Source of the DNA: Candidatus Uhrbacteria bacterium
GTDB taxonomy: Bacteria; Patescibacteriota; Patescibacteriia; UBA9934
DNA: 64,000 nt
Assembly (NCBI GenBank): GCA_943358395.1
Contig: CALRGY010000001.1
Span: forward strand, 8,008-72,007
Direction of reading: 5' to 3'
In this document: positions 1 through 64,000 of the stretch, one piece after another
Numbering within the stretch: position 1 is the stretch's first letter
How the letters are laid out: the number at the start of each line of letters is the position of its first letter
Program-made: the position numbers and the translations under genes
The notes under the pieces: model-generated
What the model was told of the DNA's origin: nothing
What the model saw: only the letters and a program-made list of their open reading frames with translations
Database searches by the model: none

Positions 1-113
1 TCGCATCCATCGAGGCGCAACGCACTCGCGTCATCGATCGCTGCAATTGCGGGAATCGATGCAGGAAACTCTTCGATCGCATCCGTGAGAAATTTCACCG
101 CTAATCGCTTTCT

Positions 114-926
114 ATGTTGAACGCTCTTCTTTCCATTATTCACGTCGATCTCTTACTCTGGTGTGAAGCCGCACTCATCGGCATTCTCCTCATCGGTGCA
201 TTCCTTACGAGTTTGGGCACATCGATGAAGAAGATGACGATCGCCTCAGGCGTTCTTCAGTCGGCGCTTCCCGTTATTCTCTTCATTGCTGCATTACGTG
301 TTCTTCGTTCTCTTGATGTCGATGCAGAACAATTTTTCCAGTATTTCGGCATCCTGCTTTTGCTTTCAGCCATTACGGGATTCATTTGGAAAACATCACG
401 AAAGAGTACGCTAGAACTTTCTCGCCTTCAGCACATCGGTCTCGTCGCATTCATGATCGGTGCTGGCCCTGCTGGGGCGATTCCTGCAATGATTCATCTC
501 TTCGGGCAAGCGATTGGTCACTCGGCGTTGTGGTACGCCATGCAGCGCAAGGAATCGATCGCGGCACATCGGGGAATTCGATTCTCTGTCATTGCGCTCA
601 TCGCAGCAATGTTCGGCGCACCGTTTTCAATGCTGTTTGTGAGCGAGCTTGTCGGAATCGGCTATGCATTGCAAGCGCATACCGCTCTTGCACTTGGCGT
701 GTTTGCAGCAGTCGTCGTTATGAATATTCTTGTGATGCGAAGGGTGTTGAATTTCTTCGCCGAGCCACGGTCGGAATCTGTATTACCGATGACAAAAAAT
801 GAAAAGGTCTTTACCGGTGTACTTGCTGCTCATGCGGTAATCCTCTTTGGCGCTGGAACATATCTCCTTACACAGCCCGGTATTCAATTCGCTGTTACCG
901 TTGCACAGAATATTGCAGCGCTCTAG
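114..926 (+). CDS. hypothetical polytopic membrane protein
   Basis: 270-aa ORF with several hydrophobic segments and no recognisable catalytic motif. Confidence 0.4.
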   Translation: MLNALLSIIHVDLLLWCEAALIGILLIGAFLTSLGTSMKKMTIASGVLQSALPVILFIAALRVLRSLDVDAEQFFQYFGILLLLSAITGFIWKTSRKSTLELSRLQHIGLVAFMIGAGPAGAIPAMIHLFGQAIGHSALWYAMQRKESIAAHRGIRFSVIALIAAMFGAPFSMLFVSELVGIGYALQAHTALALGVFAAVVVMNILVMRRVLNFFAEPRSESVLPMTKNEKVFTGVLAAHAVILFGAGTYLLTQPGIQFAVTVAQNIAAL

Positions 927-930
927 CCCC

Positions 931-3867
931 ATGTCGTCCCTCCTCGATAATCTCAATGCCGAGCAGCAGGCGGCAGTCACGCATGGCGAAGGGCCACTCA
1001 TGATTATTGCTGGCGCAGGAACAGGGAAGACGACGGTGATTACCAAGCGCATCGCGTGGCTCGTCGAACAGGGGAAAGCAATGCCTGAGAATATTCTTGC
1101 CCTTACCTTCACCGATAAAGCAGCGAATGAAATGGAAGAGCGTGTTGATGTGTTGTTACCAATGGGATACGTCGACCTTTCTATTTCCACATTTCATGCG
1201 TTTTGTGAAAAGGTTTTGCGCGAACACGGCGTCGATATCGGCATTCCGCAAGATTTTACTGTGGCATCGGAAGTGGACGGTTGGCTGTTCATGCGTCGTC
1301 ATCTTGCCGATTTCGCCCTCGATTACTATAAACCACGAGGAACACCAACGAAGTTTTTTAAGGTGTTATTGTCACATTTTTCACGAGCAAAAGATGAAGG
1401 CATTACGCCGGAGCACTACATTGACCACGTTGAAGCTCAGATTTCGGCGATCACTTCCGGATCGGAAGAAGCGTTCGATGCATTGCCAGAGGAAGAGCGA
1501 CTAGAGTGGATGAAACACAGGGAGGTCGGGCGTGCCTACAAAACGTATCAAGACATTCTCATTGCCGAAGACGCGCTCGATTTCGGTGATCTTCTCGCGT
1601 ACACCGTTGAACTTTTCAAAACACGCCCCAACATTCTTGCAGAATATCGCAAACGTTTTACCTATATCGTCGTTGACGAGTTTCAAGACACGAATAGCGT
1701 GCAGTACGAGCTCGTAAAGCTTCTTGCATCGCCAAGAAATAATCTGACGATCGTGGGTGACGATGATCAGGCGATTTACAAGTTCCGCGGAGCAGCACTC
1801 GCAAACATTCTTACGTTCCGATCAGATTTCCCAGATACAACAAAGATCGTGCTCGTTCATAATTATCGGAGCGGTCGAAGTATTCTTGATGCTGCATATG
1901 CATCGATTACCAAGAATAATCCGCATCGGCTTGAAGTGTCGGAAGGATTATCGAAACAATTGATTTCGAATATCGAACACGCTGGAAACGTGCATCACAT
2001 TCATGCGGCGACATTGGAAGATGAGGTTGCTACTGTCGTCGAAACGATCACGAAGCTTCACGATGAGTCTGGAGCGAACTGGAAAGACTTCGCGATCCTT
2101 GCGCGTGGCAATGATCACGTCGATCCGTTTCTTGAAGCATTGGAACGTGCTGGCATTCCGTACCGTTTCATGGCGCTTTCCGGCTTGTACACCATGCCGA
2201 TTATTCTGGATGCCATCAGCTATCTTCGTGTCATCGCTGCACCGCACGACTCACCATCGTTGTACCGCATTCTCTCTCATCCCCGATTGGGATTATCGCA
2301 AGAAGATCTCACGGCGCTCATGTTCTATGCTCGTCGGAAGGGAATGAGTCTCTTCGATTTGCTGACGTATGCCGACGCTGCACGCATTTCGATGACCGGT
2401 CGAAACACCATCATCGATCTCCAACAGAAACTTGCCGAGCTCCGAAACAAAGCAAAGCGATTACCGATCACTGAATTATTCGTGGTGATGATGAAAGAGA
2501 CGGGATTGCTTGGCGATTGCCAGCACGCTTCGGAAATGGAGCAGCAAGAATTGTATCGATTCCTTGAACGTTTCTTTAATCGCCTGAAGCGATTCGTTGC
2601 GATGAATGATGACGCAACGTTGCCGCGATTCATCGAGGAGTTTGATGCAGAGCGCGCGGCAGGGGAAAGTGGCGCCGTGGCGCAAGATCCAGAAGAAGGA
2701 CCTGACGTTGTATCGGTCATGACCGTTCATGGATCGAAAGGCTTAGAGTTCCGATACGTTTTTGTGATCAATCTCGTCGAACAACGTTTTCCATCGGTAT
2801 CACGATCACAAGCGATTGATTTTCCTCCGGGATTAATGGGTGAGGAAATCGAAGGGAATGATCATGTCGCCGAAGAGCGTCGGTTGCTGTATGTAGCGAT
2901 GACGCGGGCAAAAGAGGGGTTGTACCTGATGAGCGCTGAAGATTACGGCGGTTCACGAAAGCGAAAAGTTTCGCGATTCCTCGACGAGCTTGGATACACG
3001 AATACGGTGACGATGACGCGACCGAGCAGTATCGCCGATGCACTCGCTTTGGAAATCGGGAAAAAGAAAACCGGTGATGCGAATATTCATATTCCTGACA
3101 AAATCAGTTTTTCGCAGATTGCGGCATTCAGTACATGTCCGTTGCAATACAAGTATGCACATATCATTGGTGTGCCGTCGTACGGCAAGCATCAGATGAG
3201 CTTTGGAAAGTCGATGCACAACGCGTTGCAAGCCTTCATGGAGCGCATTGTTGCCTCGAGTGCAGCGCATCAGGTGACATTGTTTAACGCATCAAGTGAT
3301 ACCGTGGCTCTTCCGACTCTGCACGATCTTCTGGAGATGTATGCTCGATCGTGGATCGATGAATGGTACCCGGACGATGCTACGCGGGATGAATATCGGA
3401 ATCGTGGTACAGAGATCATGAAAGAATATTATCGCGTTGTTACTGAAAATCCTCCTTCACCGAAATTTATCGAGAAAGGATTCACGCTGAAGATCGATGG
3501 TATCTTGGTGAAGGGGAGAATCGATCGCATCGACGACGTGGAGGGTGGTATCGAAATCATCGATTACAAAACTGGTCAACCAAAAGAAAAACTCGATTGG
3601 GACGACAGGCGGCAGTTAATTCTCTACGCGATTGCTGCAGAAGAAAGCTTCGTTCCACCCCTCGTCGTCAAAAAGCTTACGTACTATTATCTCGAATCGA
3701 ATACTGCGGTGAGTTTTGAGCCGAAAGACGCGGAAAAGGAAAAGCTGAAGCTCCAGATTCGGGAAAGTATGGCAAAGATTCGTGAATCAACATTTTCTGC
3801 CACGCCGGGGCCACACTGCCAATATTGTGATTTTAAAGACATTTGCCCGTATGCAAGAGCCGGTTAA
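931..3867 (+). CDS. UvrD/PcrA-family helicase fused to a C-terminal Cas4/AddB-type PD-(D/E)xK Fe-S nuclease domain
   Basis: Walker A GAGTGKTT, motif II VDEFQDTN, TVHGSKGLEF, LLYVAMTRAKE; C-terminus carries GRIDRIDD, IIDYKTG and a Cys cluster C(x)n...CQYCDFKDIC. Start taken at ATG 931 (MSSLLDNLNAEQQ) inside the longer ORF 847..3867. Confidence 0.8.
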   Translation: MSSLLDNLNAEQQAAVTHGEGPLMIIAGAGTGKTTVITKRIAWLVEQGKAMPENILALTFTDKAANEMEERVDVLLPMGYVDLSISTFHAFCEKVLREHGVDIGIPQDFTVASEVDGWLFMRRHLADFALDYYKPRGTPTKFFKVLLSHFSRAKDEGITPEHYIDHVEAQISAITSGSEEAFDALPEEERLEWMKHREVGRAYKTYQDILIAEDALDFGDLLAYTVELFKTRPNILAEYRKRFTYIVVDEFQDTNSVQYELVKLLASPRNNLTIVGDDDQAIYKFRGAALANILTFRSDFPDTTKIVLVHNYRSGRSILDAAYASITKNNPHRLEVSEGLSKQLISNIEHAGNVHHIHAATLEDEVATVVETITKLHDESGANWKDFAILARGNDHVDPFLEALERAGIPYRFMALSGLYTMPIILDAISYLRVIAAPHDSPSLYRILSHPRLGLSQEDLTALMFYARRKGMSLFDLLTYADAARISMTGRNTIIDLQQKLAELRNKAKRLPITELFVVMMKETGLLGDCQHASEMEQQELYRFLERFFNRLKRFVAMNDDATLPRFIEEFDAERAAGESGAVAQDPEEGPDVVSVMTVHGSKGLEFRYVFVINLVEQRFPSVSRSQAIDFPPGLMGEEIEGNDHVAEERRLLYVAMTRAKEGLYLMSAEDYGGSRKRKVSRFLDELGYTNTVTMTRPSSIADALALEIGKKKTGDANIHIPDKISFSQIAAFSTCPLQYKYAHIIGVPSYGKHQMSFGKSMHNALQAFMERIVASSAAHQVTLFNASSDTVALPTLHDLLEMYARSWIDEWYPDDATRDEYRNRGTEIMKEYYRVVTENPPSPKFIEKGFTLKIDGILVKGRIDRIDDVEGGIEIIDYKTGQPKEKLDWDDRRQLILYAIAAEESFVPPLVVKKLTYYYLESNTAVSFEPKDAEKEKLKLQIRESMAKIRESTFSATPGPHCQYCDFKDICPYARAG

Positions 3868-4198
3868 ACGTCGCAGAAGTTCACTCACGCAAATAAGCAA
3901 AATGCTGGAAGGCACGCTAAAACGCCACGGCATTACGAAGCAAGTCACCGCGGCGATCATTGTAGACCGGGCAAAAGAAATTCTTGCGGAAATGGTTGCC
4001 GGCTCACCGCTCGCGCAAGATGTCCGCGTTTCCAGCTACGCCTCTGGCATTCTTATTCTTGGCTGTGACAACGCTGCCGCAACCTTCGACATCGACGGCA
4101 TGATCCCAACGTTGCTCTCCCGCATCCAATCAGAAATCCCCGAAGCCGATATCACAAAAATCATCGCACGGGTACAAAAGGAGAAGGGGAATTTTTGA
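3851..4198 (+). CDS. DUF721/DciA-like protein (putative replicative-helicase loader)
   Basis: About 115 aa matching the DUF721 pattern (RAKEILAEMVAGSPLAQDVRVSSYASGILILGCDNAAATFDI...); lies directly downstream of the helicase-nuclease gene; the start could instead be ATG 3902. Confidence 0.45.
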   Translation: MQEPVKRRRSSLTQISKMLEGTLKRHGITKQVTAAIIVDRAKEILAEMVAGSPLAQDVRVSSYASGILILGCDNAAATFDIDGMIPTLLSRIQSEIPEADITKIIARVQKEKGNF

Positions 4199-4596
4199 TG
4201 CTATACTTTCCCTGTATGTCTCTTCGTCAATATGTGGTGATGCTTGCGCTGGGAACGGCGATTAGTATTTCGGCGTGGTGTATTGTGATGATTTCTATTG
4301 ATCCAAGCACGGCAGGCGTGTTTGCGTTCTTTGTGTTCTACCTTACGCTTGGGGCAGGTATTGCGGGGCTTTTCACCATTGGTGGCACAATGATTCGGGC
4401 AAGAAAGTATGCGGAAGAGGAGGTTCATGCTGCCGTGGCACGTTCTTTTCGCCAAGGGGTGATGTTGTCTCTGCTGTTTCTCACATGCCTGTTTTTGCTG
4501 TCCCGTAATCTGTTTTCCCTCGGTACCATGGTGCTGCTTATCGTATTAGTAGGACTGATTGAGTTTTTGATGATGAGTGTGAGGAGGGAAACGTGA
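4198..4596 (+). CDS. small hydrophobic membrane protein (hypothetical)
   Basis: 133 aa with 3-4 predicted TM segments; its ATG overlaps the upstream stop (TGATG). Confidence 0.4.
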   Translation: MLYFPCMSLRQYVVMLALGTAISISAWCIVMISIDPSTAGVFAFFVFYLTLGAGIAGLFTIGGTMIRARKYAEEEVHAAVARSFRQGVMLSLLFLTCLFLLSRNLFSLGTMVLLIVLVGLIEFLMMSVRRET

Positions 4597-4597
4597 G

Positions 4598-4672
4598 GGG
4601 AATCTTTGGAGGGTGTTGGGAATGGGATGTGAAGGTGAAGTGATTTTTGAGGGTCGATGAGGGTGTTCATTA
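4598..4672. repeat. solo fragment of the G-rich arm motif of the 0.9-kb composite element
   Basis: The 21-mer ctttggagggtgttgggaatg is exactly shared with the reverse complement of 48519-48539; the sequence is G-tract rich. Confidence 0.6.
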
Positions 4673-4685
4673 TGCAATATCTGAG

Positions 4686-4761
4686 ATGTTAGATCGACCT
4701 AACATTTTGTATGCAAAAAATCCAATGATTTGATGAGTTTAATGTTAGATGGACGTAACAT
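4686..4761. promoter_or_regulatory. two near-identical 20-bp palindromic sites upstream of mreB (candidate operator pair)
   Basis: atgttagATCGACctaacat at 4686-4705 and atgttagATGGACgtaacat at 4742-4761, 36 nt apart, about 180 nt upstream of the mreB start. Confidence 0.4.
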
Positions 4762-4935
4762 CTTCAGAATCGCACATTGAAGTATCGGATCGGTACATAA
4801 AGATCGCCGACAACCCACATCCCGTCATTTCCCTCATTCACAACCTCTCCAAGACTCCCTCCCCATCATTTCTCATCTCACGTCAGTTGTGGATAGATCC
4901 ATTTCGAATATTCCCAATCCCTGGCAACATCATGG

Positions 4936-5997
4936 TTGCCTATGTTGAATCGCTTCTTTGGTCGATTTTCGGAAGATATCGGCATCGACCTTGGTACATC
5001 ACATACTCGTGTATTCGTGAAGGACAAGGGCATCGTCATGAACGAGCCTTCTATTGTTGCGATTAACACGCGCACAAACCATATCCTTGCCGTGGGAAAA
5101 ACGGCAAAAGACATGGTGGGAAAGACTCCCCCTCATATTCAAATTACTCGCCCCTTAACCAAGGGGGTTATTTCCGACTTTGAAGTAACGGAAAAAATGC
5201 TCAAGTACTTCATCGACAAAATCCATGACGATGCCTTTACGCTCGTCCCACGCCCCCGCATCGTGATGTCCGTTCCCATGGAAATTACGGAAGTTGAGCG
5301 CAAGGCAGTTGAAGATGCCGCGCTTGCGGCAGGGGCACGGCAAGCACTGTTGGTGGAAGCACCGCTTGCTGCGGCACTGGGCGCAGGTTTACCCATTGAA
5401 GAATCCTTGGGCAGCATGATTGTGGATATTGGCGGAGGAACGACCGAAATTGCAGTGATTGCGCTTTCTGGCATTGTGACATGGAAGTCGCTTACCGTGG
5501 CAGGCGACGAAATGACGAAACATATTCTGCAGTACACGCGCGACGTGTTTAACCTTCTTCTTGGTGAACGGGTCGCCGAAGAAGTGAAGTGCCACATTGG
5601 GAGCAGCTTGGATACGGGAGAAGGGTTGCGTATGACCATGCGGGGAAGGGATTTAATCACAGGCCTTCCAAAAGAAGTCACGGTAAACGACGGGCAAATT
5701 CGTGAAGCATTACACAAATCAGTTCGTGCAATTATTGAAAGCATTAAAGCGACGATTGAAATAACGCCACCGGAATTGGTGGCAGACATTTACGAACGAG
5801 GAATTGTTCTTGTTGGTGGAGGCAGCCTGTTGCGCGGCTTAGAACGCTCAATTTCCAAAGAAACCGATATTCCTGTGCGTTGTGCAGAAGATCCTCATAC
5901 CGCCGTGGTACGGGGCTGTGGGTTGCTGCTTAGTGATCAGAATCTGCTGAATACCATCGTGTTACCAGCAACAGGAGGAAACGATAATCATCGCTAA
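4936..5997 (+). CDS. mreB: rod-shape determining protein MreB
   Basis: Actin-fold motifs DLGTSHTRV, VDIGGGTTE and GIVLVGGGSLLRGL. Confidence 0.93.
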   Translation: MPMLNRFFGRFSEDIGIDLGTSHTRVFVKDKGIVMNEPSIVAINTRTNHILAVGKTAKDMVGKTPPHIQITRPLTKGVISDFEVTEKMLKYFIDKIHDDAFTLVPRPRIVMSVPMEITEVERKAVEDAALAAGARQALLVEAPLAAALGAGLPIEESLGSMIVDIGGGTTEIAVIALSGIVTWKSLTVAGDEMTKHILQYTRDVFNLLLGERVAEEVKCHIGSSLDTGEGLRMTMRGRDLITGLPKEVTVNDGQIREALHKSVRAIIESIKATIEITPPELVADIYERGIVLVGGGSLLRGLERSISKETDIPVRCAEDPHTAVVRGCGLLLSDQNLLNTIVLPATGGNDNHR

Positions 5998-6000
5998 TGT

Positions 6001-6819
6001 ATGCCAAGAGCGTGGTACACCGCTGATCGTATCCGTGTACGCACCAAGCGTATTGGTATCTTTTTCGGTGTGCTGGTTTTGGTATGGCTCCTGTCACACA
6101 CCACGGCGGGAGCAAACGTATTCCACGGAATTCAAGAGCGTCTGTATCGCGCGGGTGCTGCAATTGGCCGCGTAACGTCACGCATGTTCACCTCGGAAGA
6201 CTCACTCTCTGCCCAGCTGAACATCTGCACGAACAGGCTTGGCGCAGCCGTCGCCCAGTCTGCAGATGCATTTGCATATCAGCGGGAAACAACGGAATGG
6301 AGAGCGCTTGTGCACTATAAAGAGCGAACCGCACAGCAAGGCGTGGCAGCGCATATTATTGCCAGAGATACCCCAGAAGAAGCCATCGTTACTATTAACC
6401 GCGGTTCCCAAGATGGTATTGGGGAAGGTGCTGCGGTGGTGGTGGGGGACGGCATGTTATTTGGCGTGATTGATACCGTTACAGAAACATCGTCTACTGT
6501 ACGGCTTACCGCACACGCCGCGAGCGCAATTCCAGGAGCTATTTTGGGCACAGAAACCACAATCGGTTTAGTGATTGGTAAAGAAGGTGTATTGCTTTCC
6601 ATGGAATACATCCCACAAAGCACTGTTCTTGCTACACATGACATTGTGGTCACTAGCGGACTTGGCGGAAAGATTCAAAGCGGAATTGTGATTGGCACCG
6701 TTGACGACGTCATTGCTGCCCCAAGCGCTCCATTTCTTCGCGCCGCAATTCGTCCGGTACACGACTCTCGTGTATGGACAACGGTGCTTGTGATGCCGTA
6801 CCCAGAACAAGGACTATGA
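6001..6819 (+). CDS. mreC: rod-shape determining protein MreC
   Basis: N-terminal TM helix followed by a beta-rich periplasmic domain; sits between mreB and mreD. Confidence 0.75.
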   Translation: MPRAWYTADRIRVRTKRIGIFFGVLVLVWLLSHTTAGANVFHGIQERLYRAGAAIGRVTSRMFTSEDSLSAQLNICTNRLGAAVAQSADAFAYQRETTEWRALVHYKERTAQQGVAAHIIARDTPEEAIVTINRGSQDGIGEGAAVVVGDGMLFGVIDTVTETSSTVRLTAHAASAIPGAILGTETTIGLVIGKEGVLLSMEYIPQSTVLATHDIVVTSGLGGKIQSGIVIGTVDDVIAAPSAPFLRAAIRPVHDSRVWTTVLVMPYPEQGL

Positions 6820-7271
6820 AAACCGGGAGCATTCTTGCATGCCTGTTTCTTCTCTTTCTTCTTGGAGAAGCATCTTTTATTCACGCATTTCCAGGCATTC
6901 TTTCCCATATCCCTCTCATGACGATTGCAGGTATGATTGTGATGCAGCGTGTTGGTATGGAAGAGGGGGCAGCATGGTTTCTGGCGCTTGCACTCTTTCA
7001 TAGCGATATTTCTGCCTTGTGTATTGCAATCATTGGGCCGATACTGATCACTCGCTTATTCACCACACGTTCTGTGTATGCACTGATAGGGTTCGGTATC
7101 AGCGCATACAGTGCTGTGCTCCTTATTGCTCTGATATTCCCACCCCATTCCGTTACGGCAGCACTTCAGTCTGAACTGTTACTTCTTCCAGGATTGTTGA
7201 TTGGTATCAGTATGGTGCGCTTTTGTGAACGTTCTCTTTTTACTCGAATTGCCTTACGTCCCTCGTCATGA
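6816..7271 (+). CDS. mreD: rod-shape determining protein MreD
   Basis: Small polytopic membrane protein; its ATG overlaps the mreC stop (ATGA); operon position supports the call. Confidence 0.6.
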   Translation: MKTGSILACLFLLFLLGEASFIHAFPGILSHIPLMTIAGMIVMQRVGMEEGAAWFLALALFHSDISALCIAIIGPILITRLFTTRSVYALIGFGISAYSAVLLIALIFPPHSVTAALQSELLLLPGLLIGISMVRFCERSLFTRIALRPSS

Positions 7272-9184
7272 TGTTTCGCAAAAAACCACATGATCAGCGC
7301 GTATTCTTTCTCCACGATGACGGTACCATCGGGGATATTTCTCGTCATACCGATGACGCAACGTTCGACGATGCGTTGTCACAACGGTCATCGGATACGT
7401 TGTTTACTGGAACATTTGTGGGGAATTTTGCTGCACGGCGCATGCAATGGCTGGCGGGTGCGCTGGTACTTGTGCTGTTTGGAGGAGCGTTGTTTCGCAT
7501 TGGATATTGGCAGGTGATACACGGAGATACGTATCGCGCTATTGCAGACAATAACCGCACTCGCACAAAAACAATTATCCCGGATCGTGGCATTATTGCA
7601 GACAGAAACGGAGTAACACTTGCGTGGAATACTCCCGTCTTTCATGTGCTTGCGCATCGTGCTGACCTTCCAGAAGCAGGAGAAGATCGAAGAAGCTTGT
7701 TTCAAGCCATCGGTGAATCGCTCGGCATTGCATTCGAGGATTTTGAAACACGATACCAAAATTCTGGAACAGATCAAACAATCTTACTCGCTGAAACCGT
7801 TCCGTATGCTGCCGCACTTGCATTCGAGGCAGGTCATCAACCGTTTCCCGGAATCACCATGGAGCTTGCCTCAGCACGAACATACGCCACGAATGCAATG
7901 CCAACGCTTTCGCATGTATTGGGCTTTACGGGATCAATTCCAGAAACATCGTATGACGAGCTGAAATCATTAGGGTACCGCCGTTTTGACAGCATTGGTA
8001 AGCAGGGAACGGAGCAGCAATATGAATCATTGTTGCGGGGAACGCCTGGTGTGGAAATTACGGAGGTTGATTCGGAAGGAAGAGCATTGCGTACCCTGGA
8101 GAAAACAGACGTGATTCATGGCGAGAACCTTACGCTCACCATCGATGCAGGGCTCACGGCGGCTATTGAGGGCATCGTGGAACGTAAGCTCGCCAACGCA
8201 AAAGTAAAGAAGGCGGCCGTTGTGGTAAGTAATCCAAAAAATGGGGAAGTGCTCGCGGTGGTATCGTACCCAGCATACGACGTGAATCTCTTTGCTCGTG
8301 GCATTACGCAGGCAGAATATTCGGCGCTGCTTGCAGACCCGAATGCCCCACTTTTTCCACGAGCGACTCAAGGAGAATATCCATGCGGCTCCACCATGAA
8401 ACCAATCTACGCTGCTGCTGCACTCATCGAGCACATCATTACGCCGTCAACCAGCGTTCTTTCTACTGGTGGCATCTGGCTTGGGAATCGTCTTTTTCCG
8501 GATTGGCGCAGAAATGGCCATGGCTATACCAACGTGTATCACGCCATTGCGGATTCTGTGAACACGTTTTTTTACACCATCGGCGGGGGAACAGAGGCAT
8601 TTGAGGGGCTGGGGGTCGATCGTTTAATGCGTTATGCAAGTATGTTCGGCTTTGGGGCAACCAGCGGGCTTGGGTTCCCGAATGAAGCCGATGGCTTTCT
8701 TCCGTCGAAGGCATGGAAAGAGGCAACCAAAGGCGAGCCATGGTACGTCGGCGACACGTACAACGTTTCTATCGGCCAAGGCGACGTTCTCGTCACACCG
8801 CTCCAAATGAATCGTGCCACGGCAGTATTTGCAAACGGGGGAATGTTGATAACGCCGCATCTGCTGAAAGATACCCCTCAAGACGCAAAAAAGATTATTC
8901 CCGACGATGTCGCAGCAGTCATAAAAGATGCCATGCGCGAAACCGTCACAAACGGAAGCTCTGTTGCACTGAATACACTTTCGCAGCCGGTAGCAGGTAA
9001 AACAGGAACAGCGCAATGGGCAACAGGCAGAGATGAACACACTTGGTTCACCGGATTCGGTCCGTTCGATGACCCAACGCTCACCATTACCGTTGTGGTT
9101 GAAGAAGGCGGAGCAAATTATTATGCAACTCCGATAGCGGGAGAGATCTTTGAATGGTATTTCCAAAACCGTGACGTGAAATAA
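7268..9184 (+). CDS. mrdA: penicillin-binding protein 2 (elongasome transpeptidase)
   Basis: PBP dimerisation domain plus transpeptidase motifs STMKP, SVN and KTGTA; overlaps the mreD stop. Confidence 0.88.
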   Translation: MMFRKKPHDQRVFFLHDDGTIGDISRHTDDATFDDALSQRSSDTLFTGTFVGNFAARRMQWLAGALVLVLFGGALFRIGYWQVIHGDTYRAIADNNRTRTKTIIPDRGIIADRNGVTLAWNTPVFHVLAHRADLPEAGEDRRSLFQAIGESLGIAFEDFETRYQNSGTDQTILLAETVPYAAALAFEAGHQPFPGITMELASARTYATNAMPTLSHVLGFTGSIPETSYDELKSLGYRRFDSIGKQGTEQQYESLLRGTPGVEITEVDSEGRALRTLEKTDVIHGENLTLTIDAGLTAAIEGIVERKLANAKVKKAAVVVSNPKNGEVLAVVSYPAYDVNLFARGITQAEYSALLADPNAPLFPRATQGEYPCGSTMKPIYAAAALIEHIITPSTSVLSTGGIWLGNRLFPDWRRNGHGYTNVYHAIADSVNTFFYTIGGGTEAFEGLGVDRLMRYASMFGFGATSGLGFPNEADGFLPSKAWKEATKGEPWYVGDTYNVSIGQGDVLVTPLQMNRATAVFANGGMLITPHLLKDTPQDAKKIIPDDVAAVIKDAMRETVTNGSSVALNTLSQPVAGKTGTAQWATGRDEHTWFTGFGPFDDPTLTITVVVEEGGANYYATPIAGEIFEWYFQNRDVK

Positions 9185-9309
9185 TAGGACTGCAACATTT
9201 TCGACCAGTTTCGGTGCGCATCGAGCAAATTTCGTGAGACGTACTTCACGGTACGTTGAACGAATTTGCGATGATGCAAGCCGAAAATGGGCAAAATGCT
9301 GCAGTCCTA
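9185..9309. repeat. 125-bp palindromic dispersed element, copy 1
   Basis: Ends taggactgcaacatttt and aaaatgctgcagtccta; central cgtgagacgtacttcacggtacgttgaacg; starts immediately after the PBP2 stop codon. Confidence 0.85.
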
Positions 9310-9361
9310 CACGGTTGACCCTCATTGGTCGTCATGGGATACTGTTCGATGAACCCGCCGG

Positions 9362-9883
9362 ATGCATTCGGCGGAATTGTTTTTAGAGAATGCTGACATT
9401 CTCAACGTATTACGATTTCTTATGGACAATACACAAACATACATTTCTGCACTCGGATTACAAAAGATCAAAGACGAGCTTGTACACCGCATCAAAGTGT
9501 TGCGCCCAGAAATTGCTCAAAAGATTAGTGATGCAAAGGAAATGGGGGACTTGAGCGAAAACTTTGCATACCACGAGGCAAAGGAACAACAAGCACAAAA
9601 TGAAATGCGCATTGTTGATATTCAAGACATGGTTGTGAGTGCGGTGGTGGTAGAGGAAAAAATAGGCGGCGCCATTGGGCTTGGCTCTACATTCGTTGTG
9701 CGAGTGAACAATGCAGAAAAAACATACGAAATTGTGGGAGAGAACGAGGCAGACCCTATGGCAGGGAAAATTAGCAACATGTCGCCGCTCGGCAGTGCTT
9801 TCATGGGAAAGAAGATCGGTGACGCAGTGCATGCCGAAGTACCATCGGGAACTATCGAGTATAGTATTGTTGACGTGAAATAA
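9362..9883 (+). CDS. greA: transcription elongation factor GreA
   Basis: Coiled-coil N-terminal domain and FKBP-like C-terminal domain; the true start may be ATG 9422. Confidence 0.8.
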   Translation: MHSAELFLENADILNVLRFLMDNTQTYISALGLQKIKDELVHRIKVLRPEIAQKISDAKEMGDLSENFAYHEAKEQQAQNEMRIVDIQDMVVSAVVVEEKIGGAIGLGSTFVVRVNNAEKTYEIVGENEADPMAGKISNMSPLGSAFMGKKIGDAVHAEVPSGTIEYSIVDVK

Positions 9884-9893
9884 TGACTCACAT

Positions 9894-11387
9894 ATGACCA
9901 ATGAAGAAGTGGTACGGCGAGAACGATTAACGGCGATCGAGGCACGCGGCATTGATGCGTACCCTGCGGGAAGCACACGCACCGCAATGATCGCTGAAGT
10001 GCTTACAGCGTTCGATCAGCATCTTTCCGCAAGCGACACATGCACGATTGCCGGAAGAATTACGGCGATGCGCCATATTGGTGCCCTTTCTTTTGTGCGT
10101 ATTTTGGACGGCTCTGCACATATGCAGGCCGTTTTGCGTAAAGAAGACCTTGGTGAACAATATACATTTTGCGTGGATCATCTCGACGTCGGTGATATTG
10201 TTGAAGTGACAGGAATTGCGTACCTCACAAAAACTCAAGAGAAGTCGATTCTTGCTCAATCGGTTATTGTCGCCGCAAAAGCACTACAGCCGTTGCCGGA
10301 AAAGTGGCACGGACTTCAGGACGTAGAGATTCGCTATCGTCATCGAGAGCTTGACCTTATTACCAATCCAGAAGTGCGTGATCGTTTCGTGATGCGTTCA
10401 AAGTTCATTGCCGCAATGCGCCGGTTCCTTGACGATTCTGGCTACTTAGAAGTGGAAACGCCTATCCTTCAAGCTATTCCTGGCGGAGCAAGTGCGCGAC
10501 CGTTCATTACCCACCACAATGCACTCGATGCACAATTTTATTTACGGATTGCTACAGAACTCTATTTGAAACGTTTAGTCGTTGGTGGCATGGAAAAGGT
10601 GTACGAAATCGGGCGATGCTTCCGCAATGAAGGCATCGATTACTCCCACAATCCTGAATTCACGATGCTGGAGCTTTATTGCGCATACGCTAAAAAAGAA
10701 GAATTTATTACATTCAACGAAGAGATTCTCCGCAAGTCACTGCATGGAGCAACGGGATCGATGATTGTAACGATCGATGGAGTTGCTGTGGATTTTGCAC
10801 AGGCCTTTCCACGAATGACGTTCCGTGAATCTATTCTTCGTGCGTGCGACATCGACATCGACACATTGCACACCGAAGATGATGTGATGCGTGCTGCAAA
10901 AGATCGTGGGCTTTCCGTCGATTGTACTGGATGTCTTGGGTTCGGCGAATTCCTCGACGCGCTCTATAAAAAAACCGGTCGTGCTGCCATTACTACGCCA
11001 ACATGGATTTTCGACTATCCCGTTGAACTCAAGCCCCTTGCACGCCAGAATCCAGAAGATGCGTCAAAGAGCGCATGCGCACAGCTTGTTATTCTTGGTG
11101 CAGAAATCGTGAATCTCTATTATCACGAGCTGAATAATCCTATTGATCAGCGTGCGCGATTCGAGGTACAGGAATCGCTCCGTGAACAGGGAAGTGAAGA
11201 GGCGCAATTCATGGATGAAGACTTTTTGGCTGCGCTCGAGCACGGCATGCCACCAACCAGCGGAGTAGGGATCGGCATTGATCGCCTCATTGCGATTCTC
11301 ACTGGTGCGCCGAATTTGAAAGAGGTGATTGCGTTCCCTACGCTCAAGCCAAAAAACGAGCATGGCGGCGCTACCGATCAATCGTGA
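9894..11387 (+). CDS. lysS: lysyl-tRNA synthetase (class II)
   Basis: OB anticodon-binding domain, class II motifs FRNEGID and GIGIDRL. Confidence 0.92.
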   Translation: MTNEEVVRRERLTAIEARGIDAYPAGSTRTAMIAEVLTAFDQHLSASDTCTIAGRITAMRHIGALSFVRILDGSAHMQAVLRKEDLGEQYTFCVDHLDVGDIVEVTGIAYLTKTQEKSILAQSVIVAAKALQPLPEKWHGLQDVEIRYRHRELDLITNPEVRDRFVMRSKFIAAMRRFLDDSGYLEVETPILQAIPGGASARPFITHHNALDAQFYLRIATELYLKRLVVGGMEKVYEIGRCFRNEGIDYSHNPEFTMLELYCAYAKKEEFITFNEEILRKSLHGATGSMIVTIDGVAVDFAQAFPRMTFRESILRACDIDIDTLHTEDDVMRAAKDRGLSVDCTGCLGFGEFLDALYKKTGRAAITTPTWIFDYPVELKPLARQNPEDASKSACAQLVILGAEIVNLYYHELNNPIDQRARFEVQESLREQGSEEAQFMDEDFLAALEHGMPPTSGVGIGIDRLIAILTGAPNLKEVIAFPTLKPKNEHGGATDQS

Positions 11388-11806
11388 ATATAAATATGAC
11401 CACCGGTTTACTTTTTGGCACATTTGATGGTCTTCACGAAGGGCATATCGCTATGCTTACCGAGGCTCGAACACATGCACCGCGAATCATCATCGCCTTA
11501 CCAAAAGACACAAACGTTCTTGCCGCAAAAGGCCACCTTCCAATGTTTTCATGGAACGAACGTGCATCGGGATTACAGGAATCGGGACTCGTGCACGATA
11601 TTTACGCCGGCGATGACGTGCTCGGCGAGTATCATATCCTCGACCAGGTGAAGCCTGATGTCATCCTGCTCGGATACGATCAAACCGAGCTTTCTCTCAG
11701 CCTAAAGCAATACTTCGTTCTGCATCCAGAATCCACACTTCCGATGATTACTCTCGCCCCCCATCAGCCCGATCGCTATAAATCATCACTTTTAAACCCC
11801 GTATGA
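11384..11806 (+). CDS. HxGH cytidylyltransferase-like nucleotidyltransferase
   Basis: GTFDGLHEGH motif; 140 aa; overlaps both the lysS end and the serS start. Confidence 0.55.
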   Translation: MNINMTTGLLFGTFDGLHEGHIAMLTEARTHAPRIIIALPKDTNVLAAKGHLPMFSWNERASGLQESGLVHDIYAGDDVLGEYHILDQVKPDVILLGYDQTELSLSLKQYFVLHPESTLPMITLAPHQPDRYKSSLLNPV

Positions 11807-13065
11807 TCGACATCAAACTCCTCCGCGAACACCCTGAAGTCATCCGCAATGCCGCAAAGGCAAAAGGCGTCACCATCGACACCGATCGCATTCTCGAATT
11901 AGATCGCGGTGCGCGATTACTTCTTAGAGAAATCGAATCAACAAAGGCAAAGAAGAATGCGGCATCGGATGCTATCGCGAAGGCGAATCCAGAGGAACGA
12001 AAGGCGCTCATCGAGGCAATGCGTGCCGTGGACCAAGAATCTCAAGGGAAAGATGCGGAATACGCCGTAATTGATTCTGAGCTGCAAAGCCTGCTGCTTC
12101 GTATCCCTAATCCAGCACTTGCCGATGTCATCATCGGCGCATCGGATGAAGAAAACACTGTTCTTCGTACGGTTGGCGAGCCACCAAAGTTTGATTTCGA
12201 GCCTAAAGATCATCAAACACTCGGCGAGAACCTCGGTATTATCGACATGAAGCGTGCCGCAAAAGTGAGTGGCGCGCGGTTTGTCTATTACGTTGGCGAC
12301 GGGGCATTGCTTGAGCTGGCATTAGTCGATTTTGGCCTTCGCTTAGCCATGAAGCACGGTTTTATTCCCGTCACCGTTCCGCACCTCATTAACTCACGAT
12401 CGATGGCTGCCATGGGCTACCTTGAACATGGTGGACAGGATGAAATTTATTATCTTCAAAAAGACGATCTTTATCTCATCGGCACGTCAGAACAAGCTAT
12501 CGGTCCCATGCACATGGACGAAATTCTCGACGTTGCGAAGCTTCCACTTCGATATGTCGGTGTATCACCATGCTACCGCCGGGAATCGGGGAGCGCAGGA
12601 AAAGATACGAAGGGTGTGATTCGCGTTCACCAATTTACCAAGGTGGAAATGTTCGGCTTCTGTAAGGCGGAAGATTCTGTTGCAGAGCACGAAGCAATTC
12701 TGGCTATCGAAGAAGAGCTCCTCAAAGCCCTGGGTTTGCCCTATCACGTTCTCAATATTTGTACCGGTGACCTTGGTCTTCCTGCGGCAAAAAAGTGGGA
12801 CACCGAAGTATGGTTCCCGGCGCAGAATCGTTATCGAGAAGTCACGTCGACAAGCAACTGTACTGACTTCCAGGGTCGTCGCCTGAATACCCGATACCGA
12901 ACAGGGGAGGGAACTGAGGTGATTCACACCGTGAATGGCACCGCATTCTCTGGAAGACCAATCGCGGCGATTCTTGAAAACTTCCAAAATGCCGACGGCA
13001 GCGTAACCATTCCCGAAGTTCTTCGGCCATTCATGGGCGGAAAGGAACGCATTATTGCTGCGTAA
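11803..13065 (+). CDS. serS: seryl-tRNA synthetase
   Basis: N-terminal coiled-coil arm and class II core (RRESGSAGKDTKG, GTAFSGRPIAA). Confidence 0.92.
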   Translation: MIDIKLLREHPEVIRNAAKAKGVTIDTDRILELDRGARLLLREIESTKAKKNAASDAIAKANPEERKALIEAMRAVDQESQGKDAEYAVIDSELQSLLLRIPNPALADVIIGASDEENTVLRTVGEPPKFDFEPKDHQTLGENLGIIDMKRAAKVSGARFVYYVGDGALLELALVDFGLRLAMKHGFIPVTVPHLINSRSMAAMGYLEHGGQDEIYYLQKDDLYLIGTSEQAIGPMHMDEILDVAKLPLRYVGVSPCYRRESGSAGKDTKGVIRVHQFTKVEMFGFCKAEDSVAEHEAILAIEEELLKALGLPYHVLNICTGDLGLPAAKKWDTEVWFPAQNRYREVTSTSNCTDFQGRRLNTRYRTGEGTEVIHTVNGTAFSGRPIAAILENFQNADGSVTIPEVLRPFMGGKERIIAA

Positions 13066-13067
13066 AT

Positions 13068-14213
13068 ATGGCAGTACATGGGGCAAAAACATGGGTAGAA
13101 GTTTCGCGAAGCGCCATGGCGCAGAATATCGCGGCATTGCGAACATTCTTAAAACCGGAATCCGTGTTTTGCGCCGTTGTGAAGGCGAATGCCTATGGAT
13201 GCGGTGTACGCGAGGCATCAGGTATCGCCTCAGATTGCACCGTCGACACGTTTGCCGTTGATAGCATCGACGAGGCAGTCGTCCTTCGCGAAATATTGCC
13301 ACATGCAACGATCTTTATTTTGGGATATACCGTTCCCGAGAGACTATGCGATGTTGTGAGTATCGATGCCATTCAAACCGTATACGACACAGAAACCATT
13401 CTTGAAATCACGAAACACGCGCATCGGTTCAATAGGCCGGCGCGTGTTTCGTTGAAAGTTGAAACCGGTTTGCATCGGCAAGGCGCAACAGCGCGAGGGC
13501 TCACCGCAATGCTTGATGCGATTCGCGCCGCAGGGCAATCGGTTGTTGTTGAAGGAGTTGGCTCTCATTTTGCAAGTGCAGAGGAACCAACTGATCCTAT
13601 GAATACGTTTCAATTGGAGCATTTCGCTCACGCCATACACACGGTTCGCGCCGCAGGGCATACACCACGCTATGAACACATTGCCTGCTCTGCTGCAGGA
13701 ATTGCACACAGTGCCGCACAAGGAACGATGACCAGGTTTGGCATTGCGCTTTATGGGTTATGGTCGAGCAAGAATTTGAAACGTCATGTGATGCTTGGTC
13801 GTCAAAACATTGAATTGCATCCAGTGCTCAGCTGGAAAACACGTATCGCGCAAATCAAAGACATTCCAGCCGGTGCTGCAATTGGATACGGGGGAACGCA
13901 TGTAACCAATCGACCGATCCGCATCGCGGTGCTTCCGGTAGGGTATTATGATGGATACGATCGTGGGCTTTCAGGAAAAGGTGAAGTGCTCATTCGTGGG
14001 AAAAAGTGCGCAGTGCTTGGAAGGGTGTGTATGAATATGATTATGGTAGACGTTTCTGGAGTGCCTGCGCTTTCAGTGAATGACTGCGCAACACTCATCG
14101 GAAAAGACGGCATGCACACCGTTACGGCAGACGACATCGCCACCATACTCGGCACCATCAATTACGAGGTTGTTTCCCGCATCAATCCATTGTTGCCACG
14201 AGTGATATGCTAA
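13068..14213 (+). CDS. alr: alanine racemase
   Basis: PLP-site VVKANAYGCG and an alanine-racemase-type C-terminal domain. Confidence 0.85.
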   Translation: MAVHGAKTWVEVSRSAMAQNIAALRTFLKPESVFCAVVKANAYGCGVREASGIASDCTVDTFAVDSIDEAVVLREILPHATIFILGYTVPERLCDVVSIDAIQTVYDTETILEITKHAHRFNRPARVSLKVETGLHRQGATARGLTAMLDAIRAAGQSVVVEGVGSHFASAEEPTDPMNTFQLEHFAHAIHTVRAAGHTPRYEHIACSAAGIAHSAAQGTMTRFGIALYGLWSSKNLKRHVMLGRQNIELHPVLSWKTRIAQIKDIPAGAAIGYGGTHVTNRPIRIAVLPVGYYDGYDRGLSGKGEVLIRGKKCAVLGRVCMNMIMVDVSGVPALSVNDCATLIGKDGMHTVTADDIATILGTINYEVVSRINPLLPRVIC

Positions 14214-15088
14214 AAAAACAACGTGATTTTCTTCGGCTATGGCATGCGAAAGAGCACGGAAACGGCATTCGAAAAAACCCCTTCTTTTTTAGAGCACCTC
14301 CTAAAAAGTGGCTTATCATCACCGGTATCGTTCTTGGTATAGTAGGGATCATCGGCGGCTGTATTGGCACAACCTATCTTTCATATTTTCGCATAACAGG
14401 AATAACCGTACAGGGCGCAACCATCACCCGCGCTGAAGATATTCAACAGAACGCATGGGAAACGATCACCACTCACTCGTACCCCTTTATTGCAAAAGAA
14501 AACGTCTTTCTCATCCGTGTCCAACGTATCGAACAGGAGCTCATGAAACGTTTTGCTCTTGAATCAGCGGTAGTGAGCCGTTCCGGGCGCACGTTGAATA
14601 TTGCTCTGGTTGAAAAAGTAACCACTCTTGCTCTTCGCACACAAGAAAAAACCGTGTTCCTTGATCTCTCCGGAACATATATTCGAGATGCTACTGCAGA
14701 AGAATCCCGAGCAATTGATGTTCGCATCGGCACAGCCGTTCCCACAGAAGGGGAAGTGATCGCACCATTACATGCCGAAATGCCAATCATTCTTGATACG
14801 CAAACAGATCCAGCCACATCGCTCCCCATACAAAGCGTCGAACACATTCTTGCGCTCACATCATCACTGCATAATCAGGGAATAACCGTAAAGACATATA
14901 CGCTAAACGGAGTGCATGCTCCTTTTGTTCGCCTTGATACCAATCAGCCGTACAGTCTCTTCTTTGACCTCAACCGCCCCGTCAATGAACAGATCAGCGC
15001 ACTGACCACCATCACTTCCTCACCATCCTTCATTCCTCCCGCAGAATACATCGATCTCCGCTTTGGAGCGTATGTGTATATGAAATAG
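14207..15088 (+). CDS. FtsQ/DivIB-like cell-division protein (POTRA domain)
   Basis: Short cytoplasmic N-terminus, single TM helix and a POTRA-like segment ITGITVQG...; follows alr. Confidence 0.45.
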   Translation: MLKKQRDFLRLWHAKEHGNGIRKNPFFFRAPPKKWLIITGIVLGIVGIIGGCIGTTYLSYFRITGITVQGATITRAEDIQQNAWETITTHSYPFIAKENVFLIRVQRIEQELMKRFALESAVVSRSGRTLNIALVEKVTTLALRTQEKTVFLDLSGTYIRDATAEESRAIDVRIGTAVPTEGEVIAPLHAEMPIILDTQTDPATSLPIQSVEHILALTSSLHNQGITVKTYTLNGVHAPFVRLDTNQPYSLFFDLNRPVNEQISALTTITSSPSFIPPAEYIDLRFGAYVYMK

Positions 15089-15210
15089 GACTTCCTCATT
15101 TTGTCTATTTTCGACTCAGATCATCGGAAAATCGTTCAACGTACCATAAAGTACGTCTCACGAATTTTCCTCGATCTTCATCGAAACTAGCCTAAAATGA
15201 GAAAGTCCTA
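15086..15210. repeat. 125-bp palindromic dispersed element, copy 2
   Basis: Its first three bases TAG are the stop codon of the FtsQ-like gene; its right end aaaatgagaaagtccta creates the apparent MRKSY start of the next ORF. Confidence 0.85.
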
Positions 15211-16150
15211 CAAAATAAGTATGATCATCCTCTCCGCAGGAAAAGCGTTTAATGACATCGATGCGTTTGCATGCGCCCTGGCGTATCGCGAACTTCTCAT
15301 CAAAGAAGGGAAGGAATGCTGCGTTGTTTTTCCTGGTCCACTCAACCATTCTGTTACACCTCTCGCAAAACAACAGGATACGGATTTCATCATTGATTAT
15401 GAACTGAAAACCGATGATCGTATCGTATACGTCGATCTTTCTGATCCAGAACACTTTGCGTTCGGGAAAGAAAATGAATCACGGATCGATGAGCTCTACG
15501 ATCATCACTACGGATTCGAGGAATACTGGCGCGATCGACTTGGCGACCGATCACATATTGAACGGCTTGGTGCAGCGGCAACATTAATTTGGGAAGAATA
15601 TATAAAACGGGGTTTCGCTGATTCGATTTCAGCAGAATCCGCAAATCTTCTTTCAATCGCGATTCTTCAGAACACCCTCAACTTTACCTCAACCGAAACG
15701 CACAATCGCGATCGAACCGCGTACTCCGAGCTCGCAAACCATCGATCGATGGCTGATGGATGGGAGACGCAGTATTTCCGAGAATGTGCGGAGGGGATGG
15801 AAGAAAGCTTCGATGACGCACTCCGAAACGATACAAAAAAGATCGAACATCTCTTTGATGGCGCACTTCTCGTCTTTTCGCAGCTCGAGATCACCGAAGA
15901 TCCAAAGGATTTTCTTGAGAAATACTCGAAAAATATCCTTGCGTATTGGTCCGAATTCCCGCGGGAACACTGTATACTTAATATCGCCGATATATCATCA
16001 AAGACATCGCTGATATTCTCCAATGATGATCAATGGCTTACAGAAACCATTATTCCGCTTTTCTCGTCGATGATTGAAAAAGGCGCGGGATGGATCAGGA
16101 TACCAATTCACCAAAGAAAGCAGATTCTCAAACTCATTCAACAACGATAA
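15197..16150 (+). CDS. DHH-family phosphoesterase (NrnA-like)
   Basis: DHH motif YDHHYG and a DHHA1-like C-terminus; the real start is probably the internal ATG near 15224, because the first codons come from the repeat. Confidence 0.65.
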   Translation: MRKSYKISMIILSAGKAFNDIDAFACALAYRELLIKEGKECCVVFPGPLNHSVTPLAKQQDTDFIIDYELKTDDRIVYVDLSDPEHFAFGKENESRIDELYDHHYGFEEYWRDRLGDRSHIERLGAAATLIWEEYIKRGFADSISAESANLLSIAILQNTLNFTSTETHNRDRTAYSELANHRSMADGWETQYFRECAEGMEESFDDALRNDTKKIEHLFDGALLVFSQLEITEDPKDFLEKYSKNILAYWSEFPREHCILNIADISSKTSLIFSNDDQWLTETIIPLFSSMIEKGAGWIRIPIHQRKQILKLIQQR

Positions 16151-16160
16151 TCATCTATAT

Positions 16161-16628
16161 ATGAAAGCAGCTCATTTCACATTGAACGATCAGGTGGGGA
16201 AGGTGCATGAACTGAAGAGTTATGAGGGGAAGTGGGTGATTCTGTACTTTTATCCGAAGGACATGACCCCGGGGTGTACGCAGGAGGCGTGTGATTTTCG
16301 GGATAATATCAATCGTTTAGCATCTGCGAACGTTGTAGTGTTTGGCATTTCGGCAGATGATGAGAAGCGACATGCGAAATTTGCACAAAAAGAATCGTTA
16401 ACGTTTCCATTGCTTGCTGATACCGATCATGCGGTATGTACAGCGTATGGCGTGTGGCAGAAAAAGAAATTCATGGGGCGTGAATACGACGGCATTGTTC
16501 GCACGACGCTCATCATCGATCCAGAAGGGAACATAGCGAAGCGATATGACGAAGTGAAGGTCGGCGGGCACGTCGAAGAGGTACTGAAGGATCTTACAGA
16601 GCTTCAGAAAGGCATTCACCAATCATAA
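16161..16628 (+). CDS. bcp: thiol peroxidase Bcp/PrxQ (peroxiredoxin)
   Basis: PKDMTPGCTQEAC active-site motif. Confidence 0.85.
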   Translation: MKAAHFTLNDQVGKVHELKSYEGKWVILYFYPKDMTPGCTQEACDFRDNINRLASANVVVFGISADDEKRHAKFAQKESLTFPLLADTDHAVCTAYGVWQKKKFMGREYDGIVRTTLIIDPEGNIAKRYDEVKVGGHVEEVLKDLTELQKGIHQS

Positions 16629-16708
16629 AACTGGTCACAAACGAGAAACGTTCTAATAACAAATCCAATAACGCATCCTCGAGCAGAATCGATTGTGAGC
16701 GGAGAAGG

Positions 16709-16737
16709 GCACAGAGCTTTCGCACTCTGTGCTTTTT
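16709..16737 (+). terminator. rho-independent terminator after bcp
   Basis: Perfect 8-bp stem gcacagag/ctctgtgc followed by TTTTT. Confidence 0.7.
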
Positions 16738-17069
16738 GCTTTGCAGTCATCAATGATGAGTGTATTCTGGGGTGTCGTACAATATATCATTTACGAACCT
16801 TAACTACTTTTTCCTACAATACCTCATCACTATCACAATCAAATACCTCATCATAAACCCCCATACAAGTGAATCTTTGCACTTTAATGAGTGCACTCAT
16901 CATCGGAACCTCCTCAGCGATCTTCGGCTATCCTCGATAATCTTCAACTGAACGATATGCAATGCGCCGAATGAACTGCTAAAGCCCTTTATTCTCCGAG
17001 CCATTTAAACGCCCCAGGTTAAAATAGACCTAGTCTAGTGGCTCTAAAACTCAACAGAATGAAGAGAAG

Positions 17070-18281
17070 TTATTCCGTGGGCAAATACGGTAGCGGATTT
17101 ACTGGTATACCATTCAGGCGTACTTCAAAGTGGGTATGCGGCCCTGTTGAAAAACCAGCTCCCACGGTACCTGGCCTTCCGCCTGAGAGCCCTATAACTT
17201 GGCCACGGGAAACGTATTGGTCTTGTTCGACGTCAATGCGAGACATGTGAGCATACAATGTTGCAAAACCATTCGCATGAATCAGTAAAACATAATAGCC
17301 ATACTGTTGACCCTTGTAGACTCGTCCAACATATCCAGGAGCCGCTGCTTCAATTGCAGTACCTTGAGGAACGGCGATATCTAAACCGGGATGTTCAAAG
17401 AGATTACGGAAAGGATACGAAGGGTCGTGAAATAATGCGGTGATAACCCCGTGTACTGGCCAAGAAATAACCGTGTCGCCAACTTGGTCGCCATCTCGGG
17501 CCCTTAGCTTATCTTGCAGTGTGTCCTGCAGCCCGGAAACCTCGCTCGTAATTGATTGCTGCTCCGTACGAAGCTCACTCATGAGCGTTCGATATTGATT
17601 CTCCGACTCTTCCGTGGCGTTCACAAGTACGAGCTTTGCATTCTTCCGCATGTCCAAATCATTTGCCTTCTTTTGGAGAATCTTCGCTGTATCCCCCAAA
17701 TCTACCACCTTTTCTTCATGAAGTGCTTTATGCGCATACAAGGTATCTTTCGTCATTTTTGTCGCTTCCAGAGCAGATTTCATGTCGTCATTCACCCGTG
17801 TTAATTGTGCTGTGGCATCAAAAACATCGAACATGTTTTCCGCGTTAGCAACAAAGCTCAACACCCCCTGATTATCGTTCCGCTGTAACGCAACAAGAAG
17901 ATCGGCAAGCATGGCACGACGACGAGCAAGTTCATCTTCCGTTGTTTGAATACGGCTATCAAGAATACGGAGCTCTAGCGTTTCTTCATCCATGGCATTC
18001 TGTGTTGCAGCAAGGTCTAAAGTGGCAAGCGCAGTTTCGTTCTCTAAAAGAGCAACGTCGTTCTGCAAGGAAGCCCCCTTCCCTGCCAAGGCACGAATCT
18101 TTTCACGATACGCATCAAGTTGCGCATTCAACGTTGCGATCGATGCTTTTTTCTCTGCAATAGATTGCTGCAGCTGTGCAACATCAGTATTCGCCGCGAA
18201 GACAGATGCAGGAACGCAAAACGCAAAGAAAGTGAAGATAAAAACTCCAGTAACGATGATGCGCACCCCCCTTCTCTCCAT
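17070..18281 (-). CDS. secreted M23 (LytM) peptidase with N-terminal coiled-coil (EnvC-like)
   Basis: Signal peptide, a long coiled-coil region and a C-terminal HxxxD...HxH M23 domain (HPGLDIAV...HTHFEV). Confidence 0.8.
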   Translation of the reverse strand: MERRGVRIIVTGVFIFTFFAFCVPASVFAANTDVAQLQQSIAEKKASIATLNAQLDAYREKIRALAGKGASLQNDVALLENETALATLDLAATQNAMDEETLELRILDSRIQTTEDELARRRAMLADLLVALQRNDNQGVLSFVANAENMFDVFDATAQLTRVNDDMKSALEATKMTKDTLYAHKALHEEKVVDLGDTAKILQKKANDLDMRKNAKLVLVNATEESENQYRTLMSELRTEQQSITSEVSGLQDTLQDKLRARDGDQVGDTVISWPVHGVITALFHDPSYPFRNLFEHPGLDIAVPQGTAIEAAAPGYVGRVYKGQQYGYYVLLIHANGFATLYAHMSRIDVEQDQYVSRGQVIGLSGGRPGTVGAGFSTGPHTHFEVRLNGIPVNPLPYLPTE

Positions 18282-18293
18282 ATAACAGACGCG

Positions 18294-19751
18294 TTACTGC
18301 AACACCGCGATAGCATGCTCTATGCGACGAAGCGATTCTTCTTTTCCTAATACCCACAACACTTCAAACGGAGTTGCCGACTTTTCTTGCCCAGAAAGTG
18401 CAACGCGCAGCGGCCACAACGTGTTCCCATTCTGCATGCCTTCACGAGTAATATACTCCTTTATTGCCGCTTCGAGGAGATCAACTGTGCCAAAAATATT
18501 CTCATCGATGTCCGTAAGCAACGTCAGTATTCGCTGAAGATGCGCCGAAGCATCTGCGGCATCCGCCTTTTTCCACACCAAAATCGACGCATCGTACGGC
18601 AACAATGCCAAATATGGCGCAATCGCGACATCAAAGTCCGTTAATCGCGATACTCTTGAGCGCTCCACAAACAACGCCCGTTGCACAAGGATATTAGTAA
18701 GATCCGCCGATACGAATCCTTGTGCTCGTTCTGCCAGCTGCTCAATCGAGAGCGCCATCAAATAATGACGATTCATCCAATCTAACTTTTCCATGTTCAG
18801 AATTGCTCCCGCACTATTCACCTTCGACAAATCAAACTTCTCAATCAACTCTTCGATGGTAAAAATTTCTTGGTCAGCCGATGGGTTGAAGCCAAGAGTT
18901 CCCACAAAGTTTATGAGCGCTTCCTTCAAATACCCATGATTAAAATACTCTTCAACAGCAGTATCACCCGTTCGTTTCGAGAGTTTTTTCTTATCCGATC
19001 CAAGAAGAAGTGGAACGTGCGCAAAGATTGGCGCCTTCCAACCAAACATCTTGCACAACAGTAAAGATTTTGGAGTAGAAGAAATCCATTCCTCGCCACG
19101 CAAAACGTGAGAAATGCTCATGAGCTGATCGTCAACTGTCGCGGCAAGATAGTACGTTGGGAACCCGTCCGATTTCAAAATAATACAGTCATCAACTTCC
19201 GAATTATCAAACGTAATATCGCCGCGAATCGCATCACAAAACGTCGTCGATCCTTCTGGAACCTTGATGCGAATAACGCACCCCTCTCCACCCATCATGC
19301 GTTCCTCGGCTTCGGTCTTCGTGAGACTCAAACATTTACGATCATACTTCGTCGTCTGCTTCAACGCCGTTTGCGCTTTACGCATCTCATCCAATCGCTC
19401 AACCGTACAAAAACACGGATACGCCAAGCCTTTTTCTACCAGTTCCTTGGCATGTTGCTTATAAATATCCAGGCGAGCGGACTGATAGTACGGCCCACAA
19501 GAGCCAACTTCAGTAATTGTGCCGTCCTCTTGAAGAACCGGTCCCTCGTCCGGTGTGATACCGAGAGCCTTAAACATGCGCAGAAGATACTCAATGGCTC
19601 CTGGGACTAAGCGTTCTTGATCTGTATCTTCAATGCGCAACAAAAACTGACCACCACTTTGACGGGCGAGAAAGTAATCAAAAAGTGCCGTTCGGAAATT
19701 CCCAATGTGCACTTTTCCGGTCGGTGACGGTGCTAAACGAGTACGAACCAT
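18294..19751 (-). CDS. gltX: glutamyl-tRNA synthetase
   Basis: HIGH-type motif PSPTGKVHIGN and KLSKR (KMSKS). Confidence 0.9.
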   Translation of the reverse strand: MVRTRLAPSPTGKVHIGNFRTALFDYFLARQSGGQFLLRIEDTDQERLVPGAIEYLLRMFKALGITPDEGPVLQEDGTITEVGSCGPYYQSARLDIYKQHAKELVEKGLAYPCFCTVERLDEMRKAQTALKQTTKYDRKCLSLTKTEAEERMMGGEGCVIRIKVPEGSTTFCDAIRGDITFDNSEVDDCIILKSDGFPTYYLAATVDDQLMSISHVLRGEEWISSTPKSLLLCKMFGWKAPIFAHVPLLLGSDKKKLSKRTGDTAVEEYFNHGYLKEALINFVGTLGFNPSADQEIFTIEELIEKFDLSKVNSAGAILNMEKLDWMNRHYLMALSIEQLAERAQGFVSADLTNILVQRALFVERSRVSRLTDFDVAIAPYLALLPYDASILVWKKADAADASAHLQRILTLLTDIDENIFGTVDLLEAAIKEYITREGMQNGNTLWPLRVALSGQEKSATPFEVLWVLGKEESLRRIEHAIAVLQ

Positions 19752-19760
19752 AGAGAAAGA

Positions 19761-20621
19761 TTAGGATCGAGAAAGGAAATGAGAGCGTAATTCTTGAAAC
19801 ACACTCACAAGAGCTCGAAGAAAGCGTTGCTTCGCCATTGTATCGCGCGCGACAACGATTGGAAAGATGAACGCCGCGGAAAAAATACGCCGAAAACGCC
19901 ATGGCTCCATGCACAATCGCCATGCCCATTCAAATCCAAAACGTCGGAATATCATCGGGGCACGGCGAATACGCCCAGAAAGCACGTTAAATGCCCCACC
20001 AACACCGATGACGATTCGAGCATTTGGTACAGAGGATGCGATCTGCGATGCAACGAATTCTTGTTTTCCTTGCGATGCCCCACTTCCCTGCCCGAGCGCA
20101 ACGGCAATCACGCAAGGGCCAAACCCGCGCATTCGTTCAATGATTCCCTCTTCAATACAAGGATTCTGGTGAGAAATACTTCCAGGATTGATGGCGATGA
20201 TTTTTATCCCTTGGAATAGTGTCGTAAAATACAGTTGAATTTGCACCAAAATATCATCGGTGCCGCCGAGCAACACCAGTGGCACTTCTCGATCACGGCA
20301 GATTTCTGCCAACATCGGTAATACATCAATTCCCGGATATCGATGAAGATCATGGAGATCGTGCAGAGCTGCCGCGGCAAAACGCAGCGCTACCCCATCT
20401 GGCAGCGAAAGCGCACTCGAATTCAACACCGTTCGAAACTCCGGGCTCGATCGTGCTGCCAGAAGAAATTCCGGATTCGGCGTTACCACTAAGCTTGGCT
20501 CTGATCGATGAAACAAATCCAAAAAACGAGCAGAAAGCTCGTTTGGTGATAGATCGTCAATTCGTACCCCGAGCAGAGAAATCGAGCGCATACTTACGCA
20601 ATCTTCCTCCACGACAACCAC
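19761..20621 (-). CDS. WecB/TagA/CpsF-family glycosyltransferase
   Basis: ILGVRIDDL, VVTPNPEF and LPDGVALRFAA conserved blocks. Confidence 0.7.
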   Translation of the reverse strand: MVVVEEDCVSMRSISLLGVRIDDLSPNELSARFLDLFHRSEPSLVVTPNPEFLLAARSSPEFRTVLNSSALSLPDGVALRFAAAALHDLHDLHRYPGIDVLPMLAEICRDREVPLVLLGGTDDILVQIQLYFTTLFQGIKIIAINPGSISHQNPCIEEGIIERMRGFGPCVIAVALGQGSGASQGKQEFVASQIASSVPNARIVIGVGGAFNVLSGRIRRAPMIFRRFGFEWAWRLCMEPWRFRRIFSAAFIFPIVVARDTMAKQRFLRALVSVFQELRSHFLSRS

Positions 20622-21025
20622 GCAACCAAAGCCCCAAGTGAATCATTCAACAAATCATCCATCGTATCAGGCAAGCCCATTTGCGCCTGACCAAATTCAG
20701 CAACAATTCTCATGGCGAATTGATCAAAAAGAAACTCATACCACTCCCACGCCACGCCAACAGCAAGCACAACACCAAGAACGAAGACGCCTTCAAGAAG
20801 CACAAGGGCTCGTCCAGCTCCATCAACACGCTTACCTTGAATACTCACCCGTTCGCTCACCCAGCCGTACAACGCCATGCCCAGCAACGCAATCACATAC
20901 CCACCCAAAAAGTGCATCATCACGTCAAACCATGAAATTTGATAATAGAGCCCATGAAACACTGCAACTGCGTGCACCAAAAGCACAATACCAATTCCCA
21001 GAAATCCGTAGCGAAATTTCATCAT
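20594..21025 (-). CDS. VanZ-like small membrane protein
   Basis: FDVMMHFLGGY and DTMDDLLNDSLGALVAW resemble the VanZ motifs. Confidence 0.45.
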   Translation of the reverse strand: MMKFRYGFLGIGIVLLVHAVAVFHGLYYQISWFDVMMHFLGGYVIALLGMALYGWVSERVSIQGKRVDGAGRALVLLEGVFVLGVVLAVGVAWEWYEFLFDQFAMRIVAEFGQAQMGLPDTMDDLLNDSLGALVAWLSWRKIA

Positions 21026-21116
21026 ACTGTGCCAATCTTAGCACAATTTTATACACAAGGAAACCACATTTTCTTTTGACAGTGCAAAATTAGCACTCTA
21101 TAATAGAGACTGCTAA

Positions 21117-21243
21117 TGTCGGACTTCCCCATTTTGCCCATTTTCGGCTTGCATCATCGGAAACTTCTTCAACGTACCAAGAAGTACGTCTCAGAAGATT
21201 TCCTCGACGCGCACCGAAACTGGTCGAAAATGAGAAAGTCCTA
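21117..21243. repeat. 125-bp palindromic dispersed element, copy 3 (inverted orientation)
   Basis: Ends gtcggacttccccatttt and aaaatgagaaagtccta; internal gtacgtctca; produces the artefactual N-terminal extension of the clpB ORF. Confidence 0.85.
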
Positions 21244-21262
21244 CCGTCCCCTTTCTTCTCCT

Positions 21263-23893
21263 ATGATCCCCAATAATTTCACCAGCAAATCTCAAGAAGC
21301 CATTCAAAATGCCCAAGCCTTCTCCGAGGAACACGGTCAGCACGGTATTGAACCCATTCATCTTTTAGCGGCGCTTACCCGTCAGGAAGGCGGGTTTGTG
21401 GTAACAATCTTTCAAAAAATGGCAACAAGTTTGCCGGCATTGCTGGGCGACGTTGACCGTATGTGTGATGCACTCCCCAAGCATGGCAACCCCGAACGTG
21501 GCGGCATTGGCCAGATTATCCTTACCCCTGCTCTTGCCGCCGTGCTCCAGGCCTCTGCAAAAGTCTCCAAACACTTCGGTGACGAATACATTTCAACAGA
21601 ACATCTTTTACTCGGACTTCTCGTCGACCGCCCCATTGCTGCCATGCTTGCAGAACACGCAGTAACAGAGGCTGCCATTCTTGCCGCACTCAAAGATCTT
21701 CGGGGCAGCCAACGCGTTGACTCTCAAGACCCAGAAACCAAATATCAAGCCATCGAAAAATACAGCATGAACCTTACGGAACGTGCTCGCCACGGCAAGC
21801 TCGACCCGGTGATCGGTCGCGATGAAGAAATTCGGCGCGTCATGCAAGTACTTTCCCGTCGTACGAAAAATAATCCAGTGCTTATTGGCGAAGCGGGCGT
21901 TGGAAAAACAGCGATTGTTGAAGGCTTGGCTATTCGCATTGTTGCCGGCGATGTACCGGAAACGCTCAAGAACAAAGAAGTTGTTTCGCTCGACTTAGGA
22001 TCGCTTATTGCGGGAACCAAATTCCGTGGCGAATTTGAAGAGCGACTCAAGGCGGTAATGCGTGAAGTTTCTCAGTCCGATGGCAAGTACATTCTTTTCA
22101 TCGACGAGCTTCATATGCTGGTTGGTGCCGGGAAAGGCGATGAATCGCCCATGGATGCAAGCAATTTGCTCAAACCCGCCCTTGCCCGGGGCGAGCTTCG
22201 GGTGATTGGCGCCACCACCACAAAGGAATATCAACGACATATTGAAAAAGACCAAGCGCTCGAACGTCGCTTTCAGCCCATTATGGTTGAAGAGCCTTCG
22301 GTTGACGACGCAATCGCCATCCTTCGCGGCATTAAAGAACGCTACGAAATTCATCACGGCGTACGCATTTCAGACAACGCTATTGTTGCCGCCGTTACCC
22401 TTTCTGCACGGTATATTCCCGACCGCCAGCTCCCCGATAAAGCTATTGATCTCATCGATGAAGCCGCCGCCGGACTTCGATTACAGATCGATTCCATGCC
22501 TGAAGAGCTCGATCGCATGAATCGCGAAGAAATGCGCCTACAGATTGAACGCCAAGCCCTACTCAAAGAAGATGATCGTGCATCGAAAGAACGCCTGAAA
22601 GAAATCGAGAAGCTCATTGCAGACAGCAAGGAGCAATCATCGGAATTGACATTGCGATGGACGAACGAAAAAAACCTTATTGCCGCAATTCGGGAAAGCA
22701 AAAGCGCCATCGATAAACTCATGAACGAAGCAGAATACGAAGAACGTCGTGGCAATCTGGAACGCGTTGCCGAAATTCGGTACAGCGAGCTTCCGCACCA
22801 ACGGGAAGCACTCCAAGCAAAAGAAGGCGAATTAAAGCAATTTCAAACAGAACGTGGCTTGCTCAAAGAAGTGATCGCCGAAGAAGATATTGCAAGCGTC
22901 GTGGGCAGATGGACGCATATTCCCGTCTCCAAAATGCTGGAAAGCGACATGGTAAAGCTCGCCCGTATGGAGGAAGAGTTGCAACAGCGTGTAGTGGGGC
23001 AACAAGAAGCCATCACCGCCGTCAGCAATGCGTTGCGCCGTTCACGAGCCGGATTGTCAGAGGAAAAACGTCCGATTGGTTCCTTCATGTTCCTAGGGCC
23101 AACGGGTGTGGGGAAAACCGAACTTGCCCGTGCGCTGGCAACGTTTATGTTTAACGACGAAAAGGCACTGATTCGCTTAGACATGAGCGAATACATGGAA
23201 AAGCACAGCGTAAGCAAAATGATCGGTTCCCCGCCGGGGTATGTGGGATACGAAGAAGGCGGGCAGCTCTCCGAAAAAATTCGAAAGCATCCGTACTCGG
23301 TCATACTCCTCGATGAGATCGAAAAGGCGCACCCAGACGTGTTTAACATGCTGCTGCAAATTTTAGACGACGGCAGGCTTACCGATTCCAAAGGTCGCAC
23401 CGTCAACTTCAAAAATACCATCGTTATCATGACGAGCAACATCGGTAGTGACATCATTCTGAACAGCGGGCGCCGTATTGGATTCATTGAAAGTGAAGGG
23501 GTCAAAACAGATGCCACCCGTGAAAAGGTGCTCGAAATGCTTCGCGATCACTTCCGCCCAGAATTCTTGAACCGCATCGATGAAACCATTGTGTTCCACG
23601 CACTCGATGCAGAGCATATTGCCGCAATCGTGCATCTTCAGCTTGCCCTTGTCACCAATCGTCTGAAAGAAGCGCGCAATATCGCTGTAACCTTTACGGC
23701 ACGGGCAAAGAAGTACATCGCCGAACATGGATACGACCCTCTGTACGGCGCTCGCCCGTTAAAGCGAATTATTCAATCAAAAGTCCTCGACCCCTTGGCA
23801 CTCGAAATCGTCAAAGGTACAATTGGCATAGATTCGGCTGTAACGGTTGATGTCAAAAAAGACGCCGTATTCTTCACCACCACAACCCCATGA
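21263..23893 (+). CDS. clpB: ATP-dependent chaperone ClpB
   Basis: N-domain, two AAA+ modules ([16 protein letters not shown]), a long middle coiled-coil and a C-terminal D2 small domain; start chosen at [14 protein letters not shown]. Confidence 0.92.
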
Positions 23894-24576
23894 CCACTTC
23901 GGCAAAACACATCTTCCTCCTTGATAGCATCGCGATCCTGATCTTTGGTGGGTATTTCGCTTTTCTCTCTGTGAGTCTTGCAACGATGCATCTTCATCCC
24001 GTCACCACGCTCATCGCTGCCCTTCTAGGCTACGTTCTCGCCGACCTTATCTCTGGACTTGTCCACTTTCTTGGCGACACCTTTGGCAGCAAGAATACCC
24101 CCATTGTTGGCGCAGCGTTTATTGAACCGTTTCGCTATCATCACATTGATCCCGAAGACATCACCAAACACGGATTCGTTGAAACCAATGGGCATAATTG
24201 TCTGGTCTCGATTCCGATCCTGATGATCATGACGCATATTCTTCTGAAATACGTTGCCACATCTGCACTTGCTGGGTTTGCCCTTGCCACATCATATTTC
24301 CTTGTGCTCGGCGTATTCCTCACCAACCAATTCCACAAATGGGCACACACCCCAACGCCACCACGATTCATTCAGTTCCTTCAGCACCATCGCATTATTC
24401 TCTCCCCCAACCATCACCGCATCCACCACACCTCCCCCTTCACCCGCTATTTCTGCATCACCACCGGCTGGCTGAACAGCCTCCTCGACTCCCTCAACTT
24501 CTTCCCCCTCACCAAATCCCTCCTCCGCAAAATCCCCTTCATGTTGAAACCCGCGGAGGAGTACGAGGCACGGTAA
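23890..24576 (+). CDS. CarF/TMEM189/FAD4-like membrane lipid desaturase family protein
   Basis: Four TM segments and His-boxes [20 protein letters not shown] and HHRIHH; the start overlaps the clpB stop (ATGA). Confidence 0.45.
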
Positions 24577-24588
24577 CTTCAAAAATCT

Positions 24589-25296
24589 ATGTCTCTTGCA
24601 GAAGAAGCGATCCTCTTCGCAAAGCACAACAAAAAAGAAATCTCCCGCCGGCTGACGAGTCTGGAAGAATACCCACCCAGCGATTCACCCGTCACCATAT
24701 TCATGGCCGGTTCGCCAGGGGCAGGAAAAACAGAGTATTCAAAAAGTTTACTCGCCTACCTCATAAAAAACACAAGTGATCGACCTATTCGTATTGATAG
24801 CGACGAGCTTCGCGGGGAAATTCCCGGATACACAGGGGAAAATTCATCGGAAATGCAGGGGGCTGTCTCCATTCTCCTGAGCGAAATGTACGACCGTGCA
24901 TTAAAGAACCGACAAACCGCTATTATCGACGGGACGTTATCACATTACGGAAAGGCTAAAGAGAACATCGAACGGTCTCTCAAGCGCAATCGGCAAGTGC
25001 TTATTTTCTACATCTACCAGCATCCAGAAGTCGCATGGCAGTTTACCGTTGCACGAGAGCACATTGAGGGACGAAACATTCCAAAACGTGCGTTTATTGA
25101 AAAATTTCTCGGCTCAAAAGCAACCGTCAATCAGATTTATCGGGAATTCAGCGACCGCATAACGCTCTTCTTGGCAAGAAAAAACTTCCAAACGCACGCC
25201 ATTGAAACAGTAGAAATCGTGAGTCCTCAACATTCGGGATTGGACGCATATCTCCCGGAAACATATACTGAAGAGGAATTAGCAAAATTACTATGA
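24589..25296 (+). CDS. zeta-toxin-like P-loop kinase (Zeta_toxin/AAA_33 family)
   Basis: Walker A GSPGAGKTE with following DxD-type motifs; length and architecture resemble zeta/PezT UNAG-kinase toxins. Confidence 0.4.
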   Translation: MSLAEEAILFAKHNKKEISRRLTSLEEYPPSDSPVTIFMAGSPGAGKTEYSKSLLAYLIKNTSDRPIRIDSDELRGEIPGYTGENSSEMQGAVSILLSEMYDRALKNRQTAIIDGTLSHYGKAKENIERSLKRNRQVLIFYIYQHPEVAWQFTVAREHIEGRNIPKRAFIEKFLGSKATVNQIYREFSDRITLFLARKNFQTHAIETVEIVSPQHSGLDAYLPETYTEEELAKLL

Positions 25297-25466
25297 AAAT
25301 CCTATACTTTTTGAAAAAGTCTCTCAAAAAGAATCGTGGAGCTGCCGATTTCTTTCTTCACACTTCAAAGAAAAAGAAGATCAAAATTTTGAATGAAATC
25401 GGTCAAGAAGCAAACACAGCTCAATGGGAGTTGGTCAAACAAAGCGAAGCTCTCAAGTCAGCATAA
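25293..25466 (+). CDS. small basic ORF (57 aa) coupled to the zeta-like gene
   Basis: Its ATG overlaps the zeta-like stop (ATGA); protein MKILYFLKKSLKKNRGAADFFLH...; followed by a terminator; not in the ORF track because it is under 60 aa. Confidence 0.25.
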   Translation: MKILYFLKKSLKKNRGAADFFLHTSKKKKIKILNEIGQEANTAQWELVKQSEALKSA

Positions 25467-25474
25467 TCTCAAAA

Positions 25475-25499
25475 ATCCCCAGGAAAACCTGGGGATTTT
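25475..25499 (+). terminator. rho-independent terminator
   Basis: atccccagg-aaaa-cctggggat hairpin followed by TTTT. Confidence 0.7.
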
Positions 25500-25557
25500 G
25501 TTATAGTCCAGAATTTTCTCTCAAAACCCATTTCTCCCACTTTTCCCCATACCCCAA

Positions 25558-25623
25558 TCGACAAAACCCCATTTTTATGCTAATATTAGCGGTTCCTCTA
25601 CCTGTACGGACACATTGTCCGTA
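25558..25623 (+). promoter_or_regulatory. sigma70-like promoter (TCGACA-N17-TGcTAATAT) plus downstream 8-bp-stem palindrome, copy A
   Basis: TCGACA 25558-63, extended -10 TGcTAATAT 25578-86, hairpin tacggaca-cat-tgtccgta 25605-23; duplicated at 27226-27287. Confidence 0.6.
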
Positions 25624-25657
25624 GGCAAGAACATCACAAAAAACACTGGAGGAGCGG

Positions 25658-27098
25658 ATGCCGCTCACCCTTTTCTGGCTCATTGCCAGTTTCTTCCTTG
25701 GGTGTTCGCAAGAACCCCAAACCATCGTGTACGTCATCGCGGGTGCCCCCCCCTTCTGCGGTTATTTCGCAGGAGGAAGGAGCATTTGCCGAGGACGCAC
25801 CGGTGGAAACTCTCACCGACGCCCCCGCTGCCTATGATGGCGGCAACGGAGACGCATGCGATCTCGACGGGATCGATCCCTATGATCCCGAAAAAGTCAT
25901 CGCTTACGAGATCGTGAATCTCACCGACGAGCAGATCGCAGAGCTCGAGAGCATTGGATACTCATGGTGGGATACCTATTCGCAAATCCCAGAAGCTACT
26001 GTCAATGTCGACATCAACATAACAGTGAGTGAATGCGAAACAGTTTCCTTCACCGATGTAAACCTCGAGATCGGGCGGGAAATGGGTTATGTCGCCCCCT
26101 CTGCCAGCGGAGAAACAAGCTGGCGAGTGGACTATAACGACAGTAATTCCGCTCAAAAAATCGGTGGGTACGACAACGCGAGATGGTGGGCAGAAATCTA
26201 CAGCGGTCCGGTAGCGGAACCGTTTCTGTACCAATACGCCATCAAGTACTTACCGGAAACGCGTGGTCGACGATCTGCGTGGATGACGCTCTCAACGAAT
26301 TATTGGCCTGCGAATTTCGCGGCTGCCTATAACGCGTTTGAACCGTACAGTGAAGACATGATGGATCGGGATTACGGGAAAAACGGGTGGATCTCCATGT
26401 ACGAAGGCGACCCCGCGTACATGACCTGCCAAGTCGGAACCTGCGACGACACGCGCCTCAATGCGTGTTTGACCAAAGTTTACGACATCGAAGCCCTGGA
26501 TGCATCCGATTCACTCGTCGCAGAAACCGGTGACTGCTTCGACTGGTCCAACATCGCAGCAACATACGCTTGGGAGGTCTACTTCAGCCACTGGGACGGA
26601 TTCATGAGTCCGCACAATGGCTACGTAGAAGAATTGGGAGATTCGGCTTCGCCGGACACATCTCGATTCAGCCTCCGAATCGCAGGCGTGGATCTGGTAA
26701 ACCCCAACTGGGTAAGTGTTGAGGAGGTCACGTTTTACTCGTGGTCGACTCTCTACCCACCCTGCTGGAAGGATCAGTCTGAAGGTGGTTGCAGAGCGAT
26801 GCTCGTCGCCGATCTGCAGATCCTAATCGAAGCAGGACGAAGCGGAAAGATGGCGAGTGACCTCGACAAGGTTGCTGCATCCCGCCAAGCCCTCGGGCTC
26901 TGGTGGGAAGGGGTCGACGAGGGCTGGTACAACGACGAACGGGACTGGCTCACCGCCAGACCCGATTACGTCGAAATGGCCCTCACCGATGCTCTCGACC
27001 CCTGCAACGACTGGACTGCCGCAGGGTACAACCCCTGGGACACCGGTCTTGCAGGAGAATGTGGGGACACCGGGTTCATCGATACCGGAAAACCGTAA
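25658..27098 (+). CDS. secreted, possibly lipid-anchored W/Y/D-rich protein, frameshifted at a C8 tract (phase-OFF or sequencing error)
   Basis: ATG 25658 encodes the signal peptide MPLTLFWLIASFFLGC in frame 2. The long ORF continues in frame 0 (25683..27098). Deleting one C from the C8 run at 25746-25753 joins them: ...AGAPPSAVISQEEGAFAED... Confidence 0.55.
25746..25753 (+). repeat. C8 homopolymer tract inside the coding region
   Basis: Eight consecutive C at the signal-peptide/mature-protein junction; the same C8 tract is found at 27329-27336 upstream of the paralogue. Confidence 0.9.
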
Positions 27099-27131
27099 AA
27101 GGCTCAAAAAAAGCGAGGTAGAACAACGAAG

Positions 27132-27170
27132 CCCCCGAGCTGCTATTACGCTGCAGCCCGGGGGTTTTCT
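27132..27170 (+). terminator. rho-independent terminator after lipoprotein gene 1
   Basis: cccccgagctgc...gcagcccggggg stem followed by TTTTCT. Confidence 0.65.
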
Positions 27171-27225
27171 ATTTCAACAACCCTTTCTCCAAACTCCCCC
27201 ATTTCTCTTTTCCACACCCCCCTCG

Positions 27226-27287
27226 TCGACAAAACCCCATTTTTATGCTAATATTAACGGTTCCTCTGCCTGTACGGATGTTCCGTA
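27226..27287 (+). promoter_or_regulatory. sigma70-like promoter plus hairpin, copy B
   Basis: TCGACA 27226-31, TGcTAATAT 27247-54, hairpin tacgga-tgt-tccgta 27273-87; near-identical to 25558-25623. Confidence 0.6.
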
Positions 27288-27328
27288 AACAGACATGAAG
27301 AACCCAACAATTCGTGTCCTCGCGTATG

Positions 27329-27336
27329 CCCCCCCC
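27329..27336 (+). repeat. C8 homopolymer tract in leader/uORF of lipoprotein gene 2
   Basis: Eight C inside a 19-codon uORF (MKNPTIRVLAYAPPFCISA, 27295-27354) that ends 33 nt before the main ATG. Confidence 0.85.
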
Positions 27337-27387
27337 TTCTGCATTTCAGCATGAGGACGGAGCATTTGCCGAGGACGTGGAGAAGTC

Positions 27388-28092
27388 ATGAAGATTTTGA
27401 TTTTTTTGTTTACGCTTCTGGTCGGTGCCTCCTGCACCAACAAGGGTGCCGTCGACCGCACCCCCGACACCGAAACCTTCGACACGGGGGTGGCAGCGTC
27501 TGCCACCCCCGACGACGATGGCGACGGCTACACCGACGACGAGGACTGTGACGACACCGACCCCGCCGTCAACCCGGGAGCCACCGAGATCTGCGACAAT
27601 GTCGACAACGATTGTAACAGCCTCATCGACGATGCCGATCCCGACCTCGATCTCAGTACCGGCACCACCTGGTACGCGGACACCGACCGTGATGGGTACG
27701 GCCAGGGCACCGACCGCCCCACAAGCACCACCACCGCCTGCGACCAACCCGGCGGCTATGTCGCCGACAACACCGACTGCTACGACAACGACCCAGGAAA
27801 TTTTCCCGGGGCTACGGAAGCTTGTGACGGCATCGACAATGACTGCGATGGGGTGGTGGACGAGGGTTTCACGTATTACTACGCCACCCTCGACGAGGAT
27901 GGCGATGGCTGGGGCGGCAACGCCGACGCCGCTTCCGGTTGCCCGGGAACAAAGCCCCCGGACTACTCGGAGAACGTCGGCGACTGCGACGACACCGACC
28001 CCACCGTCAACCCAGAGGCCACCGAGATCTGTAACAACATTGACGATGACTGCGACACCCTCATCGACGAGGAGGAGATCTGCGTGCCATAG
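27388..28092 (+). CDS. secreted, possibly lipid-anchored protein with three MopE-type putative metal-binding repeats
   Basis: Signal peptide MKILIFLFTLLVGASC; three repeats of DxDGDG(Y/W)...C(D/Y)D(T/N)DP.VNP.ATE(I/A)C(D/N).(V/I)D(N/D)DC(N/D).(L/V)(I/V)D(D/E), the Pfam Cu-binding_MopE-like motif. Confidence 0.7.
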   Translation: MKILIFLFTLLVGASCTNKGAVDRTPDTETFDTGVAASATPDDDGDGYTDDEDCDDTDPAVNPGATEICDNVDNDCNSLIDDADPDLDLSTGTTWYADTDRDGYGQGTDRPTSTTTACDQPGGYVADNTDCYDNDPGNFPGATEACDGIDNDCDGVVDEGFTYYYATLDEDGDGWGGNADAASGCPGTKPPDYSENVGDCDDTDPTVNPEATEICNNIDDDCDTLIDEEEICVP

Positions 28093-28117
28093 GAGGCGGT
28101 GCGCAGCAAAAACGAAA

Positions 28118-28160
28118 CCCCCGAGCTGCAATACGGCAAGCTCGGGGGTCTTCAGTTTTA
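28118..28160. terminator. hairpin terminator, possibly bidirectional (lipoprotein 2 / ppa)
   Basis: 9-bp stem cccccgagc...gctcggggg placed between convergent genes. Confidence 0.55.
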
Positions 28161-28166
28161 CGGACA

Positions 28167-28754
28167 TTAGTCTTTGATCTTGGGCAGAATCTCTTTTTGG
28201 TATCTCTCAATACACTCTTCGATCACATTCACTGCTTCGTCCGCGTCGTAGAAGCCGAGGACTTTGCAGGTGCCTGGCTTTTTCAGGTGTTTGTAGAATT
28301 CGAAGTAGTGTGCGGTTTCTTTTGCCCAGTGCTCGCCGAGGTCTGTATATGACGTGATGTGATCAGCGCGCTTGTCGTCGGAAAGCACGCAAATTACTTT
28401 GTCGTCGGTTTCTCCCCCGTCTTCAAATTTCATGATGCCGATGACGCGGACTTCCACGAGCGATCCTGGAATAAGTGGCTCGACAACATTCGCGACGAGA
28501 ATATCCAGCATGTCGTTATCCTGATCCCACGTTTGAGGGATTAAGCCGTACACCGTTGGATACGCTAACGAAGAATACCCCACGCGGTCGAGCTTCAAGT
28601 GACCCGTTTCCGTAATAAACTCGTATTTATTAATACTGCCAGCATTGATTTCCACCAATCCGTTCAACACACGCTTTTCCTTATCTGCCCATGGAGAGAG
28701 CAAGTGCAGCAAGTTCGGCATGAATTTGTGAATCGGCACATCAAGATTTGCCAT
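28167..28754 (-). CDS. ppa: inorganic pyrophosphatase (family I)
   Basis: YPTVYGLIPQTWDQDNDMLDILV and DDKVI blocks typical of soluble PPase. Confidence 0.85.
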   Translation of the reverse strand: MANLDVPIHKFMPNLLHLLSPWADKEKRVLNGLVEINAGSINKYEFITETGHLKLDRVGYSSLAYPTVYGLIPQTWDQDNDMLDILVANVVEPLIPGSLVEVRVIGIMKFEDGGETDDKVICVLSDDKRADHITSYTDLGEHWAKETAHYFEFYKHLKKPGTCKVLGFYDADEAVNVIEECIERYQKEILPKIKD

Positions 28755-28850
28755 AGTTTTCGAAAAAAGAATGAAGAATTCCTACCAGGAATGATGCGTC
28801 CCCAACTCTTTCGTGTCAACGAGGCAGTTTTTCGATATACTGGGAGGCAT

Positions 28851-30221
28851 ATGAAGCATCGCTATTCTTTGTTCATTCTTCCTGCTGTTCTTGCGGCATT
28901 CCTTCTTCCATCCTCATCCCTCGCCTTCGACCCCAACTACATCCTTTCCGACGAAGACCTGACCGATGCGCAATCGATGGATCTGAATCAGATCCAAGCT
29001 TTTCTGGAACGCGGAACATTGGCGACGTACCAAGCCCCAGACTGGGAAGGGAGAACACGCTATGCTGCAGAAATTATTTGGCGCACAGCGCAAGCACACA
29101 ACATCAATCCTCGATTCCTTTTAGTGCTCCTGCAAAAAGAACAAAGCCTTATTGAAGATGCAGACCCAACCCAGAAACAATATGACTGGGCGACGGGATA
29201 CGGTGTGTGTGACAGCTGCTCGATGAACGATGGAGCATTGGCGCGCTGGCAAGGATTTGGAAAACAAGTGAATTCTGCAGCGATGCAATTTACGGAAGGC
29301 TACATGGTGGACATCGAAAAAAACGGTGTGACCGCAGGGAAATACGGCCCAAACATTCCAGTGACCATCGACAAAACCACCGTTACTCCAGAAAACGCTG
29401 CCACTGCCGCAATGTACGCCTACACGCCGCACATTCACGGCAATAAAAACTTTGTCGCGATTTGGGACAAATGGTTTGGCAAAGAATATCCAAACGGAAC
29501 CCTTCTCCAAGCTGCGGGTGATGAAGGCGTTTGGCGCATTGAACAGGGGTATCGCCGCCCTATTACCAGCAAAGCTGCACTCACATCCCGCTATAACAGC
29601 GCATTCATCATTACCGTTTCAAAAACCACTCTTGAGCAATACCCCACCGGCACACCAATCTCGTTACCGAATTATTCCCTTGTGGAAGACGAAAACGGGA
29701 ATCGATATCTTTTAGTGGACGACGGCATGCGCCACATTGCAAGCCTGGAAGCATTTCGCAACATCGGCTTTTCTGAAGATGAACTCGTGGAAATTACCGC
29801 AGCCGAAGTTGCGGAATATGCCGTCGGAACCCCCATTACCATTGCAACACAAGACCCAACGGGAAAAGTCGTCAAACTCTCTACGAATGGCGCAATGTTT
29901 TACCTGAAAGACGGCATTCGCCAAGCTATTCTTGACGAAGCGGTGCTCACAGCGAACTTTCCAAATGCCACCGTGGAGAAAGCTCTGCCCGTGGAAATCG
30001 AACAATATCGCGAAGGTGCATTCCTCAAGCTTCCCGATGGAACCCTCGTTCGATCCATCGAAAACCCAACCGTGTACGTTGTTGCCGACGGGGAACGCCA
30101 CGCCATTCCCAGCGAATCGATATTTCTTGATTACGGCTACGAATGGCCAAACATCATCTTCGTTCAAGACGACGTGCTGAACCTCCATAAAGTCGGCACC
30201 GACCTTGGAACATCGGCATAG
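28851..30221 (+). CDS. secreted hypothetical protein
   Basis: Signal peptide MKHRYSLFILPAVLAAFLLPSSSLA; no recognisable domain; start taken at ATG 28851 with GGGAGG upstream, inside ORF 28599..30221. Confidence 0.5.
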   Translation: MKHRYSLFILPAVLAAFLLPSSSLAFDPNYILSDEDLTDAQSMDLNQIQAFLERGTLATYQAPDWEGRTRYAAEIIWRTAQAHNINPRFLLVLLQKEQSLIEDADPTQKQYDWATGYGVCDSCSMNDGALARWQGFGKQVNSAAMQFTEGYMVDIEKNGVTAGKYGPNIPVTIDKTTVTPENAATAAMYAYTPHIHGNKNFVAIWDKWFGKEYPNGTLLQAAGDEGVWRIEQGYRRPITSKAALTSRYNSAFIITVSKTTLEQYPTGTPISLPNYSLVEDENGNRYLLVDDGMRHIASLEAFRNIGFSEDELVEITAAEVAEYAVGTPITIATQDPTGKVVKLSTNGAMFYLKDGIRQAILDEAVLTANFPNATVEKALPVEIEQYREGAFLKLPDGTLVRSIENPTVYVVADGERHAIPSESIFLDYGYEWPNIIFVQDDVLNLHKVGTDLGTSA

Positions 30222-30240
30222 TATATAACCTATCTTATCG

Positions 30241-30364
30241 AGGACTTTCTCATTTTAGGCTAGTTTCGATGAAGATCGAGGAAAATTCGTGAGACGTACT
30301 TCATGGTACGTTGAACGATTTTCCGATGATCTGAGTCGAAAATAGACAAAATGAGGAAGGACTA
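30241..30364. repeat. 125-bp palindromic dispersed element, copy 4
   Basis: aggactttctcatttt...cgtgagacgtacttcatggtacgttgaacg...aaaatgaggaaggacta. Confidence 0.85.
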
Positions 30365-31163
30365 CATTTCTATGATCGTTTTTGCTGGAATTGTGCCATG
30401 CTCACCGCTACTTCTTCCATCGGTAAACCCCGAACGAGTTGGGCTACTTGAAAAAACGCGCAACGCCATGCGTGAACTGTCTGAAGAGCTTTTCGCTGCG
30501 CATCCCGACACCATCGTGCTCTTTTGTGAACACACGCAATCCCCTGCAGACGCATTCGCCATGAATGTTGCAGACCCATATACCGCAAGCCTCGCAGCGT
30601 TTGGAGACTTAGGCTACACGCAAACATATCACCCGGATTTCATGCTTGCAGACAAAGCTCAACGCGATCTGCGTGGCGGCGGCGTTCCTATCACAATGAT
30701 CACAGAAGACGCACTTCCCTTTGGGGCAACCGTTCCCCTGGAATTCCTTCGCGAGCATCTTCCTTCGGCTCGCATTGTACCGATCGCGCCATGTGGATTA
30801 TCCGCGAAAGAACATTTCGACTTTGGCGCAGCGTTGAACAACACGTTAGTAGAAAGCCCGAAACGCATCGCCATTATTGCAGCAGGAGATTGCTCTCACA
30901 CCCGCTCAACCGAGGCTCCCGACGGGCTCCATGCAGAAGGAAAACAATCGGACGATCTGCTCGAAACACTCATTGCCCAAAAAAATACCGCAGGGCTTTT
31001 GCAGTTCGACGCCACACTTTTGCATGAAGGAAAAGACGGAGCATACCGTCAAATCGTTATGCTCTTCGGCGCATTGGATGGATCACCCGTCGAAGCACGC
31101 ATCCTTTCTCACGAAGCGCCACTCGGAATCGGTCAGATCGTTGCCGAGCTCATTCTCCGATAA
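30351..31163 (+). CDS. MEMO1 / AmmeMemoRadiSam-B-like (class III extradiol dioxygenase fold) protein
   Basis: About 265 aa with conserved His, Asp and Cys positions (…CEHTQSP…, …AAGDCSHTRS…); the true start is probably ATG 30372 (MIVFAGIV) because the first codons lie in the repeat. Confidence 0.4.
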   Translation: MRKDYISMIVFAGIVPCSPLLLPSVNPERVGLLEKTRNAMRELSEELFAAHPDTIVLFCEHTQSPADAFAMNVADPYTASLAAFGDLGYTQTYHPDFMLADKAQRDLRGGGVPITMITEDALPFGATVPLEFLREHLPSARIVPIAPCGLSAKEHFDFGAALNNTLVESPKRIAIIAAGDCSHTRSTEAPDGLHAEGKQSDDLLETLIAQKNTAGLLQFDATLLHEGKDGAYRQIVMLFGALDGSPVEARILSHEAPLGIGQIVAELILR

Positions 31164-31169
31164 TCCACT

Positions 31170-32918
31170 GTGTTCGCTCACGTCTATCCCCTCATAAAGC
31201 TCCCCCGCCGTTTTGGGGTATTCGATTATCGCATCCCAGAACATCTTGTCGTGCAGGTTGGCGACGTCATTCAGATTCCTTTTCGCCATCGGACGATTCT
31301 GGGCGTTGTGAAATCGATCACTGCATCATCGAACGAGCCACGAATTCTCGAGATCGCATCAGGTTCGATCGGCTTCAGCATGCCAGACATCGATCTCAAG
31401 CGCATAGAGTCCATCGCATCAGGGCTCGGGCAATCCGTCTCATCGATTCTTGCCGTTGCCTACGAAGGCCTCAGCCCCTTCCCCGCATCGGCAGAATCTT
31501 TGCATCGGCAGACCAATACCGCAACGTCATCACCAAGGATCGATAAAGAAACAATCACCACAGTGCACCATCTCCTCGAACGGCTCAAAATCGATCGCAT
31601 GATGAATGTGATGTGTGACGACGAGACATTCTGCGTGCTTGCACATGCACTGTGTAAAACAATCACCGATCAGATCCTCATTATTGTTCCCAGGGAACGT
31701 GATGCGCGAATCATTGCAAACATCCTCACCTCATTCTCCCCAATGATTCTGACGGGGAAAGTACCCCCCCGCGATCGAAATCGCATCATCCGATCCTGGA
31801 GCAAAGGCTCAATTCGATTCCTCATCAGCACACGGCAAGGAGCATTGATCACGCCCCAATCCCTGGGCGCCGTTCTCGTCTACCAATCCGGGTGCAGCGA
31901 TCATCACAGCCCTCTTCGCAACCCTCACATTCATGCCGTACGCGCCGCAGAAGCATTAGCAACATCAGCAGAATCAATCTGTATTCTTGCGGATGCTCTT
32001 CCGCCACCACACGCATCACTGCCACTGTGCGCTCATCACGATGGGGCAAACGTGCAGATCATCGACGTCATGCACAAAGGCGAACGCTCGCCATATCCCC
32101 TCATCAGTACTACGCTCCTTACCGCAATCGAAACCGCCCTCTCCGATCATCGGAAAGTGCTTCTCTCGTTTAATCGTAAGGGCGTGGCAAAGCGCATAGA
32201 ATGCAAAGCGTGTGGCCACGTTCCCTTTTGCGGAACGTGTGGCAGCTTACCAGTGGTACGCATCGATGATTTGCTCTGTGCAGCATGCGGAACGGAAATG
32301 TGGAAGCCAACAACGTGCCCAGCATGTGGCTCTCCAAAAATCGGATTAAAGTCCATTGGCGGCGCCAAAATCGCTGATGATCTCAAGAAAGCATTTCCTT
32401 ATGCAATCATCGGACATATTGAAAAAGGACGTATCGACCGCACTGCCGACATTCTCCTAGCAACAGAATATTTCTTTTCCAGCGTCATCGAACCTTTTGC
32501 TCCATGGGGGTTTGGCGTGGTAGCAGAAATTCTTGGCGACCTTGCATTTACCCCGGGCGACTATCGCGGCGCCGAAAACGCCGCCCGCCAGATTGCCCGC
32601 CTGCGCAACTATGCCAAACACGAAGGCGCGGAATGCATTATTCAAACGCTCACTCGTGACCGCATGCAATCACTCCTTGGCGCCGAATACGTCAACGCCA
32701 CAGAGCTCAACACACGAAAAACGTATTCCCTCCCACCATTTGGCGTCATCATCGAATTTGAAGGGGGCACAAAAGCGGATTTCCCCCAAGAAATCGCATC
32801 ACAAATCATAGAAAAGGACGGTCTTTTCATCGCAAAAATTGATCATCTTCTCTTTACGCATTGGCAAACCCTCTTCCCGATCATCCCGGATTCGATTAAA
32901 ATACGGATATACGAATAA
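31170..32918 (+). CDS. priA: PriA-like primosomal protein lacking recognisable helicase motifs
   Basis: PriA N-terminal 3'-DNA-binding domain (FDYRIP...VGDVIQIPFRHRTILGVV) and the Zn-ribbon CxxC...CxxC...CxxC...CxxC; no Walker A (GxGKT) or DExH motif; 582 aa. Confidence 0.55.
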   Translation: MFAHVYPLIKLPRRFGVFDYRIPEHLVVQVGDVIQIPFRHRTILGVVKSITASSNEPRILEIASGSIGFSMPDIDLKRIESIASGLGQSVSSILAVAYEGLSPFPASAESLHRQTNTATSSPRIDKETITTVHHLLERLKIDRMMNVMCDDETFCVLAHALCKTITDQILIIVPRERDARIIANILTSFSPMILTGKVPPRDRNRIIRSWSKGSIRFLISTRQGALITPQSLGAVLVYQSGCSDHHSPLRNPHIHAVRAAEALATSAESICILADALPPPHASLPLCAHHDGANVQIIDVMHKGERSPYPLISTTLLTAIETALSDHRKVLLSFNRKGVAKRIECKACGHVPFCGTCGSLPVVRIDDLLCAACGTEMWKPTTCPACGSPKIGLKSIGGAKIADDLKKAFPYAIIGHIEKGRIDRTADILLATEYFFSSVIEPFAPWGFGVVAEILGDLAFTPGDYRGAENAARQIARLRNYAKHEGAECIIQTLTRDRMQSLLGAEYVNATELNTRKTYSLPPFGVIIEFEGGTKADFPQEIASQIIEKDGLFIAKIDHLLFTHWQTLFPIIPDSIKIRIYE

Positions 32919-33085
32919 ATCGAGTTCATAAAGCATTGTTGGACTTGGCGACTCGGGTGCATGTTTTTCCGCTGTGCTCAAGGACGCCACGCTGCGACGT
33001 CTCGCTATCGCTCGACTGCAGCTGGGCATCCGGTGAGCTCGCTGCAAAACATGCACCCTCGTCCCCTAACGTCCAACACAGATAT

Positions 33086-33556
33086 ATGCCAAGACCCGTT
33101 CTCCATAACCCAGATCCAAAGCTTCGTATCAAAAGCGAACCGGTTTCGGCTGAACGCATCAATACGCCGGAAATGACGTTGCTCATTCAAGAGCTCAAAG
33201 AAACGATGGTAAAAGAAAACGGGGTAGGAATTGCTGCGCCGCAAATTGGAGTACACGATCGAGTCATCATCGCCGAAATCGATGACGTTGCTACGGCATT
33301 CATCAATCCCGTTATTACGGAGCGATCGTTCCGAAAGATTGATAGTGAGGAGGGTTGCTTATCTGTGCCAGGAACCTGGGGCGTCGTAGAACGCTGCCGT
33401 TCGGTTACCGTAACGGCACTCAATGAATCTGGCGAGCCGGTGACAATTAAAGCTCAAGGATTTGATGCGACGATTTTTCAGCATGAAATTGATCACTTGG
33501 ACGGTATTCTTTTCATCGACCGTGCAGAAGATATTCAAAAAGCATCGCGCCTCTAA
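33086..33556 (+). CDS. def: peptide deformylase
   Basis: GIAAPQIG, EGCLSVPG and HEIDHLDG motifs; start at MPRPVLHNPDPKLR. Confidence 0.9.
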   Translation: MPRPVLHNPDPKLRIKSEPVSAERINTPEMTLLIQELKETMVKENGVGIAAPQIGVHDRVIIAEIDDVATAFINPVITERSFRKIDSEEGCLSVPGTWGVVERCRSVTVTALNESGEPVTIKAQGFDATIFQHEIDHLDGILFIDRAEDIQKASRL

Positions 33557-33559
33557 ACT

Positions 33560-34483
33560 ATGCGCGTTCTTTTTTTTGGTACTCCAACCCTTGCCTGCGC
33601 CATTCTTGAAGCCCTCATCGCCGATCATGACATCGACGTCGTTGGCGTGGTGTGCCAGCCCGATGAGCCCGTTGGACGAAAAGCGATTCTTACCGCTCCA
33701 CCCACAAAGCACGTTGCGATGACTCATGGAATTCCCGTGTTCCAACCAATAAAACTGAAAGACGAATCTTTTCTTGCCGCCATCGACTCCCTTCACGCTG
33801 ATGTCGCTGTCGTACTGGCATACGGCAGAATTCTGCCGTCGGCACTCCTTAATCGTATCCCTCACGGCTTCGTGAATGTTCACCCATCATTACTACCCAA
33901 ATATCGTGGTCCCTCTCCAATTCAATCGGCGATTCTTGCTGGGGATTCCGTCACTGGAGTTTCGATTATGGTACTCGACACCGGAATGGACACCGGCGCA
34001 CTCCTTACACAATCAGTGATCGACATCGCTTCAGACGAGACATCAGAAACACTCACAGAAAAAGTGATCGATGTAAGCGCTCCCCTCCTGATCACAACGC
34101 TCAAAGGATTCTTCGCAGGATCGATCACGCCGATTCCCCAAAGCACCGAAGGCGTTTCGGTCTGCAACATGCTTTCTCGCGAGGATGGGAAAATATCGTG
34201 GAATGAATCTGTGCACGTCATTGATCGAAAGATTCGTGCATTGAATCCTTGGCCGGGTACGTCAACAACGTGGATTATCGGAGAGAAAGAAATCGGAGTG
34301 AAGATTCTGAAGGTGGCATTGATGGAGGGATCGAGGGGGGCTCACATCGGAATCCCTCGATTCGAATCTGGGGTACTACTCATCGACGCTGCCGATGGGA
34401 CACTGGAGATTCTGGAGCTTCAACCCGCTGGAGGAAACCGAATGAACGGAAGCAGTTTTGCGCGCGGGTATTTGAAATCGTAA
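33560..34483 (+). CDS. fmt: methionyl-tRNA formyltransferase
   Basis: Formyltransferase N-terminal domain (HPSLLPKYRGPSPIQ) and the C-terminal tRNA-binding domain. Confidence 0.88.
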   Translation: MRVLFFGTPTLACAILEALIADHDIDVVGVVCQPDEPVGRKAILTAPPTKHVAMTHGIPVFQPIKLKDESFLAAIDSLHADVAVVLAYGRILPSALLNRIPHGFVNVHPSLLPKYRGPSPIQSAILAGDSVTGVSIMVLDTGMDTGALLTQSVIDIASDETSETLTEKVIDVSAPLLITTLKGFFAGSITPIPQSTEGVSVCNMLSREDGKISWNESVHVIDRKIRALNPWPGTSTTWIIGEKEIGVKILKVALMEGSRGAHIGIPRFESGVLLIDAADGTLEILELQPAGGNRMNGSSFARGYLKS

Positions 34484-36013
34484 AATATTCTCCGATGCCA
34501 CTGCAGTCAACGGTTCCTGCTTCCATGGGAAAAACGGAAGCACAAACACCATGAACCCTAATCCGATCGGGTGATTCAAATACGGGGAAAACACGTGCGC
34601 CACAAAAAGCGCAAGAACACCACAGGCTAAACCAATCGAAAGCCAGCGCGTTTCTTCTTGTGCAATAATAGATCGGCGCCCAGCACGGAAGATGGTGAAG
34701 AAATAAAAGCCAAAGGCAAGAAGACCGGGAATCCCCATCTTGAGCCAAATGTCTTGATAGCCCCATTCAAATCGATACGTGGTGTATTCGCCGGTGCCAT
34801 TCATTGCCCGAATACGAGGGTCGTCCGAAATATACGTCACCGGTGTGCCAAACCCGCTTCCCCATAACGGATTTTCGCCAATCTTTTCCATCATTGGTGG
34901 AAGCAAATTCCATCGGCTCGATACCGCAAGCTCCCGCGTATCGTCATTCTTTCCTTTATAATATTGGCTACCCGTGAGATCTGGTCGTGAAGGAATTGGA
35001 AAAACAACGAGCGCCCATACTCCAAGAAGGGCAATGCCCAATGCAACAATTCCTGTTACCTTTAAACGAATAATTTCTTTCACCGATGTTCTTTGCCAAA
35101 GCGTTACTATCGCCATCACTCCTCCTGCCGCAATCAATCCCAACCAAAAGCTTCTTGACTGCCCAGACACATCAACCGCAAGCATCAACGCCAAGGGCAA
35201 GAGCAACGACGCACGCTCTTTCCACGTCTTTGCAACAAAAATCATGGCAGCCATTATCACCAGCGTAAAAATCATCACCGTAAACTGCCCCTGTTCAAAC
35301 ACACGGAAATACCATGGACCATTCGGGAAAAGATTCATCAGCCATTCCGGATTCGAAAGAATAGTCACCTCCGCTAATCGGGCATCGCGCACAAAGCCAT
35401 ACAATGCCCAAATGCCTTCCACGGGAAGATGCGTAAAAAGAAATACAAGGAAAAGAGAGGAACCAGCAACCCACGTTGCCCCAAGAGCAAGCGTCCAGAT
35501 CAGGACACGTTTCGCTTCTTGCGTCCATACAATCATGGCAACAGGAAGAAGATACGCCAACGTTGCATACCCGTTCATGTCGTCAAACGCCGCACTCATG
35601 CTGTTTCGCGCAAAGCCAGTAATTGTTCCTAATGCAATCGCGATCAAAAGCACAACAAACGGAAGATCACGTTCCTGAAGAAACCGGGGGCGCACATGGT
35701 GAACAACGATGTGATACACCGTGCCCAGCATCACTGCTACAAAAATTCCCTGCCGAATACCTAAAGCAAACCCACCAAGCGATACATCAATACAATGACC
35801 ATGGCCGCCAATGAATATCTCAAGCATCGCAAATGCCAATCCCCACACCAACGATCGCCGTGTCACGATGAATGCAGCAAGAACGATCGCGAAAAATGGA
35901 ATTGCGCTCCAGACGGTATGTTGCGTAAGCCATGCAACAATGTGAAGGGAAAGAATCCCCCCAAGACCATACAGCGTATTGCGATCAAAGAATTGTTTGA
36001 GGACTGGAATCAT
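34376..36013 (-). CDS. large polytopic membrane protein (O-antigen ligase/polymerase-like?)
   Basis: 545 aa with at least 10 TM helices and one large extracytoplasmic loop; adjacent to glycosyltransferases; the stop overlaps the fmt 3' end by 107 bp. Confidence 0.3.
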   Translation of the reverse strand: MIPVLKQFFDRNTLYGLGGILSLHIVAWLTQHTVWSAIPFFAIVLAAFIVTRRSLVWGLAFAMLEIFIGGHGHCIDVSLGGFALGIRQGIFVAVMLGTVYHIVVHHVRPRFLQERDLPFVVLLIAIALGTITGFARNSMSAAFDDMNGYATLAYLLPVAMIVWTQEAKRVLIWTLALGATWVAGSSLFLVFLFTHLPVEGIWALYGFVRDARLAEVTILSNPEWLMNLFPNGPWYFRVFEQGQFTVMIFTLVIMAAMIFVAKTWKERASLLLPLALMLAVDVSGQSRSFWLGLIAAGGVMAIVTLWQRTSVKEIIRLKVTGIVALGIALLGVWALVVFPIPSRPDLTGSQYYKGKNDDTRELAVSSRWNLLPPMMEKIGENPLWGSGFGTPVTYISDDPRIRAMNGTGEYTTYRFEWGYQDIWLKMGIPGLLAFGFYFFTIFRAGRRSIIAQEETRWLSIGLACGVLALFVAHVFSPYLNHPIGLGFMVFVLPFFPWKQEPLTAVASENILRFQIPARKTASVHSVSSSGLKLQNLQCPIGSVDE

Positions 36014-36016
36014 ATT

Positions 36017-37735
36017 TTATAATCGATGTTTCTTCATAATCACTTCCCGTGCCGCTTCATATTTTGCTACACGCTTGGGCTTCCATCCCACATATTTCCA
36101 GGGCAAGCGATACACGAACGACGGCAGCCACGATGACCCAATTCGTGATTCCCCATCGATCAGCACACGGCACCACACGCCGGGAACCAATACACCGATG
36201 TGCTGCTGCTCAAGCATAGTGAGCCACACATCCCAATCTTGAAAACGTTTCATGTGAGGGTCGAAACCAGGGAAATCCTTTCGACGAACCAGAGATGTGG
36301 TGTGCACAAAATTCATCTGTCGTAATCGGTCAGCATGAAATGCAACACCACGAAATACTTTCCACCCAAATCGGAATCCTCCATAGGCATAGCTTGCCCG
36401 TGAATTACTGTTCAATTGCTGAACGAATCGTTCAATCATGCTTGGCTTCATCACCACATCTGCATCGCAAAACATCACAAACTCCCCTGTTGCCTCGGCA
36501 AGCCCTCGATTCCGTGCCGCATTCGCTCCAGCATTTTCTTGATGAATGGCTCGAATCTTCCCCGCAAATTCCTTCAACACTATCGCAGTATCATCAGTCG
36601 ACCCATCATCAACCACAATGATTTCGATTGGTGCGTATGTTTGATGCAGAATCGATGTGATGCATCGTCGAATCGTTTTCGCGTGCTGATACGTTGGGAT
36701 CACAATGGAAACACGTGATGATCCACGGAAAGCGCGCTCAGTGAATCCGGTCATTGTTTTCTCCCTCGTGAATTCCCTCATTACTCGTTCACGACCGTTT
36801 TTTCCCAATCGGTTGCGCAATGATGCATCGGTAGCGAGTGCAGTGATCGCATGCACAAGATCATGAAGCGTATCCTCGATAAGCAATCCTGTTTCTTCAT
36901 GAATCACCGCCTCATCAACTCCCGGTTGATTCGTTGCAATCACCGGAAGTCCAAACAACGCAGCCTCAATGGCAACAATCCCGAAACCCTCACGATCGGT
37001 ATCCAGTTTTGTTGACGGCATTAAAAAGATATCGTGTGTTGTATACATTTCTGGAAGCTTTCCATCAGAAACATGTTGAAGAACGGTAACCCGAGATTCG
37101 AGATCGAGCGCCGTGATCGCATCGAGAATCTCCTTCTTCATCGGTCCATCACCCACAATCGTGTACGTAGAATTCGGAATCTGCTTCATCGCCTCTACAA
37201 CTTTCATGTGCCCCTTCCGAGGAACAAGCCTGCCAACCGTCAACAATCGAATCACGTCCGGATTCGGAGCACGAACAAGAACATCAGCAGCCTCCACAAA
37301 CTCATCGGTCACACACGGGTACATGACGTTGCACGATCGATGAGAAAAAGTAGACACTTCATTAGCTAATGATCGTGAATTTGCAAAAACACGCCGCGCA
37401 AAGAAAAGAACGATTCTCATCGCGAAGCGTTTACGAGGCACCGATCGTGCTGCATCAAAATCTAATCCATGCAGGATCACATCGTACGGCTTCCCTGTCA
37501 TGCATCGAAACATACATGCCGCGGTACCAACCGGAAGCACATGGCTCGTCAACACCACATCATACTCTTTTCGACGAGACCAAAACTCTCTCATCATCTC
37601 CCGATATGACGGAAACGATTTCCAAAGCAACGGCTGAATCGATTCCGGGAATGTGGAAACAAGCGCAGAAAGATACCGCGCAACCCCTCCTCGCTTTGGC
37701 GGATAATCAGGTGTTGGAAGAAGGAATCGCTCCAT
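36017..37735 (-). CDS. bifunctional glycosyltransferase (N-terminal GT4/group-1 + C-terminal GT2)
   Basis: GT4 block TVGRLVPRKGH...EGFGIVAIEA and GT2 block SIVIPTYQHAKTI...VVDDGSTDDT...DADV. Confidence 0.75.
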   Translation of the reverse strand: MERFLLPTPDYPPKRGGVARYLSALVSTFPESIQPLLWKSFPSYREMMREFWSRRKEYDVVLTSHVLPVGTAACMFRCMTGKPYDVILHGLDFDAARSVPRKRFAMRIVLFFARRVFANSRSLANEVSTFSHRSCNVMYPCVTDEFVEAADVLVRAPNPDVIRLLTVGRLVPRKGHMKVVEAMKQIPNSTYTIVGDGPMKKEILDAITALDLESRVTVLQHVSDGKLPEMYTTHDIFLMPSTKLDTDREGFGIVAIEAALFGLPVIATNQPGVDEAVIHEETGLLIEDTLHDLVHAITALATDASLRNRLGKNGRERVMREFTREKTMTGFTERAFRGSSRVSIVIPTYQHAKTIRRCITSILHQTYAPIEIIVVDDGSTDDTAIVLKEFAGKIRAIHQENAGANAARNRGLAEATGEFVMFCDADVVMKPSMIERFVQQLNSNSRASYAYGGFRFGWKVFRGVAFHADRLRQMNFVHTTSLVRRKDFPGFDPHMKRFQDWDVWLTMLEQQHIGVLVPGVWCRVLIDGESRIGSSWLPSFVYRLPWKYVGWKPKRVAKYEAAREVIMKKHRL

Positions 37736-39164
37736 ACGTTTTTCGTTGCATCAATGCTTTTGCCTGAACCCAGTGGCTTTTTGTAAGCGATCGCGTCCCA
37801 ATCGACGTTCCAATAAAGATCATCGCCCCAATGGGAATCGTTATCATCCACGGCATCATCTGCTTCAACACAAGAACCACAATCATCATAGTAAAACCAG
37901 CACAAATAAATCCGCCAACTGCTCGCATCCACTCGTTCACCGTCACGTGGATGGTAGAACGCAATGCCCATACGCCCATACCGAACATCGCCACAAAACT
38001 TATTATCGCCGAAACACTTGCTCCAGGAATGCTCATCCACGGAATAAGCACCATATTTGCAGCAACATTGATGATCATCGTCATGCCCATGATTTTTGTT
38101 TTCGTCATTTGACGACCTGTTGCATTGAGCAATGCACCGATCGGGAAATCACAAAAAATTGGGAGCAATACAAAAATGAGAAGCATTAAGGAAAGAATCG
38201 AAGCGCCATAGTCGTTTCCATACACCGTCTGCACAATTTCTGGCGCAAGGGCAGCAATACCGAACACGATGGGCGAAGCTAAGAGTGCAAGATACCATTG
38301 TGCATGAAGGAAAACGCTCTTGAGCTCATCGGGATTTTTCGCAAGAAGAGACATCCGCGGATACAGCGCACCAATAAAGGCGAGTGGCAAGAATTGAAAC
38401 GCGTATGTCAGCTTATACGCAACGCTATACAAGCCAACCGCAGCATCACCGATTACTGTCTTCAATGTAAACGAATCAACGTACGAGTAAATCTTCACAA
38501 AGACCGCAGCAAGGAAAAACGGGAATGCTGCAGCGAGCACTGGTCGAGCATTTTGCATGCTCGGAACCAACGATCGTACGCCAAGGCGACGAACAACCTG
38601 CACGCCCGAGAAAATCGCGTTCCAAATACTTCCAGTCACAAGTGCGAGAATCAGAAGCGCGATCGATTTCATCGGCGAGAAGATGACGATGATCCCGACA
38701 ATGCTCGAGAGCGATTGACCGACAAAGATACCGAACGATTCATATCGCAATTCCTCCATCCCACGCAGCACACCATAGAATGTTAACGACAACGAATCCG
38801 CAATCATGATGGGAATCGCGAGCCAGATAAGAACGATATTCGATGAATCGAATCCGAGCACCGCTGGAAACGCCGCAGCAATGCCGATTGCGAGCAGGAT
38901 CGCGATCCACTTCACACCAAGGGTTTTCTGCAAAATCGATCGTGCTTCAGATCGATTCGCGGCCACGTCACGAATAAGCACCGATGTCACGCCAAGATCA
39001 GCGAACACCGCAACAGATGTAATGACAGCAAGGGTAAGAAAGTACACACCCGTATCTTCCACACCAAGAAATCGCGCCAAAATGGCAAAATATACAAACG
39101 CCACCACCTTCTGGAGAATGCTCGCGCCCGTCAAAAAAACAGTATTTTTCACAAGTGTCGACAT
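37707..39164 (-). CDS. Wzx-like polysaccharide/oligosaccharide flippase (MOP superfamily)
   Basis: 485 aa, about 14 TM helices, with the typical N-terminal LQKVVAFVYFAILARFLG signature. Confidence 0.6.
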   Translation of the reverse strand: MSTLVKNTVFLTGASILQKVVAFVYFAILARFLGVEDTGVYFLTLAVITSVAVFADLGVTSVLIRDVAANRSEARSILQKTLGVKWIAILLAIGIAAAFPAVLGFDSSNIVLIWLAIPIMIADSLSLTFYGVLRGMEELRYESFGIFVGQSLSSIVGIIVIFSPMKSIALLILALVTGSIWNAIFSGVQVVRRLGVRSLVPSMQNARPVLAAAFPFFLAAVFVKIYSYVDSFTLKTVIGDAAVGLYSVAYKLTYAFQFLPLAFIGALYPRMSLLAKNPDELKSVFLHAQWYLALLASPIVFGIAALAPEIVQTVYGNDYGASILSLMLLIFVLLPIFCDFPIGALLNATGRQMTKTKIMGMTMIINVAANMVLIPWMSIPGASVSAIISFVAMFGMGVWALRSTIHVTVNEWMRAVGGFICAGFTMMIVVLVLKQMMPWMITIPIGAMIFIGTSIGTRSLTKSHWVQAKALMQRKTYGAIPSSNT

Positions 39165-39449
39165 GGCACTATATTACGCTCTTTTTTCTACAGATACAAC
39201 GTCTTTCCAACCCAAAAGTATTGATTTCTTGGCTAATATATGCTATTATTTCCGGTTCACTTTCTTCACCGTCGTATGACCAATCTCCAACCAAGCCTCG
39301 ATTATCGTATTGCCGCCGGTATAACCAAAATCCTCGTCGCACTGCTTTTAGCATTGAACATTGCCTCAGTAATCCCTGCCCGATAAGTGCCTGCCTGAAT
39401 CTGCCCTCATCGAATCACGATCCCGAATAAAGGATCGTGATTTTTTATG

Positions 39450-39574
39450 TAGGACTTTCTCATTTTAGGCTAGTTTCGATGAAGATCGAGGAAAATTCGT
39501 GAGACGTACTTCATGGTACGTTGAACGATTTTCTGATGATCTGAGTCGAAAATAGACAAAATGAGAACGTCCTA
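39450..39574. repeat. 125-bp palindromic dispersed element, copy 5
   Basis: Near-identical to copy 4; ends exactly at the stop codon of the DUF218 gene. Confidence 0.85.
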
Positions 39575-40279
39575 TTATTGACGAATCAACCCCGGATGAT
39601 CCGGCATCAATTCAGCGATCATGCCTGACGCTTGGCGATACCATTCAGCAACGGCATCGACGTGGGACATGCCAGAAGATTCAAGCGACCGAAGAAGGGC
39701 AAATTTTCTCTCGAAAAGCTCGTGATGTTTTGCGAGGCGATCGGGGGATTCAAGAGCCCAAAGTGATCCTTGAATCTCAACCTGCTCTTTGCGATCGATA
39801 ATCGCTTCATCCAGATAGCGATTCACTGAAACATCAAAATCAATCGGCTCAACAGTAATTGAACCCGAACCATCAAAAACAGCGGCAGAAACACGTTGAA
39901 TCCGTTGATCCCGCGTTGCTTCACAAAAGATTGTAACCGATTCTCCGTCGTCTTCTCTATCGATGATCTCCTTAGCGAACATAAGATTCTCTAGCGTTGA
40001 AAGCGATCGATCTTCAAGCGTAATCAACCAATCCTTACATCGATTCCCCATCACGGAGCGATCGACGAGCTTCTGCATATACTCACCGATGACTGCTGCC
40101 TCGGTTCCCTCATACGGCGGTGCGCAATTCGTTGGGCCGCCACAAGGGATGATCAACGCCTTTTCACCTTTAGCAGAGGCATAGATGCGATTAAACGCGA
40201 CGTGAAGGTACGTAAGATAGTTCTGATCCCGCTCAATGAATTCTGGAATGCCGTAGCCGGGAATGATGAAAACCTTCAT
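39575..40279 (-). CDS. DUF218 (YdcF/ElyC/SanA-like) protein
   Basis: VFIIPGYG, CGG and TLENL blocks; start at MKVFIIPG, overlapping the upstream stop as ATGA. Confidence 0.6.
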   Translation of the reverse strand: MKVFIIPGYGIPEFIERDQNYLTYLHVAFNRIYASAKGEKALIIPCGGPTNCAPPYEGTEAAVIGEYMQKLVDRSVMGNRCKDWLITLEDRSLSTLENLMFAKEIIDREDDGESVTIFCEATRDQRIQRVSAAVFDGSGSITVEPIDFDVSVNRYLDEAIIDRKEQVEIQGSLWALESPDRLAKHHELFERKFALLRSLESSGMSHVDAVAEWYRQASGMIAELMPDHPGLIRQ

Positions 40280-40761
40280 ACTTTTTTGATTTCGATCGCA
40301 CGCTGACGAATATGTTTTCCAATTATTCCCCAATGAATATACTCATCCCACTCTTCGAGATCGATCAGTGTAATCTTCGTAATAGAGCCAGCGGGATCGC
40401 TTACAAAATCACCTAAAGGCTCAACGATGCAACACGAACGCAATTGGATTATCGATGAACCATCTTCGGAAAAGATTTCTTGATAACCGATTGGAACGCG
40501 CATAACGATCGTCATATTCGATTCCTCTCGAACTTCACGAACCAATGCATCATTTATCAATTCCCCAGACTCTACGGTTCCGCCAGGAAGGCTCCACGCC
40601 TTTCTTCGTTCATCCCAACATATCACGATTTTTTCTCCTACAAAACAAACGCCATAATGCTGACGGATCTTTTCGTACGGCAATCCATCGAATGTATCGC
40701 AGTCGTGATACACGACGTGATATGGGACGTCACTCCACACGACATCTTCCTCCATCTTCAT
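40276..40761 (-). CDS. NUDIX hydrolase
   Basis: Nudix box GGTVESGELINDALVREVREESNM. Confidence 0.8.
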   Translation of the reverse strand: MKMEEDVVWSDVPYHVVYHDCDTFDGLPYEKIRQHYGVCFVGEKIVICWDERRKAWSLPGGTVESGELINDALVREVREESNMTIVMRVPIGYQEIFSEDGSSIIQLRSCCIVEPLGDFVSDPAGSITKITLIDLEEWDEYIHWGIIGKHIRQRAIEIKKV

Positions 40762-41258
40762 AGTCTTTTTGATTTACAGAACACTACAATCGCCCAAACG
40801 ATGATCGCGAGCTCAGCAAGAAACGACCAATGTGTGATGAAGCTGAACACCCAAAAGGCGTGAGTCGCGGGAACGGTTACCAAAGAAATACTCTGCGAGC
40901 TCCAAGGATACAACCAGGAGATTCCTCCAGCGAATGTATCGAGAATGAGGTGAAGAAAAATGTTCGAGAAGAAGATGAGAGCGATCGTAGAAACGATGCG
41001 GCTTTTGTAATACAGATTTCCGATCGTGACCGTCACCCATAGCGTGATCCAAAAAATTGGAAGGTGCGTCCAATATTCGTGATGGGGCGTCTGGCGGTGA
41101 TCAATAAAATAAAAATAGAACAAATCAATGTCCGGCAACACACTCGCCACCAAACCAATCCAAAAATACTTCGTTTGGCGGATTCGATCTTGAATTCCCT
41201 TCGTCAAAAGATATCCGGCGGGCAAGTGCGCAAGAAACATACTCAGAAGAGTGTACAC
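40758..41258 (-). CDS. DUF457/YdjM-like membrane-bound metal-dependent hydrolase
   Basis: HLPAGYLL, PDIDLFY and HHEYWTH motifs. Confidence 0.55.
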   Translation of the reverse strand: MYTLLSMFLAHLPAGYLLTKGIQDRIRQTKYFWIGLVASVLPDIDLFYFYFIDHRQTPHHEYWTHLPIFWITLWVTVTIGNLYYKSRIVSTIALIFFSNIFLHLILDTFAGGISWLYPWSSQSISLVTVPATHAFWVFSFITHWSFLAELAIIVWAIVVFCKSKRL

Positions 41259-41360
41259 GAAATCTGAAGAAACCGACCATCCGATCCACCCCTACTGTAA
41301 GTGTCGTAAAACTTATACAGTATGCCATCATCCCCTCACGATCATGTATACTTTTCCTAT

Positions 41361-41630
41361 ATGAAGAGAAGAACACTTGGAATACTGTGTTTGGTAGTTC
41401 CTATTTCACTTATTGTTTGCACACTCTCACTATACGCAATCCTCAGCTTCATTCTTGCAAGCGTCATGGGTTCATCGGGTGAGGCTTCTTCCGCCACAGT
41501 TCTTTTTGGAGGAATTGTGAAAGCTATTCTTAGCGCACTCGGATTGATAGCAGTTTTCGGTATTCCGCTCGGCATTCCTATAGGAATATATCTTCTGTGC
41601 ACACCAGAAAAATTAAAGGGAACTAAATAG
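41361..41630 (+). CDS. small membrane protein (hypothetical)
   Basis: About 90 aa with two TM segments. Confidence 0.35.
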   Translation: MKRRTLGILCLVVPISLIVCTLSLYAILSFILASVMGSSGEASSATVLFGGIVKAILSALGLIAVFGIPLGIPIGIYLLCTPEKLKGTK

Positions 41631-41633
41631 AAT

Positions 41634-41758
41634 TAGGACTTTCTCATTTTAGACCAGTTTCGATGAAGATCGAGGAAATCGTCTGAGACGTACTTCATGG
41701 TACGTTGAAGACGTTTCCGATGATCTGAGTCGAAAATGGGCAAAATGAGGAAGTCCTA
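41634..41758. repeat. 125-bp palindromic dispersed element, copy 6
   Basis: taggactttctcattttagaccag...gagacgtacttcatggtacgttgaag...gaggaagtccta. Confidence 0.85.
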
Positions 41759-41804
41759 AAGTACAAAAAATACCTCACCAATATGATGAGGTATTTTCTT
41801 CTGC

Positions 41805-42203
41805 TTAACGCTTGCGCCACTGTGGTGAACGGCGGGCACCGCGCTTTCCGAACTTCTTACGTTCCTTTTTGCGAGGATCGCGGGTCATGAGACCAGCTGC
41901 TTTGAGCGCTGTTTTCAATTCCACTTCGGAAAGAACGAGCGCACGAGCAATACCGAGACGGGCGGCATCGGCCTGACCGATCGATCCCCCGCCGCTTGTT
42001 TTGATTGTAACGTCGAATTTTTCAGTTGCACCAACTTCTTTCAATGGGCGCATGACCATCCGTTGCAATTCTGCCGTTGGGAAGAAAACCTCAAATGGCT
42101 TTTCGTTCACCGTCATTTTTCCAGAACCCGATGGGTAGAGGCGTACCTGAGCGGTTGCCGTCTTTCTGCGACCGAGAGCCTGAATATATTTCGTGGTTGC
42201 CAT
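41805..42203 (-). CDS. rpsI: 30S ribosomal protein S9
   Basis: C-terminal PQWRKR and a conserved core. Confidence 0.93.
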   Translation of the reverse strand: MATTKYIQALGRRKTATAQVRLYPSGSGKMTVNEKPFEVFFPTAELQRMVMRPLKEVGATEKFDVTIKTSGGGSIGQADAARLGIARALVLSEVELKTALKAAGLMTRDPRKKERKKFGKRGARRSPQWRKR

Positions 42204-42205
42204 AA

Positions 42206-42565
42206 TTACTTGGAAATGGTGAGGCGGAGCATGCGTGCCGTGCGATGCTTATTCTTTGGAAGCATGCGACTTACTGCAGCTTTGAGAACTTCGCGAGGGT
42301 CTTTCTCCCACATTTGGCGCATGGTCTTCGTCTTCAATCCACCTGGGTATCCAGAGTGATGATGATATTCCTTCTCCTCGTACTTCTTTCCTGTGACGAG
42401 AATCTTTTCACAGTTCGTCACAATCACGTCGTCTCCAGCATCGATGTTCGATTGGAAATTTGCATTCGTCTTGCCCATGAGGTGCATGGCAATATCGGTT
42501 GCAAGACGCCCAAGAATTTTTCCGGAAGCATCGACCGAGTAGGTTTTTCGAGTAATGATTGCCAT
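42206..42565 (-). CDS. rplM: 50S ribosomal protein L13
   Basis: GKILGRLATDIA and HHHSGYPGG blocks; start at MAIITRK. Confidence 0.9.
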   Translation of the reverse strand: MAIITRKTYSVDASGKILGRLATDIAMHLMGKTNANFQSNIDAGDDVIVTNCEKILVTGKKYEEKEYHHHSGYPGGLKTKTMRQMWEKDPREVLKAAVSRMLPKNKHRTARMLRLTISK

Positions 42566-42566
42566 A

Positions 42567-42950
42567 TTAGACGAATTCAATAACAGCGACTTCTGCGGCA
42601 TCACCCTGACGAATACCCATCTTTGTCAGACGAGTGTATCCACCATTGCGATCCTTAAACCGTGGCGCAAGAACTTCGATAAGCTTTTTCACCGGCTGCT
42701 CTGTTGAGAAGTAGGCTAAAAGCTGACGACGAGATGCAAGAGTATTGGTTTTTGCTACCGTAATCATCTTTTCGACGACTGGACGAAAAACCTTTGCCTT
42801 GCCAGCGGTGACTTCAATACGCTCATATGTAACCATCGCCGTAACGAGGTCACGAATGAGAGCTTTGCGAGCCGAGGACTTTCGCCCTAATGTTTTTGTA
42901 GTATTTCTGTGGCGCATACAATTATTCTTGTGGTGCGTCTTCCGCAGCAC
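42567..42950 (-). CDS. rplQ: 50S ribosomal protein L17
   Basis: [19 protein letters not shown] and FEVTAGKA blocks. Confidence 0.9.
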
Positions 42951-43668
42951 GAGTAATTTGTTCCGTAAGACTTGCGTGGCTCAACTGACCTTGAATCCAC
43001 GTAAAATGGTTCAATAAAATTTTCGTTGTCTGTTCAACCGCTTCCTGAGGAGTAACGGTTCCGTCGGTGGTGATATTCATGATGAGCTTATCGTAGTTGG
43101 TGATTTCTCCAACGCGAGTATTCTCCACACGGAATCCTACGTTCCGCACTGGGCTAAACATTGCATCAACAGCGATGACGCCAATTTCCGTTGGCGCGCT
43201 GTCACGTTCTTCCGTGGGAACGTACCCACGACCACGAGAAACAGTGATTTCCATATCGAACGGTGTCTTTGCATCTGTAATGGTTGCAATTTCAAGTTCT
43301 GGATTTGCGATATCGACATCGGCATTCTTTTCAATTGCCGCAGCAGTCACAACACCAACTTTATTTGTTACAAGTTTGAGAACAACTGGTTCTTCGCTGT
43401 GCACACGCATGCGAAGCTTCTTGATATTGAGCATGATGTCGAGCACATCTTCTTTCACCCCAGGAACCGTAGAAAACTCGTGTTGAACGCCTTTGATTTT
43501 CATTGCCGTAACAGCCGCACCAGGAAGTGATGACAAAAGAACACGACGGAGCGAATTCCCAACCGTTGTTCCGTATCCGTGATGGAGCGGTTCAATGGTT
43601 AAAATTGATTCGTTTGCAACAACGCCGGGGGCGAAGTGCATCTTTGACGGAAGAAAAATGGTCTCCAT
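42922..43668 (-). CDS. rpoA: DNA-directed RNA polymerase alpha subunit, N-terminal domain only (no alpha-CTD apparent)
   Basis: Alpha N-terminal domain ([17 protein letters not shown]); 248 aa ending shortly after the N-terminal domain; overlaps rplQ by 29 nt. Confidence 0.85.
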
Positions 43669-43693
43669 AGGGAAGGTTATGAGACGAATGCGA

Positions 43694-44314
43694 TTACCGC
43701 ATTGAGTAAAACTCGATAATGAGCTTTGGATCGTATGCTTCCTTCAAATCATCCCCCATTGGAAGACTCACCACTTTACCAACCAAATCGTCACGATGTA
43801 ACCAACCAGCAACACGATGCGTCTTCAAACGCTCTTCAAGATCTGTAAACACTTTCTTCTCTTTCTTGCTTGCCTTAATTTCAATCACGTCATTCACCTG
43901 CACAGTATACGATGGAATGTTTAATTTCTTTCCATTCACAAAGAACATGCAGTGGCTTACCATTTGACGCGCCTGAGGACGAGTCTTTGCAAAGCCAAGG
44001 CGATATACCGTGTTATCCAATCGCTGCTCAAGCAAACGACCAAGATTTTCCCCGGTGTTCCCTTCCATGCGTGTTGCCTTGACGAAATAATTACGGAACT
44101 GTCGCTCCATAATACCGTACAATCGCTTTGCCTTCTGCTTTTCGCGCAATTGAGTGCCGAAAACAGAAACTTTCGCTGGACGACCGCCCGCTTTTCCGTG
44201 AACGCCAGGAGCGTACGGACGCTTTTGCATGACCTTAAGCACGCTCGTAGATGCCGACAATGCGACACCCTCACGACGGCTCATCTTTCCCATTGGAATA
44301 AGAGTCTTTCCCAT
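43694..44314 (-). CDS. rpsD: 30S ribosomal protein S4
   Basis: S4 N-terminal region and the S4 RNA-binding domain. Confidence 0.92.
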   Translation of the reverse strand: MGKTLIPMGKMSRREGVALSASTSVLKVMQKRPYAPGVHGKAGGRPAKVSVFGTQLREKQKAKRLYGIMERQFRNYFVKATRMEGNTGENLGRLLEQRLDNTVYRLGFAKTRPQARQMVSHCMFFVNGKKLNIPSYTVQVNDVIEIKASKKEKKVFTDLEERLKTHRVAGWLHRDDLVGKVVSLPMGDDLKEAYDPKLIIEFYSMR

Positions 44315-44317
44315 AGA

Positions 44318-44776
44318 TTACATGCGACGAGCACGACGTGGACGGCAGCCATTGTGTGGCACCGGTGTCGTGTCTTTAATGGAGAGAACGTTGAATCCCA
44401 CTGTGTTGAGTGCGCGTACTGCAGCATCTCGGCCGTTACCGATACCCGTCACAAATACATGCACATCCTTCAAGCCAAACTGTTCCACTTTCTCAAACAC
44501 CTTCTTCACAATAACGCTTGCTGCGAAAGGCGTTGCCTTCTTTGGACCTTTAAAGCCACAATTTCCAGCACTGGACCACGCAACAATGTTTCCGTTCGGA
44601 TCAGTCAACGATACAATGGTGTTGTTGAAACTTGCATGAACGTACGCGCGGCCTTGAGGAATCTGACGCACCGCCTTTTTCTTCCCTTTTACCGCTCCAC
44701 GTGCCGGCTTTCCAGCTACCGTCTTTGCGTCGCCGTCAGTTACAGCAGCAGGAGTAATGATTTCTTCTTCAGTCAT
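44318..44776 (-). CDS. rpsK: 30S ribosomal protein S11
   Basis: Conserved S11 core (GRAYVHASFNNTIV, TGIGNGRDAA). Confidence 0.93.
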   Translation of the reverse strand: MTEEEIITPAAVTDGDAKTVAGKPARGAVKGKKKAVRQIPQGRAYVHASFNNTIVSLTDPNGNIVAWSSAGNCGFKGPKKATPFAASVIVKKVFEKVEQFGLKDVHVFVTGIGNGRDAAVRALNTVGFNVLSIKDTTPVPHNGCRPRRARRM

Positions 44777-44779
44777 AGC

Positions 44780-45166
44780 TTAGGTCTTAGCAAGAGTACG
44801 ACGACCACTTCCAGCAGTCTTACGAACATTCCCACGAACAGTACGGGAATTAGACTTTGTTCGCTGACCACGAACCGGCAAGCCACGCGTGTGACGGGTT
44901 CCGCGGTATGACGCGATGTCTTTTAATCGCTTAATGTTCGAAAGAACATCTCGACGAAGCTCGCCTTCAACGCGATATTCCTTTTCCACAATCACACGAA
45001 CTGCATTTTCTTGATCCAATGTGAGGTCCTTCACTCGAAGGTTACCATCAACACCGGAGCGAGTGAGAACATCTGCGGATCGCTTTTCGCCGATACCGTA
45101 AATATACTGCAATGCAACGTATAATTTCTTCTGCGTTGGTAATGTAACACCAGCAATACGTGCCAT
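44780..45166 (-). CDS. rpsM: 30S ribosomal protein S13
   Basis: MARIAGV... and ...RGLPVRGQRTK. Confidence 0.93.
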   Translation of the reverse strand: MARIAGVTLPTQKKLYVALQYIYGIGEKRSADVLTRSGVDGNLRVKDLTLDQENAVRVIVEKEYRVEGELRRDVLSNIKRLKDIASYRGTRHTRGLPVRGQRTKSNSRTVRGNVRKTAGSGRRTLAKT

Positions 45167-45170
45167 AGAT

Positions 45171-45284
45171 TTAGCCTTGACGTTGCTTATGCTTAGGAGT
45201 CTTACAAATCACCCGTACCCGACCCTCACGACGGATCGTCTGGCAATCACGACACATTTTCTTCACGGAAGCGCGAACCTTCAT
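45171..45284 (-). CDS. rpmJ: 50S ribosomal protein L36
   Basis: Reverse-complement translation [37 protein letters not shown] (37 aa, C-x2-C...C zinc ribbon); missing from the ORF track because it is under 60 aa. Confidence 0.9.
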
Positions 45285-45384
45285 AAGGAGGTACTAATTA
45301 CGTTACGCAGTGATAAAAGACAAAATCATCTGAAACAACTTCAAGATGATTGTGAATGAGGCTCGAGATTCCGTCTCAGATGAG

Positions 45385-45509
45385 TTAAACGGTTCCAGTT
45401 TAGGCGAGTTTCGATGCGCATCGAGCAAAGCTTCCGAGACGTACTTCACGGTACGTTGAGGAAGTTTGCGATGATGCAAGTCGAAAATCAACAAACTGGG
45501 GCCGTTTAA
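45385..45509. repeat. 125-bp palindromic dispersed element, copy 7 (divergent termini)
   Basis: Termini ttaaacggttccagttt and aaactggggccgtttaa around the conserved centre cgagacgtacttcacggtacgttgagg. Confidence 0.8.
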
Positions 45510-45721
45510 AATCTGAACGTGATTCGTGCTTTCGTGAGATCATACGGACTGATCTCAACTTTGACGTCGTCACCAGGAAGGACTCGAATGCGATTTTTTC
45601 GCAACTTCCCTGCCAAGTGACCAACAACTTCGCGGTCATTTTCGAGCTTTACCCGGAAGCTTCCACCAGGAAGGCTTTCCAGAATCTCACCGCGCATTTC
45701 AATAAAATCTTTTTCTGCCAT
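45506..45721 (-). CDS. infA: translation initiation factor IF-1
   Basis: 71 aa S1-like fold ([18 protein letters not shown]). Confidence 0.92.
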
Positions 45722-45818
45722 AACTAGCGAGAGTATACCACATTCGCTTTGCAGCGAGCGCGGTACTACCGCGAAAGTAAAGCACGAAAAGTATAAGATA
45801 CCCCCACCGAAGTGTCAA

Positions 45819-47744
45819 TCATTTACCCCCATATTCACTCTTTCTTCCCAAAATTGCCTTTATTCTACGTACTCCCGCAGAAACTGCCTCTTCCTTCACA
45901 AGAGTAATTCCACCAAGTTCTCCCGTGTGCTCTACATGAGGTCCCCCGCAAATTTCTTTACTAAAATCCCCAACAGAATACACCTTAATCTTGTCACCGA
46001 TCGTCGCGTACTTGTCGCCGAAGAGCCCAATAGCGCCACGATCCTTCGCCTCATCCACCGTGAGCATCTCAAATTTCACCGGAAGATCCTTCGTGATCTG
46101 TTCATTGATGATCTTTTCAACCTCAGTAACCTGTTCAGGAGTCATCTTTTCACCGTGGCTAAAGTCAAACCGCAGTCGTTCCGCCGTGATATTACTGCCT
46201 TTTTGGGCGACATGATTACCGAGCACCGTCCGCAACGCCTGATGCAAAAGATGCGTCGCTGTATGCAATTTCGTGGTTTCCACGGAATGATCGGCTAATC
46301 CCCCGGCGAACTTCTGCTCCGATCCGGCACGAGACAAATCTTGGTGTTTCTTAAAATCAACCGCGAATTGATCGGCGTCGACGTTGAGACTATACGATCG
46401 CTGCAACTCTTCCGTTGTCAGTTCCAACGGAAAACCAAAGCTTTGATACAGGTTAAACGCATCCGTCCCCGTCACCCCGTTCCCGCGATCCACAATCTTC
46501 TTCAGCTCACGAAGCCCCTGCTCAATAGTCTTCGCAAACTTTGTTTCCTCGGTTTCGATGGCACCCAGGATCGCTTCTCGCTTTTCATCGAGATTCGGAT
46601 ACGCCTCCTTATACATCTCGATGTAGGCCTCAGAAACCGATCGCACGATGGCATTCGCGACTCCGAGCTTCCGGGCAAAACGCACAGCTCTTCGAAGCAA
46701 ACGGCGAACGAAATACCCCTGATCCTTATTCCCCGGCAACACCCCGTCACCAATAAGGAATGTTGCAGCACGAATATGATCAAGAATCACCCGGAATGCG
46801 TAGGTATCCTCGTCATTCGACCCATAAGTCTTATTTGTCGAATGTTCGAGTGCTGCTCGTGCTGATGAAAACGCATCAATCAAAAACACATCCGGATTCC
46901 CATTCACCGCAGCCGCAATACGCTCTAATCCCCCACCGAAATCAACATTTCTCTGTGGCAATGCCTTAAATCCTTCTGCCGTTTTCACGTACTGCATGAA
47001 CACGTTGTTGCCGATCTCCATGAATCGGCCGCAATCACAGTTCACATGACACACAGGATCGGCGAGTGGAGACTGTTCATGAAGACCAAGTTCTACGCCA
47101 AAATCCCAAAACATTTCTGTATCTGGACCACCGGGTTCACCAATTGGCATGTTCGCTGGAACTCCAGCACGGCTCCACCAGTTTTTCTTTTCAGGGTACG
47201 TAAAAATACGACCACCCTGTAATCCGTTCGTATCCGCATCTTCGATAACAGACGTATCGATTCCAGAATCCGCGAAACATTTCGTCCAAAGCGCAATCGC
47301 CTCGTCATCACGACCCACTCCGATGTCGGAGTTTCCGCGAAACACCGTCACGTACAAATTCTTCGGCTCGAGTTTCAATTCGCCGATCAAAAACTCATAC
47401 ATCCACGGAATCTGTTCGTTCTTGAAGTAGTCGCCCAGACTCCAGTTGCCGAGCATTTCAAAGAATGTGGTGTGGCGGTTGTCGCCGACTTCTTCGATGT
47501 CTCCAGAACGGAAGCACTTCTGACTATCGGCAATACGGGTTCCCGCGGCGTGTTTCTCGCCAAGAAGATACTGAATCATCGGCTGCATCCCCGATCCCGT
47601 AAAAAGGGTTGTTGGATCATTTTCCGGCAATAATGACGACGACGGGATAACGGCATGCCCGTGTTTTTTAAAGAAATCAAGGTATTTTTGACGAATGTCG
47701 TTGGTGGTAAGCATAGAAAGATGAAGGAATTGTAGCCGAAGCAT
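45819..47744 (-). CDS. alaS: alanyl-tRNA synthetase (short form: catalytic, tRNA-recognition and editing domains, no C-Ala domain)
   Basis: FFKKHGH, SLLP.NDPTTLFT, the editing HxxxH motif (HTATHLLH) and the GGPHV region; only 641 aa. Confidence 0.88.
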   Translation of the reverse strand: MLRLQFLHLSMLTTNDIRQKYLDFFKKHGHAVIPSSSLLPENDPTTLFTGSGMQPMIQYLLGEKHAAGTRIADSQKCFRSGDIEEVGDNRHTTFFEMLGNWSLGDYFKNEQIPWMYEFLIGELKLEPKNLYVTVFRGNSDIGVGRDDEAIALWTKCFADSGIDTSVIEDADTNGLQGGRIFTYPEKKNWWSRAGVPANMPIGEPGGPDTEMFWDFGVELGLHEQSPLADPVCHVNCDCGRFMEIGNNVFMQYVKTAEGFKALPQRNVDFGGGLERIAAAVNGNPDVFLIDAFSSARAALEHSTNKTYGSNDEDTYAFRVILDHIRAATFLIGDGVLPGNKDQGYFVRRLLRRAVRFARKLGVANAIVRSVSEAYIEMYKEAYPNLDEKREAILGAIETEETKFAKTIEQGLRELKKIVDRGNGVTGTDAFNLYQSFGFPLELTTEELQRSYSLNVDADQFAVDFKKHQDLSRAGSEQKFAGGLADHSVETTKLHTATHLLHQALRTVLGNHVAQKGSNITAERLRFDFSHGEKMTPEQVTEVEKIINEQITKDLPVKFEMLTVDEAKDRGAIGLFGDKYATIGDKIKVYSVGDFSKEICGGPHVEHTGELGGITLVKEEAVSAGVRRIKAILGRKSEYGGK

Positions 47745-48600
47745 TGATGGGATGGAAGGGAATCGGAGGAAAAGTGTGTGAAAGTGAAGGGAGTCTTTGG
47801 AGGGGGTTGGGAAGAAGTGAGTCTTGGAATGGGCTGTGAACGGGGAGTCGGAGGGGGTGGGGCTTGCGTTTTCAAAAGGGGCATCCTACTAATGCAACTG
47901 AGTTGCATGTAGGGGATGGGATAGCGATTGGGATTCGATGAGGATCGATTGTGTTTATCGAGAATGATCGAGATTCTGATGGAGACGGTCGATGTGATGT
48001 TTCATAGGTTTTTTTGCGTACCATCGATCGTGTTGATCGATTTTCACCATCGGAATCTGACCATATGCTTTGAAAAAAGAGTGCTCTCGCTAACGCGAAT
48101 GATTCGCGATAAGGAAACGGTCATCGATATTCGGTGCCCCGATGAGGTACGGCGACAAGGCGTAGAATCGACGATTCATGATCGTGAGCATTACAGTCGT
48201 CTTTCGCTGATTTCACTGTTACGCCGTGTTCAGATGGAAAGTTTTTCAACCCTCAAAAGCGAGGGCGCCTTCACAAAACGCGATACCCAAGCTGCCGAAT
48301 ATACCCGTCGATAGCACCTATCGCATCACGTTCGCTTCCTAATCTCAAACCCATTCCAAAGATTCCCATCACTTCACGATCCCTCACCCTCTCCAACTCC
48401 CCCTTCCCACTTCGCTCTTCGAGCTTCGAGGGACAAGTGGCAGGAGGAGGGTTCTCATCCAACTCTCACAACCCACCCCAAAGACTCACATCACTTCCCA
48501 TTTCACGTTCCCGTCACCACATTCCCAACACCCTCCAAAGACTCACCTCACTTCCCATTCCCAACCCCTTCAAAAGATCACTCTCACGTCCCCTCATCCC
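47745..48600. repeat. 0.9-kb composite element A: G-rich tandem-repeat arm / ~400-bp non-coding core / C-rich arm
   Basis: G-arm 47750-47930 carries repeated gtgagtctttggaggggttggg units; the core begins ctaatgcaactgagttgcat and contains gcgaatgattcgc; the C-arm 48330-48600 is the inverted complement of the G-arm motifs; homologous but inverted relative to 56022-56950. Confidence 0.75.
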
Positions 48601-49246
48601 ACGTCACCCTCCCATCCCCAGCACTATCAATATCCTCCCCCAATACTCGTGGCGACGCATGCGTTATCACATCAATCATCGCTTTTACATTCGCGAATAT
48701 TTCGCGTGCGGTATACCGAACAATGCCCCGATATGTTCGACGATCTGCCGCAACACCTTGCGCCTCAATCCCGAATGCATTCGCAAGATACAGTGCTCTG
48801 GGAAGATGGTACGCCTGCGTGACAATAATCGCCTTCGTCACACCAAAGACGTTCTTTGCCCGAATCATCGAATCGTACGTATCAAACCCAGCGTGGTCGA
48901 GAAAAATGTCGTCAGGGTCAACATTCGCTCCAAGCAAATACAGACGCATCGCATTCACTTCATCGTATTCGATTTGCCCATCATCGCCACTCACCAAAAT
49001 CTTCTCAATGAATCCTGCACGATACAAATCAACTGCCGTCACCAAACGATCCCGTAAAATGTCCGACGGCTCACCATTCGCTCTCACACTTGCCCCAAGC
49101 ACAATAGCAATTGGCGCATAGCTCACCTGATCTATTGGTACAATCGCCGATCGGAACTGAAAAATAATCACATTCATTCCCAACGCCACACACGCCCAAA
49201 AGGCTACAATACACCCCAAAAAGACCAATACTCGTCTTTTCCTCAT
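48584..49246 (-). CDS. DUF218 (SanA/YdcF-like) protein, second paralogue
   Basis: N-terminal TM anchor, then IVLGASV...DGQIEYDE... blocks; start at MRKRRVLVFLG; the C-terminal 19 aa are encoded by the end of the C-rich repeat arm. Confidence 0.55.
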   Translation of the reverse strand: MRKRRVLVFLGCIVAFWACVALGMNVIIFQFRSAIVPIDQVSYAPIAIVLGASVRANGEPSDILRDRLVTAVDLYRAGFIEKILVSGDDGQIEYDEVNAMRLYLLGANVDPDDIFLDHAGFDTYDSMIRAKNVFGVTKAIIVTQAYHLPRALYLANAFGIEAQGVAADRRTYRGIVRYTAREIFANVKAMIDVITHASPRVLGEDIDSAGDGRVTWDEGT

Positions 49247-50850
49247 ACCACCGTACTTACTACCTCTACCGGCGCTGAACGCCGAAACATCTTTCGATGA
49301 ATGCTGCGAGTAAACGCTGTCATATCTTCGTTGCGTAGCACGAGACCGCACGCAATGTATGCCGCAAAACCTAAGCCCCCAGCGAATGCCGTCTGCACAA
49401 ACACGCTTATCCATGAATTTAACGGAATCAACCCCACCACCGCATATTTCACACCTTGAGTAACGACGCCGCCGATCACTGCGGCAATTGAAATGATGAA
49501 TGTTGTTCGGAGAATACGTTTTTCATCCAACGCCCCCACTTTGTGCCGCAAACACACCCACAACAGCGCGATCTGAACAATCGCTGAAATACTGAATGCT
49601 GCACTCAACCCAATAACACCAAAATGCGGAGCCAACACCGAGCCAAGCCCGATGTTCACCACTGTCGAAATTATCGCCACGACAAACGGCGTTTTTGCAT
49701 CTTCAAGGGCAAAGAATGCACGCACCAAAATAGTCACCAATGCCTGTGCTGCAAAGCTCATGGTAAATAATGCCAAGGTATCCGCGGTGGTCACCGTGGC
49801 AGCCCAATCAAAGTTCTTTCCCCCAAACGCCAAACGTACCAGCTGTGCACGCAGAAGCAAAAACATCACCGTTGCCGGCACAATCCAGAGCAAAACATTT
49901 CGAACAGCACTGGAAAACGTCTGCACAAACCCAAGCATATCTTTTGCAGCGACTCGCTCACAAAGCATAGGAAACGATGCCACGGCATACGCCATTGCAA
50001 TCACGCCAATCGGAAACGAATTGAGGTTATACGCCAGCTTAAACACTGTTGTTGACCCAGCAAGAAGCACGCTTGCCATTGCCGTCATCACCACAAAATT
50101 CCCCTGGCTCACCGCAAGCCCCAGTACCCGAGGAATCATTTGAATCGCGGTGGTGCGGAGGTCAGGATCTCGCAGATTAAACACAGGGCGATAGGTATAC
50201 CCCAAGGCATACACGCCAATCCCCTGAAGAAGCGCGTGCATCATCGCGCCAAGAACACTCCCCCACGCCAAACCAATCGGACCAAGTACTGGAACAAAAA
50301 TGATGACACCGACGATGATGCCGATATTGTTGACGATGGGGGCAAGAGCATACAAGAAGAACCGACGGGTTCCCTGCAGCACCGAACCAAACACCATCGA
50401 TGCCGCAAAGAATAGCTCCGCGATATACATCACACGGCTCATCGAAACCGTCATTGCCATCTTCTCTACACCGTATCCTGGCGCAATAATCGGCACCGTC
50501 CATGGAGCAGTCAGTATTGCAAGCCCTGCTGCCACCGCAAACACCACACCAAACACATTGAAAATAGTATTCGTAAACCGCCACGCTTTCTCAGCATCAT
50601 GATGATAATGCTTGGCAAAAATGGGAATAAAGCTTGCAGAAAGGGCGCCAAGAATGAGCAACTGCAGGAGCAAATCGGGAATAAGGAACGCGCTGGTATA
50701 CGCATCAAGTGTATCCCCTGCTCCAAACGTTCCTGCCAAAATATAATCCCGCAATGCGCCAAAGAGTCGCGACACCATCGATAGCCCACCGATGATGAAG
50801 GCAGCACTCGTAATGCTTCCAGCTTTACTCGTGAAAAGCTTCTTGATCAT
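49243..50850 (-). CDS. murJ: lipid II flippase MurJ (MviN)
   Basis: 535 aa, 14 TM segments, N-terminal SRLFGALRDYILAGTFGAG...DAY..AF.IP signature. Confidence 0.8.
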   Translation of the reverse strand: MIKKLFTSKAGSITSAAFIIGGLSMVSRLFGALRDYILAGTFGAGDTLDAYTSAFLIPDLLLQLLILGALSASFIPIFAKHYHHDAEKAWRFTNTIFNVFGVVFAVAAGLAILTAPWTVPIIAPGYGVEKMAMTVSMSRVMYIAELFFAASMVFGSVLQGTRRFFLYALAPIVNNIGIIVGVIIFVPVLGPIGLAWGSVLGAMMHALLQGIGVYALGYTYRPVFNLRDPDLRTTAIQMIPRVLGLAVSQGNFVVMTAMASVLLAGSTTVFKLAYNLNSFPIGVIAMAYAVASFPMLCERVAAKDMLGFVQTFSSAVRNVLLWIVPATVMFLLLRAQLVRLAFGGKNFDWAATVTTADTLALFTMSFAAQALVTILVRAFFALEDAKTPFVVAIISTVVNIGLGSVLAPHFGVIGLSAAFSISAIVQIALLWVCLRHKVGALDEKRILRTTFIISIAAVIGGVVTQGVKYAVVGLIPLNSWISVFVQTAFAGGLGFAAYIACGLVLRNEDMTAFTRSIHRKMFRRSAPVEVVSTVV

Positions 50851-51976
50851 ACCGTCGGCGAAGAGCGAAATATGCCCAAACGCAACCGCACACTACCGCA
50901 AGCAGTAGCCCGATCACGCATAAAACCAACGGATTCTCTAAGTGAAAAAATGAAACGTCAATCACCTGCGCATCGGAAAGCACACTGCCATCTGCGTTCA
51001 CAATAGCGAGTGTGACGGTATACGTTCCTGGCCCGGAAAAGGCGTGGGTAATATGCGGCTGCACGCTGGTGGCGCCATCACCAAAATCCCAGCTCAACTG
51101 CACACCACTTTTCGGCTGCTCCACTACCGTAAATTCATACGTCCGCCAATCAGTCTGCCACGTGGTAAACCGGGCAAACGGTGATACAACAAGCTTCGAA
51201 ATCGATGCAAAAGGATTAAACTTTGATGCCTCGACAGCAGCCGATGACGGAGCGGTGGTTTGCGAAGTCACCGTAGCCGGATTCGATGATGCAGAGGCGG
51301 TGCTCGGAGTTTGCGATGAAACGGTTGGTGCTGATGACGCTGGTATCGGCGTTGCCGGCGTTGGGGAAACAGCAGGCGTTGGCACAACAATCCCAGTCAC
51401 CGTTGCATCTTCCGGCGCAGGGTCGTCGCCATCTATTACGCCATCATTGTCGTCATCCACATCGCACACGTCACCCTTCCCATCACCGTCTGCATCACGC
51501 TGATCTGCATTCGCGTCATTCACACACGTATCTTGTTCATCGATGATGCCGTCCCGATCTGCATCAGAAATTGCGGTGTACAAGGGCGTAATCGCCGAAT
51601 CATTCTCCGCATTCACATCCTGGGGCGTAGAGCCCTGCAGCACCGCGCGAATGTTAAATGTGCCAGTAGGCACTGTAAAATCAACAAAAACATCGTCTGG
51701 GTTCCCATTCGCACGCAAGGAAACCGCCTGCGATTGCCCAATAACCATTCCCCCCTGGTAAAACAGCACCGATGCCGTGGTATCAACATCCCCCACATTC
51801 CGTATCCTGGCATAAATCCGAATCGTATCGCCGGCATAAAGCGTCGGCACCGAAAAGGAAATATGATTCGCATCGAGCGCAAGATCGGGGGACGAAGCCC
51901 GTGCACCAAGCGGAATCGTAAGAACGATCATGGAAACGCCGATGATCCAAGAACGAAATCGATGAGATTGAAGCAT
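50825..51976 (-). CDS. membrane-anchored surface protein (CARDB-like domain, TSP3 Ca-binding repeats, T/P/S linker, PKD domain, C-terminal TM)
   Basis: Signal peptide MLQSHRFRSWIIGVSMIVLTIPLGARA; D.D.DGI.D.QD repeats; PKD motif WDFGDG; C-terminal hydrophobic anchor followed by RRR. Confidence 0.6.
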   Translation of the reverse strand: MLQSHRFRSWIIGVSMIVLTIPLGARASSPDLALDANHISFSVPTLYAGDTIRIYARIRNVGDVDTTASVLFYQGGMVIGQSQAVSLRANGNPDDVFVDFTVPTGTFNIRAVLQGSTPQDVNAENDSAITPLYTAISDADRDGIIDEQDTCVNDANADQRDADGDGKGDVCDVDDDNDGVIDGDDPAPEDATVTGIVVPTPAVSPTPATPIPASSAPTVSSQTPSTASASSNPATVTSQTTAPSSAAVEASKFNPFASISKLVVSPFARFTTWQTDWRTYEFTVVEQPKSGVQLSWDFGDGATSVQPHITHAFSGPGTYTVTLAIVNADGSVLSDAQVIDVSFFHLENPLVLCVIGLLLAVVCGCVWAYFALRRRYDQEAFHE

Positions 51977-51997
51977 AGTAAAGAAATGAAAATCGTC

Positions 51998-52122
51998 TAG
52001 AAACAGATTATTTTCGACCAGTTTCGGTGCGCATCGAGGAAATGTCGTGAGACGTACTTCATGGTACGTTGAACGACTTTCCGATGATGCAAGCCGAAAA
52101 TGGGCAAAATAATCCGTTTCTA
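51998..52122. repeat. 125-bp palindromic dispersed element, copy 8
   Basis: Termini tagaaacagattatttt and aaaataatccgtttcta; the terminal cta (52120-52122) is the stop codon of pduL on the minus strand. Confidence 0.85.
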
Positions 52123-52719
52123 GTGTTGAATATCCCTGATTCGAACATGCGCACCGGAATGCAGCCACATCTCACGAGCAAGATCCTGATGAATATGCAA
52201 ACGAGCACGATACGTTGGATGCACCCGAACAATCACCCCCTCGATGACGCACGTGGCATCCCCAACCACGTCCACCCGCACCACCGCACCATGTGCAAGC
52301 CGCAACGCCGTTGCTTCACTATCGGAAAGATGCAAATGCGGTTTTGGAACAATCACCGATGCCTGAGCATCAACAGTGCCATGCGCAGTACGCAAACGGC
52401 AGGGCTTCGCTGCAGCCAAGTCGCCAGACTTTGCCAGCGGCGCATCAATCCCCAGGAGTCGCGCTTCCGTAGGCGTAAGCTCTACCTGCGTTGCTTTCCG
52501 GTGCGGCCCCAGCACCCGCAACGTCACACACTCTCCATTCGCCCCAATCACATCCACCATTTCCGCATACGCAAACTGCCCAGCCTGCGAAAGCTCGTAC
52601 CGCACCGTCCCCGCATTCCCCTCACCAAAAAGCACCTCATGATGCGCCGCCGAAACATGCACATGCGACGGAATAACTTCTACAGGAATAGGACGAGACA
52701 TACCGGAAAAGTATATCAC
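52120..52719 (-). CDS. pduL: PduL-type phosphate acyltransferase (phosphotransacetylase/propanoyltransferase)
   Basis: Two PduL half-domains: PIPVEVIPSHVHVS, VLGPHRKATQVELTPTEARLLGIDAPLAKSGDL and SVIVPKPHLHLS, RLHIHQD; aligns closely with Salmonella PduL from memory. Confidence 0.75.
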   Translation of the reverse strand: MIYFSGMSRPIPVEVIPSHVHVSAAHHEVLFGEGNAGTVRYELSQAGQFAYAEMVDVIGANGECVTLRVLGPHRKATQVELTPTEARLLGIDAPLAKSGDLAAAKPCRLRTAHGTVDAQASVIVPKPHLHLSDSEATALRLAHGAVVRVDVVGDATCVIEGVIVRVHPTYRARLHIHQDLAREMWLHSGAHVRIRDIQH

Positions 52720-52727
52720 GGCATGGA

Positions 52728-53441
52728 CTACTTCTTCTCCTCATACCCAAACCCATATTTAAACTTGTCTCCACGGATAGGGCCGAGGAAGATGAGATGA
52801 AGTTCGGCGAGAATGTATTTGATGCCCATGGAAAAGCGGCCGTCGCGCTCTTGACGACGAGTGGTGACGAAAATTTTCACCGAATCAAGGAATCCAAAGG
52901 TGCTGATCTTTGCCGCTCTGCCGGCATATTCATGGTCTTCACAAAACATAATGGATTCATCGAAACCGCCAATCTTCTCATGCACCGATCGCTGAACAAA
53001 AATGCAAAAGCCCGGGGCATGGGGGTGAAACGCGCCAAGCAGCCGGGCATACCTATTATAAAATTTGTGCACAAACACATCGTACGTATTGCCATCAATC
53101 ACCCCCAAATTACAGGAAGCAATGCCAAATCCTCGTTTATGAAACTCTGCCAACGCCTTCTCCAAAAATTGATCGTCTTGAATAACCACGTCAGCGTCGA
53201 AGAAAAAAATCACCTCCCCCGTCGCAACCTTCGCCCCTCTGTTCCGTCCGGTACTCGGTAAACCCCCATCGACCACTCGAGCACCGTGCTGTTCTGCGAT
53301 CACCCGTGTGTCATCCGTCGAATGCGCATCTGCCACAATAATCTCTTGTGGCTGAAGCGTTTGACGACGTATTGCCTCAAGCACGCCAGGCAAATAGCGC
53401 TGTTCGTTTTTGGTGGGGATGACAATGGAAAGTGTAGGCAT
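52728..53441 (-). CDS. family 2 glycosyltransferase
   Basis: LSIVIPTKNE and DAD motifs; start at MPTLSIV, so the upstream extension that would overlap the tRNA is rejected. Confidence 0.75.
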   Translation of the reverse strand: MPTLSIVIPTKNEQRYLPGVLEAIRRQTLQPQEIIVADAHSTDDTRVIAEQHGARVVDGGLPSTGRNRGAKVATGEVIFFFDADVVIQDDQFLEKALAEFHKRGFGIASCNLGVIDGNTYDVFVHKFYNRYARLLGAFHPHAPGFCIFVQRSVHEKIGGFDESIMFCEDHEYAGRAAKISTFGFLDSVKIFVTTRRQERDGRFSMGIKYILAELHLIFLGPIRGDKFKYGFGYEEKK

Positions 53442-53460
53442 AGCAACGTTGTGCATACTG

Positions 53461-53534
53461 TGCGTCTGGCGTGATTCGAACACACGACCTCTTCCTTCGG
53501 AGGGAAGCGCTCTATCCAGCTGAGCTACAAACGC
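53461..53534 (-). tRNA. tRNA-Arg (anticodon CCG)
   Basis: Reverse complement GCGTTTGTAGCTCAGCTGGATAGAGCGCTTCCCTCCGAAGGAAGAGGTCGTGTGTTCGAATCACGCCAGACGCA folds with a 7-bp acceptor stem, D-arm GCTC/GAGC, anticodon stem CTTCC/GGAAG with loop CTCCGAA, and a GTTCGAATC T-loop; CCA is not encoded. Confidence 0.85.
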
Positions 53535-53556
53535 ACGGTCGGCACAACGTCACAGG

Positions 53557-53681
53557 TAGGACTTCCTCATTTTGTCTATTTTCGACTCAGATCATCGGAA
53601 AATTGTTCAACGTACCAGGTAGTACGTCTCACGAATTTTCCTCGATCTTCATCGAAACTAGCCTAAAATGAGAAAGTCCTA
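53557..53681. repeat. 125-bp palindromic dispersed element, copy 9
   Basis: Near-identical to copy 2; its terminal cta (53679-53681) is the stop codon of the TrmH-like gene. Confidence 0.85.
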
Positions 53682-54116
53682 TTCTTTTCTACTACAGAGA
53701 TACATCGCCACACCGCTTGCGACGGAAACATTCAACGACCGCTTCTTATCCATCGGAATCTCCACAATCCCATCAAGCATAGCACGGGTTGCTGCATCGA
53801 TTCCCTCAACTTCGCTCCCCAGAACCAATGCAAGCTTTTTCACCCCACATTCTGTAATTGGCACTGCGCCCTCTCCGGTTTCCAAGCCCCACACAGCATA
53901 CCCCTCTGCCCGCACCTCGTCGATCACCTCCCGAATCTCCTCCGCCTCCCACGGCACCAAATCCTCTGCTCCTAAAGAAACCTTCGCAATCTCCTTTCGT
54001 GGCGGCACCCCCGTAATTCCCGTCAAATACACCTTTTCCACCCCAAACGCCGCCGCATTCCGCAAAATAGACCCCACATTGTGCAAACTTCGAATATTGT
54101 GCGCGATGATGATCAT
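53679..54116 (-). CDS. SpoU/TrmH-family RNA 2'-O-methyltransferase (TrmL-like)
   Basis: SPOUT blocks IIIAHNIRSLHNVGSILRNAAAFG, LVLGSEVEGI and EIPM...SLNVSVA. Confidence 0.75.
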   Translation of the reverse strand: MIIIAHNIRSLHNVGSILRNAAAFGVEKVYLTGITGVPPRKEIAKVSLGAEDLVPWEAEEIREVIDEVRAEGYAVWGLETGEGAVPITECGVKKLALVLGSEVEGIDAATRAMLDGIVEIPMDKKRSLNVSVASGVAMYLCSRKE

Positions 54117-54119
54117 AAT

Positions 54120-54368
54120 CTACGTAATATGCTCATCAAATTCCTCCTGCGTGCATACACCCCCCTTCACCAACCAATCGCGAAATCCCTTCACGATATA
54201 TTTATTCACCTCTCGGTGACTCAAAGGCAATGGAAACGCCGATCCGGTCGATGCTTGTACTTTGATGTTATGCCGACCTCCCGGGTCAAGAGTGATTCCA
54301 GGCTTCCTCGAAAGCCACTGAAGAAACTGGGAAAGCTTTTTCGATGAAATATTTGCGTATTCCCCCAT
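54120..54368 (-). CDS. HicA-like (YcfA family) toxin candidate
   Basis: 82 aa; L..WLSRKPGITLDPGGRHNIKV resembles the HicA dsRBD-like fold with a conserved His. Confidence 0.35.
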   Translation of the reverse strand: MGEYANISSKKLSQFLQWLSRKPGITLDPGGRHNIKVQASTGSAFPLPLSHREVNKYIVKGFRDWLVKGGVCTQEEFDEHIT

Positions 54369-54370
54369 AT

Positions 54371-54784
54371 TTACGCTGCCGTCACCATTTCAGACGGGAA
54401 TGACAATAATCCAAAATTCGACTGCAATACGTCGGAATTCTCCAATTTTTCTCGTTCGATTCGGGAGGGAGCGAAAAGCCCATTCGCAAGAATCACCGTG
54501 GAATATTCTATTGGAACGTTCAGGACAACCAACAATCCTTCGTTGATCATCCGAATAAAATCCTCTGCATTTTTGCCTTGAGTCGGAAATGTTAACGCAC
54601 CAGCCTCGACGTTTCCAACAATATATCCGTCATCTCGCCACCAAGAAACCTGAATATTCGAAGGAAGCTTTTGATAATACGCCACCAAAACCTCTGGAAT
54701 AATTTCCGGAGGCACTACCTTCGATCGAACATGTTTGAACCACGTTTGTATGCGTAAAACGGTTAAAAACATAAAATTCAGCAA
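54371..54784 (-). CDS. HicB-like (UPF0150) antitoxin candidate
   Basis: WWRDDGYIVGNVEAGALTFPTQGKNAEDFIRMINEGL matches the HicB N-terminal RNase-H-like fold; sits 2 nt upstream of the HicA-like ORF. Confidence 0.35.
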   Translation of the reverse strand: MLNFMFLTVLRIQTWFKHVRSKVVPPEIIPEVLVAYYQKLPSNIQVSWWRDDGYIVGNVEAGALTFPTQGKNAEDFIRMINEGLLVVLNVPIEYSTVILANGLFAPSRIEREKLENSDVLQSNFGLLSFPSEMVTAA

Positions 54785-54842
54785 TATATCTTATGTGAAC
54801 CATATCAAAAAAACCGCTTTTCGGCTATCCTCACTGCCATCT

Positions 54843-56021
54843 ATGAACACCCTTTGCCCAAAGCCTGATGTGTGCGGTTCGTGTGGTTGGAGCCATATTC
54901 CGTACGAAAAGCAGTTGCAGCAAAAGCTTTCAGACATTAATGGTTCATTTGCCATCAAAAAGCTTAAGCTCCACGTTGACGACATCTTCGCTTCCCCAAA
55001 AACGTCGCATTATCGCAATCGAATGGACTTTGTTATTAACTTCAAGGGCGAAATGGGGCTACGAGAAAAGGGAAAGTGGTGGAAGGTCATCGACGATCAT
55101 ACGTGCTTTTTGGGCGACGAAAAGATCGAAGCATTGTTCCCCATTGTTCGCGAATGGGTGCAGTCGTCTGGACTTTCATTCTTCGATCGGAAGTCCAACA
55201 TCGGTACCCTTCGCTACGCAGTGATTCGTTCAACAAGCATTGGCGAAACCATGATTATCATCGTCACCAGCGCGCCAAATGGTGAATCGCAAACTGGCGA
55301 GGGGAATGTTTCAATGATCGTAGAAACAAATGATGATACGGTGAAAATCGAGGCTGCACTCGCCGATCTTGCATCCAAGGCCAATACAACAACCCTTGTT
55401 TGGTCGATTAATCACACCATTTCCGACGTCTCCTTTGGTGATGATCTTCGCGTGATCAGTGGCGCAGGCGCGATCAACGAAATCATCGACGGAAAGAAAT
55501 TCCGTATTTCGCCCAACGCGTTCTTCCAAACAAATTCGTACGCTGCGCCGATGCTCCTCTCAACGGTACGCGAATTTGCTGGCGATCTTACGGGAAAAAC
55601 GCTTCTCGATTTGTACTGCGGCACCGGATTCTTTGCCGTGGCTCTTGCCGATGATGCCGCAAAAACCATCGGTGTCGAGCTCGTTCCTGATGCGATTCGC
55701 GACGCACGAGTCAATGCGGAGCTGAATGGAGGAGAGGTCACGTTCCATGACGCAAAGACGGAAAACTTCGACTGGATGGCGCTTGGTGCCGATGTCGTCA
55801 TTCTCGATCCCCCACGTTCCGGCATGCACGATAAAGCCCTTGCCGACGTCATTGCCGCAAAGCCCGCCCGTATTGTCTACATCTCCTGCAACTACAAAAA
55901 CTTCGCCCGCGAAATGGTAGAGCTTTCAAAATACTACACCGTCGAAGCCATCCGCGCCGTCGACATGTTCCCCCACACGCCACACGTGGAATTAGTAACG
56001 GCGTTGGTGTTGAAAAAGTGA
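54843..56021 (+). CDS. RlmD/TrmA-family (uracil-5)-RNA methyltransferase with N-terminal Fe-S Cys cluster
   Basis: CPKPDVCGSCGW...C cluster, FFQTN, SAM motif LDLYCGTGFFA and DPPRSG. Confidence 0.75.
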   Translation: MNTLCPKPDVCGSCGWSHIPYEKQLQQKLSDINGSFAIKKLKLHVDDIFASPKTSHYRNRMDFVINFKGEMGLREKGKWWKVIDDHTCFLGDEKIEALFPIVREWVQSSGLSFFDRKSNIGTLRYAVIRSTSIGETMIIIVTSAPNGESQTGEGNVSMIVETNDDTVKIEAALADLASKANTTTLVWSINHTISDVSFGDDLRVISGAGAINEIIDGKKFRISPNAFFQTNSYAAPMLLSTVREFAGDLTGKTLLDLYCGTGFFAVALADDAAKTIGVELVPDAIRDARVNAELNGGEVTFHDAKTENFDWMALGADVVILDPPRSGMHDKALADVIAAKPARIVYISCNYKNFAREMVELSKYYTVEAIRAVDMFPHTPHVELVTALVLKK

Positions 56022-56950
56022 CCTCTCCCCCATTTATGGGGGAGTCGGAGGGGGAGAGGGAAAGTGAAGTGAGTCTTTGGAGGGGTTAAGTGGTGACAGG
56101 AATCGGAGCAGCCAGATCCTGAGGCTCCGCCGAAGGACCCCGAACGAACCTACTCGTAAACAATTCGGGGCGTGAGGGATGGGAGTCTTGGAAGGGGTTG
56201 TGAGTCCGGACGTGAACCTGGACGTGAACTCTCCTCCATTTATGGGGGAGTTAGGAGGGGGCTGAATCGGAGGGGGTCTCATTTTGAAATGACACCCCCC
56301 CATTTTCGACCTTTTTCAACAGGACACTCTGCCGCGACGTGATCGTGAAATCGGCGAAAAGTGTCTTAAATGGGGACGCACGGAAATCATCAACGGCATA
56401 CGTCATCACTTACCCTGGATCGTTATCATCGGTATCGACCAACGGTTTCTTCTTGCGAATGATTCGCATTAGCAAGAAGCCTCTTTGGAAAACCACATAG
56501 TCAAATTCCGACCTCAAAAACTGATCACCTCAATCGGCTATACACAAAAGAATCAATAAAACATCACGTCGACTGTCTTCATCGGAATCCTCCTCACATA
56601 CGATGATAATAGTCCCTTCTCATCGAATCCCGATCATCATCCCGTCCTCTACATGCAACTCAGTTGCATTAGCAGGACCCCCCTTTTTAAATCGCAACCC
56701 CCTCTGGTTCAGATCCCTCCGATTCACAACCCTTTCAAAGACTCACCTCCCGAATCGTTTACCCGTCAGCTCATTTGAGGTCCTTCCCACTGCGCTAAAG
56801 CTTCGTGGGGACAGGTCGGCGTAGCCTCAGGATCTGGGACGCTCCGATTCCTGTTCTCCCTCCAACCCCATTCAAAGATCACCCTCCTCTCACCGCCTAC
56901 CCCCAACCCCTTCAAAGACTCCCCTCACTTTCGATTCTTCCGAGCCAGCG
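56022..56950. repeat. 0.9-kb composite element B (inverted copy of element A)
   Basis: G-arm 56022-56290; C-arm 56690-56950; the two arms are inverted repeats of each other (for example caggaatcggagcagccagatcctgaggctccgcc versus the reverse complement of ggcgtagcctcaggatctgggacgctccgattcctg); the core ends atgcaactcagttgcattag, the reverse complement of the start of core A; cores are roughly 70-80% identical in opposite orientation. Confidence 0.75.
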
Positions 56951-57260
56951 TCACGTGAAGCGTTGCGGCATTAAGCATGGTATTGAAACGTTCGTAATAA
57001 GGGGCATGATCTTTAGGATCAATGCCTTCTATTGTTTTCTGAAACGCTGCCCGCATAAAGTCATTTGCTCGACGAAAATCATGACCAGTGCGCTGGGCAC
57101 TGGAAACAACCTGCTCAAATCGACGAAAAAATATTTCCTCCACAAGAAAATCCTCCGCAGCCTGCATCATCGTCGGCGACTCTTTTGGAGTCAAAGCCTC
57201 AGAAAAAAATTCCTGCGAAGACGGAACACGCGAATCCTCCAATCGCCAAGGCTTTCCCAT
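56925..57260 (-). CDS. hypothetical protein (111 aa)
   Basis: ORF 3 nt downstream of the J-domain gene; no recognisable motif; its last codons run into the C-rich repeat arm. Confidence 0.35.
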   Translation of the reverse strand: MGKPWRLEDSRVPSSQEFFSEALTPKESPTMMQAAEDFLVEEIFFRRFEQVVSSAQRTGHDFRRANDFMRAAFQKTIEGIDPKDHAPYYERFNTMLNAATLHVTLARKNRK

Positions 57261-57262
57261 AT

Positions 57263-58060
57263 TTAATCGTCTTCACCAAACTCCCTCACAATCGCCCGCG
57301 CCAACATTGCTTTAAATTGCTCACGCAATGGTTCTCGAGATTTCACACTCATACCTTGAATGACCTGTTCAAACTTCCTCTGCACCTCAACGACTACTCC
57401 TATTCTGGCACCATAATTATTGCCCATGGCACGCATAAATATCTGAGCAAAAGCCTCTGGCTCAAGAAACGCTTCGACGTATTCCCGACAACACGTTTGC
57501 GCCAAATCTTCAAAACGGATCGAAAATGCTACCCGATCCCGGTACGGCACCCCCTCCAAATACGTCTCAAATTCGCCCCGTAACTTGTTCCTGGCATCAA
57601 GAGTGATGCCCTTACAGTCTTTCATCGCATCAGCAAACCGGGCAGAAAAGAAGGTGACATTCAAAAAGTTGCGCATTTGCTGTTCTTTTGGCGAAAGCGC
57701 ATCGATCCCCATCCGCTCGCGGGGTGGCGGAGGTTTCACCGCTTTCCTTGTACGAGAAACCGCCGGAGTCGTATTCTGAAGAGCATCATAAACACGTCGT
57801 TTCTTTTCATCACCGAGAACCTCATAAGCATCGGCAAACGCTCGAAATCGAGCCTCCGCCTCAGGATCATTCGGATGTCGATCGGGATGCGTTTCCATGA
57901 CCGCCTTTCTCCATGCACTTTTGATCGCTCGATCATCTGCGTCTTTTAATACGCCAAGCACAGCATAGTGATCAATCGGTGTATGCAATTCTACCGATGG
58001 CGCATTTCTTCCTCCTTCAAAACCTCTTCCCGATCGAGTCATATATTGCGACGTATTCAT
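57263..58060 (-). CDS. J-domain (DnaJ-like) protein
   Basis: J-domain with HPD motif (HYAVLGV...AWRKAVMETHPDRH...AYEVLGD...RRVYD); the C-terminal region is unrelated to DnaJ. Confidence 0.7.
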   Translation of the reverse strand: MNTSQYMTRSGRGFEGGRNAPSVELHTPIDHYAVLGVLKDADDRAIKSAWRKAVMETHPDRHPNDPEAEARFRAFADAYEVLGDEKKRRVYDALQNTTPAVSRTRKAVKPPPPRERMGIDALSPKEQQMRNFLNVTFFSARFADAMKDCKGITLDARNKLRGEFETYLEGVPYRDRVAFSIRFEDLAQTCCREYVEAFLEPEAFAQIFMRAMGNNYGARIGVVVEVQRKFEQVIQGMSVKSREPLREQFKAMLARAIVREFGEDD

Positions 58061-58135
58061 TGACCAAAACGCACTTTTCCGCTAACATAAGCCCATTATC
58101 TTTTGTTTCATCGTTCATTGCGATGAAGATCACCT

Positions 58136-58990
58136 ATGCTCAAGTCTGGAATGGTTGCGATTGTGGGACGTTCCAATGTGGGAAAATCCACGTTAATCAA
58201 TACGCTCGTTGGTACAAAGGTTGCGATTACCACACCAAAGCCACAAACAACTCGTAGACCTATACAGGGTATCATTACGCGCCAAGAGGGGCAGGTGGTG
58301 TTTGTGGATACTCCTGGCATCATGCAAAAGGCGCGCGACACATTGACGAATAAGCTCAATGCGTACGCCAAGGATTCGCTTCGTGACGTGAATGCTGTCA
58401 TGTACGTCGTCGATCCTACACGTCCCATCGGCGATGAAGAAAAGCAAGCGTTCCGACTCGTCGAAAAAATCACTACCCCAAAATTGCTCGTCATCAACAA
58501 AATCGACGACAAGGCGTCAAAAAACTTCATCGACTACTACCGCGATCTCGCAACGAAATTCGATGCATATGTGGAGGTATCGGCAATGACATCGAAAAAT
58601 ACCGATCTCATCGAGAAGTGGATTTGGGAACAGATGCCAGAAGGCGAATTTTTGTACCCTGAATTCCAACTGACCAGTATGGGCAACGAGGAATGGCTTG
58701 CGGAATTGATCCGTGAAAAACTCTTTCTCCGATTACGAGAAGAGGTTCCCTACTCAACCCACGTTGAAGTGAATAGCATCGATATTCAAGACAACGGCAC
58801 CGTGTTCGTGGACGCAACCATTTATACGCATTCCGAACGGTACAAGCCGATGATCATCGGTGCGGGCGGGCGGGGCATTAAAGAGATTGGTCAGTCGACG
58901 CGTCGGGAGCTGGAGACGGTGACGGGGAAGAAGTACTTTCTTCAGTTGCAGGTTGCGGTTGACTCTCGGTGGGTGGAGCGGATGGAGTAG
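58136..58990 (+). CDS. era: GTPase Era
   Basis: G1 GRSNVGKST, G3 DTPG, G4 NKID and a C-terminal KH domain. Confidence 0.88.
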   Translation: MLKSGMVAIVGRSNVGKSTLINTLVGTKVAITTPKPQTTRRPIQGIITRQEGQVVFVDTPGIMQKARDTLTNKLNAYAKDSLRDVNAVMYVVDPTRPIGDEEKQAFRLVEKITTPKLLVINKIDDKASKNFIDYYRDLATKFDAYVEVSAMTSKNTDLIEKWIWEQMPEGEFLYPEFQLTSMGNEEWLAELIREKLFLRLREEVPYSTHVEVNSIDIQDNGTVFVDATIYTHSERYKPMIIGAGGRGIKEIGQSTRRELETVTGKKYFLQLQVAVDSRWVERME

Positions 58991-59189
58991 GTTCAGCAGA
59001 ATCCGACTGAATAATATCGTAAATCGCCTGAACCTTTTCCATAGTCTTCTGGGCGCTTTCAATGGCTGCGGATATTTCCGCAGCTTTTGTTTTTACCGAA
59101 TCCGTCACCGCATGAATCGAAGCAACAGCATCATCCGTGCAGCCAGCACCGAGGAGAGTGAATAGAGTAATGATGAAAATGTATTTCAT
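58878..59189 (-). CDS. small lipoprotein candidate
   Basis: MKYIFIITLFTLLGAGC lipobox followed by a low-complexity P/S/T tail; overlaps the era 3' end by 112 bp convergently, so it is uncertain. Confidence 0.3.
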   Translation of the reverse strand: MKYIFIITLFTLLGAGCTDDAVASIHAVTDSVKTKAAEISAAIESAQKTMEKVQAIYDIIQSDSAEPTPSAPPTESQPQPATEESTSSPSPSPAPDASTDQSL

Positions 59190-59283
59190 AGTATTGCATC
59201 CCAGACCCTGAGCGCAGCGAAGGGTCTCGCATGGGACTACGGTATGCTCATTTGGGATCCTTCCTATCGTCAGGATCTGGGCT

Positions 59284-59574
59284 TCATGTTCTCGATTCTC
59301 CAATCCCCGCCACTTTCTCCCCCTTTGCCCAGGCCGTCACCGTTACCTCATCGCTGGAGCCACAGATAAAAGCTTTTGTTTCCGTGTTATAAAAAAATGG
59401 CACACCACCGCACAAACCATCATCAATAGCTTCAAGACGCTTGGCATTCTCCGCATTATTCCAAACCTCCAGCTTTTCAATGGTGATTCCGAGGTCGGAT
59501 TCGATCTTCTCGATCATCGGCTTCATTTCAACGCAGTGCGGACACGTGTCACCGTAGAATTCAAGGAGAGACAT
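59284..59574 (-). CDS. thioredoxin/glutaredoxin-like small redox protein
   Basis: CPHC active site in MSLLEFYGDTCPHCVEMKP; start taken at the internal ATG 59574 because the upstream codons lie in repeat copy 10. Confidence 0.65.
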   Translation of the reverse strand: MSLLEFYGDTCPHCVEMKPMIEKIESDLGITIEKLEVWNNAENAKRLEAIDDGLCGGVPFFYNTETKAFICGSSDEVTVTAWAKGEKVAGIGESRT

Positions 59575-59585
59575 AATAATTACAT

Positions 59586-59711
59586 TAAAGGTTTTTTCAT
59601 TTTGTCTCTTTTCGGCTTGCTGCGTCGCAAATTCGTTCAACGTACCGTTAAGTACGTCTCACGAACTTTGCTCCTTGCGCACCGAAAATAGCCTAAAATG
59701 AGAAAACCTCA
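59586..59711. repeat. 125-bp palindromic dispersed element, copy 10
   Basis: aggttttttcattttgtctcttttcggcttgc...cgttcaacgtaccgttaagtacgtctcacg...aaaatgagaaaacctca. Confidence 0.8.
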
Positions 59712-59715
59712 CTTC

Positions 59716-60657
59716 TCATGTCACATCACCGAATAAGAATACCTCATTTCGTCGCCGTTCCACGATCCCTTCGTCCACAAGCTTCGCAATCAGTGTTGTA
59801 AAACGCTGTTCATCGATGTCGTTCATCGGCGATCGTGCGCGTAATGCCTTCAGTGTCATCGATCCTTCACGTAATGCGTCAACGATGCGTCCGCGGAAGT
59901 AGCGATCGGTGCGTTCAAAGGGAATCGGAACCCCCTCCTTACTCCCCCTTTGCAGGGGGAGGGTACGCAACTGTTTCGGTTCCCTTCCTCCATGAAGTGG
60001 GGCTAATGGGCATAGTCCCCAGATATGACCTCGCGCCGAGCAATGCAGTGCGCCGATATCCATGAGCGCATGGTTCCATGTCCATACATCGCTGGGTCGA
60101 ATCAATTGCGCCAATTGCTGCATCGATTTCGGGTCGGATTTGTGCCGAGGAAATACTCGGCGGAAGATTCTCAGAATATTCGTATCCACCGGTGCGGCAT
60201 TGGGATTATGAAACGCAAACGCCGCAATGGCATTCGCGGTGTAGTCACCGATTCCTGGGAGCTGCTTCATCGCATGAATATCATTAGGAAGTTCTCCTCC
60301 AAGCTCGATCACCGCCTTCGCAAGCCGATGCAGCATAACGGCACGACGGTTGTACCCCAGCCCTTGCCATAATCGGAGCACATCGGCAGTGGATGCTGCG
60401 GCGAGGTCTGCCCACGTTGGAAATGCAAGTAAAAACGCTCGCCACTTTGGAATAACGCGATCGACTTGCGTTTGCTGCAGCATCATTTCTGAAAGCGCAA
60501 TAGCATACGGATCCGTGGTTCTTCGCCACGGCAAATCTCGCTTGTGTGCCGCAAACCATTCAAAGACGATGACGTAAAACCGTTCAACGCGCCCATTTGT
60601 AGAACGCTTTGACGCTTTCACTTTCCGTGTTGAATTCGATGGGTTTCGGGTTTTCAT
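59716..60657 (-). CDS. MutY/Nth-family HhH-GPD DNA glycosylase with Fe-S loop
   Basis: HhH motif LPGIGDYTANAIAAFAF, the Fe-S ligand region HCSARGHIWGLCP and a C-terminal extension. Confidence 0.7.
   Translation of the reverse strand: MKTRNPSNSTRKVKASKRSTNGRVERFYVIVFEWFAAHKRDLPWRRTTDPYAIALSEMMLQQTQVDRVIPKWRAFLLAFPTWADLAAASTADVLRLWQGLGYNRRAVMLHRLAKAVIELGGELPNDIHAMKQLPGIGDYTANAIAAFAFHNPNAAPVDTNILRIFRRVFPRHKSDPKSMQQLAQLIRPSDVWTWNHALMDIGALHCSARGHIWGLCPLAPLHGGREPKQLRTLPLQRGSKEGVPIPFERTDRYFRGRIVDALREGSMTLKALRARSPMNDIDEQRFTTLIAKLVDEGIVERRRNEVFLFGDVT
59931..59968. repeat. 36-bp G/C palindromic motif, in-frame inside the MutY-like CDS
   Basis: ccccctccttactccccctttgcagggggagggtacgc; encodes LPLQRGSKEGVP on the minus strand. 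Confidence 0.7.
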
Positions 60658-61195
60658 ACGGCGGCAGTGTGTTAAAGCTCATCGAGGAACCCGCTTCGCA
60701 CTCCTCGACCCCCTCCGACTCCCCCTTGGCAGGGGGAGGGTTCACGACGGATACGGTCGATTCCATCGCAAGGACATCAACCCGGTACAACCATCCATAA
60801 TTCACTAAGGTCATAGTTCCTGCTGTGGTGAAGTGAAGATCGCGTACGTCGATGATGACGGAACCCTTTACAACGATTCGCCCGCCATACAACGCCAGCT
60901 CCTCCTTCCCCTCACGATCATTAATCACCACCAGGCTCGTGCCGTCGTCCATCCAAATCGTTGATGAACCAAACGCCACTTTCATCATCGATGAACACGA
61001 CAAAACATTCTGCCGCGAAACATCAACGCTTTCACATCCAAGATCGGTGGATGGTGCCGTCTGACTCACAATCGTAATCACAGATCGTGGACGATACCCA
61101 TCTCCCCCGGCAAAGCGCGCATCAAAATGCCTGCCAATCAACAGTGCCATCGAAAGCACAACAATCACACCGATGATCCATCGATTAGAGTTCAT
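60584..61195 (-). CDS. membrane-anchored hypothetical protein
   Basis: N-terminal TM anchor; 203 aa; its 3' region overlaps the MutY-like start by 74 bp. Confidence 0.35.
   Translation of the reverse strand: MNSNRWIIGVIVVLSMALLIGRHFDARFAGGDGYRPRSVITIVSQTAPSTDLGCESVDVSRQNVLSCSSMMKVAFGSSTIWMDDGTSLVVINDREGKEELALYGGRIVVKGSVIIDVRDLHFTTAGTMTLVNYGWLYRVDVLAMESTVSVVNPPPAKGESEGVEECEAGSSMSFNTLPPYENPKPIEFNTESESVKAFYKWAR
60709..60746. repeat. 36-bp G/C palindromic motif, second copy, in-frame inside the hypothetical CDS
   Basis: ccccctccgactcccccttggcagggggagggttcacg; encodes NPPPAKGESEGV on the minus strand, in the same phase as copy 1. Confidence 0.7.
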
Positions 61196-62564
61196 ACGTT
61201 TGCGTCACCCGAGGAATCTCCGCTGCGATTCCGAGCTCGGTACGAAGATGCTCCGCAAACGCTTCTTTGATGCCTCCCTCACCATGCACCAGAAAAACAC
61301 GCTTCGGCAACACTCCACTCCCCCGCACAAACGTCGTTAATTTCTTTTGGTCGCCGTGGGCAGAAAACGCATCGATCGTCAGTACCTCGGCGCGTACCGT
61401 ATGTTTTTCCCCGTAAATATTCACCTCCGTTACGCCGTTCTGAATCTTTCGCCCCAACGTATGATCTGCCTGGTACCCAATAATCAGCACGCCCGATTTC
61501 TCATCGCTGATGTACCGCGCAAGATGATGCAGCACGCGCCCGCCCGTCATCATGCCGTTGCCCGCAATAATCACCTTTGGGCGAACATCGTCGTTAATCA
61601 CCTTCGATGCATCCGTGGAAAGCGTCTCAGTGAGCGATGGAAAGCGGAACCAATCATCATCCTTCCCCGGTGCAGCGGGATGGGTAAATGAAAGATAGTC
61701 ATGAAAAAATCGATACAACTCCGTGGCACGAATAGCAAGCGGGCTATCGAGGTAAATTGGTACCACTGTAATTTCGCCACGTTGGAACAGTTGATCCAGC
61801 GCAAAAAGCACTTCCTGTGTGCGCTCTACGGAAAACGCCGGAATAATCACCGTACCGTTTCTCCCAATCACCTTTTTGACGAAATCGGCAAGCATCGGCT
61901 CACGCACCGCAACCGGGTCATGATCCTTGGCACCATACGTCGATTCACAAATCAGCACATCTGCATCTGGCCGCGCCTCAGTATCTGGAAGAATCGGCAC
62001 GTCGTCGTTTCCAATGTCGCCGCTAAAAATGAACGTCTTTTGTTCCCCAGCATCTTTTACGCTTACGCGAATAAACGATGATCCCAAAATATGGCCCGCA
62101 TTGAAAAATTCAACCGTCACCCCCGGTAATACCACGGTAGGATGGTGATACGGCACCGCCACCACGCGTTCGAGCATGGCAGGAACATCTTCCTTTTCAT
62201 ACACCACAGGATCGCCGCATTTTCTTGCATTCTCTGCCATGACTCGCACCGAATCCTCAAGAACAAGTTGGGTCAGCGCCTTCGTGGGCGGTGTCATAAA
62301 AATCTTCCCCGCAAAGCCCTGCTTCACCACATCCGGCAAACGCCCCGTATGATCAAAATGTGCATGCGTCACCACCACGGCATCAACGGCATTCGGCGTA
62401 AACCCAAATGCTTCTAAATTTTTTGTGGAGCACATACGTTCCCCCTGATGCATTCCGCAGTCAATCAACAGCTTTCCCTGGGCTGTTTCGAGCAAAAAGC
62501 ACGAACCAGTCACGCTTTCTACCGCACCGTAGAATGTCAGCCTCATATACAGTGATGGTACCAT
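61185..62564 (-). CDS. beta-CASP / metallo-beta-lactamase-fold ribonuclease (RNase J / CPSF-like)
   Basis: HxHxDH motif (THAHFDHTG), then beta-CASP blocks and a C-terminal His. Confidence 0.7.
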   Translation of the reverse strand: MVPSLYMRLTFYGAVESVTGSCFLLETAQGKLLIDCGMHQGERMCSTKNLEAFGFTPNAVDAVVVTHAHFDHTGRLPDVVKQGFAGKIFMTPPTKALTQLVLEDSVRVMAENARKCGDPVVYEKEDVPAMLERVVAVPYHHPTVVLPGVTVEFFNAGHILGSSFIRVSVKDAGEQKTFIFSGDIGNDDVPILPDTEARPDADVLICESTYGAKDHDPVAVREPMLADFVKKVIGRNGTVIIPAFSVERTQEVLFALDQLFQRGEITVVPIYLDSPLAIRATELYRFFHDYLSFTHPAAPGKDDDWFRFPSLTETLSTDASKVINDDVRPKVIIAGNGMMTGGRVLHHLARYISDEKSGVLIIGYQADHTLGRKIQNGVTEVNIYGEKHTVRAEVLTIDAFSAHGDQKKLTTFVRGSGVLPKRVFLVHGEGGIKEAFAEHLRTELGIAAEIPRVTQTYEL

Positions 62565-62617
62565 GGCAGCTTTTTCCTTGCCTTCTTCTCTCCCGTCGAC
62601 TTACACTAGGCACTTCT

Positions 62618-63589
62618 ATGAGTGCTATTGATTGGAAAAGCCTTGAACGCCCCATTATCGCATTGTCGCCCATGGCAGACATGACGGATAGTGCTTTTTG
62701 CCGAACAGTACGAAAGGTTACCGGTACCCACGCGCTCATCATGTTCCGCGAAATGGTGTCTTCAGAGGCCGTGGTGCGCAAAAACGACAAAACTCTTGGC
62801 ATGACTGCCATTCACCCAGATGAACGCCCACTGGTGCAGCAAATCTTTGGCAGCGATCCGGCAACCATGGCAGAAGCAGTACGCATCATCGAAGCCGAGC
62901 ACGCACCCGAAGGCTTTGACGTGAACATGGGCTGCCCGGTGTATAAAATCGTGCATAATTTTAACGGTGCTGCACTGATGAAGGAGCCGGAACGTGCGGC
63001 TGCCATCGTGAAAGCGATGAAAAGTGCAACGCAGCTCCCGGTATCAATCAAGATCAGATTAGGATGGAGCGATCCTACGGAAGCGATCACCTTCGCAAAA
63101 GTTCTCGAAGATGCTGGCGCAGATCTCATTACCGTCCATGGAAGAACCCGCATGCAAGGATATTCCGGCGTTGCAGATTGGGATATGATTCGCAAGGTGA
63201 AACACGCCGTGTCCATTCCGGTATTATGTAATGGTGACGTCCACAAAGCAGAACTGATTCCCCAAGCCCTCGCAACATCGGAATGCGACGGCGTGCTCAT
63301 TGCCCGAGGCGCACTGGGAAACCCGTGGATCTTTAAAGACTTCCAAAGTATCGCCAAAGGAAATACACCAGATCCGATCACCATCAAAGAACGGGTTCGC
63401 GTCGTCAAACAACACCTCGCGCTTCACATCGAGCAGTACGGCGCAGAATCAGTGACCACATTTCGTAAACATCTCTCGTGGTATTTCAAAGGCATTCCCC
63501 ATGTGAAGCCACATCGTGAGAAGATGATGACGGTAAAAACGCAGGAGGAACTCGATGTCATTCTCGATGGGATCGGTATAAACATTTAA
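62618..63589 (+). CDS. tRNA-dihydrouridine synthase
   Basis: Dus blocks LSPMADMTD, FDVNMGCP and HGRTR. Confidence 0.8.
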   Translation: MSAIDWKSLERPIIALSPMADMTDSAFCRTVRKVTGTHALIMFREMVSSEAVVRKNDKTLGMTAIHPDERPLVQQIFGSDPATMAEAVRIIEAEHAPEGFDVNMGCPVYKIVHNFNGAALMKEPERAAAIVKAMKSATQLPVSIKIRLGWSDPTEAITFAKVLEDAGADLITVHGRTRMQGYSGVADWDMIRKVKHAVSIPVLCNGDVHKAELIPQALATSECDGVLIARGALGNPWIFKDFQSIAKGNTPDPITIKERVRVVKQHLALHIEQYGAESVTTFRKHLSWYFKGIPHVKPHREKMMTVKTQEELDVILDGIGINI

Positions 63590-63600
63590 CGGGCACCGTA

Positions 63601-64000
63601 TGCGAATTGGAATCTTGAGCTTCGTCACCAAAAAAGAATTTATCGCCGTAGGAACGGCAAGCATCATCGCGGAAGCAAAGCAACGGGGGCACAGTGTGAA
63701 AATGCTGTATGCGCAGAACGTTGGACTTATCTTCGGCAACGGAAAAACACTCACATACAAAGGCGACGTGCTGAACGCAGAAGATCTGGATGTGATTCTC
63801 GTTCGCCCAGGATTCACTGCCGATCCTAGCGTGAACGCCTCCATCATTAAACAATTCCAGCTTGCCGGCTTTTACGTCATCAATACATACATCGGCGTGT
63901 TCCGTGCAAAGAACAAAATTCGTACGCTCCAGATGTTGAATCATTTTGGCCTTCCGGTTCCCCGCACGCACGTGGTGGGCGACGCATCACTTTTAAAAAT
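63601..64000 (+). CDS. RimK-like ATP-grasp ligase (5' part; continues beyond the window)
   Basis: MRIGILS...; pre-ATP-grasp N-terminal domain; no stop codon before the window ends. Confidence 0.5.

What the first reader, a model, noticed from the sequence alone, without database searches (positions are those of the whole stretch)
56022..56950. Second, inverted and diverged copy (B) of the 0.9-kb composite element, lying between rlmD and a J-protein operon
The arms at 56022-56290 (G-rich) and 56690-56950 (C-rich) are imperfect inverted repeats of one another. The 400-bp core between them is homologous to core A but in reverse orientation: rc(56652-56671) equals ctaatgcaactgagttgcat, and the gcgaatgattcgc box and many 10-20-nt blocks are shared, at roughly 70-80% identity. 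No ORF is conserved between the two cores (the core A ORF at 47928..48314 has stop codons at the equivalent positions in core B), which supports a non-coding function. Because the two copies are clearly diverged rather than identical, the element is old and maintained, not a recent duplication. A cccccatttatggggg hairpin sits directly at the rlmD stop (56027-56042) and recurs at 56236-56252.
Basis: seen in the sequence. Interest (0 to 1): 0.75.

Follow-up and report, generated by a model that had tools for sequence, protein, structure and literature searches.

The report
Foldback repeat element carrying a zinc-regulator box
The 0.9-kb gap after rlmD is a non-coding, inverted-repeat ("foldback") insertion specific to this lineage of Candidatus Uhrbacteria. 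Its one well-conserved part is a short module containing a perfect copy of the DNA palindrome that elsewhere serves as the operator of zinc-uptake (Zur/Fur-family) regulators.

Summary
Window 56022-56950 is a diverged, inverted second copy (B) of the element at about 47737-48590 (A): blastn gives 73% identity over 318 nt, E = 1.6e-45. G-rich and C-rich inverted arms flank a core with no coding signal.

The reading "old and maintained structured RNA" is not supported. Both sites are empty in all related genomes fetched. The A-B distance (JC 0.3-0.5) is well below the neutral distance to the nearest relative (about 1.0). Substitutions are random with respect to predicted pairing.

The arms are built from a ~30-nt unit. 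This arm type also encloses unrelated cores: element C at window 4585-4890, and an element in the nearest relative. So the arms are a foldback, MITE-like shell.

The constrained part is a ~60-80-nt module at one edge of the core. It recurs in two other Uhrbacteria genomes. Its palindrome ATGCAAC-TGA-GTTGCAT equals the published Zur-box consensus. It also equals the palindrome in the promoters of three FUR-family genes in other Patescibacteria and unclassified MAGs.

Best reading (confidence about 0.5): a non-autonomous mosaic repeat element carrying a Zur-type operator. What that operator controls here is unknown. No promoter, regulated gene or transposase was found.

The parts
56022..56300 (+). 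Left arm of copy B, G-rich on the + strand. It contains arm units (U1, consensus about GAAGTGAGTCTTTGGAGGGGTTGGGAA) at 56062-56088 and 56175-56203, GAATCGGAGG-type motifs, and a B-specific segment at 56095-56176 that is mirrored in the right arm.
   Evidence: nhmmer with the U1 profile; inverted-repeat pairs; GC skew; Smith-Waterman score of the two B arms 41 vs null 11.5 +/- 1.8.
56025..56044 (+). Hairpin CTCCCCCATTTATGGGGGAG, 4 nt after the rlmD stop codon. An imperfect second copy is at 56231-56250. Two more members of this hairpin family lie outside the element, at 59942 and 60719.
   Evidence: 4 matches in the window, 0.03 expected by chance.
56272..56300 (-). Innermost inverted-repeat unit at the far end of the core (GGGGGTCTCATTTTGAAATGACACCCCCC on the + strand). 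It is the partner of 56677-56704.
   Evidence: Inverted-repeat pair I2, 56254-56289 vs 56685-56720, 75%; read directly from the sequence.
56301..56676 (-). Non-coding core of copy B. The sense orientation, defined by alignment with copy A on the + strand, is the - strand. Homology to A is good at 56425-56704 and fades towards 56300.
   Evidence: no coding signal.
56655..56671 (.). Box1: the 17-bp palindrome ATGCAAC-TCA-GTTGCAT, a Zur-type operator sequence. The extended imperfect palindrome spans 56646-56680.
   Evidence: Exact match to the consensus ATGCAACnnnGTTGCAT in PMC545781 Table 5. The same palindrome sits in the promoters of FUR-family genes in L004, L005 and L006. It is 100% paired in 4 copies, with one symmetric double change.
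56677..56704 (-). P0 / inner arm unit next to box1. On the sense strand it reads GGGGGTTGCGATTTAAAAAGGGGGG, with a TTT-N-AAAA palindrome core. Together with box1 it forms the ~60-80-nt module conserved in A, B, L001 and L033.
   Evidence: Four-way alignment, 77% mean column identity; nhmmer hits to L001 (E = 1e-26) and L033 (E = 7e-10).
56454..56468 (.). Box2: the 7-1-7 palindrome TGCGAAT-G-ATTCGCA. In copy A it reads CGCGAAT-G-ATTCGCG at 48094-48108, a symmetric change. It is a diverged internal repeat of the box1 module, about 200 bp away.
   Evidence: Direct-repeat family D2, 56448-56491 vs 56648-56691, 70%; the box1 profile also hits 56426-56493, E = 0.002.
56705..56935 (+). Right arm of copy B, C-rich on the + strand. 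U1 units in reverse orientation lie at 56723-56752, 56861-56886 and 56902-56930. A small inserted hairpin sub-unit lies at about 56782-56820. The stop codon of the 111-aa ORF (56925-56927, - strand) lies inside the outermost unit.
47737..48590 (+). Copy A. Arms are 47737-47885 and 48270-48590. Box1 is at 47892-47908 and box2 at 48094-48108. Relative to L015 it is an insertion between the alaS promoter and the DUF218 stop codon.
4585..4890 (+). Element C. It has the same arm type but a different, short, palindromic core with two ATGTTAG-N6-CTAACAT hairpins. It lies upstream of mreB.

Best explanation
Copy B is a decaying copy of a lineage-specific, non-coding foldback (long-inverted-repeat) mosaic element. 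It is MITE/BOX-like selfish or semi-domesticated DNA in a Candidatus Uhrbacteria genome, inserted at the 3' end of rlmD.

The G-rich and C-rich arms are long terminal inverted repeats assembled from a ~30-nt unit. That arm shell also occurs around unrelated cores.

The cargo of the A/B/L001 subfamily is a non-coding segment. Its only selectively constrained part is a ~60-80-nt module: a TTT-N-AAAA palindrome followed by the palindrome ATGCAAC-TGA-GTTGCAT.

That palindrome most likely acts on double-stranded DNA as a binding site for the cell's Fur-family (Zur-type) repressor. On this reading the element spreads a metal-regulator operator to new intergenic sites.

Shown:
- the homology of B to A
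- non-coding nature
- arm architecture
- presence/absence difference between related genomes
- sequence identity of box1 to Zur-type operators
- stronger conservation of the module than of the rest

Inferred:
- mobility
- binding by Zur
- any regulatory consequence
For: 1. It is a family, not a single locus.
- U1-type arms enclose A, B and C in the window, an element in L001, and a small element in L021, all at different loci.
- The module occurs in A, B, L001 and L033. In L033 it sits inside arms of unrelated sequence.

2. The sites are unoccupied in relatives.
- alaS and the DUF218 gene are 24 nt apart in L015.
- rlmD and era are 67 nt apart in L021, and overlap in L018.
- blastn and nhmmer find no A/B-like sequence at these sites.

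3. The copies are younger than the species split: JC 0.32-0.49 for A vs B, against 1.0-1.3 at 4-fold sites.

4. It is non-coding and matches no Rfam family.

5. There is no fixed orientation relative to neighbouring genes. A is divergent from alaS. B lies between two convergent gene ends. C lies between two co-directional genes.

6. Box1 equals the predicted Zur box ATGCAACnnnGTTGCAT. The Desulfovibrio desulfuricans znuABC-zur site is ATGCAACtgaGTTGCAT (PMC545781).
- The same 20-23-nt palindrome lies between the -35 and -10 of FUR-family genes (PF01475) in L004 and L005, and just downstream of a TATAAT hexamer in L006. In L005 a ZIP zinc-transporter gene follows.
- 12 of 13 unrelated hits to the 20-mer extend the dyad symmetry.

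7. Constraint on the module.
- A and B are identical over 24 nt at box1, against a background of 64-74%.
- Identity is 85% over the first 80 nt.
- The module is the only part shared with L001 and L033.
- B keeps a perfect box although no gene start adjoins it. The selected role is therefore intrinsic to the element.
Against: - No target-site duplication could be defined, and the exact termini are uncertain.
- No transposase, recombinase or Fur-family gene is among the ~60 ORFs of the window (tblastn).
- No autonomous partner was found.
- Only four module copies and five arm-type copies are known, all diverged. Recent mobility is therefore not shown.
- At 0.9 kb with arms of 230-280 nt, the element is larger and more G+C-rich than typical MITEs.
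- In A, B and L001 the box lacks the flanking -35/-10 hexamers seen at zur promoters, so how Zur binding would matter is unclear.
- In L033 both half-sites carry the mirrored change ATGCAAC to ACGCAAC, and box2 changes symmetrically between A and B. This pattern is more typical of a selected hairpin than of a fixed operator.
- A and the L033 element both lie just upstream of alaS. That hints at a locus-specific role or at shared ancestry rather than random insertion.
Confidence: 0.5

Rival explanations
1. Zinc-responsive non-coding RNA cassette. Box1 is the operator of an element-borne promoter. When zinc is scarce, Zur releases transcription of the core and of the distal arm. That arm reads as C-rich RNA with repeated CCUCC/CACCUC motifs in either outward direction, and could pair with Shine-Dalgarno regions.
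For: - A perfect Zur-type box is kept in B, where there is no adjacent gene start.
- The consensus fold is better on the sense strand than on the antisense strand (alifold z = -4.9 vs -2.9).
- Zur-dependent sRNAs exist: ZinS in S. aureus (PMC13586535, listed).
- C-rich seed regions are typical of Fur-regulated sRNAs in Firmicutes (from my own knowledge).
Against: - No sigma-70-like promoter lies around or upstream of the box in A, B or L001.
- There is no conserved terminator.
- Folds of the 120-137 nt after the box are unremarkable (z = -2.4, -0.35, -1.2).
- Sequence downstream of the module is not conserved between genomes.
- Substitutions are random with respect to pairing.
Confidence: 0.13
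2. Large structured RNA gene. The G-rich and C-rich arms form a long closing helix around a folded core.
For: - The arms pair in the MFE fold (z = -9.5 sense, -10.4 antisense, -8.4 for copy A).
- The two arms of B are more alike than either is to an arm of A.
- The short palindromes keep their symmetry through double changes.
Against: - The fold is equally good on both strands, as for any inverted repeat.
- There is no excess of compensatory change. The covariation term is +0.69, i.e. no support.
- No Rfam match at E <= 10.
- The element is absent from close relatives, so it is not a housekeeping RNA.
- The core half distal to box1 (its 3' half on the sense strand) has decayed to random similarity.
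- The same arms enclose unrelated cores.
Confidence: 0.08
3. The palindromes are cis sites for a hairpin-recognising single-strand DNA transposase or recombinase, in the style of IS200/IS605-PATE or REP/RAYT. Their identity to a Zur box would reflect capture of a zur promoter fragment or convergence.
For: - Perfect dyad symmetry is kept through mirrored substitutions: L033 box1, and box2 in A vs B.
- There are two like-oriented hairpins about 200 nt apart, with a shared 5' flank GCTAA(T/C)GC.
- No target-site duplication was found, as expected for such elements.
Against: - No Y1/HUH transposase is present in the window (Pfam calls).
- The element has long inverted arms, which IS200/605-type elements lack.
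- The copy number is very low for REP/REPIN-type sequences.
- A 20-nt identity to operators at three FUR-family promoters is hard to explain by convergence.
Confidence: 0.12
4. Invertible switch (inverton). The inverted arms mediate flipping of the core, which changes the direction in which the module faces.
For: - On the + strand, both A and B carry the small hairpin sub-unit only in the right arm, while their cores have opposite orientation.
- The module upstream of alaS faces opposite ways in the window and in L033.
- Inversion of Correia elements has been reported (PMC10969869).
Against: - No recombinase lies nearby.
- The one independent same-strain contig that spans copy A (L025) has the same orientation as the window. 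L020 breaks off 28 nt after the rlmD stop and does not reach the core of B.
- The arms are nearly symmetric, so the polarity argument rests on one small dispersed sub-unit.
- The arms in L033 are unrelated to those of A.
Confidence: 0.05
5. Decayed gene: a pseudogene of a zur-like gene together with its operator. The core length is similar to that of a fur-family gene.
For: - Box1 directly precedes a ~385-nt core. FUR-family genes at L004-L006 are 405-430 nt long and start 10-55 nt after the same box.
Against: - tblastn and a FUR profile run with filters off against all six frames of A, B and L001 give only noise.
- Pfam at E <= 10 finds nothing.
- There is no codon-phase bias.
Confidence: 0.03

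Closest known systems
Prokaryotic MITEs that carry regulatory sites, e.g. the neisserial Correia element (review PMC10969869)
   Same: - Non-coding and intergenic, with terminal inverted repeats.
- Transcripts would fold into very stable stem-loops.
- Occupancy differs between related genomes.
- Carries a host-factor site. Correia carries an IHF site and promoters; here the site is a Zur-type box.
   Different: - Arms are 230-280 nt long and built from repeated ~30-nt units, not 20-30-nt TIRs.
- G+C-rich with strong GC skew rather than AT-rich.
- 0.9 kb long, and very low in copy number.
- No target-site duplication and no parent IS identified.
Modular mosaic repeats: pneumococcal BOX (boxA-boxB(n)-boxC) and enterobacterial BIMEs/REP
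   Same: - Built from interchangeable modules.
- Variable number of a short repeated unit.
- Outer modules are complementary, so the whole folds back.
- Elements cluster with other repeat families. A separate 130-nt MITE-like family is abundant in this window.
   Different: - No sequence relationship.
- The central cargo is much longer.
- The conserved module is a metal-regulator operator, which is not known for BOX or BIME.
Zur box of the ATGCAACnnnGTTGCAT type (Rodionov et al. 2004, PMC545781)
   Same: Box1 matches all 14 specified positions. It even has the same spacer as the D. desulfuricans site. The same palindrome lies in three FUR-family gene promoters fetched here.
   Different: - Here it is not in a recognisable promoter, nor next to a zinc-homeostasis gene.
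- It sits inside a repeat element, twice within 9 kb.
Eukaryotic foldback (FB) transposons
   Same: Long terminal inverted repeats composed of short tandem or interspersed sub-repeats, around a variable middle segment. Many copies are entirely non-coding.
   Different: A different domain of life, with no shown mechanistic link. The resemblance is architectural only.
Metal-regulator-dependent sRNAs (RyhB/FsrA class; Zur-dependent ZinS, PMC13586535)
   Same: A Fur-family operator next to a non-coding segment with no adjacent protein gene.
   Different: No promoter, terminator or conserved RNA fold is detectable here.

Membership tests
MITE / non-autonomous inverted-repeat element | Terminal inverted repeats | tested here: met
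   The arms at 56022-56300 and 56705-56935 are inverted repeats. They are unusually long and composite.
MITE / non-autonomous inverted-repeat element | Flanking direct repeats (target-site duplication) | tested here: inconclusive
   No TSD is visible at A, at the L021 element or at the L033 element when junctions are compared with empty sites. TGACC occurs at 56019-23 and at 58061-65, but it flanks the whole 2-kb insertion and may be chance. The review notes that direct repeats fade in old copies.
MITE / non-autonomous inverted-repeat element | No transposase; small size | tested here: met
   There is no ORF with any family match and no conserved ORF. The size of 0.85-0.93 kb is above the usual range. 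The relatives C and the L021 element are 0.27-0.31 kb.
MITE / non-autonomous inverted-repeat element | Multiple dispersed copies, with occupied and empty sites among related genomes | tested here: met
   There are five arm-type copies at five loci in three genomes, and four module copies. Empty sites are seen in L015-L018, L021, L023, L026 and L029. The copy number is low.
MITE / non-autonomous inverted-repeat element | A related autonomous element whose transposase could mobilise it | not testable with these tools
   None is in the window (Pfam). The rest of the genome could not be fetched.
Zur (Fur-family) operator | Match to the 17-bp palindrome ATGCAACnnnGTTGCAT | tested here: met
   The match is exact in A, B and L001. 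L033 has ACGCAAC..GTTGCGT.
Zur (Fur-family) operator | Overlaps the promoter of a zinc-homeostasis or zur gene | tested here: not met
   This holds for L004, L005 and L006. It does not hold for A or B: there are no flanking -35/-10 hexamers, and B lies between two gene 3' ends.
Zur (Fur-family) operator | A cognate Fur-family regulator in the same genome that binds the site | not testable with these tools
   No Fur-family gene lies in the 64-kb window (and the Pfam calls). The remainder of the genome is not available. Binding needs an experiment.
Structured non-coding RNA | Covariation that supports a conserved secondary structure | tested here: not met
   Changed pairs are kept at the null rate. 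The RNAalifold covariation term is +0.69. Only the 7-bp palindromes covary. Power is low, with 2-4 sequences.
Structured non-coding RNA | Match to a described family | tested here: not met
   The Rfam 15 gathering scan of the window finds one tRNA only. E-value scans of both elements find nothing better than E = 0.8.
Inverton (invertible promoter or segment) | Both orientations present in a population; a nearby invertase | tested here: inconclusive
   The one independent same-strain contig that spans copy A (L025) has the same orientation as the window. L020 ends 28 nt after the rlmD stop and does not reach the core of B. There is no recombinase in the window. Reads could not be examined.
REP/REPIN-RAYT or IS200/IS605-derived PATE | Many copies of a short hairpin with a conserved guide tetranucleotide; a Y1 transposase in the genome | tested here: not met
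   Only two box1 hairpins occur in 64 kb. No Y1 transposase is in the window. The long inverted arms are not a feature of that family.

The most novel reading that the evidence does not exclude
The module-bearing foldbacks are mobile zinc-responsive regulatory cassettes of CPR bacteria. A Zur-type operator, with a second related palindrome 200 bp away, controls an element-borne non-coding transcript or acts as a roadblock. The skewed inverted arms would act as bidirectional insulators or C-rich regulatory RNA. Transposition would then rewire the zinc response of streamlined genomes. Two independent module copies sit in front of the alaS / ribosomal-protein operon (window and L033).
Probability: 0.12. 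Interest if true: 0.75.

Novelty: new variant of a known kind. Interest (0 to 1): 0.42.

Why it matters
- CPR/Patescibacteria genomes are small and tightly packed, so 0.9 kb of non-coding DNA stands out.
- This window holds at least two repeat families: the foldback family described here and a 130-nt MITE-like family. They break short-read assemblies and mark lineage-specific insertions.
- If the Zur-type box is bound in vivo, this would be an example of a repeat element spreading a metal-regulator operator in bacteria. For uncultivated Uhrbacteria it would also give a testable handle on zinc regulation.
- If the box is not bound, the element is ordinary selfish DNA.

Tried and rejected
- **Known RNA family.** One Rfam gathering scan and two permissive scans found nothing.
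- **Protein-coding core.**
  - The copy-A ORF has no homologue other than itself.
  - A 1006-aa concatenate of open frames from A, B and L001 gave no hit at E <= 10.
  - Pfam at E <= 10 found nothing.
- **Decayed zur gene.** tblastn and a FUR profile against all frames gave only noise.
- **DGR-like template/variable repeat pair.** The substitution spectrum is 80 transitions and 68 transversions, with no adenine bias.
- **Phage or plasmid origin.** blastn in distant mode found no match in either collection. Viral contig scans gave nothing relevant.
- **More homologues by exact 20-mer.** The genome and metagenome scans gave only L001 as a true element relative. I first dismissed the other 13 hits as chance. 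They turned out to be operator sites of the same palindrome.
- **Promoter and terminator scans.** Nothing conserved was found.
- **sRNA-like fold downstream of the box.** Not supported.
- **GANTC enrichment.** It is real (15-16 per kb vs 5.3 per kb), but the fmt coding region is equally dense, so it was not pursued.
- **A 5-bp TGACC duplication around the whole 2-kb insertion.** Noted, but the far end has no matching arm, so it was not adopted.
- **The window's own 109-kb contig.** It could not be retrieved.

Full report
**What is there.** The stretch 56022-56950 lies between the stop codon of rlmD (56019-56021, + strand) and the 3' end of a 111-aa ORF on the - strand. A J-domain protein gene and then era follow. 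By RlmD homologues the organism is a Candidatus Uhrbacteria (Patescibacteria/CPR).

The region has three parts:
- a G-rich left arm (56022-56300)
- a core (56301-56704)
- a C-rich right arm (56705-56935)

The arms are inverted repeats of each other: pairs of 28-45 nt at 75-89%, and a Smith-Waterman score of 41 against a shuffled null of 11.5 +/- 1.8. They have opposite GC skew.

**Check of the observation.**
- The core is homologous to the core at 47859-48300 in reverse orientation. The repeat finder gives 213 nt ungapped at 74%. blastn gives 73% over 318 nt, E = 1.6e-45.
- Identity is not uniform. It is 85% over the first 80 nt on the box side, falls to 55-65% in the middle, and is about 40% (random level) beyond column 360. 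The overall figure is 64%.

**Not coding, and not a known RNA.**
- All frames of B carry stops, and mismatches are spread 19/16/20 over the three codon phases.
- The 128-aa ORF of copy A has no relative other than itself.
- A concatenate of all open frames found nothing, and Pfam found nothing.
- Rfam finds nothing.

I mapped the predicted fold of one copy onto the other. Of the pairs that changed, 41% stay paired, which is exactly the null expectation (p = 0.5). Double compensations number 6 against 5.9 expected. RNAalifold on three sequences gives a covariation term of +0.69. The arms pair equally well on both strands, as any inverted repeat would. A conserved global RNA structure is therefore not supported, although power is low with so few sequences.

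**An insertion, younger than the species split.** I fetched syntenic loci from relatives with 80-89% identical RlmD.
- In L015, alaS and the DUF218 gene are 24 nt apart, where the window has the ~850-nt copy A.
- rlmD is followed directly by era in L021 (67 nt) and in L018 (overlapping). The window instead has 2.1 kb there: B, the 111-aa ORF and the J-protein gene.
- Other relatives hold different cargo at that spot.
- Four-fold degenerate sites of rlmD differ from the nearest relative by JC 1.0, whereas A and B differ by 0.32-0.49.

The two copies therefore arose after that split. Most of their divergence needs no explanation beyond neutral decay, so "old and maintained" does not hold for the element as a whole.

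**The arms are a shared shell.** They are built from a ~30-nt unit (about GAAGTGAGTCTTTGGAGGGGTTGGGAA), plus GAATCGGAGG motifs and a small hairpin sub-unit. A profile of the unit finds:
- 12 copies in the window, all of them in A, B and a third element C (4585-4890, upstream of mreB)
- one copy in L001
- two copies, inverted, around a 270-nt element in L021, the nearest relative, at yet another locus

C and the L021 element have unrelated, short, palindromic cores. The family is thus a foldback shell with variable content, at different sites in different genomes. Short-read contigs of the same strain break inside the arms. The outermost unit supplies the TGA stop codon of three abutting ORFs: the DUF218 gene, the 111-aa ORF, and the ORF ending at 4596.

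**The conserved module and its identity.** The part of the core next to one arm is the only part shared with other genomes.
- L001 matches at 86% over 50 nt and at nhmmer E = 1e-26.
- L033 matches at E = 7e-10, where the module lies in a foldback with unrelated arms between murJ and alaS.

The module consists of a TTT-N-AAAA palindrome, about 12 nt of spacer, and the palindrome CTAATGCAAC-TGA-GTTGCAT.

My 20-mer scans returned 13 further loci, which I first took for chance hits. They are not. 12 of the 13 extend the dyad symmetry. In L004, L005 and L006 the palindrome lies in the promoter of a FUR-family gene. In L004 and L005 it lies between TTGACT and TAGAAT. In L005 a ZIP zinc transporter gene follows.

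The 17-mer also equals the Zur-box consensus ATGCAACnnnGTTGCAT predicted upstream of znuABC-zur in Desulfovibrio. One of those sites has the same TGA spacer (PMC545781).

Box2 (TGCGAAT-N-ATTCGCA) is a diverged internal repeat of the module, 200 bp away. It has the 7-1-7 layout of classical Fur-family boxes; that comparison is from my own knowledge.

**What this does and does not show.**
- B keeps a perfect box although both of its neighbours end, rather than start, at the element. Against a 64-74% identity background this argues for selection on the box itself.
- But the -35/-10 hexamers seen at zur promoters are missing in A, B and L001.
- No terminator or sRNA-like fold follows the box.
- No Fur-family gene lies in the window.
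- In L033 both half-sites carry a mirrored change, as box2 does between A and B. That pattern also fits a selected hairpin.
- The cores are not decayed zur genes.
- No transposase or recombinase is present among about 60 window ORFs.

**Verdict.** B is a real, inverted, diverged copy of a non-coding composite element. The best-supported reading is a lineage-specific foldback, MITE/BOX-like mosaic repeat whose conserved cargo is a Zur-type operator module (confidence about 0.5).

| Rival reading | Confidence |
|---|---|
| Zinc-responsive RNA cassette | 0.13 |
| Hairpin site for a single-strand DNA transposase | 0.12 |
| Large structured RNA | 0.08 |
| Inverton | 0.05 |
| Pseudogene | 0.03 |

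The element resembles known kinds: MITEs with host-factor sites (PMC10969869), and the modular BOX and BIME repeats. It differs from them in its long composite skewed arms and in its metal-regulator box. I therefore rate it a new variant of a known kind, of moderate interest.

Noticed in passing
window 9180-9309, 15086-15210, 21119-21243, 30235-30364, 39445-39574, 41629-41758, 45380-45509, 51993-52122, 53557-53681, 59587-59711: A separate repeat family of about 125-130 nt has at least 10 copies in 64 kb, in both orientations and up to 98% identical. It has terminal inverted repeats AGGACTTYCTCATTTT...AAAATGAGAAAGTCCT, is mostly intergenic, and looks like a MITE. A same-strain short-read contig (L020) ends inside one copy.
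   Followed up: partly
window 4585-4890: Third foldback element (C), with the same arm units but a different ~140-nt palindromic core holding two ATGTTAG-N6-CTAACAT hairpins. It lies directly upstream of mreB.
   Followed up: partly
window 56022-58070: Relative to the rlmD-era junction of relatives, the window carries a 2.1-kb insertion: copy B, a 111-aa ORF with no homologue (a cluster of one member), and a 265-aa protein with only a J domain. TGACC is present at both ends (56019-23 and 58061-65). The same junction holds different cargo in other relatives: small membrane ORFs in L015 and L026, and a RimK-like gene in L023 and L033.
   Followed up: partly
window 59942-59961 and 60719-60738 (with about 49-nt flanks from 59932 and 60709): Two more members of the CTCCCCC-N6-GGGGGAG hairpin family seen in B's left arm. 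They lie around and inside the HhH-GPD glycosylase ORF. That ORF is about 10-45 aa longer here than in relatives.
   Followed up: no
L033 60-420 (reverse strand) and L033 420-770: In a relative (GCA_039738955), a module-bearing foldback with unrelated 45-57-nt arms lies between murJ and alaS. This is the same neighbourhood as copy A, but the element faces the other way. It is followed by a His/Asp-rich 66-aa ORF with a strong Shine-Dalgarno sequence and a TTGCTA-N17-TATTAT promoter, which is possibly metal-related.
   Followed up: partly
L004 1640-1690, L005 4640-4690, L006 1020-1080, L007 3600-3640: The zur-type promoters of two MAGs, L004 (annotated Patescibacteria) and L005 (annotated only as 'bacterium'), are nearly identical over about 45 nt (TTGACTAATGCAACTSAGTTGCATTAGAATATRGGCATGAATAA). 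L006 has a second palindrome, ATGCGA-TTAAG-TCGCAT, just upstream of the box. A Gammaproteobacteria MAG (L007) has the same box in a canonical promoter, with weaker copies nearby.
   Followed up: partly
window 47714 vs 47744: The longest alaS ORF starts at 47744. By comparison with relatives, the true start is the ATG at 47712-47714. The insertion of copy A replaced the -35 region of the alaS promoter, while the -10 (TACAAT, 47731-47736 on the - strand) is retained.
   Followed up: partly
window 25558-25610 / 27226-27278 and 25733-25797 / 27316-27377; 27536-27632 / 27974-28070: Further repeats lie around two ORFs with no Pfam match (25683-27098 and 27346-28167). They include a 53-nt, 96% identical upstream segment containing TTATGCTAATATTAGC, and internal Cys/Asp-rich coding repeats.
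   Followed up: no
window 47737-48590 and 56022-56935: GANTC sites are 3 times denser in A and B (15-16 per kb) than in the window as a whole (5.3 per kb), and 4-5 times the composition expectation. The fmt coding region near 33.5-34.4 kb is equally dense.
   Followed up: partly
window 24589-25296: A zeta-toxin family protein (PF06414) is encoded among housekeeping genes.
   Followed up: no

What the first reader, a model, noticed from the sequence alone, without database searches (positions are those of the whole stretch)
59931..60746. A 36-bp G/C-rich palindromic motif inserted in-frame, in the same phase and orientation, inside two neighbouring protein-coding genes
ccccctcc[t/g]-actccccctt[t/g]gcagggggagggt[a/t]c occurs at 59931-59968 (inside the MutY-like gene) and at 60709-60746 (inside the adjacent hypothetical gene). 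The core ctccccc-ttggca-gggggag is a perfect 7-bp-stem hairpin. In both genes it is read in the same phase and encodes P(L/P)(Q/A)(R/K)G(S/E)(K/S)EG within otherwise unrelated proteins. This is reminiscent of Rickettsia palindromic elements that insert in-frame into ORFs, but it could also be a recognition site (restriction-modification or recombination) or coincidence.
Basis: seen in the sequence. Interest (0 to 1): 0.5.

Follow-up and report, generated by a model that had tools for sequence, protein, structure and literature searches.

The report
Tiny palindromic repeat inserted inside genes
The two G/C-rich hairpins are copies of a roughly 31-base repeated DNA module, found in many bacterial phyla, that has landed in frame in flexible loops of two neighbouring genes of a Uhrbacteria-like (candidate phyla radiation) bacterium; such in-gene insertion is already known for other small palindromic repeats, but I could not find this module family described.

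Summary
The motif is real. CTCCCCC-N6-GGGGGAG hairpins lie at 59942-59961 and 60719-60738, against 0 expected by chance. Each lies inside a minus-strand gene: an HhH-GPD/MutY-like glycosylase and a conserved hypothetical protein.

One claim is wrong. The hairpin is read in different codon phases in the two genes (position 1 versus 2). Only the 3' tail shares a phase, because the linker differs by one base.

Each copy is one three-part module: pyrimidine arm, loop, purine arm, 2-3 nt linker, then GGAGGGGG. The window holds four full modules and two tail-only copies, all within 13 kb.

The same module occurs in more than 117 loci from Bacteroidota, Gallionellaceae, Planctomycetota, Chloroflexota and many candidate phyla radiation lineages. 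About two thirds of copies lie outside long ORFs. The rest sit in frame, in all six phases, in real housekeeping genes, notably UvrA, UvrB, UvrD, PolA and LigA.

Homologues show the MutY linker is ancestrally 16 aa. In this clade it has been expanded repeatedly by at least four kinds of palindromic insert. AlphaFold places both encoded peptides in low-confidence loops.

The best reading is a REP-like miniature repeat tolerated in linkers. It lacks the GTAG/CGTC tags of described REPs, and its tail mirrors the purine arm, which suggests a triplex fold.

The parts
59931..59961 (-). Module copy 1, in frame inside the MutY-like gene. Sense strand: CTCCCCC-TGCAAA-GGGGGAG-TAA-GGAGGGGG. It encodes L233-V243 (LPLQRGSKEGV).
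   Evidence: AlphaFold pLDDT is below 50 at residues 229-239. The segment lies in a linker that is 16 aa in about 40 homologues.
59942..59961 (.). Hairpin core of copy 1: an 8-bp stem counting the T-A closing pair, with a 4-nt loop.
   Evidence: -8.9 kcal/mol folded as DNA.
60709..60738 (-). Module copy 2, in frame inside the hypothetical gene. Sense strand: CTCCCCC-TGCCAA-GGGGGAG-TC-GGAGGGGG. It encodes P153-V163 (PPPAKGESEGV).
   Evidence: The protein carries 7-22 extra residues here compared with all 28 homologues. The peptide is a coil between two beta-strands, with mean pLDDT 68 for residues 151-160.
60719..60738 (.). Hairpin core of copy 2.
   Evidence: -10 kcal/mol.
56023..56054 (+). 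Module copy 3, non-coding: CTCTCCCCC-ATTTAT-GGGGGAG-TC-GGAGGGGG. It starts 2 nt after the stop codon of the tRNA(U5)-methyltransferase-like gene (54735-56021, + strand), in sense orientation.
   Evidence: The same ATTTAT-loop subfamily sits in the MutY linker of a related genome (L004/L127).
56231..56261 (+). Module copy 4, degenerate and non-coding: CTCCTCC-ATTTAT-GGGGGAG-TTA-GGAGGGGG.
47841..47857 (+). Tail-only (mirror G-box) copy, CGGGGAGTCGGAGGGGG, in a non-coding repeat arm.
48387..48403 (-). Tail-only copy, GGGGGAGTTGGAGAGGG, in the opposite arm of the same non-coding segment.
59716..60657 (-). Host gene 1: HhH-GPD (MutY-like) DNA glycosylase, 313 aa.
60584..61195 (-). Host gene 2: conserved hypothetical protein, 203 aa, with an N-terminal helix followed by a beta-rich domain. 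It is found only in close Patescibacteria relatives.

Best explanation
Both motifs are copies of a very small (about 31-nt) REP-like repeated DNA module. The module has a C-rich arm, a variable loop, a G-rich arm that pairs with the first arm, a 2-3 nt linker, and a G-rich tail that is the mirror image of the G-rich arm.

The module is a DNA-level element that spreads within genomes, mostly into intergenic DNA. Its arms and tail cannot encode stop codons, so copies that land in frame in dispensable inter-domain linkers or surface loops survive selection and are translated as short Pro/Gly-rich peptides.

In this Uhrbacteria-like genome one copy sits in the inter-domain linker of the MutY-like glycosylase, which is a recurrent insertion hotspot in this clade. 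A nearly identical copy sits 777 bp away in a beta-hairpin loop of the neighbouring gene. The second copy most likely arose by local copying.

Shown: repeat-family membership, insertion relative to homologues, selection on the hairpin, tolerance in loops, and no dependence on phase or orientation. Inferred: that the module moves as folded single-stranded DNA, in the manner of REP and IS200/IS605 elements, or by template switching at the hairpin. No mobilising enzyme was identified.
For: 1. Non-random family in the window. There are four full modules and two tail-only copies against 0 to 0.1 in shuffles. The four full modules span 4.7 kb of the 64 kb; by my own calculation the chance of this under uniform placement is about 0.0015.

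2. Dispersed family elsewhere. Several genomes contribute multiple copies, and copies are often paired in inverted orientation. About 770 kb around MutY homologues from unrelated bacteria contained none.

3. The hairpin is under selection. The unconstrained loop-closing pair is T-A in 88 copies, C-G in 15, G-C in 9, A-T in 4 and T-G in 3, with only 5 non-pairs out of 124.

4. Insertion in the MutY-like gene.
- The linker between CPLxxLHG and FxxTDR is 16 aa in about 40 homologues, including distant ones. It is 17-43 aa in the window's clade and carries at least four kinds of palindrome-derived peptide.
- DNA flanks are about 89-95% identical to the closest relatives, while the linker differs completely. 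L001 lacks the hairpin, and L003 carries a different module type.
- L004 and L006 carry further subtypes.

5. Insertion in the hypothetical gene. The protein has extra residues compared with all 28 homologues.

6. Tolerated positions. AlphaFold gives pLDDT below 50 at residues 229-239 of the MutY-like protein, and a coil between two strands in the hypothetical protein.

7. A DNA-level element, not a peptide or RNA signal.
- The module is read in all six phase and orientation combinations.
- Inside long ORFs there are 22 sense and 19 antisense copies; downstream of genes there are 19 and 28.

8. Real host genes, with the module between domains. Hosts include UvrA, UvrB, UvrD, PolA, LigA, LepA, SecA, MetH, HisF-like and GltD-like proteins.

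9. Precedent. [quoted passage not shown]

10. Local copying. Copies 1 and 2 are each other's closest relatives and share 13 of 20 nt upstream of the hairpin (p about 3.5e-4).
Against: - No transposase or RAYT-like gene recurs within 2.5 kb of 124 copies. None was sought genome-wide, because the full genome was not available.
- No clean filled-versus-empty site pair was obtained, so insertion boundaries and target duplications are undefined. The target-duplication test was inconclusive.
- The defining GTAG/CGTC tags of described REP superfamilies are absent.
- REPs are normally species-specific (PMC6006769). This core sequence is shared across at least six phyla, which a simple selfish-repeat model does not explain.
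- The hairpin energy is not significantly better than composition-matched shuffles (z = -1.4 to -2.4). The evidence for structure therefore rests on covariation rather than on energy.
- The copy number in the source genome is known only for this 64-kb window.
Confidence: 0.7

Rival explanations
1. The module is kept because it does something for the host at the nucleic-acid level. Candidates are a binding site for a conserved DNA- or RNA-binding protein, a replication or transcription pause site, or an mRNA-stabilising 3' hairpin. Under this reading the coding copies are by-products or add regulation, for example ribosome pausing at GGAGG.
For: - The core sequence, and not only the structure, is conserved across at least six phyla.
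- Copy 3 starts 2 nt after a stop codon, in sense orientation.
- In one Uhrbacteria locus (L025) the tail GGAGG sits 8 nt before an ATG, like a Shine-Dalgarno sequence.
- REPs are reported to stabilise mRNA and affect translation (PMC6006769 background).
Against: - There is no orientation bias relative to transcription, inside or outside ORFs.
- The closest MutY orthologue lacks the module.
- Modules at the same linker are replaced by different types.
- No T-run follows the hairpin, so it is not a classical intrinsic terminator (sequence).
- Rfam has no matching family.
Confidence: 0.15
2. The encoded Pro/Gly-rich peptide is itself a selected protein module, such as a flexible linker or an interaction motif, and the DNA palindrome is incidental.
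For: - Both peptides lie in linkers or loops where Pro/Gly-rich sequence is plausible.
- The ...EGV ending is shared.
Against: - The hairpin is read in different phases in the two genes, and in all six phases across the family, giving unrelated peptides.
- Identical DNA modules occur in non-coding DNA.
- The loop-closing bases covary at the DNA level.
- The 92%-identical orthologue lacks the peptide.
Confidence: 0.03
3. The two copies arose without a mobile element. The hairpin in the MutY linker is old, and the second copy was made by a one-off local event such as ectopic gene conversion or replication template switching between neighbouring genes. Resemblance to sequences in other phyla is convergence of simple G/C-run palindromes.
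For: - The copies are 777 bp apart, share 13 of 20 nt of upstream flank and are each other's closest relatives.
- All modules in the window cluster within 13 kb.
- Low-complexity G/C runs can arise repeatedly.
Against: - The same three-part architecture, with the conserved flanks CT...G(T) and the mirror tail, recurs in more than 117 loci, whereas about 0.4 would be expected for uniform random sequence (my calculation).
- The same loop subfamilies (ATTTAT, TGCCAA) occur at unrelated loci in different genomes.
- Different module types occupy the same MutY linker in close orthologues.
- Local copying may well be how copy 2 arose, but that is compatible with the main explanation.
Confidence: 0.1
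4. Chance, or an assembly or sequencing artefact.
For: None beyond the low sequence complexity of G/C runs.
Against: - No matches occurred in 100 shuffles.
- Identical in-gene modules were recovered in independent assemblies from different samples (L004, L005 and L127).
- The reading frames remain intact.
Confidence: 0.01

Closest known systems
Intragenic REPs of the GTAG- and CGTC-tagged superfamilies (Di Nocera, De Gregorio & Rocco 2013, BMC Genomics 14:522; PMC3733652)
   Same: - Both are 20-40 bp G/C-rich stem-loops present in many copies.
- Both are mostly intergenic and often occur as inverted dimers.
- In both, a minority of copies lies in frame inside real genes, in flexible linkers, and is strikingly often in replication and excision-repair genes (uvrA, uvrB, uvrD, polA, ligase). 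The same host-gene bias is seen here.
   Different: - There is no GTAG or CGTC tag at either end (at most 3 of 120 flanks).
- The unpaired conserved part is a 10-nt G-rich tail that mirrors the 3' arm.
- The core sequence is shared across at least six phyla, whereas REPs are described as species-specific.
- Neither this family nor a MutY host appears in that paper's supplementary files.
- No RAYT association was shown.
Rickettsia palindromic elements (RPE; Ogata et al. 2000, recalled from my own knowledge; RPE-4 and RPE-6 are equated with CGTC REPs in PMC3733652)
   Same: Both are palindromic repeats inserted in frame in protein-coding genes, translated, and tolerated at surface or linker positions.
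   Different: RPE-1 is about 100-150 bp and A/T-richer, and is restricted to Rickettsia. The present module is about 31 nt, is built from G/C runs, and is found in many phyla, including candidate phyla radiation bacteria.
REPIN/RAYT system and IS200/IS605 subterminal hairpins (Y1 HUH transposases acting on folded single-stranded DNA; PMC6006769, PMC5581495)
   Same: Read on the C-rich strand, the module is a conserved unpaired 5' 'foot' (CCCCCTCC-AA/GA) followed by a hairpin, which is the layout those enzymes recognise. Inverted doublets are seen in other genomes. The TC-linker variants give a CCGA foot, which resembles the 'CnGA' foot reported for class 3 Y1 genes.
   Different: No Y1, RAYT or TnpA gene was found next to any of 124 copies. 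The foot is 10 nt, not 4. No cleavage site was defined. The link is an analogy, not a tested association.
Intramolecular purine-motif (R*R.Y) triplex / H-DNA-forming mirror repeats (established nucleic-acid chemistry; recalled from my own knowledge)
   Same: The order pyrimidine arm, loop, purine arm, short linker, mirror-image purine tract is exactly the design of a foldback 'paperclip' triplex. The position of the single A in the tail changes with its position in the arm in a mirror-symmetric way in at least five arm variants that my search pattern did not impose.
   Different: No physical evidence exists, and the tools here cannot model triplexes. Known H-DNA elements are long homopurine tracts in duplex DNA, not dispersed 31-nt repeats.
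Very small dispersed repeats of cyanobacteria (SDRs; Elhai et al. 2008, recalled from my own knowledge) and bacterial MITEs inserted in genes (e.g. Coxiella, PMC5896051)
   Same: These are sub-40-bp or miniature non-autonomous repeats that can sit within genes without breaking the frame.
   Different: The sequences and architectures differ. MITEs have terminal inverted repeats plus target-site duplications and are usually longer than 50 bp. Here the target-duplication test was inconclusive.

Membership tests
REP (repetitive extragenic palindrome), GTAG/CGTC-tagged superfamilies | Short (20-40 bp) G/C-rich stem-loop unit | tested here: met
   The module is 30-33 nt with an 8-bp stem and a 4-nt loop. 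The loop-closing pair covaries: 119 of 124 copies are paired, using 4 Watson-Crick pair types.
REP (repetitive extragenic palindrome), GTAG/CGTC-tagged superfamilies | Unpaired terminal tag fitting GTAG or CGTC at one end | tested here: not met
   GTAG/CTAC or CGTC/GACG occurs in the 8-nt flanks of at most 3 of 120 copies on either side. The conserved flanks are CT upstream and G(T) downstream.
REP (repetitive extragenic palindrome), GTAG/CGTC-tagged superfamilies | Many dispersed copies per genome, mainly intergenic | tested here: inconclusive
   The 64-kb window holds 4 full and 2 partial copies, clustered. Other genomes contribute several loci each. About two thirds of the 124 copies lie outside long ORFs. 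The source genome as a whole was not available.
REP (repetitive extragenic palindrome), GTAG/CGTC-tagged superfamilies | Frequent inverted dimers (BIME/REPIN-like) | tested here: inconclusive
   Inverted partners within about 20-50 nt are common in Gallionellaceae, Gemmatales and Andersenbacteria loci. They are not seen in the window, where copies 3 and 4 are direct repeats 208 nt apart.
REP (repetitive extragenic palindrome), GTAG/CGTC-tagged superfamilies | Cognate RAYT (Y1 transposase) gene flanked by the repeats | tested here: inconclusive
   No protein family recurs within 2.5 kb of the 124 copies. A single-copy RAYT elsewhere in each genome could not be sought.
REP (repetitive extragenic palindrome), GTAG/CGTC-tagged superfamilies | Intragenic copies in frame, enriched in replication and repair genes | tested here: met
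   Hosts include UvrA (twice), UvrB, UvrD, PolA, LigA, a PD-(D/E)XK nuclease and MutY-like genes, among about 27 Pfam-supported hosts. Compare PMC3733652.
Rickettsia palindromic elements (RPE) | Repeat unit of about 100-150 bp, restricted to Rickettsia | tested here: not met
   The unit is about 31 nt. The host is a Uhrbacteria-like candidate phyla radiation bacterium, and the family spans at least six phyla.
Rickettsia palindromic elements (RPE) | In-frame insertion into ORFs at tolerated positions | tested here: met
MITE | Terminal inverted repeats plus target-site duplication; length usually over 50 bp | tested here: inconclusive
   The hairpin arms could serve as 7-8 bp terminal inverted repeats. 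Flanking direct repeats of 4-5 nt occur in 22 of 120 copies against 6 of 120 in the control, without a consistent length. The unit is shorter than 35 nt.
Intrinsic (Rho-independent) terminator | G/C-rich hairpin followed directly by a T-run | tested here: not met
   The hairpin is followed by T(C/T/AA)GGAGGGGG, not by a T-run.
Intramolecular R*R.Y triplex-forming sequence | Purine tract followed by its mirror image, plus a complementary pyrimidine tract, joined by short loops | tested here: met
   The sequence rule holds in all four window modules. It also holds in unconstrained variants elsewhere: 64 perfect mirror tails against 10 direct copies, and 49 against 3 for arms other than GGGGGAG.
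Intramolecular R*R.Y triplex-forming sequence | Physical formation of base triples | not testable with these tools
   ViennaRNA models only secondary structure. This needs CD or UV melting, or chemical probing.

The most novel reading that the evidence does not exclude
The module is a previously undescribed, cross-phylum class of miniature mobile DNA. Its conserved design (pyrimidine arm, loop, purine arm, short linker, mirror-image purine tail) folds single-stranded DNA into a self-contained hairpin-plus-third-strand triplex. This structure, rather than a sequence tag, would drive its copying, either through recognition by an unidentified single-strand-DNA enzyme or through polymerase stalling and template switching. 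Its over-representation inside the nucleotide-excision-repair pathway genes (uvrA, uvrB, uvrD, polA, ligA) and the MutY-like gene would then reflect an interaction between the element and the repair machinery that processes such structures, not merely tolerant linkers.
Probability: 0.2. Interest if true: 0.8.

Novelty: new variant of a known kind. Interest (0 to 1): 0.55.

Why it matters
- **Wider host range.** In-frame insertion of tiny palindromic repeats into essential genes is not a curiosity of Rickettsia or a few Proteobacteria. It also happens in candidate phyla radiation bacteria with very small genomes.
- **Unusual conservation.** One module family with a conserved core is shared by Bacteroidota, Proteobacteria, Planctomycetota, Chloroflexota and Patescibacteria. 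REPs are normally species-specific.
- **Annotation.** Recurring Pro/Gly-rich peptides such as LPLTKGE(S/L)EGV, SPPxxGGVGGG, PLQLPLQRGR and TPSNSPxxGG in metagenomic proteins are repeat-derived insertions. They are not functional motifs or signs of homology.
- **Independent support for an odd bias.** An unrelated repeat family reproduces the reported bias of intragenic REPs toward excision-repair genes.
- **A testable structural lead.** The mirror-tail rule gives a concrete hypothesis, an intramolecular triplex, for what these repeats are recognised by or how they spread.

Tried and rejected
1. **Neighbouring genes.** I clustered all ORFs of at least 80 aa within 2.5 kb of the 124 copies, looking for an associated transposase or RAYT. 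No neighbour family recurred; the only clusters were host genes that contain the module.

2. **Literature.** Full-text searches for the motif, the encoded peptides, and REP with Patescibacteria found nothing specific. The supplements of the two REP survey papers contain no matching sequence.

3. **Rfam.** Searches at the gathering threshold and at E<=1 found only a tRNA.

4. **Recovering the source contig.** Looking up P0001 and P0121 to obtain the rest of the 109-kb contig failed; neither is on record. No genome-wide census of this organism was therefore possible.

5. **Metagenome scan with the MutY alignment.** This was meant to collect many related Uhrbacteria loci. Only two close relatives came back (L127, L128); the rest were distant and module-free, and served as a negative control.

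6. **Viral contigs.** There were only 3 hits among 2.9 million contigs, so the module is not phage-borne as a rule.

7. **Covariance model.** I did not build one, because MAFFT shifted the 5' arm between sequences with different loop lengths (A5). I used fuzzy pattern scans with shuffle controls instead.

8. **Hairpin energy z-scores.** They are not significant, because shuffled C-run/G-run sequences also fold. I relied on covariation instead.

9. **Target-site duplication.** The test was inconclusive.

10. **The two ~900-bp segments.** I considered whether the homologous non-coding segments at 47745-48583 and 56022-56940 encode a mobilising protein. They have no conserved ORF.

11. **Restriction site.** A GAGTC (PleI/MlyI-type) site is rejected as a general feature, because most family members have GAGTT.
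Full report
**1. Observation**

The sequence is as described. CTCCCCCTTTGCAGGGGGAG lies at 59942-59961 and CTCCCCCTTGGCAGGGGGAG at 60719-60738. These are the only matches in the 64-kb window even with three mismatches allowed, and 100 dinucleotide-preserving shuffles gave none.

Each sequence is a perfect hairpin with an 8-bp stem (counting the closing T-A pair) and a 4-nt loop. Folded as DNA the energy is -8.9 to -10 kcal/mol.

Both lie inside minus-strand ORFs:
- 59716-60657: 313 aa, Pfam HhH-GPD E=2e-17, 'MutY-like'.
- 60584-61195: 203 aa, no Pfam family.

The best-named homologues are from Candidatus Uhrbacteria / Patescibacteria.

In gene sense the copies read as follows:
- Copy 1: ACC-CTCCCCC-TGCAAA-GGGGGAG-TAA-GGAGGGGG-TT
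- Copy 2: ACC-CTCCCCC-TGCCAA-GGGGGAG-TC-GGAGGGGG-TC

The one-base difference in the linker puts the hairpin at codon position 1 in the MutY-like gene and position 2 in the hypothetical gene. Only the tail is in the same phase. The encoded peptides are LPLQRGSKEGV (residues 233-243) and PPPAKGESEGV (residues 153-163).

**2. The unit and its copies in the window**

The repeated unit has three parts: a pyrimidine arm, a loop and the pairing purine arm, then a 2-3 nt linker and the G-box GGAGGGGG. A relaxed scan finds four full modules:

| Position | Strand | Context |
|---|---|---|
| 56023-56054 | + | non-coding, starts 2 nt after the stop of a tRNA(U5)-methyltransferase-like gene |
| 56231-56261 | + | non-coding, degenerate |
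| 59931-59961 | - | in the MutY-like gene |
| 60709-60738 | - | in the hypothetical gene |

There are also two tail-only copies, at 47841-47857 and 48387-48403. Shuffles gave 0 to 0.1. All copies lie in the last 17 kb of the window. The four full modules span 4.7 kb; by my own calculation the chance of this under uniform placement is about 0.0015.

**3. Are the coding copies insertions?**

*MutY-like gene.*
- The segment between the conserved CPLxxLHG and FxxTDR(Y/F)(F/Y)RG motifs is exactly 16 aa in about 40 homologues. This includes distant ones that keep the four-cysteine Fe-S loop.
- In the window's clade the segment is 17-43 aa and carries palindrome-derived peptides of at least four kinds:
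  - This module type: window, P0009, P0011, P0015.
  - An ATTTAT-loop version: P0007, P0023.
  - A 'type B' version with arms and tail swapped, PPPYEGGG(R/K)GEV: P0003, P0005, P0033, P0036, P0059.
  - An unrelated palindrome giving GSHASLSHPERSEGSP.
  - Apparent decay products as well.
- At the DNA level the closest relatives (L001, 92% aa; L003) are about 89-95% identical in the flanks but completely different in the linker. L001 keeps only ...AACCCTCCCCAGCGAG..., with no hairpin. L003 carries the type B module.
- L004, L005 and L127, which are independent assemblies, and L006 carry further subtypes at the same place.
- The linker is therefore a recurrent insertion or turnover hotspot, not an ancestral peptide.

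*Hypothetical gene.* The window protein has 7-22 extra residues at the module position compared with all 28 homologues.

*Predicted structure.* AlphaFold models built from these alignments are confident overall (mean pLDDT 87 and 84).
- The MutY-like peptide falls in the only internal segment with pLDDT below 50 (residues 229-239). It lies between the catalytic and C-terminal domains.
- The other peptide is a coil between two beta-strands.

**4. The family outside this genome**

| Group | Loci |
|---|---|
| Bacteroidota | 28 |
| Gallionellaceae and other Betaproteobacteria | 28 |
| Patescibacteria (Uhr-, Andersen-, Buchanan-, Vogel-, Specht-, Peri-, Gracilibacteria) | 23 |
| Planctomycetota | 14 |
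| Chloroflexota, Myxococcota/Deltaproteobacteria, Nitrospirae and others | remainder |

For uniform random sequence I estimate about 0.4 hits. About 770 kb around MutY homologues of unrelated bacteria contained none, and 2.9 million viral contigs gave 3 hits.

Positions that the search pattern did not fix are still conserved or covary:
- CT precedes the arm in 90 of 124 copies.
- G(T) follows the tail.
- The linker is TT in 88 copies and TC in 28.
- The first and last loop bases pair in 119 of 124 copies, using four Watson-Crick pair types: T-A 88, C-G 15, G-C 9, A-T 4.

Lineage-specific loop subfamilies exist, such as TTTGTA in Paludibacteraceae and TGAYAA in Gallionellaceae. Many copies have an inverted partner nearby.

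**5. Coding versus non-coding, phase and orientation**

- By a crude ORF criterion, 33-40% of copies lie deep inside long open frames, against 71% of random positions.
- The in-ORF copies are read in all six phase and orientation combinations, which gives unrelated peptide series.
- Orientation is unbiased both inside ORFs (22 sense, 19 antisense) and downstream of genes (19 and 28).
- Pfam confirms that the hosts are real genes, with the module between or at the edge of domains:
  - Repair and replication: UvrA (L071, L096), UvrB (L116), UvrD (L102), PolA (L073), LigA (L039), a PD-(D/E)XK nuclease (L037).
  - Other: LepA, SecA, MetH, HisF-like, GltD-like (L056, L100), serine dehydratase.
  - In the Uhrbacteria-like L128, the tRNA methyltransferase orthologue itself.
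- Roughly a quarter of the supported hosts are excision-repair or replication genes.

**6. Comparison with what is known**

Di Nocera et al. (PMC3733652) catalogued REPs and found copies inside genes in several species. [quoted passage not shown] They also equated some Rickettsia RPEs with CGTC-tagged REPs.

The module is nevertheless not a member of the described superfamilies:
- GTAG/CGTC tags are absent.
- Those papers' supplements contain no such sequence.
- REPs are described as species-specific (PMC6006769), unlike this cross-phylum core.
- No recurrent neighbouring gene, and hence no RAYT, was found near the 124 copies. A single-copy gene elsewhere in each genome could not be tested.

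**7. An unexpected regularity**

The tail is the mirror image, not the complement and not a direct copy, of the purine arm. This holds for the window modules (GGGGGAG ... GAGGGGG).

It also holds for hairpins with other arms that my pattern did not impose:
- GGGGAGG followed by GGAGGGG
- GGAGGGG followed by GGGGAGG
- GGGGGGA followed by AGGGGGG
- GAGGGGG followed by GGGGGAG
- GGAGGGA followed by AGGGAGG

Overall there are 64 perfect mirror tails against 10 direct copies. For arms other than GGGGGAG the count is 49 against 3. Copies within a lineage are not independent, so the conservative evidence is that about six arm variants all obey the rule.

A pyrimidine tract, its purine complement and a mirror-image purine tract joined by short loops make up the textbook design of an intramolecular purine-motif triplex. 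This is my inference from established nucleic-acid chemistry, and nothing here tests it physically.

**8. Mechanism, with status**

*Shown:*
- The motifs are copies of a dispersed repeat family.
- The hairpin is under selection.
- The coding copies are insertions in dispensable loops.
- Phase and orientation do not matter, so the unit acts at the DNA level.
- The MutY linker has been hit or remodelled repeatedly.

*Inferred:*
- Copies persist in genes because the G/C arms and tail cannot encode stops. Modules are open in 5.1 of 6 frames, against 4.5 for random windows of the same length. Only in-frame insertions in linkers survive.
- Copy 2 arose by local copying from copy 1, or the reverse. 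They share 13 of 20 nt of upstream flank, p about 3.5e-4.
- Spread involves folded single-stranded DNA, either through an HUH/Y1-type enzyme as for REPs or through template switching at the structure.

*Unknown:* the mobilising activity, the exact element ends, and why the core is conserved across phyla.

**9. Verdict**

The feature is real, and its basic nature is explained: an in-frame insertion of a REP-like miniature palindromic repeat, which is a known kind of event.

The particular family appears undescribed in the literature I could search. What sets it apart is the untagged C5/G5 hairpin with a mirror tail, its presence in at least six phyla including candidate phyla radiation bacteria, and its recurrent targeting of the MutY-like linker. 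That is why I rate it a new variant of a known kind, of moderate interest.

Noticed in passing
window 9180-9309, 15086-15210, 21119-21243, 30235-30364, 39445-39574, 41629-41758, 45380-45509, 51993-52122, 53557-53681, 59587-59711: A second, unrelated repeat family of about 120 nt has at least 10 copies in 64 kb, some 96-98% identical, and they fill whole intergenic gaps. Each copy is a long imperfect palindrome with the terminal inverted repeats TAGGACTTCCTCATTTT...AAAATGAGAAAGTCCTA and an invariant centre TTCAACGTACC-N4-AGTACGTCTC. Arm variants look compensatory (GGAAAATCG/CGAATTTTCC versus GCAAATTCG/CGAAATTTGC). There is no Rfam match. It could be a MITE or a structured RNA. One copy lies directly downstream of the MutY-like gene.
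   Followed up: partly
window 47745-48583 and 56022-56940: Two homologous non-coding segments of about 900 bp (about 73% identity) lie in opposite orientations. Each has a G-rich repeat arm on one side and a C-rich arm on the other. The arms are built from units such as GTGAGTCTTTGGAGGGGTTGG, which resemble the module tail. Both segments share the conserved hairpin CTAATGCAACTGAGTTGCATGTAG. They have no conserved ORF, no Rfam hit, and no exact match to the hairpin in viral contigs. Module copies 3 and 4 and both tail-only copies lie in these arms.
   Followed up: partly
window 59716-60657 (protein residues about 206-222) and alignment A1: The MutY-like proteins of this Uhrbacteria clade keep only two of the four cysteines of the Fe-S cluster loop (CSARGHIWGLCPLAPLHG). 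More distant homologues keep C-x6-C-x2-C-x5-C. The C-terminal domain is not matched by a Pfam MutY/NUDIX-type model. The enzyme may therefore be an Fe-S-free HhH-GPD glycosylase rather than a true MutY.
   Followed up: no
MutY-like linkers of P0014, P0017, P0021, P0030 (and shorter forms in P0012, P0018, P0038, P0045): A different insert occupies the same 16-aa linker in other orthologues and encodes (R)GSHASLSHPERSEGSP. It looks like another palindromic repeat family. Similar DNA words (cttcgctcttcgagcttcgaggg) occur in the window's non-coding segment near 48405-48440.
   Followed up: no
L128 6767-8029 (minus strand): In a related Uhrbacteria-like contig, the orthologue of the window's tRNA(U5)-methyltransferase-like gene carries an in-frame doublet of modules (…TPSSSPLVRGRDSGSVAFPLLTKEGLGEV…). 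In the window the same gene instead has a module 2 nt after its stop codon.
   Followed up: partly
L051 1394-6358: In a Bacteroidales MAG a single stop-free frame of 1655 codons spans an AcrB-type transporter domain and an outer-membrane efflux (OEP) domain. The module sits at the junction, near residue 1057. This could be a repeat-mediated gene fusion or the loss of a stop codon.
   Followed up: no
L049 2575-2626 (Butyricimonas synergistica DSM 23225): Here the module occurs as a complete long palindrome, CCCCTCCAACTCCCCC-loop-GGGGGAGTTGGAGGGG, with both outer arms present. It therefore matches the search pattern on both strands. This may be the full-length form of the element.
   Followed up: no
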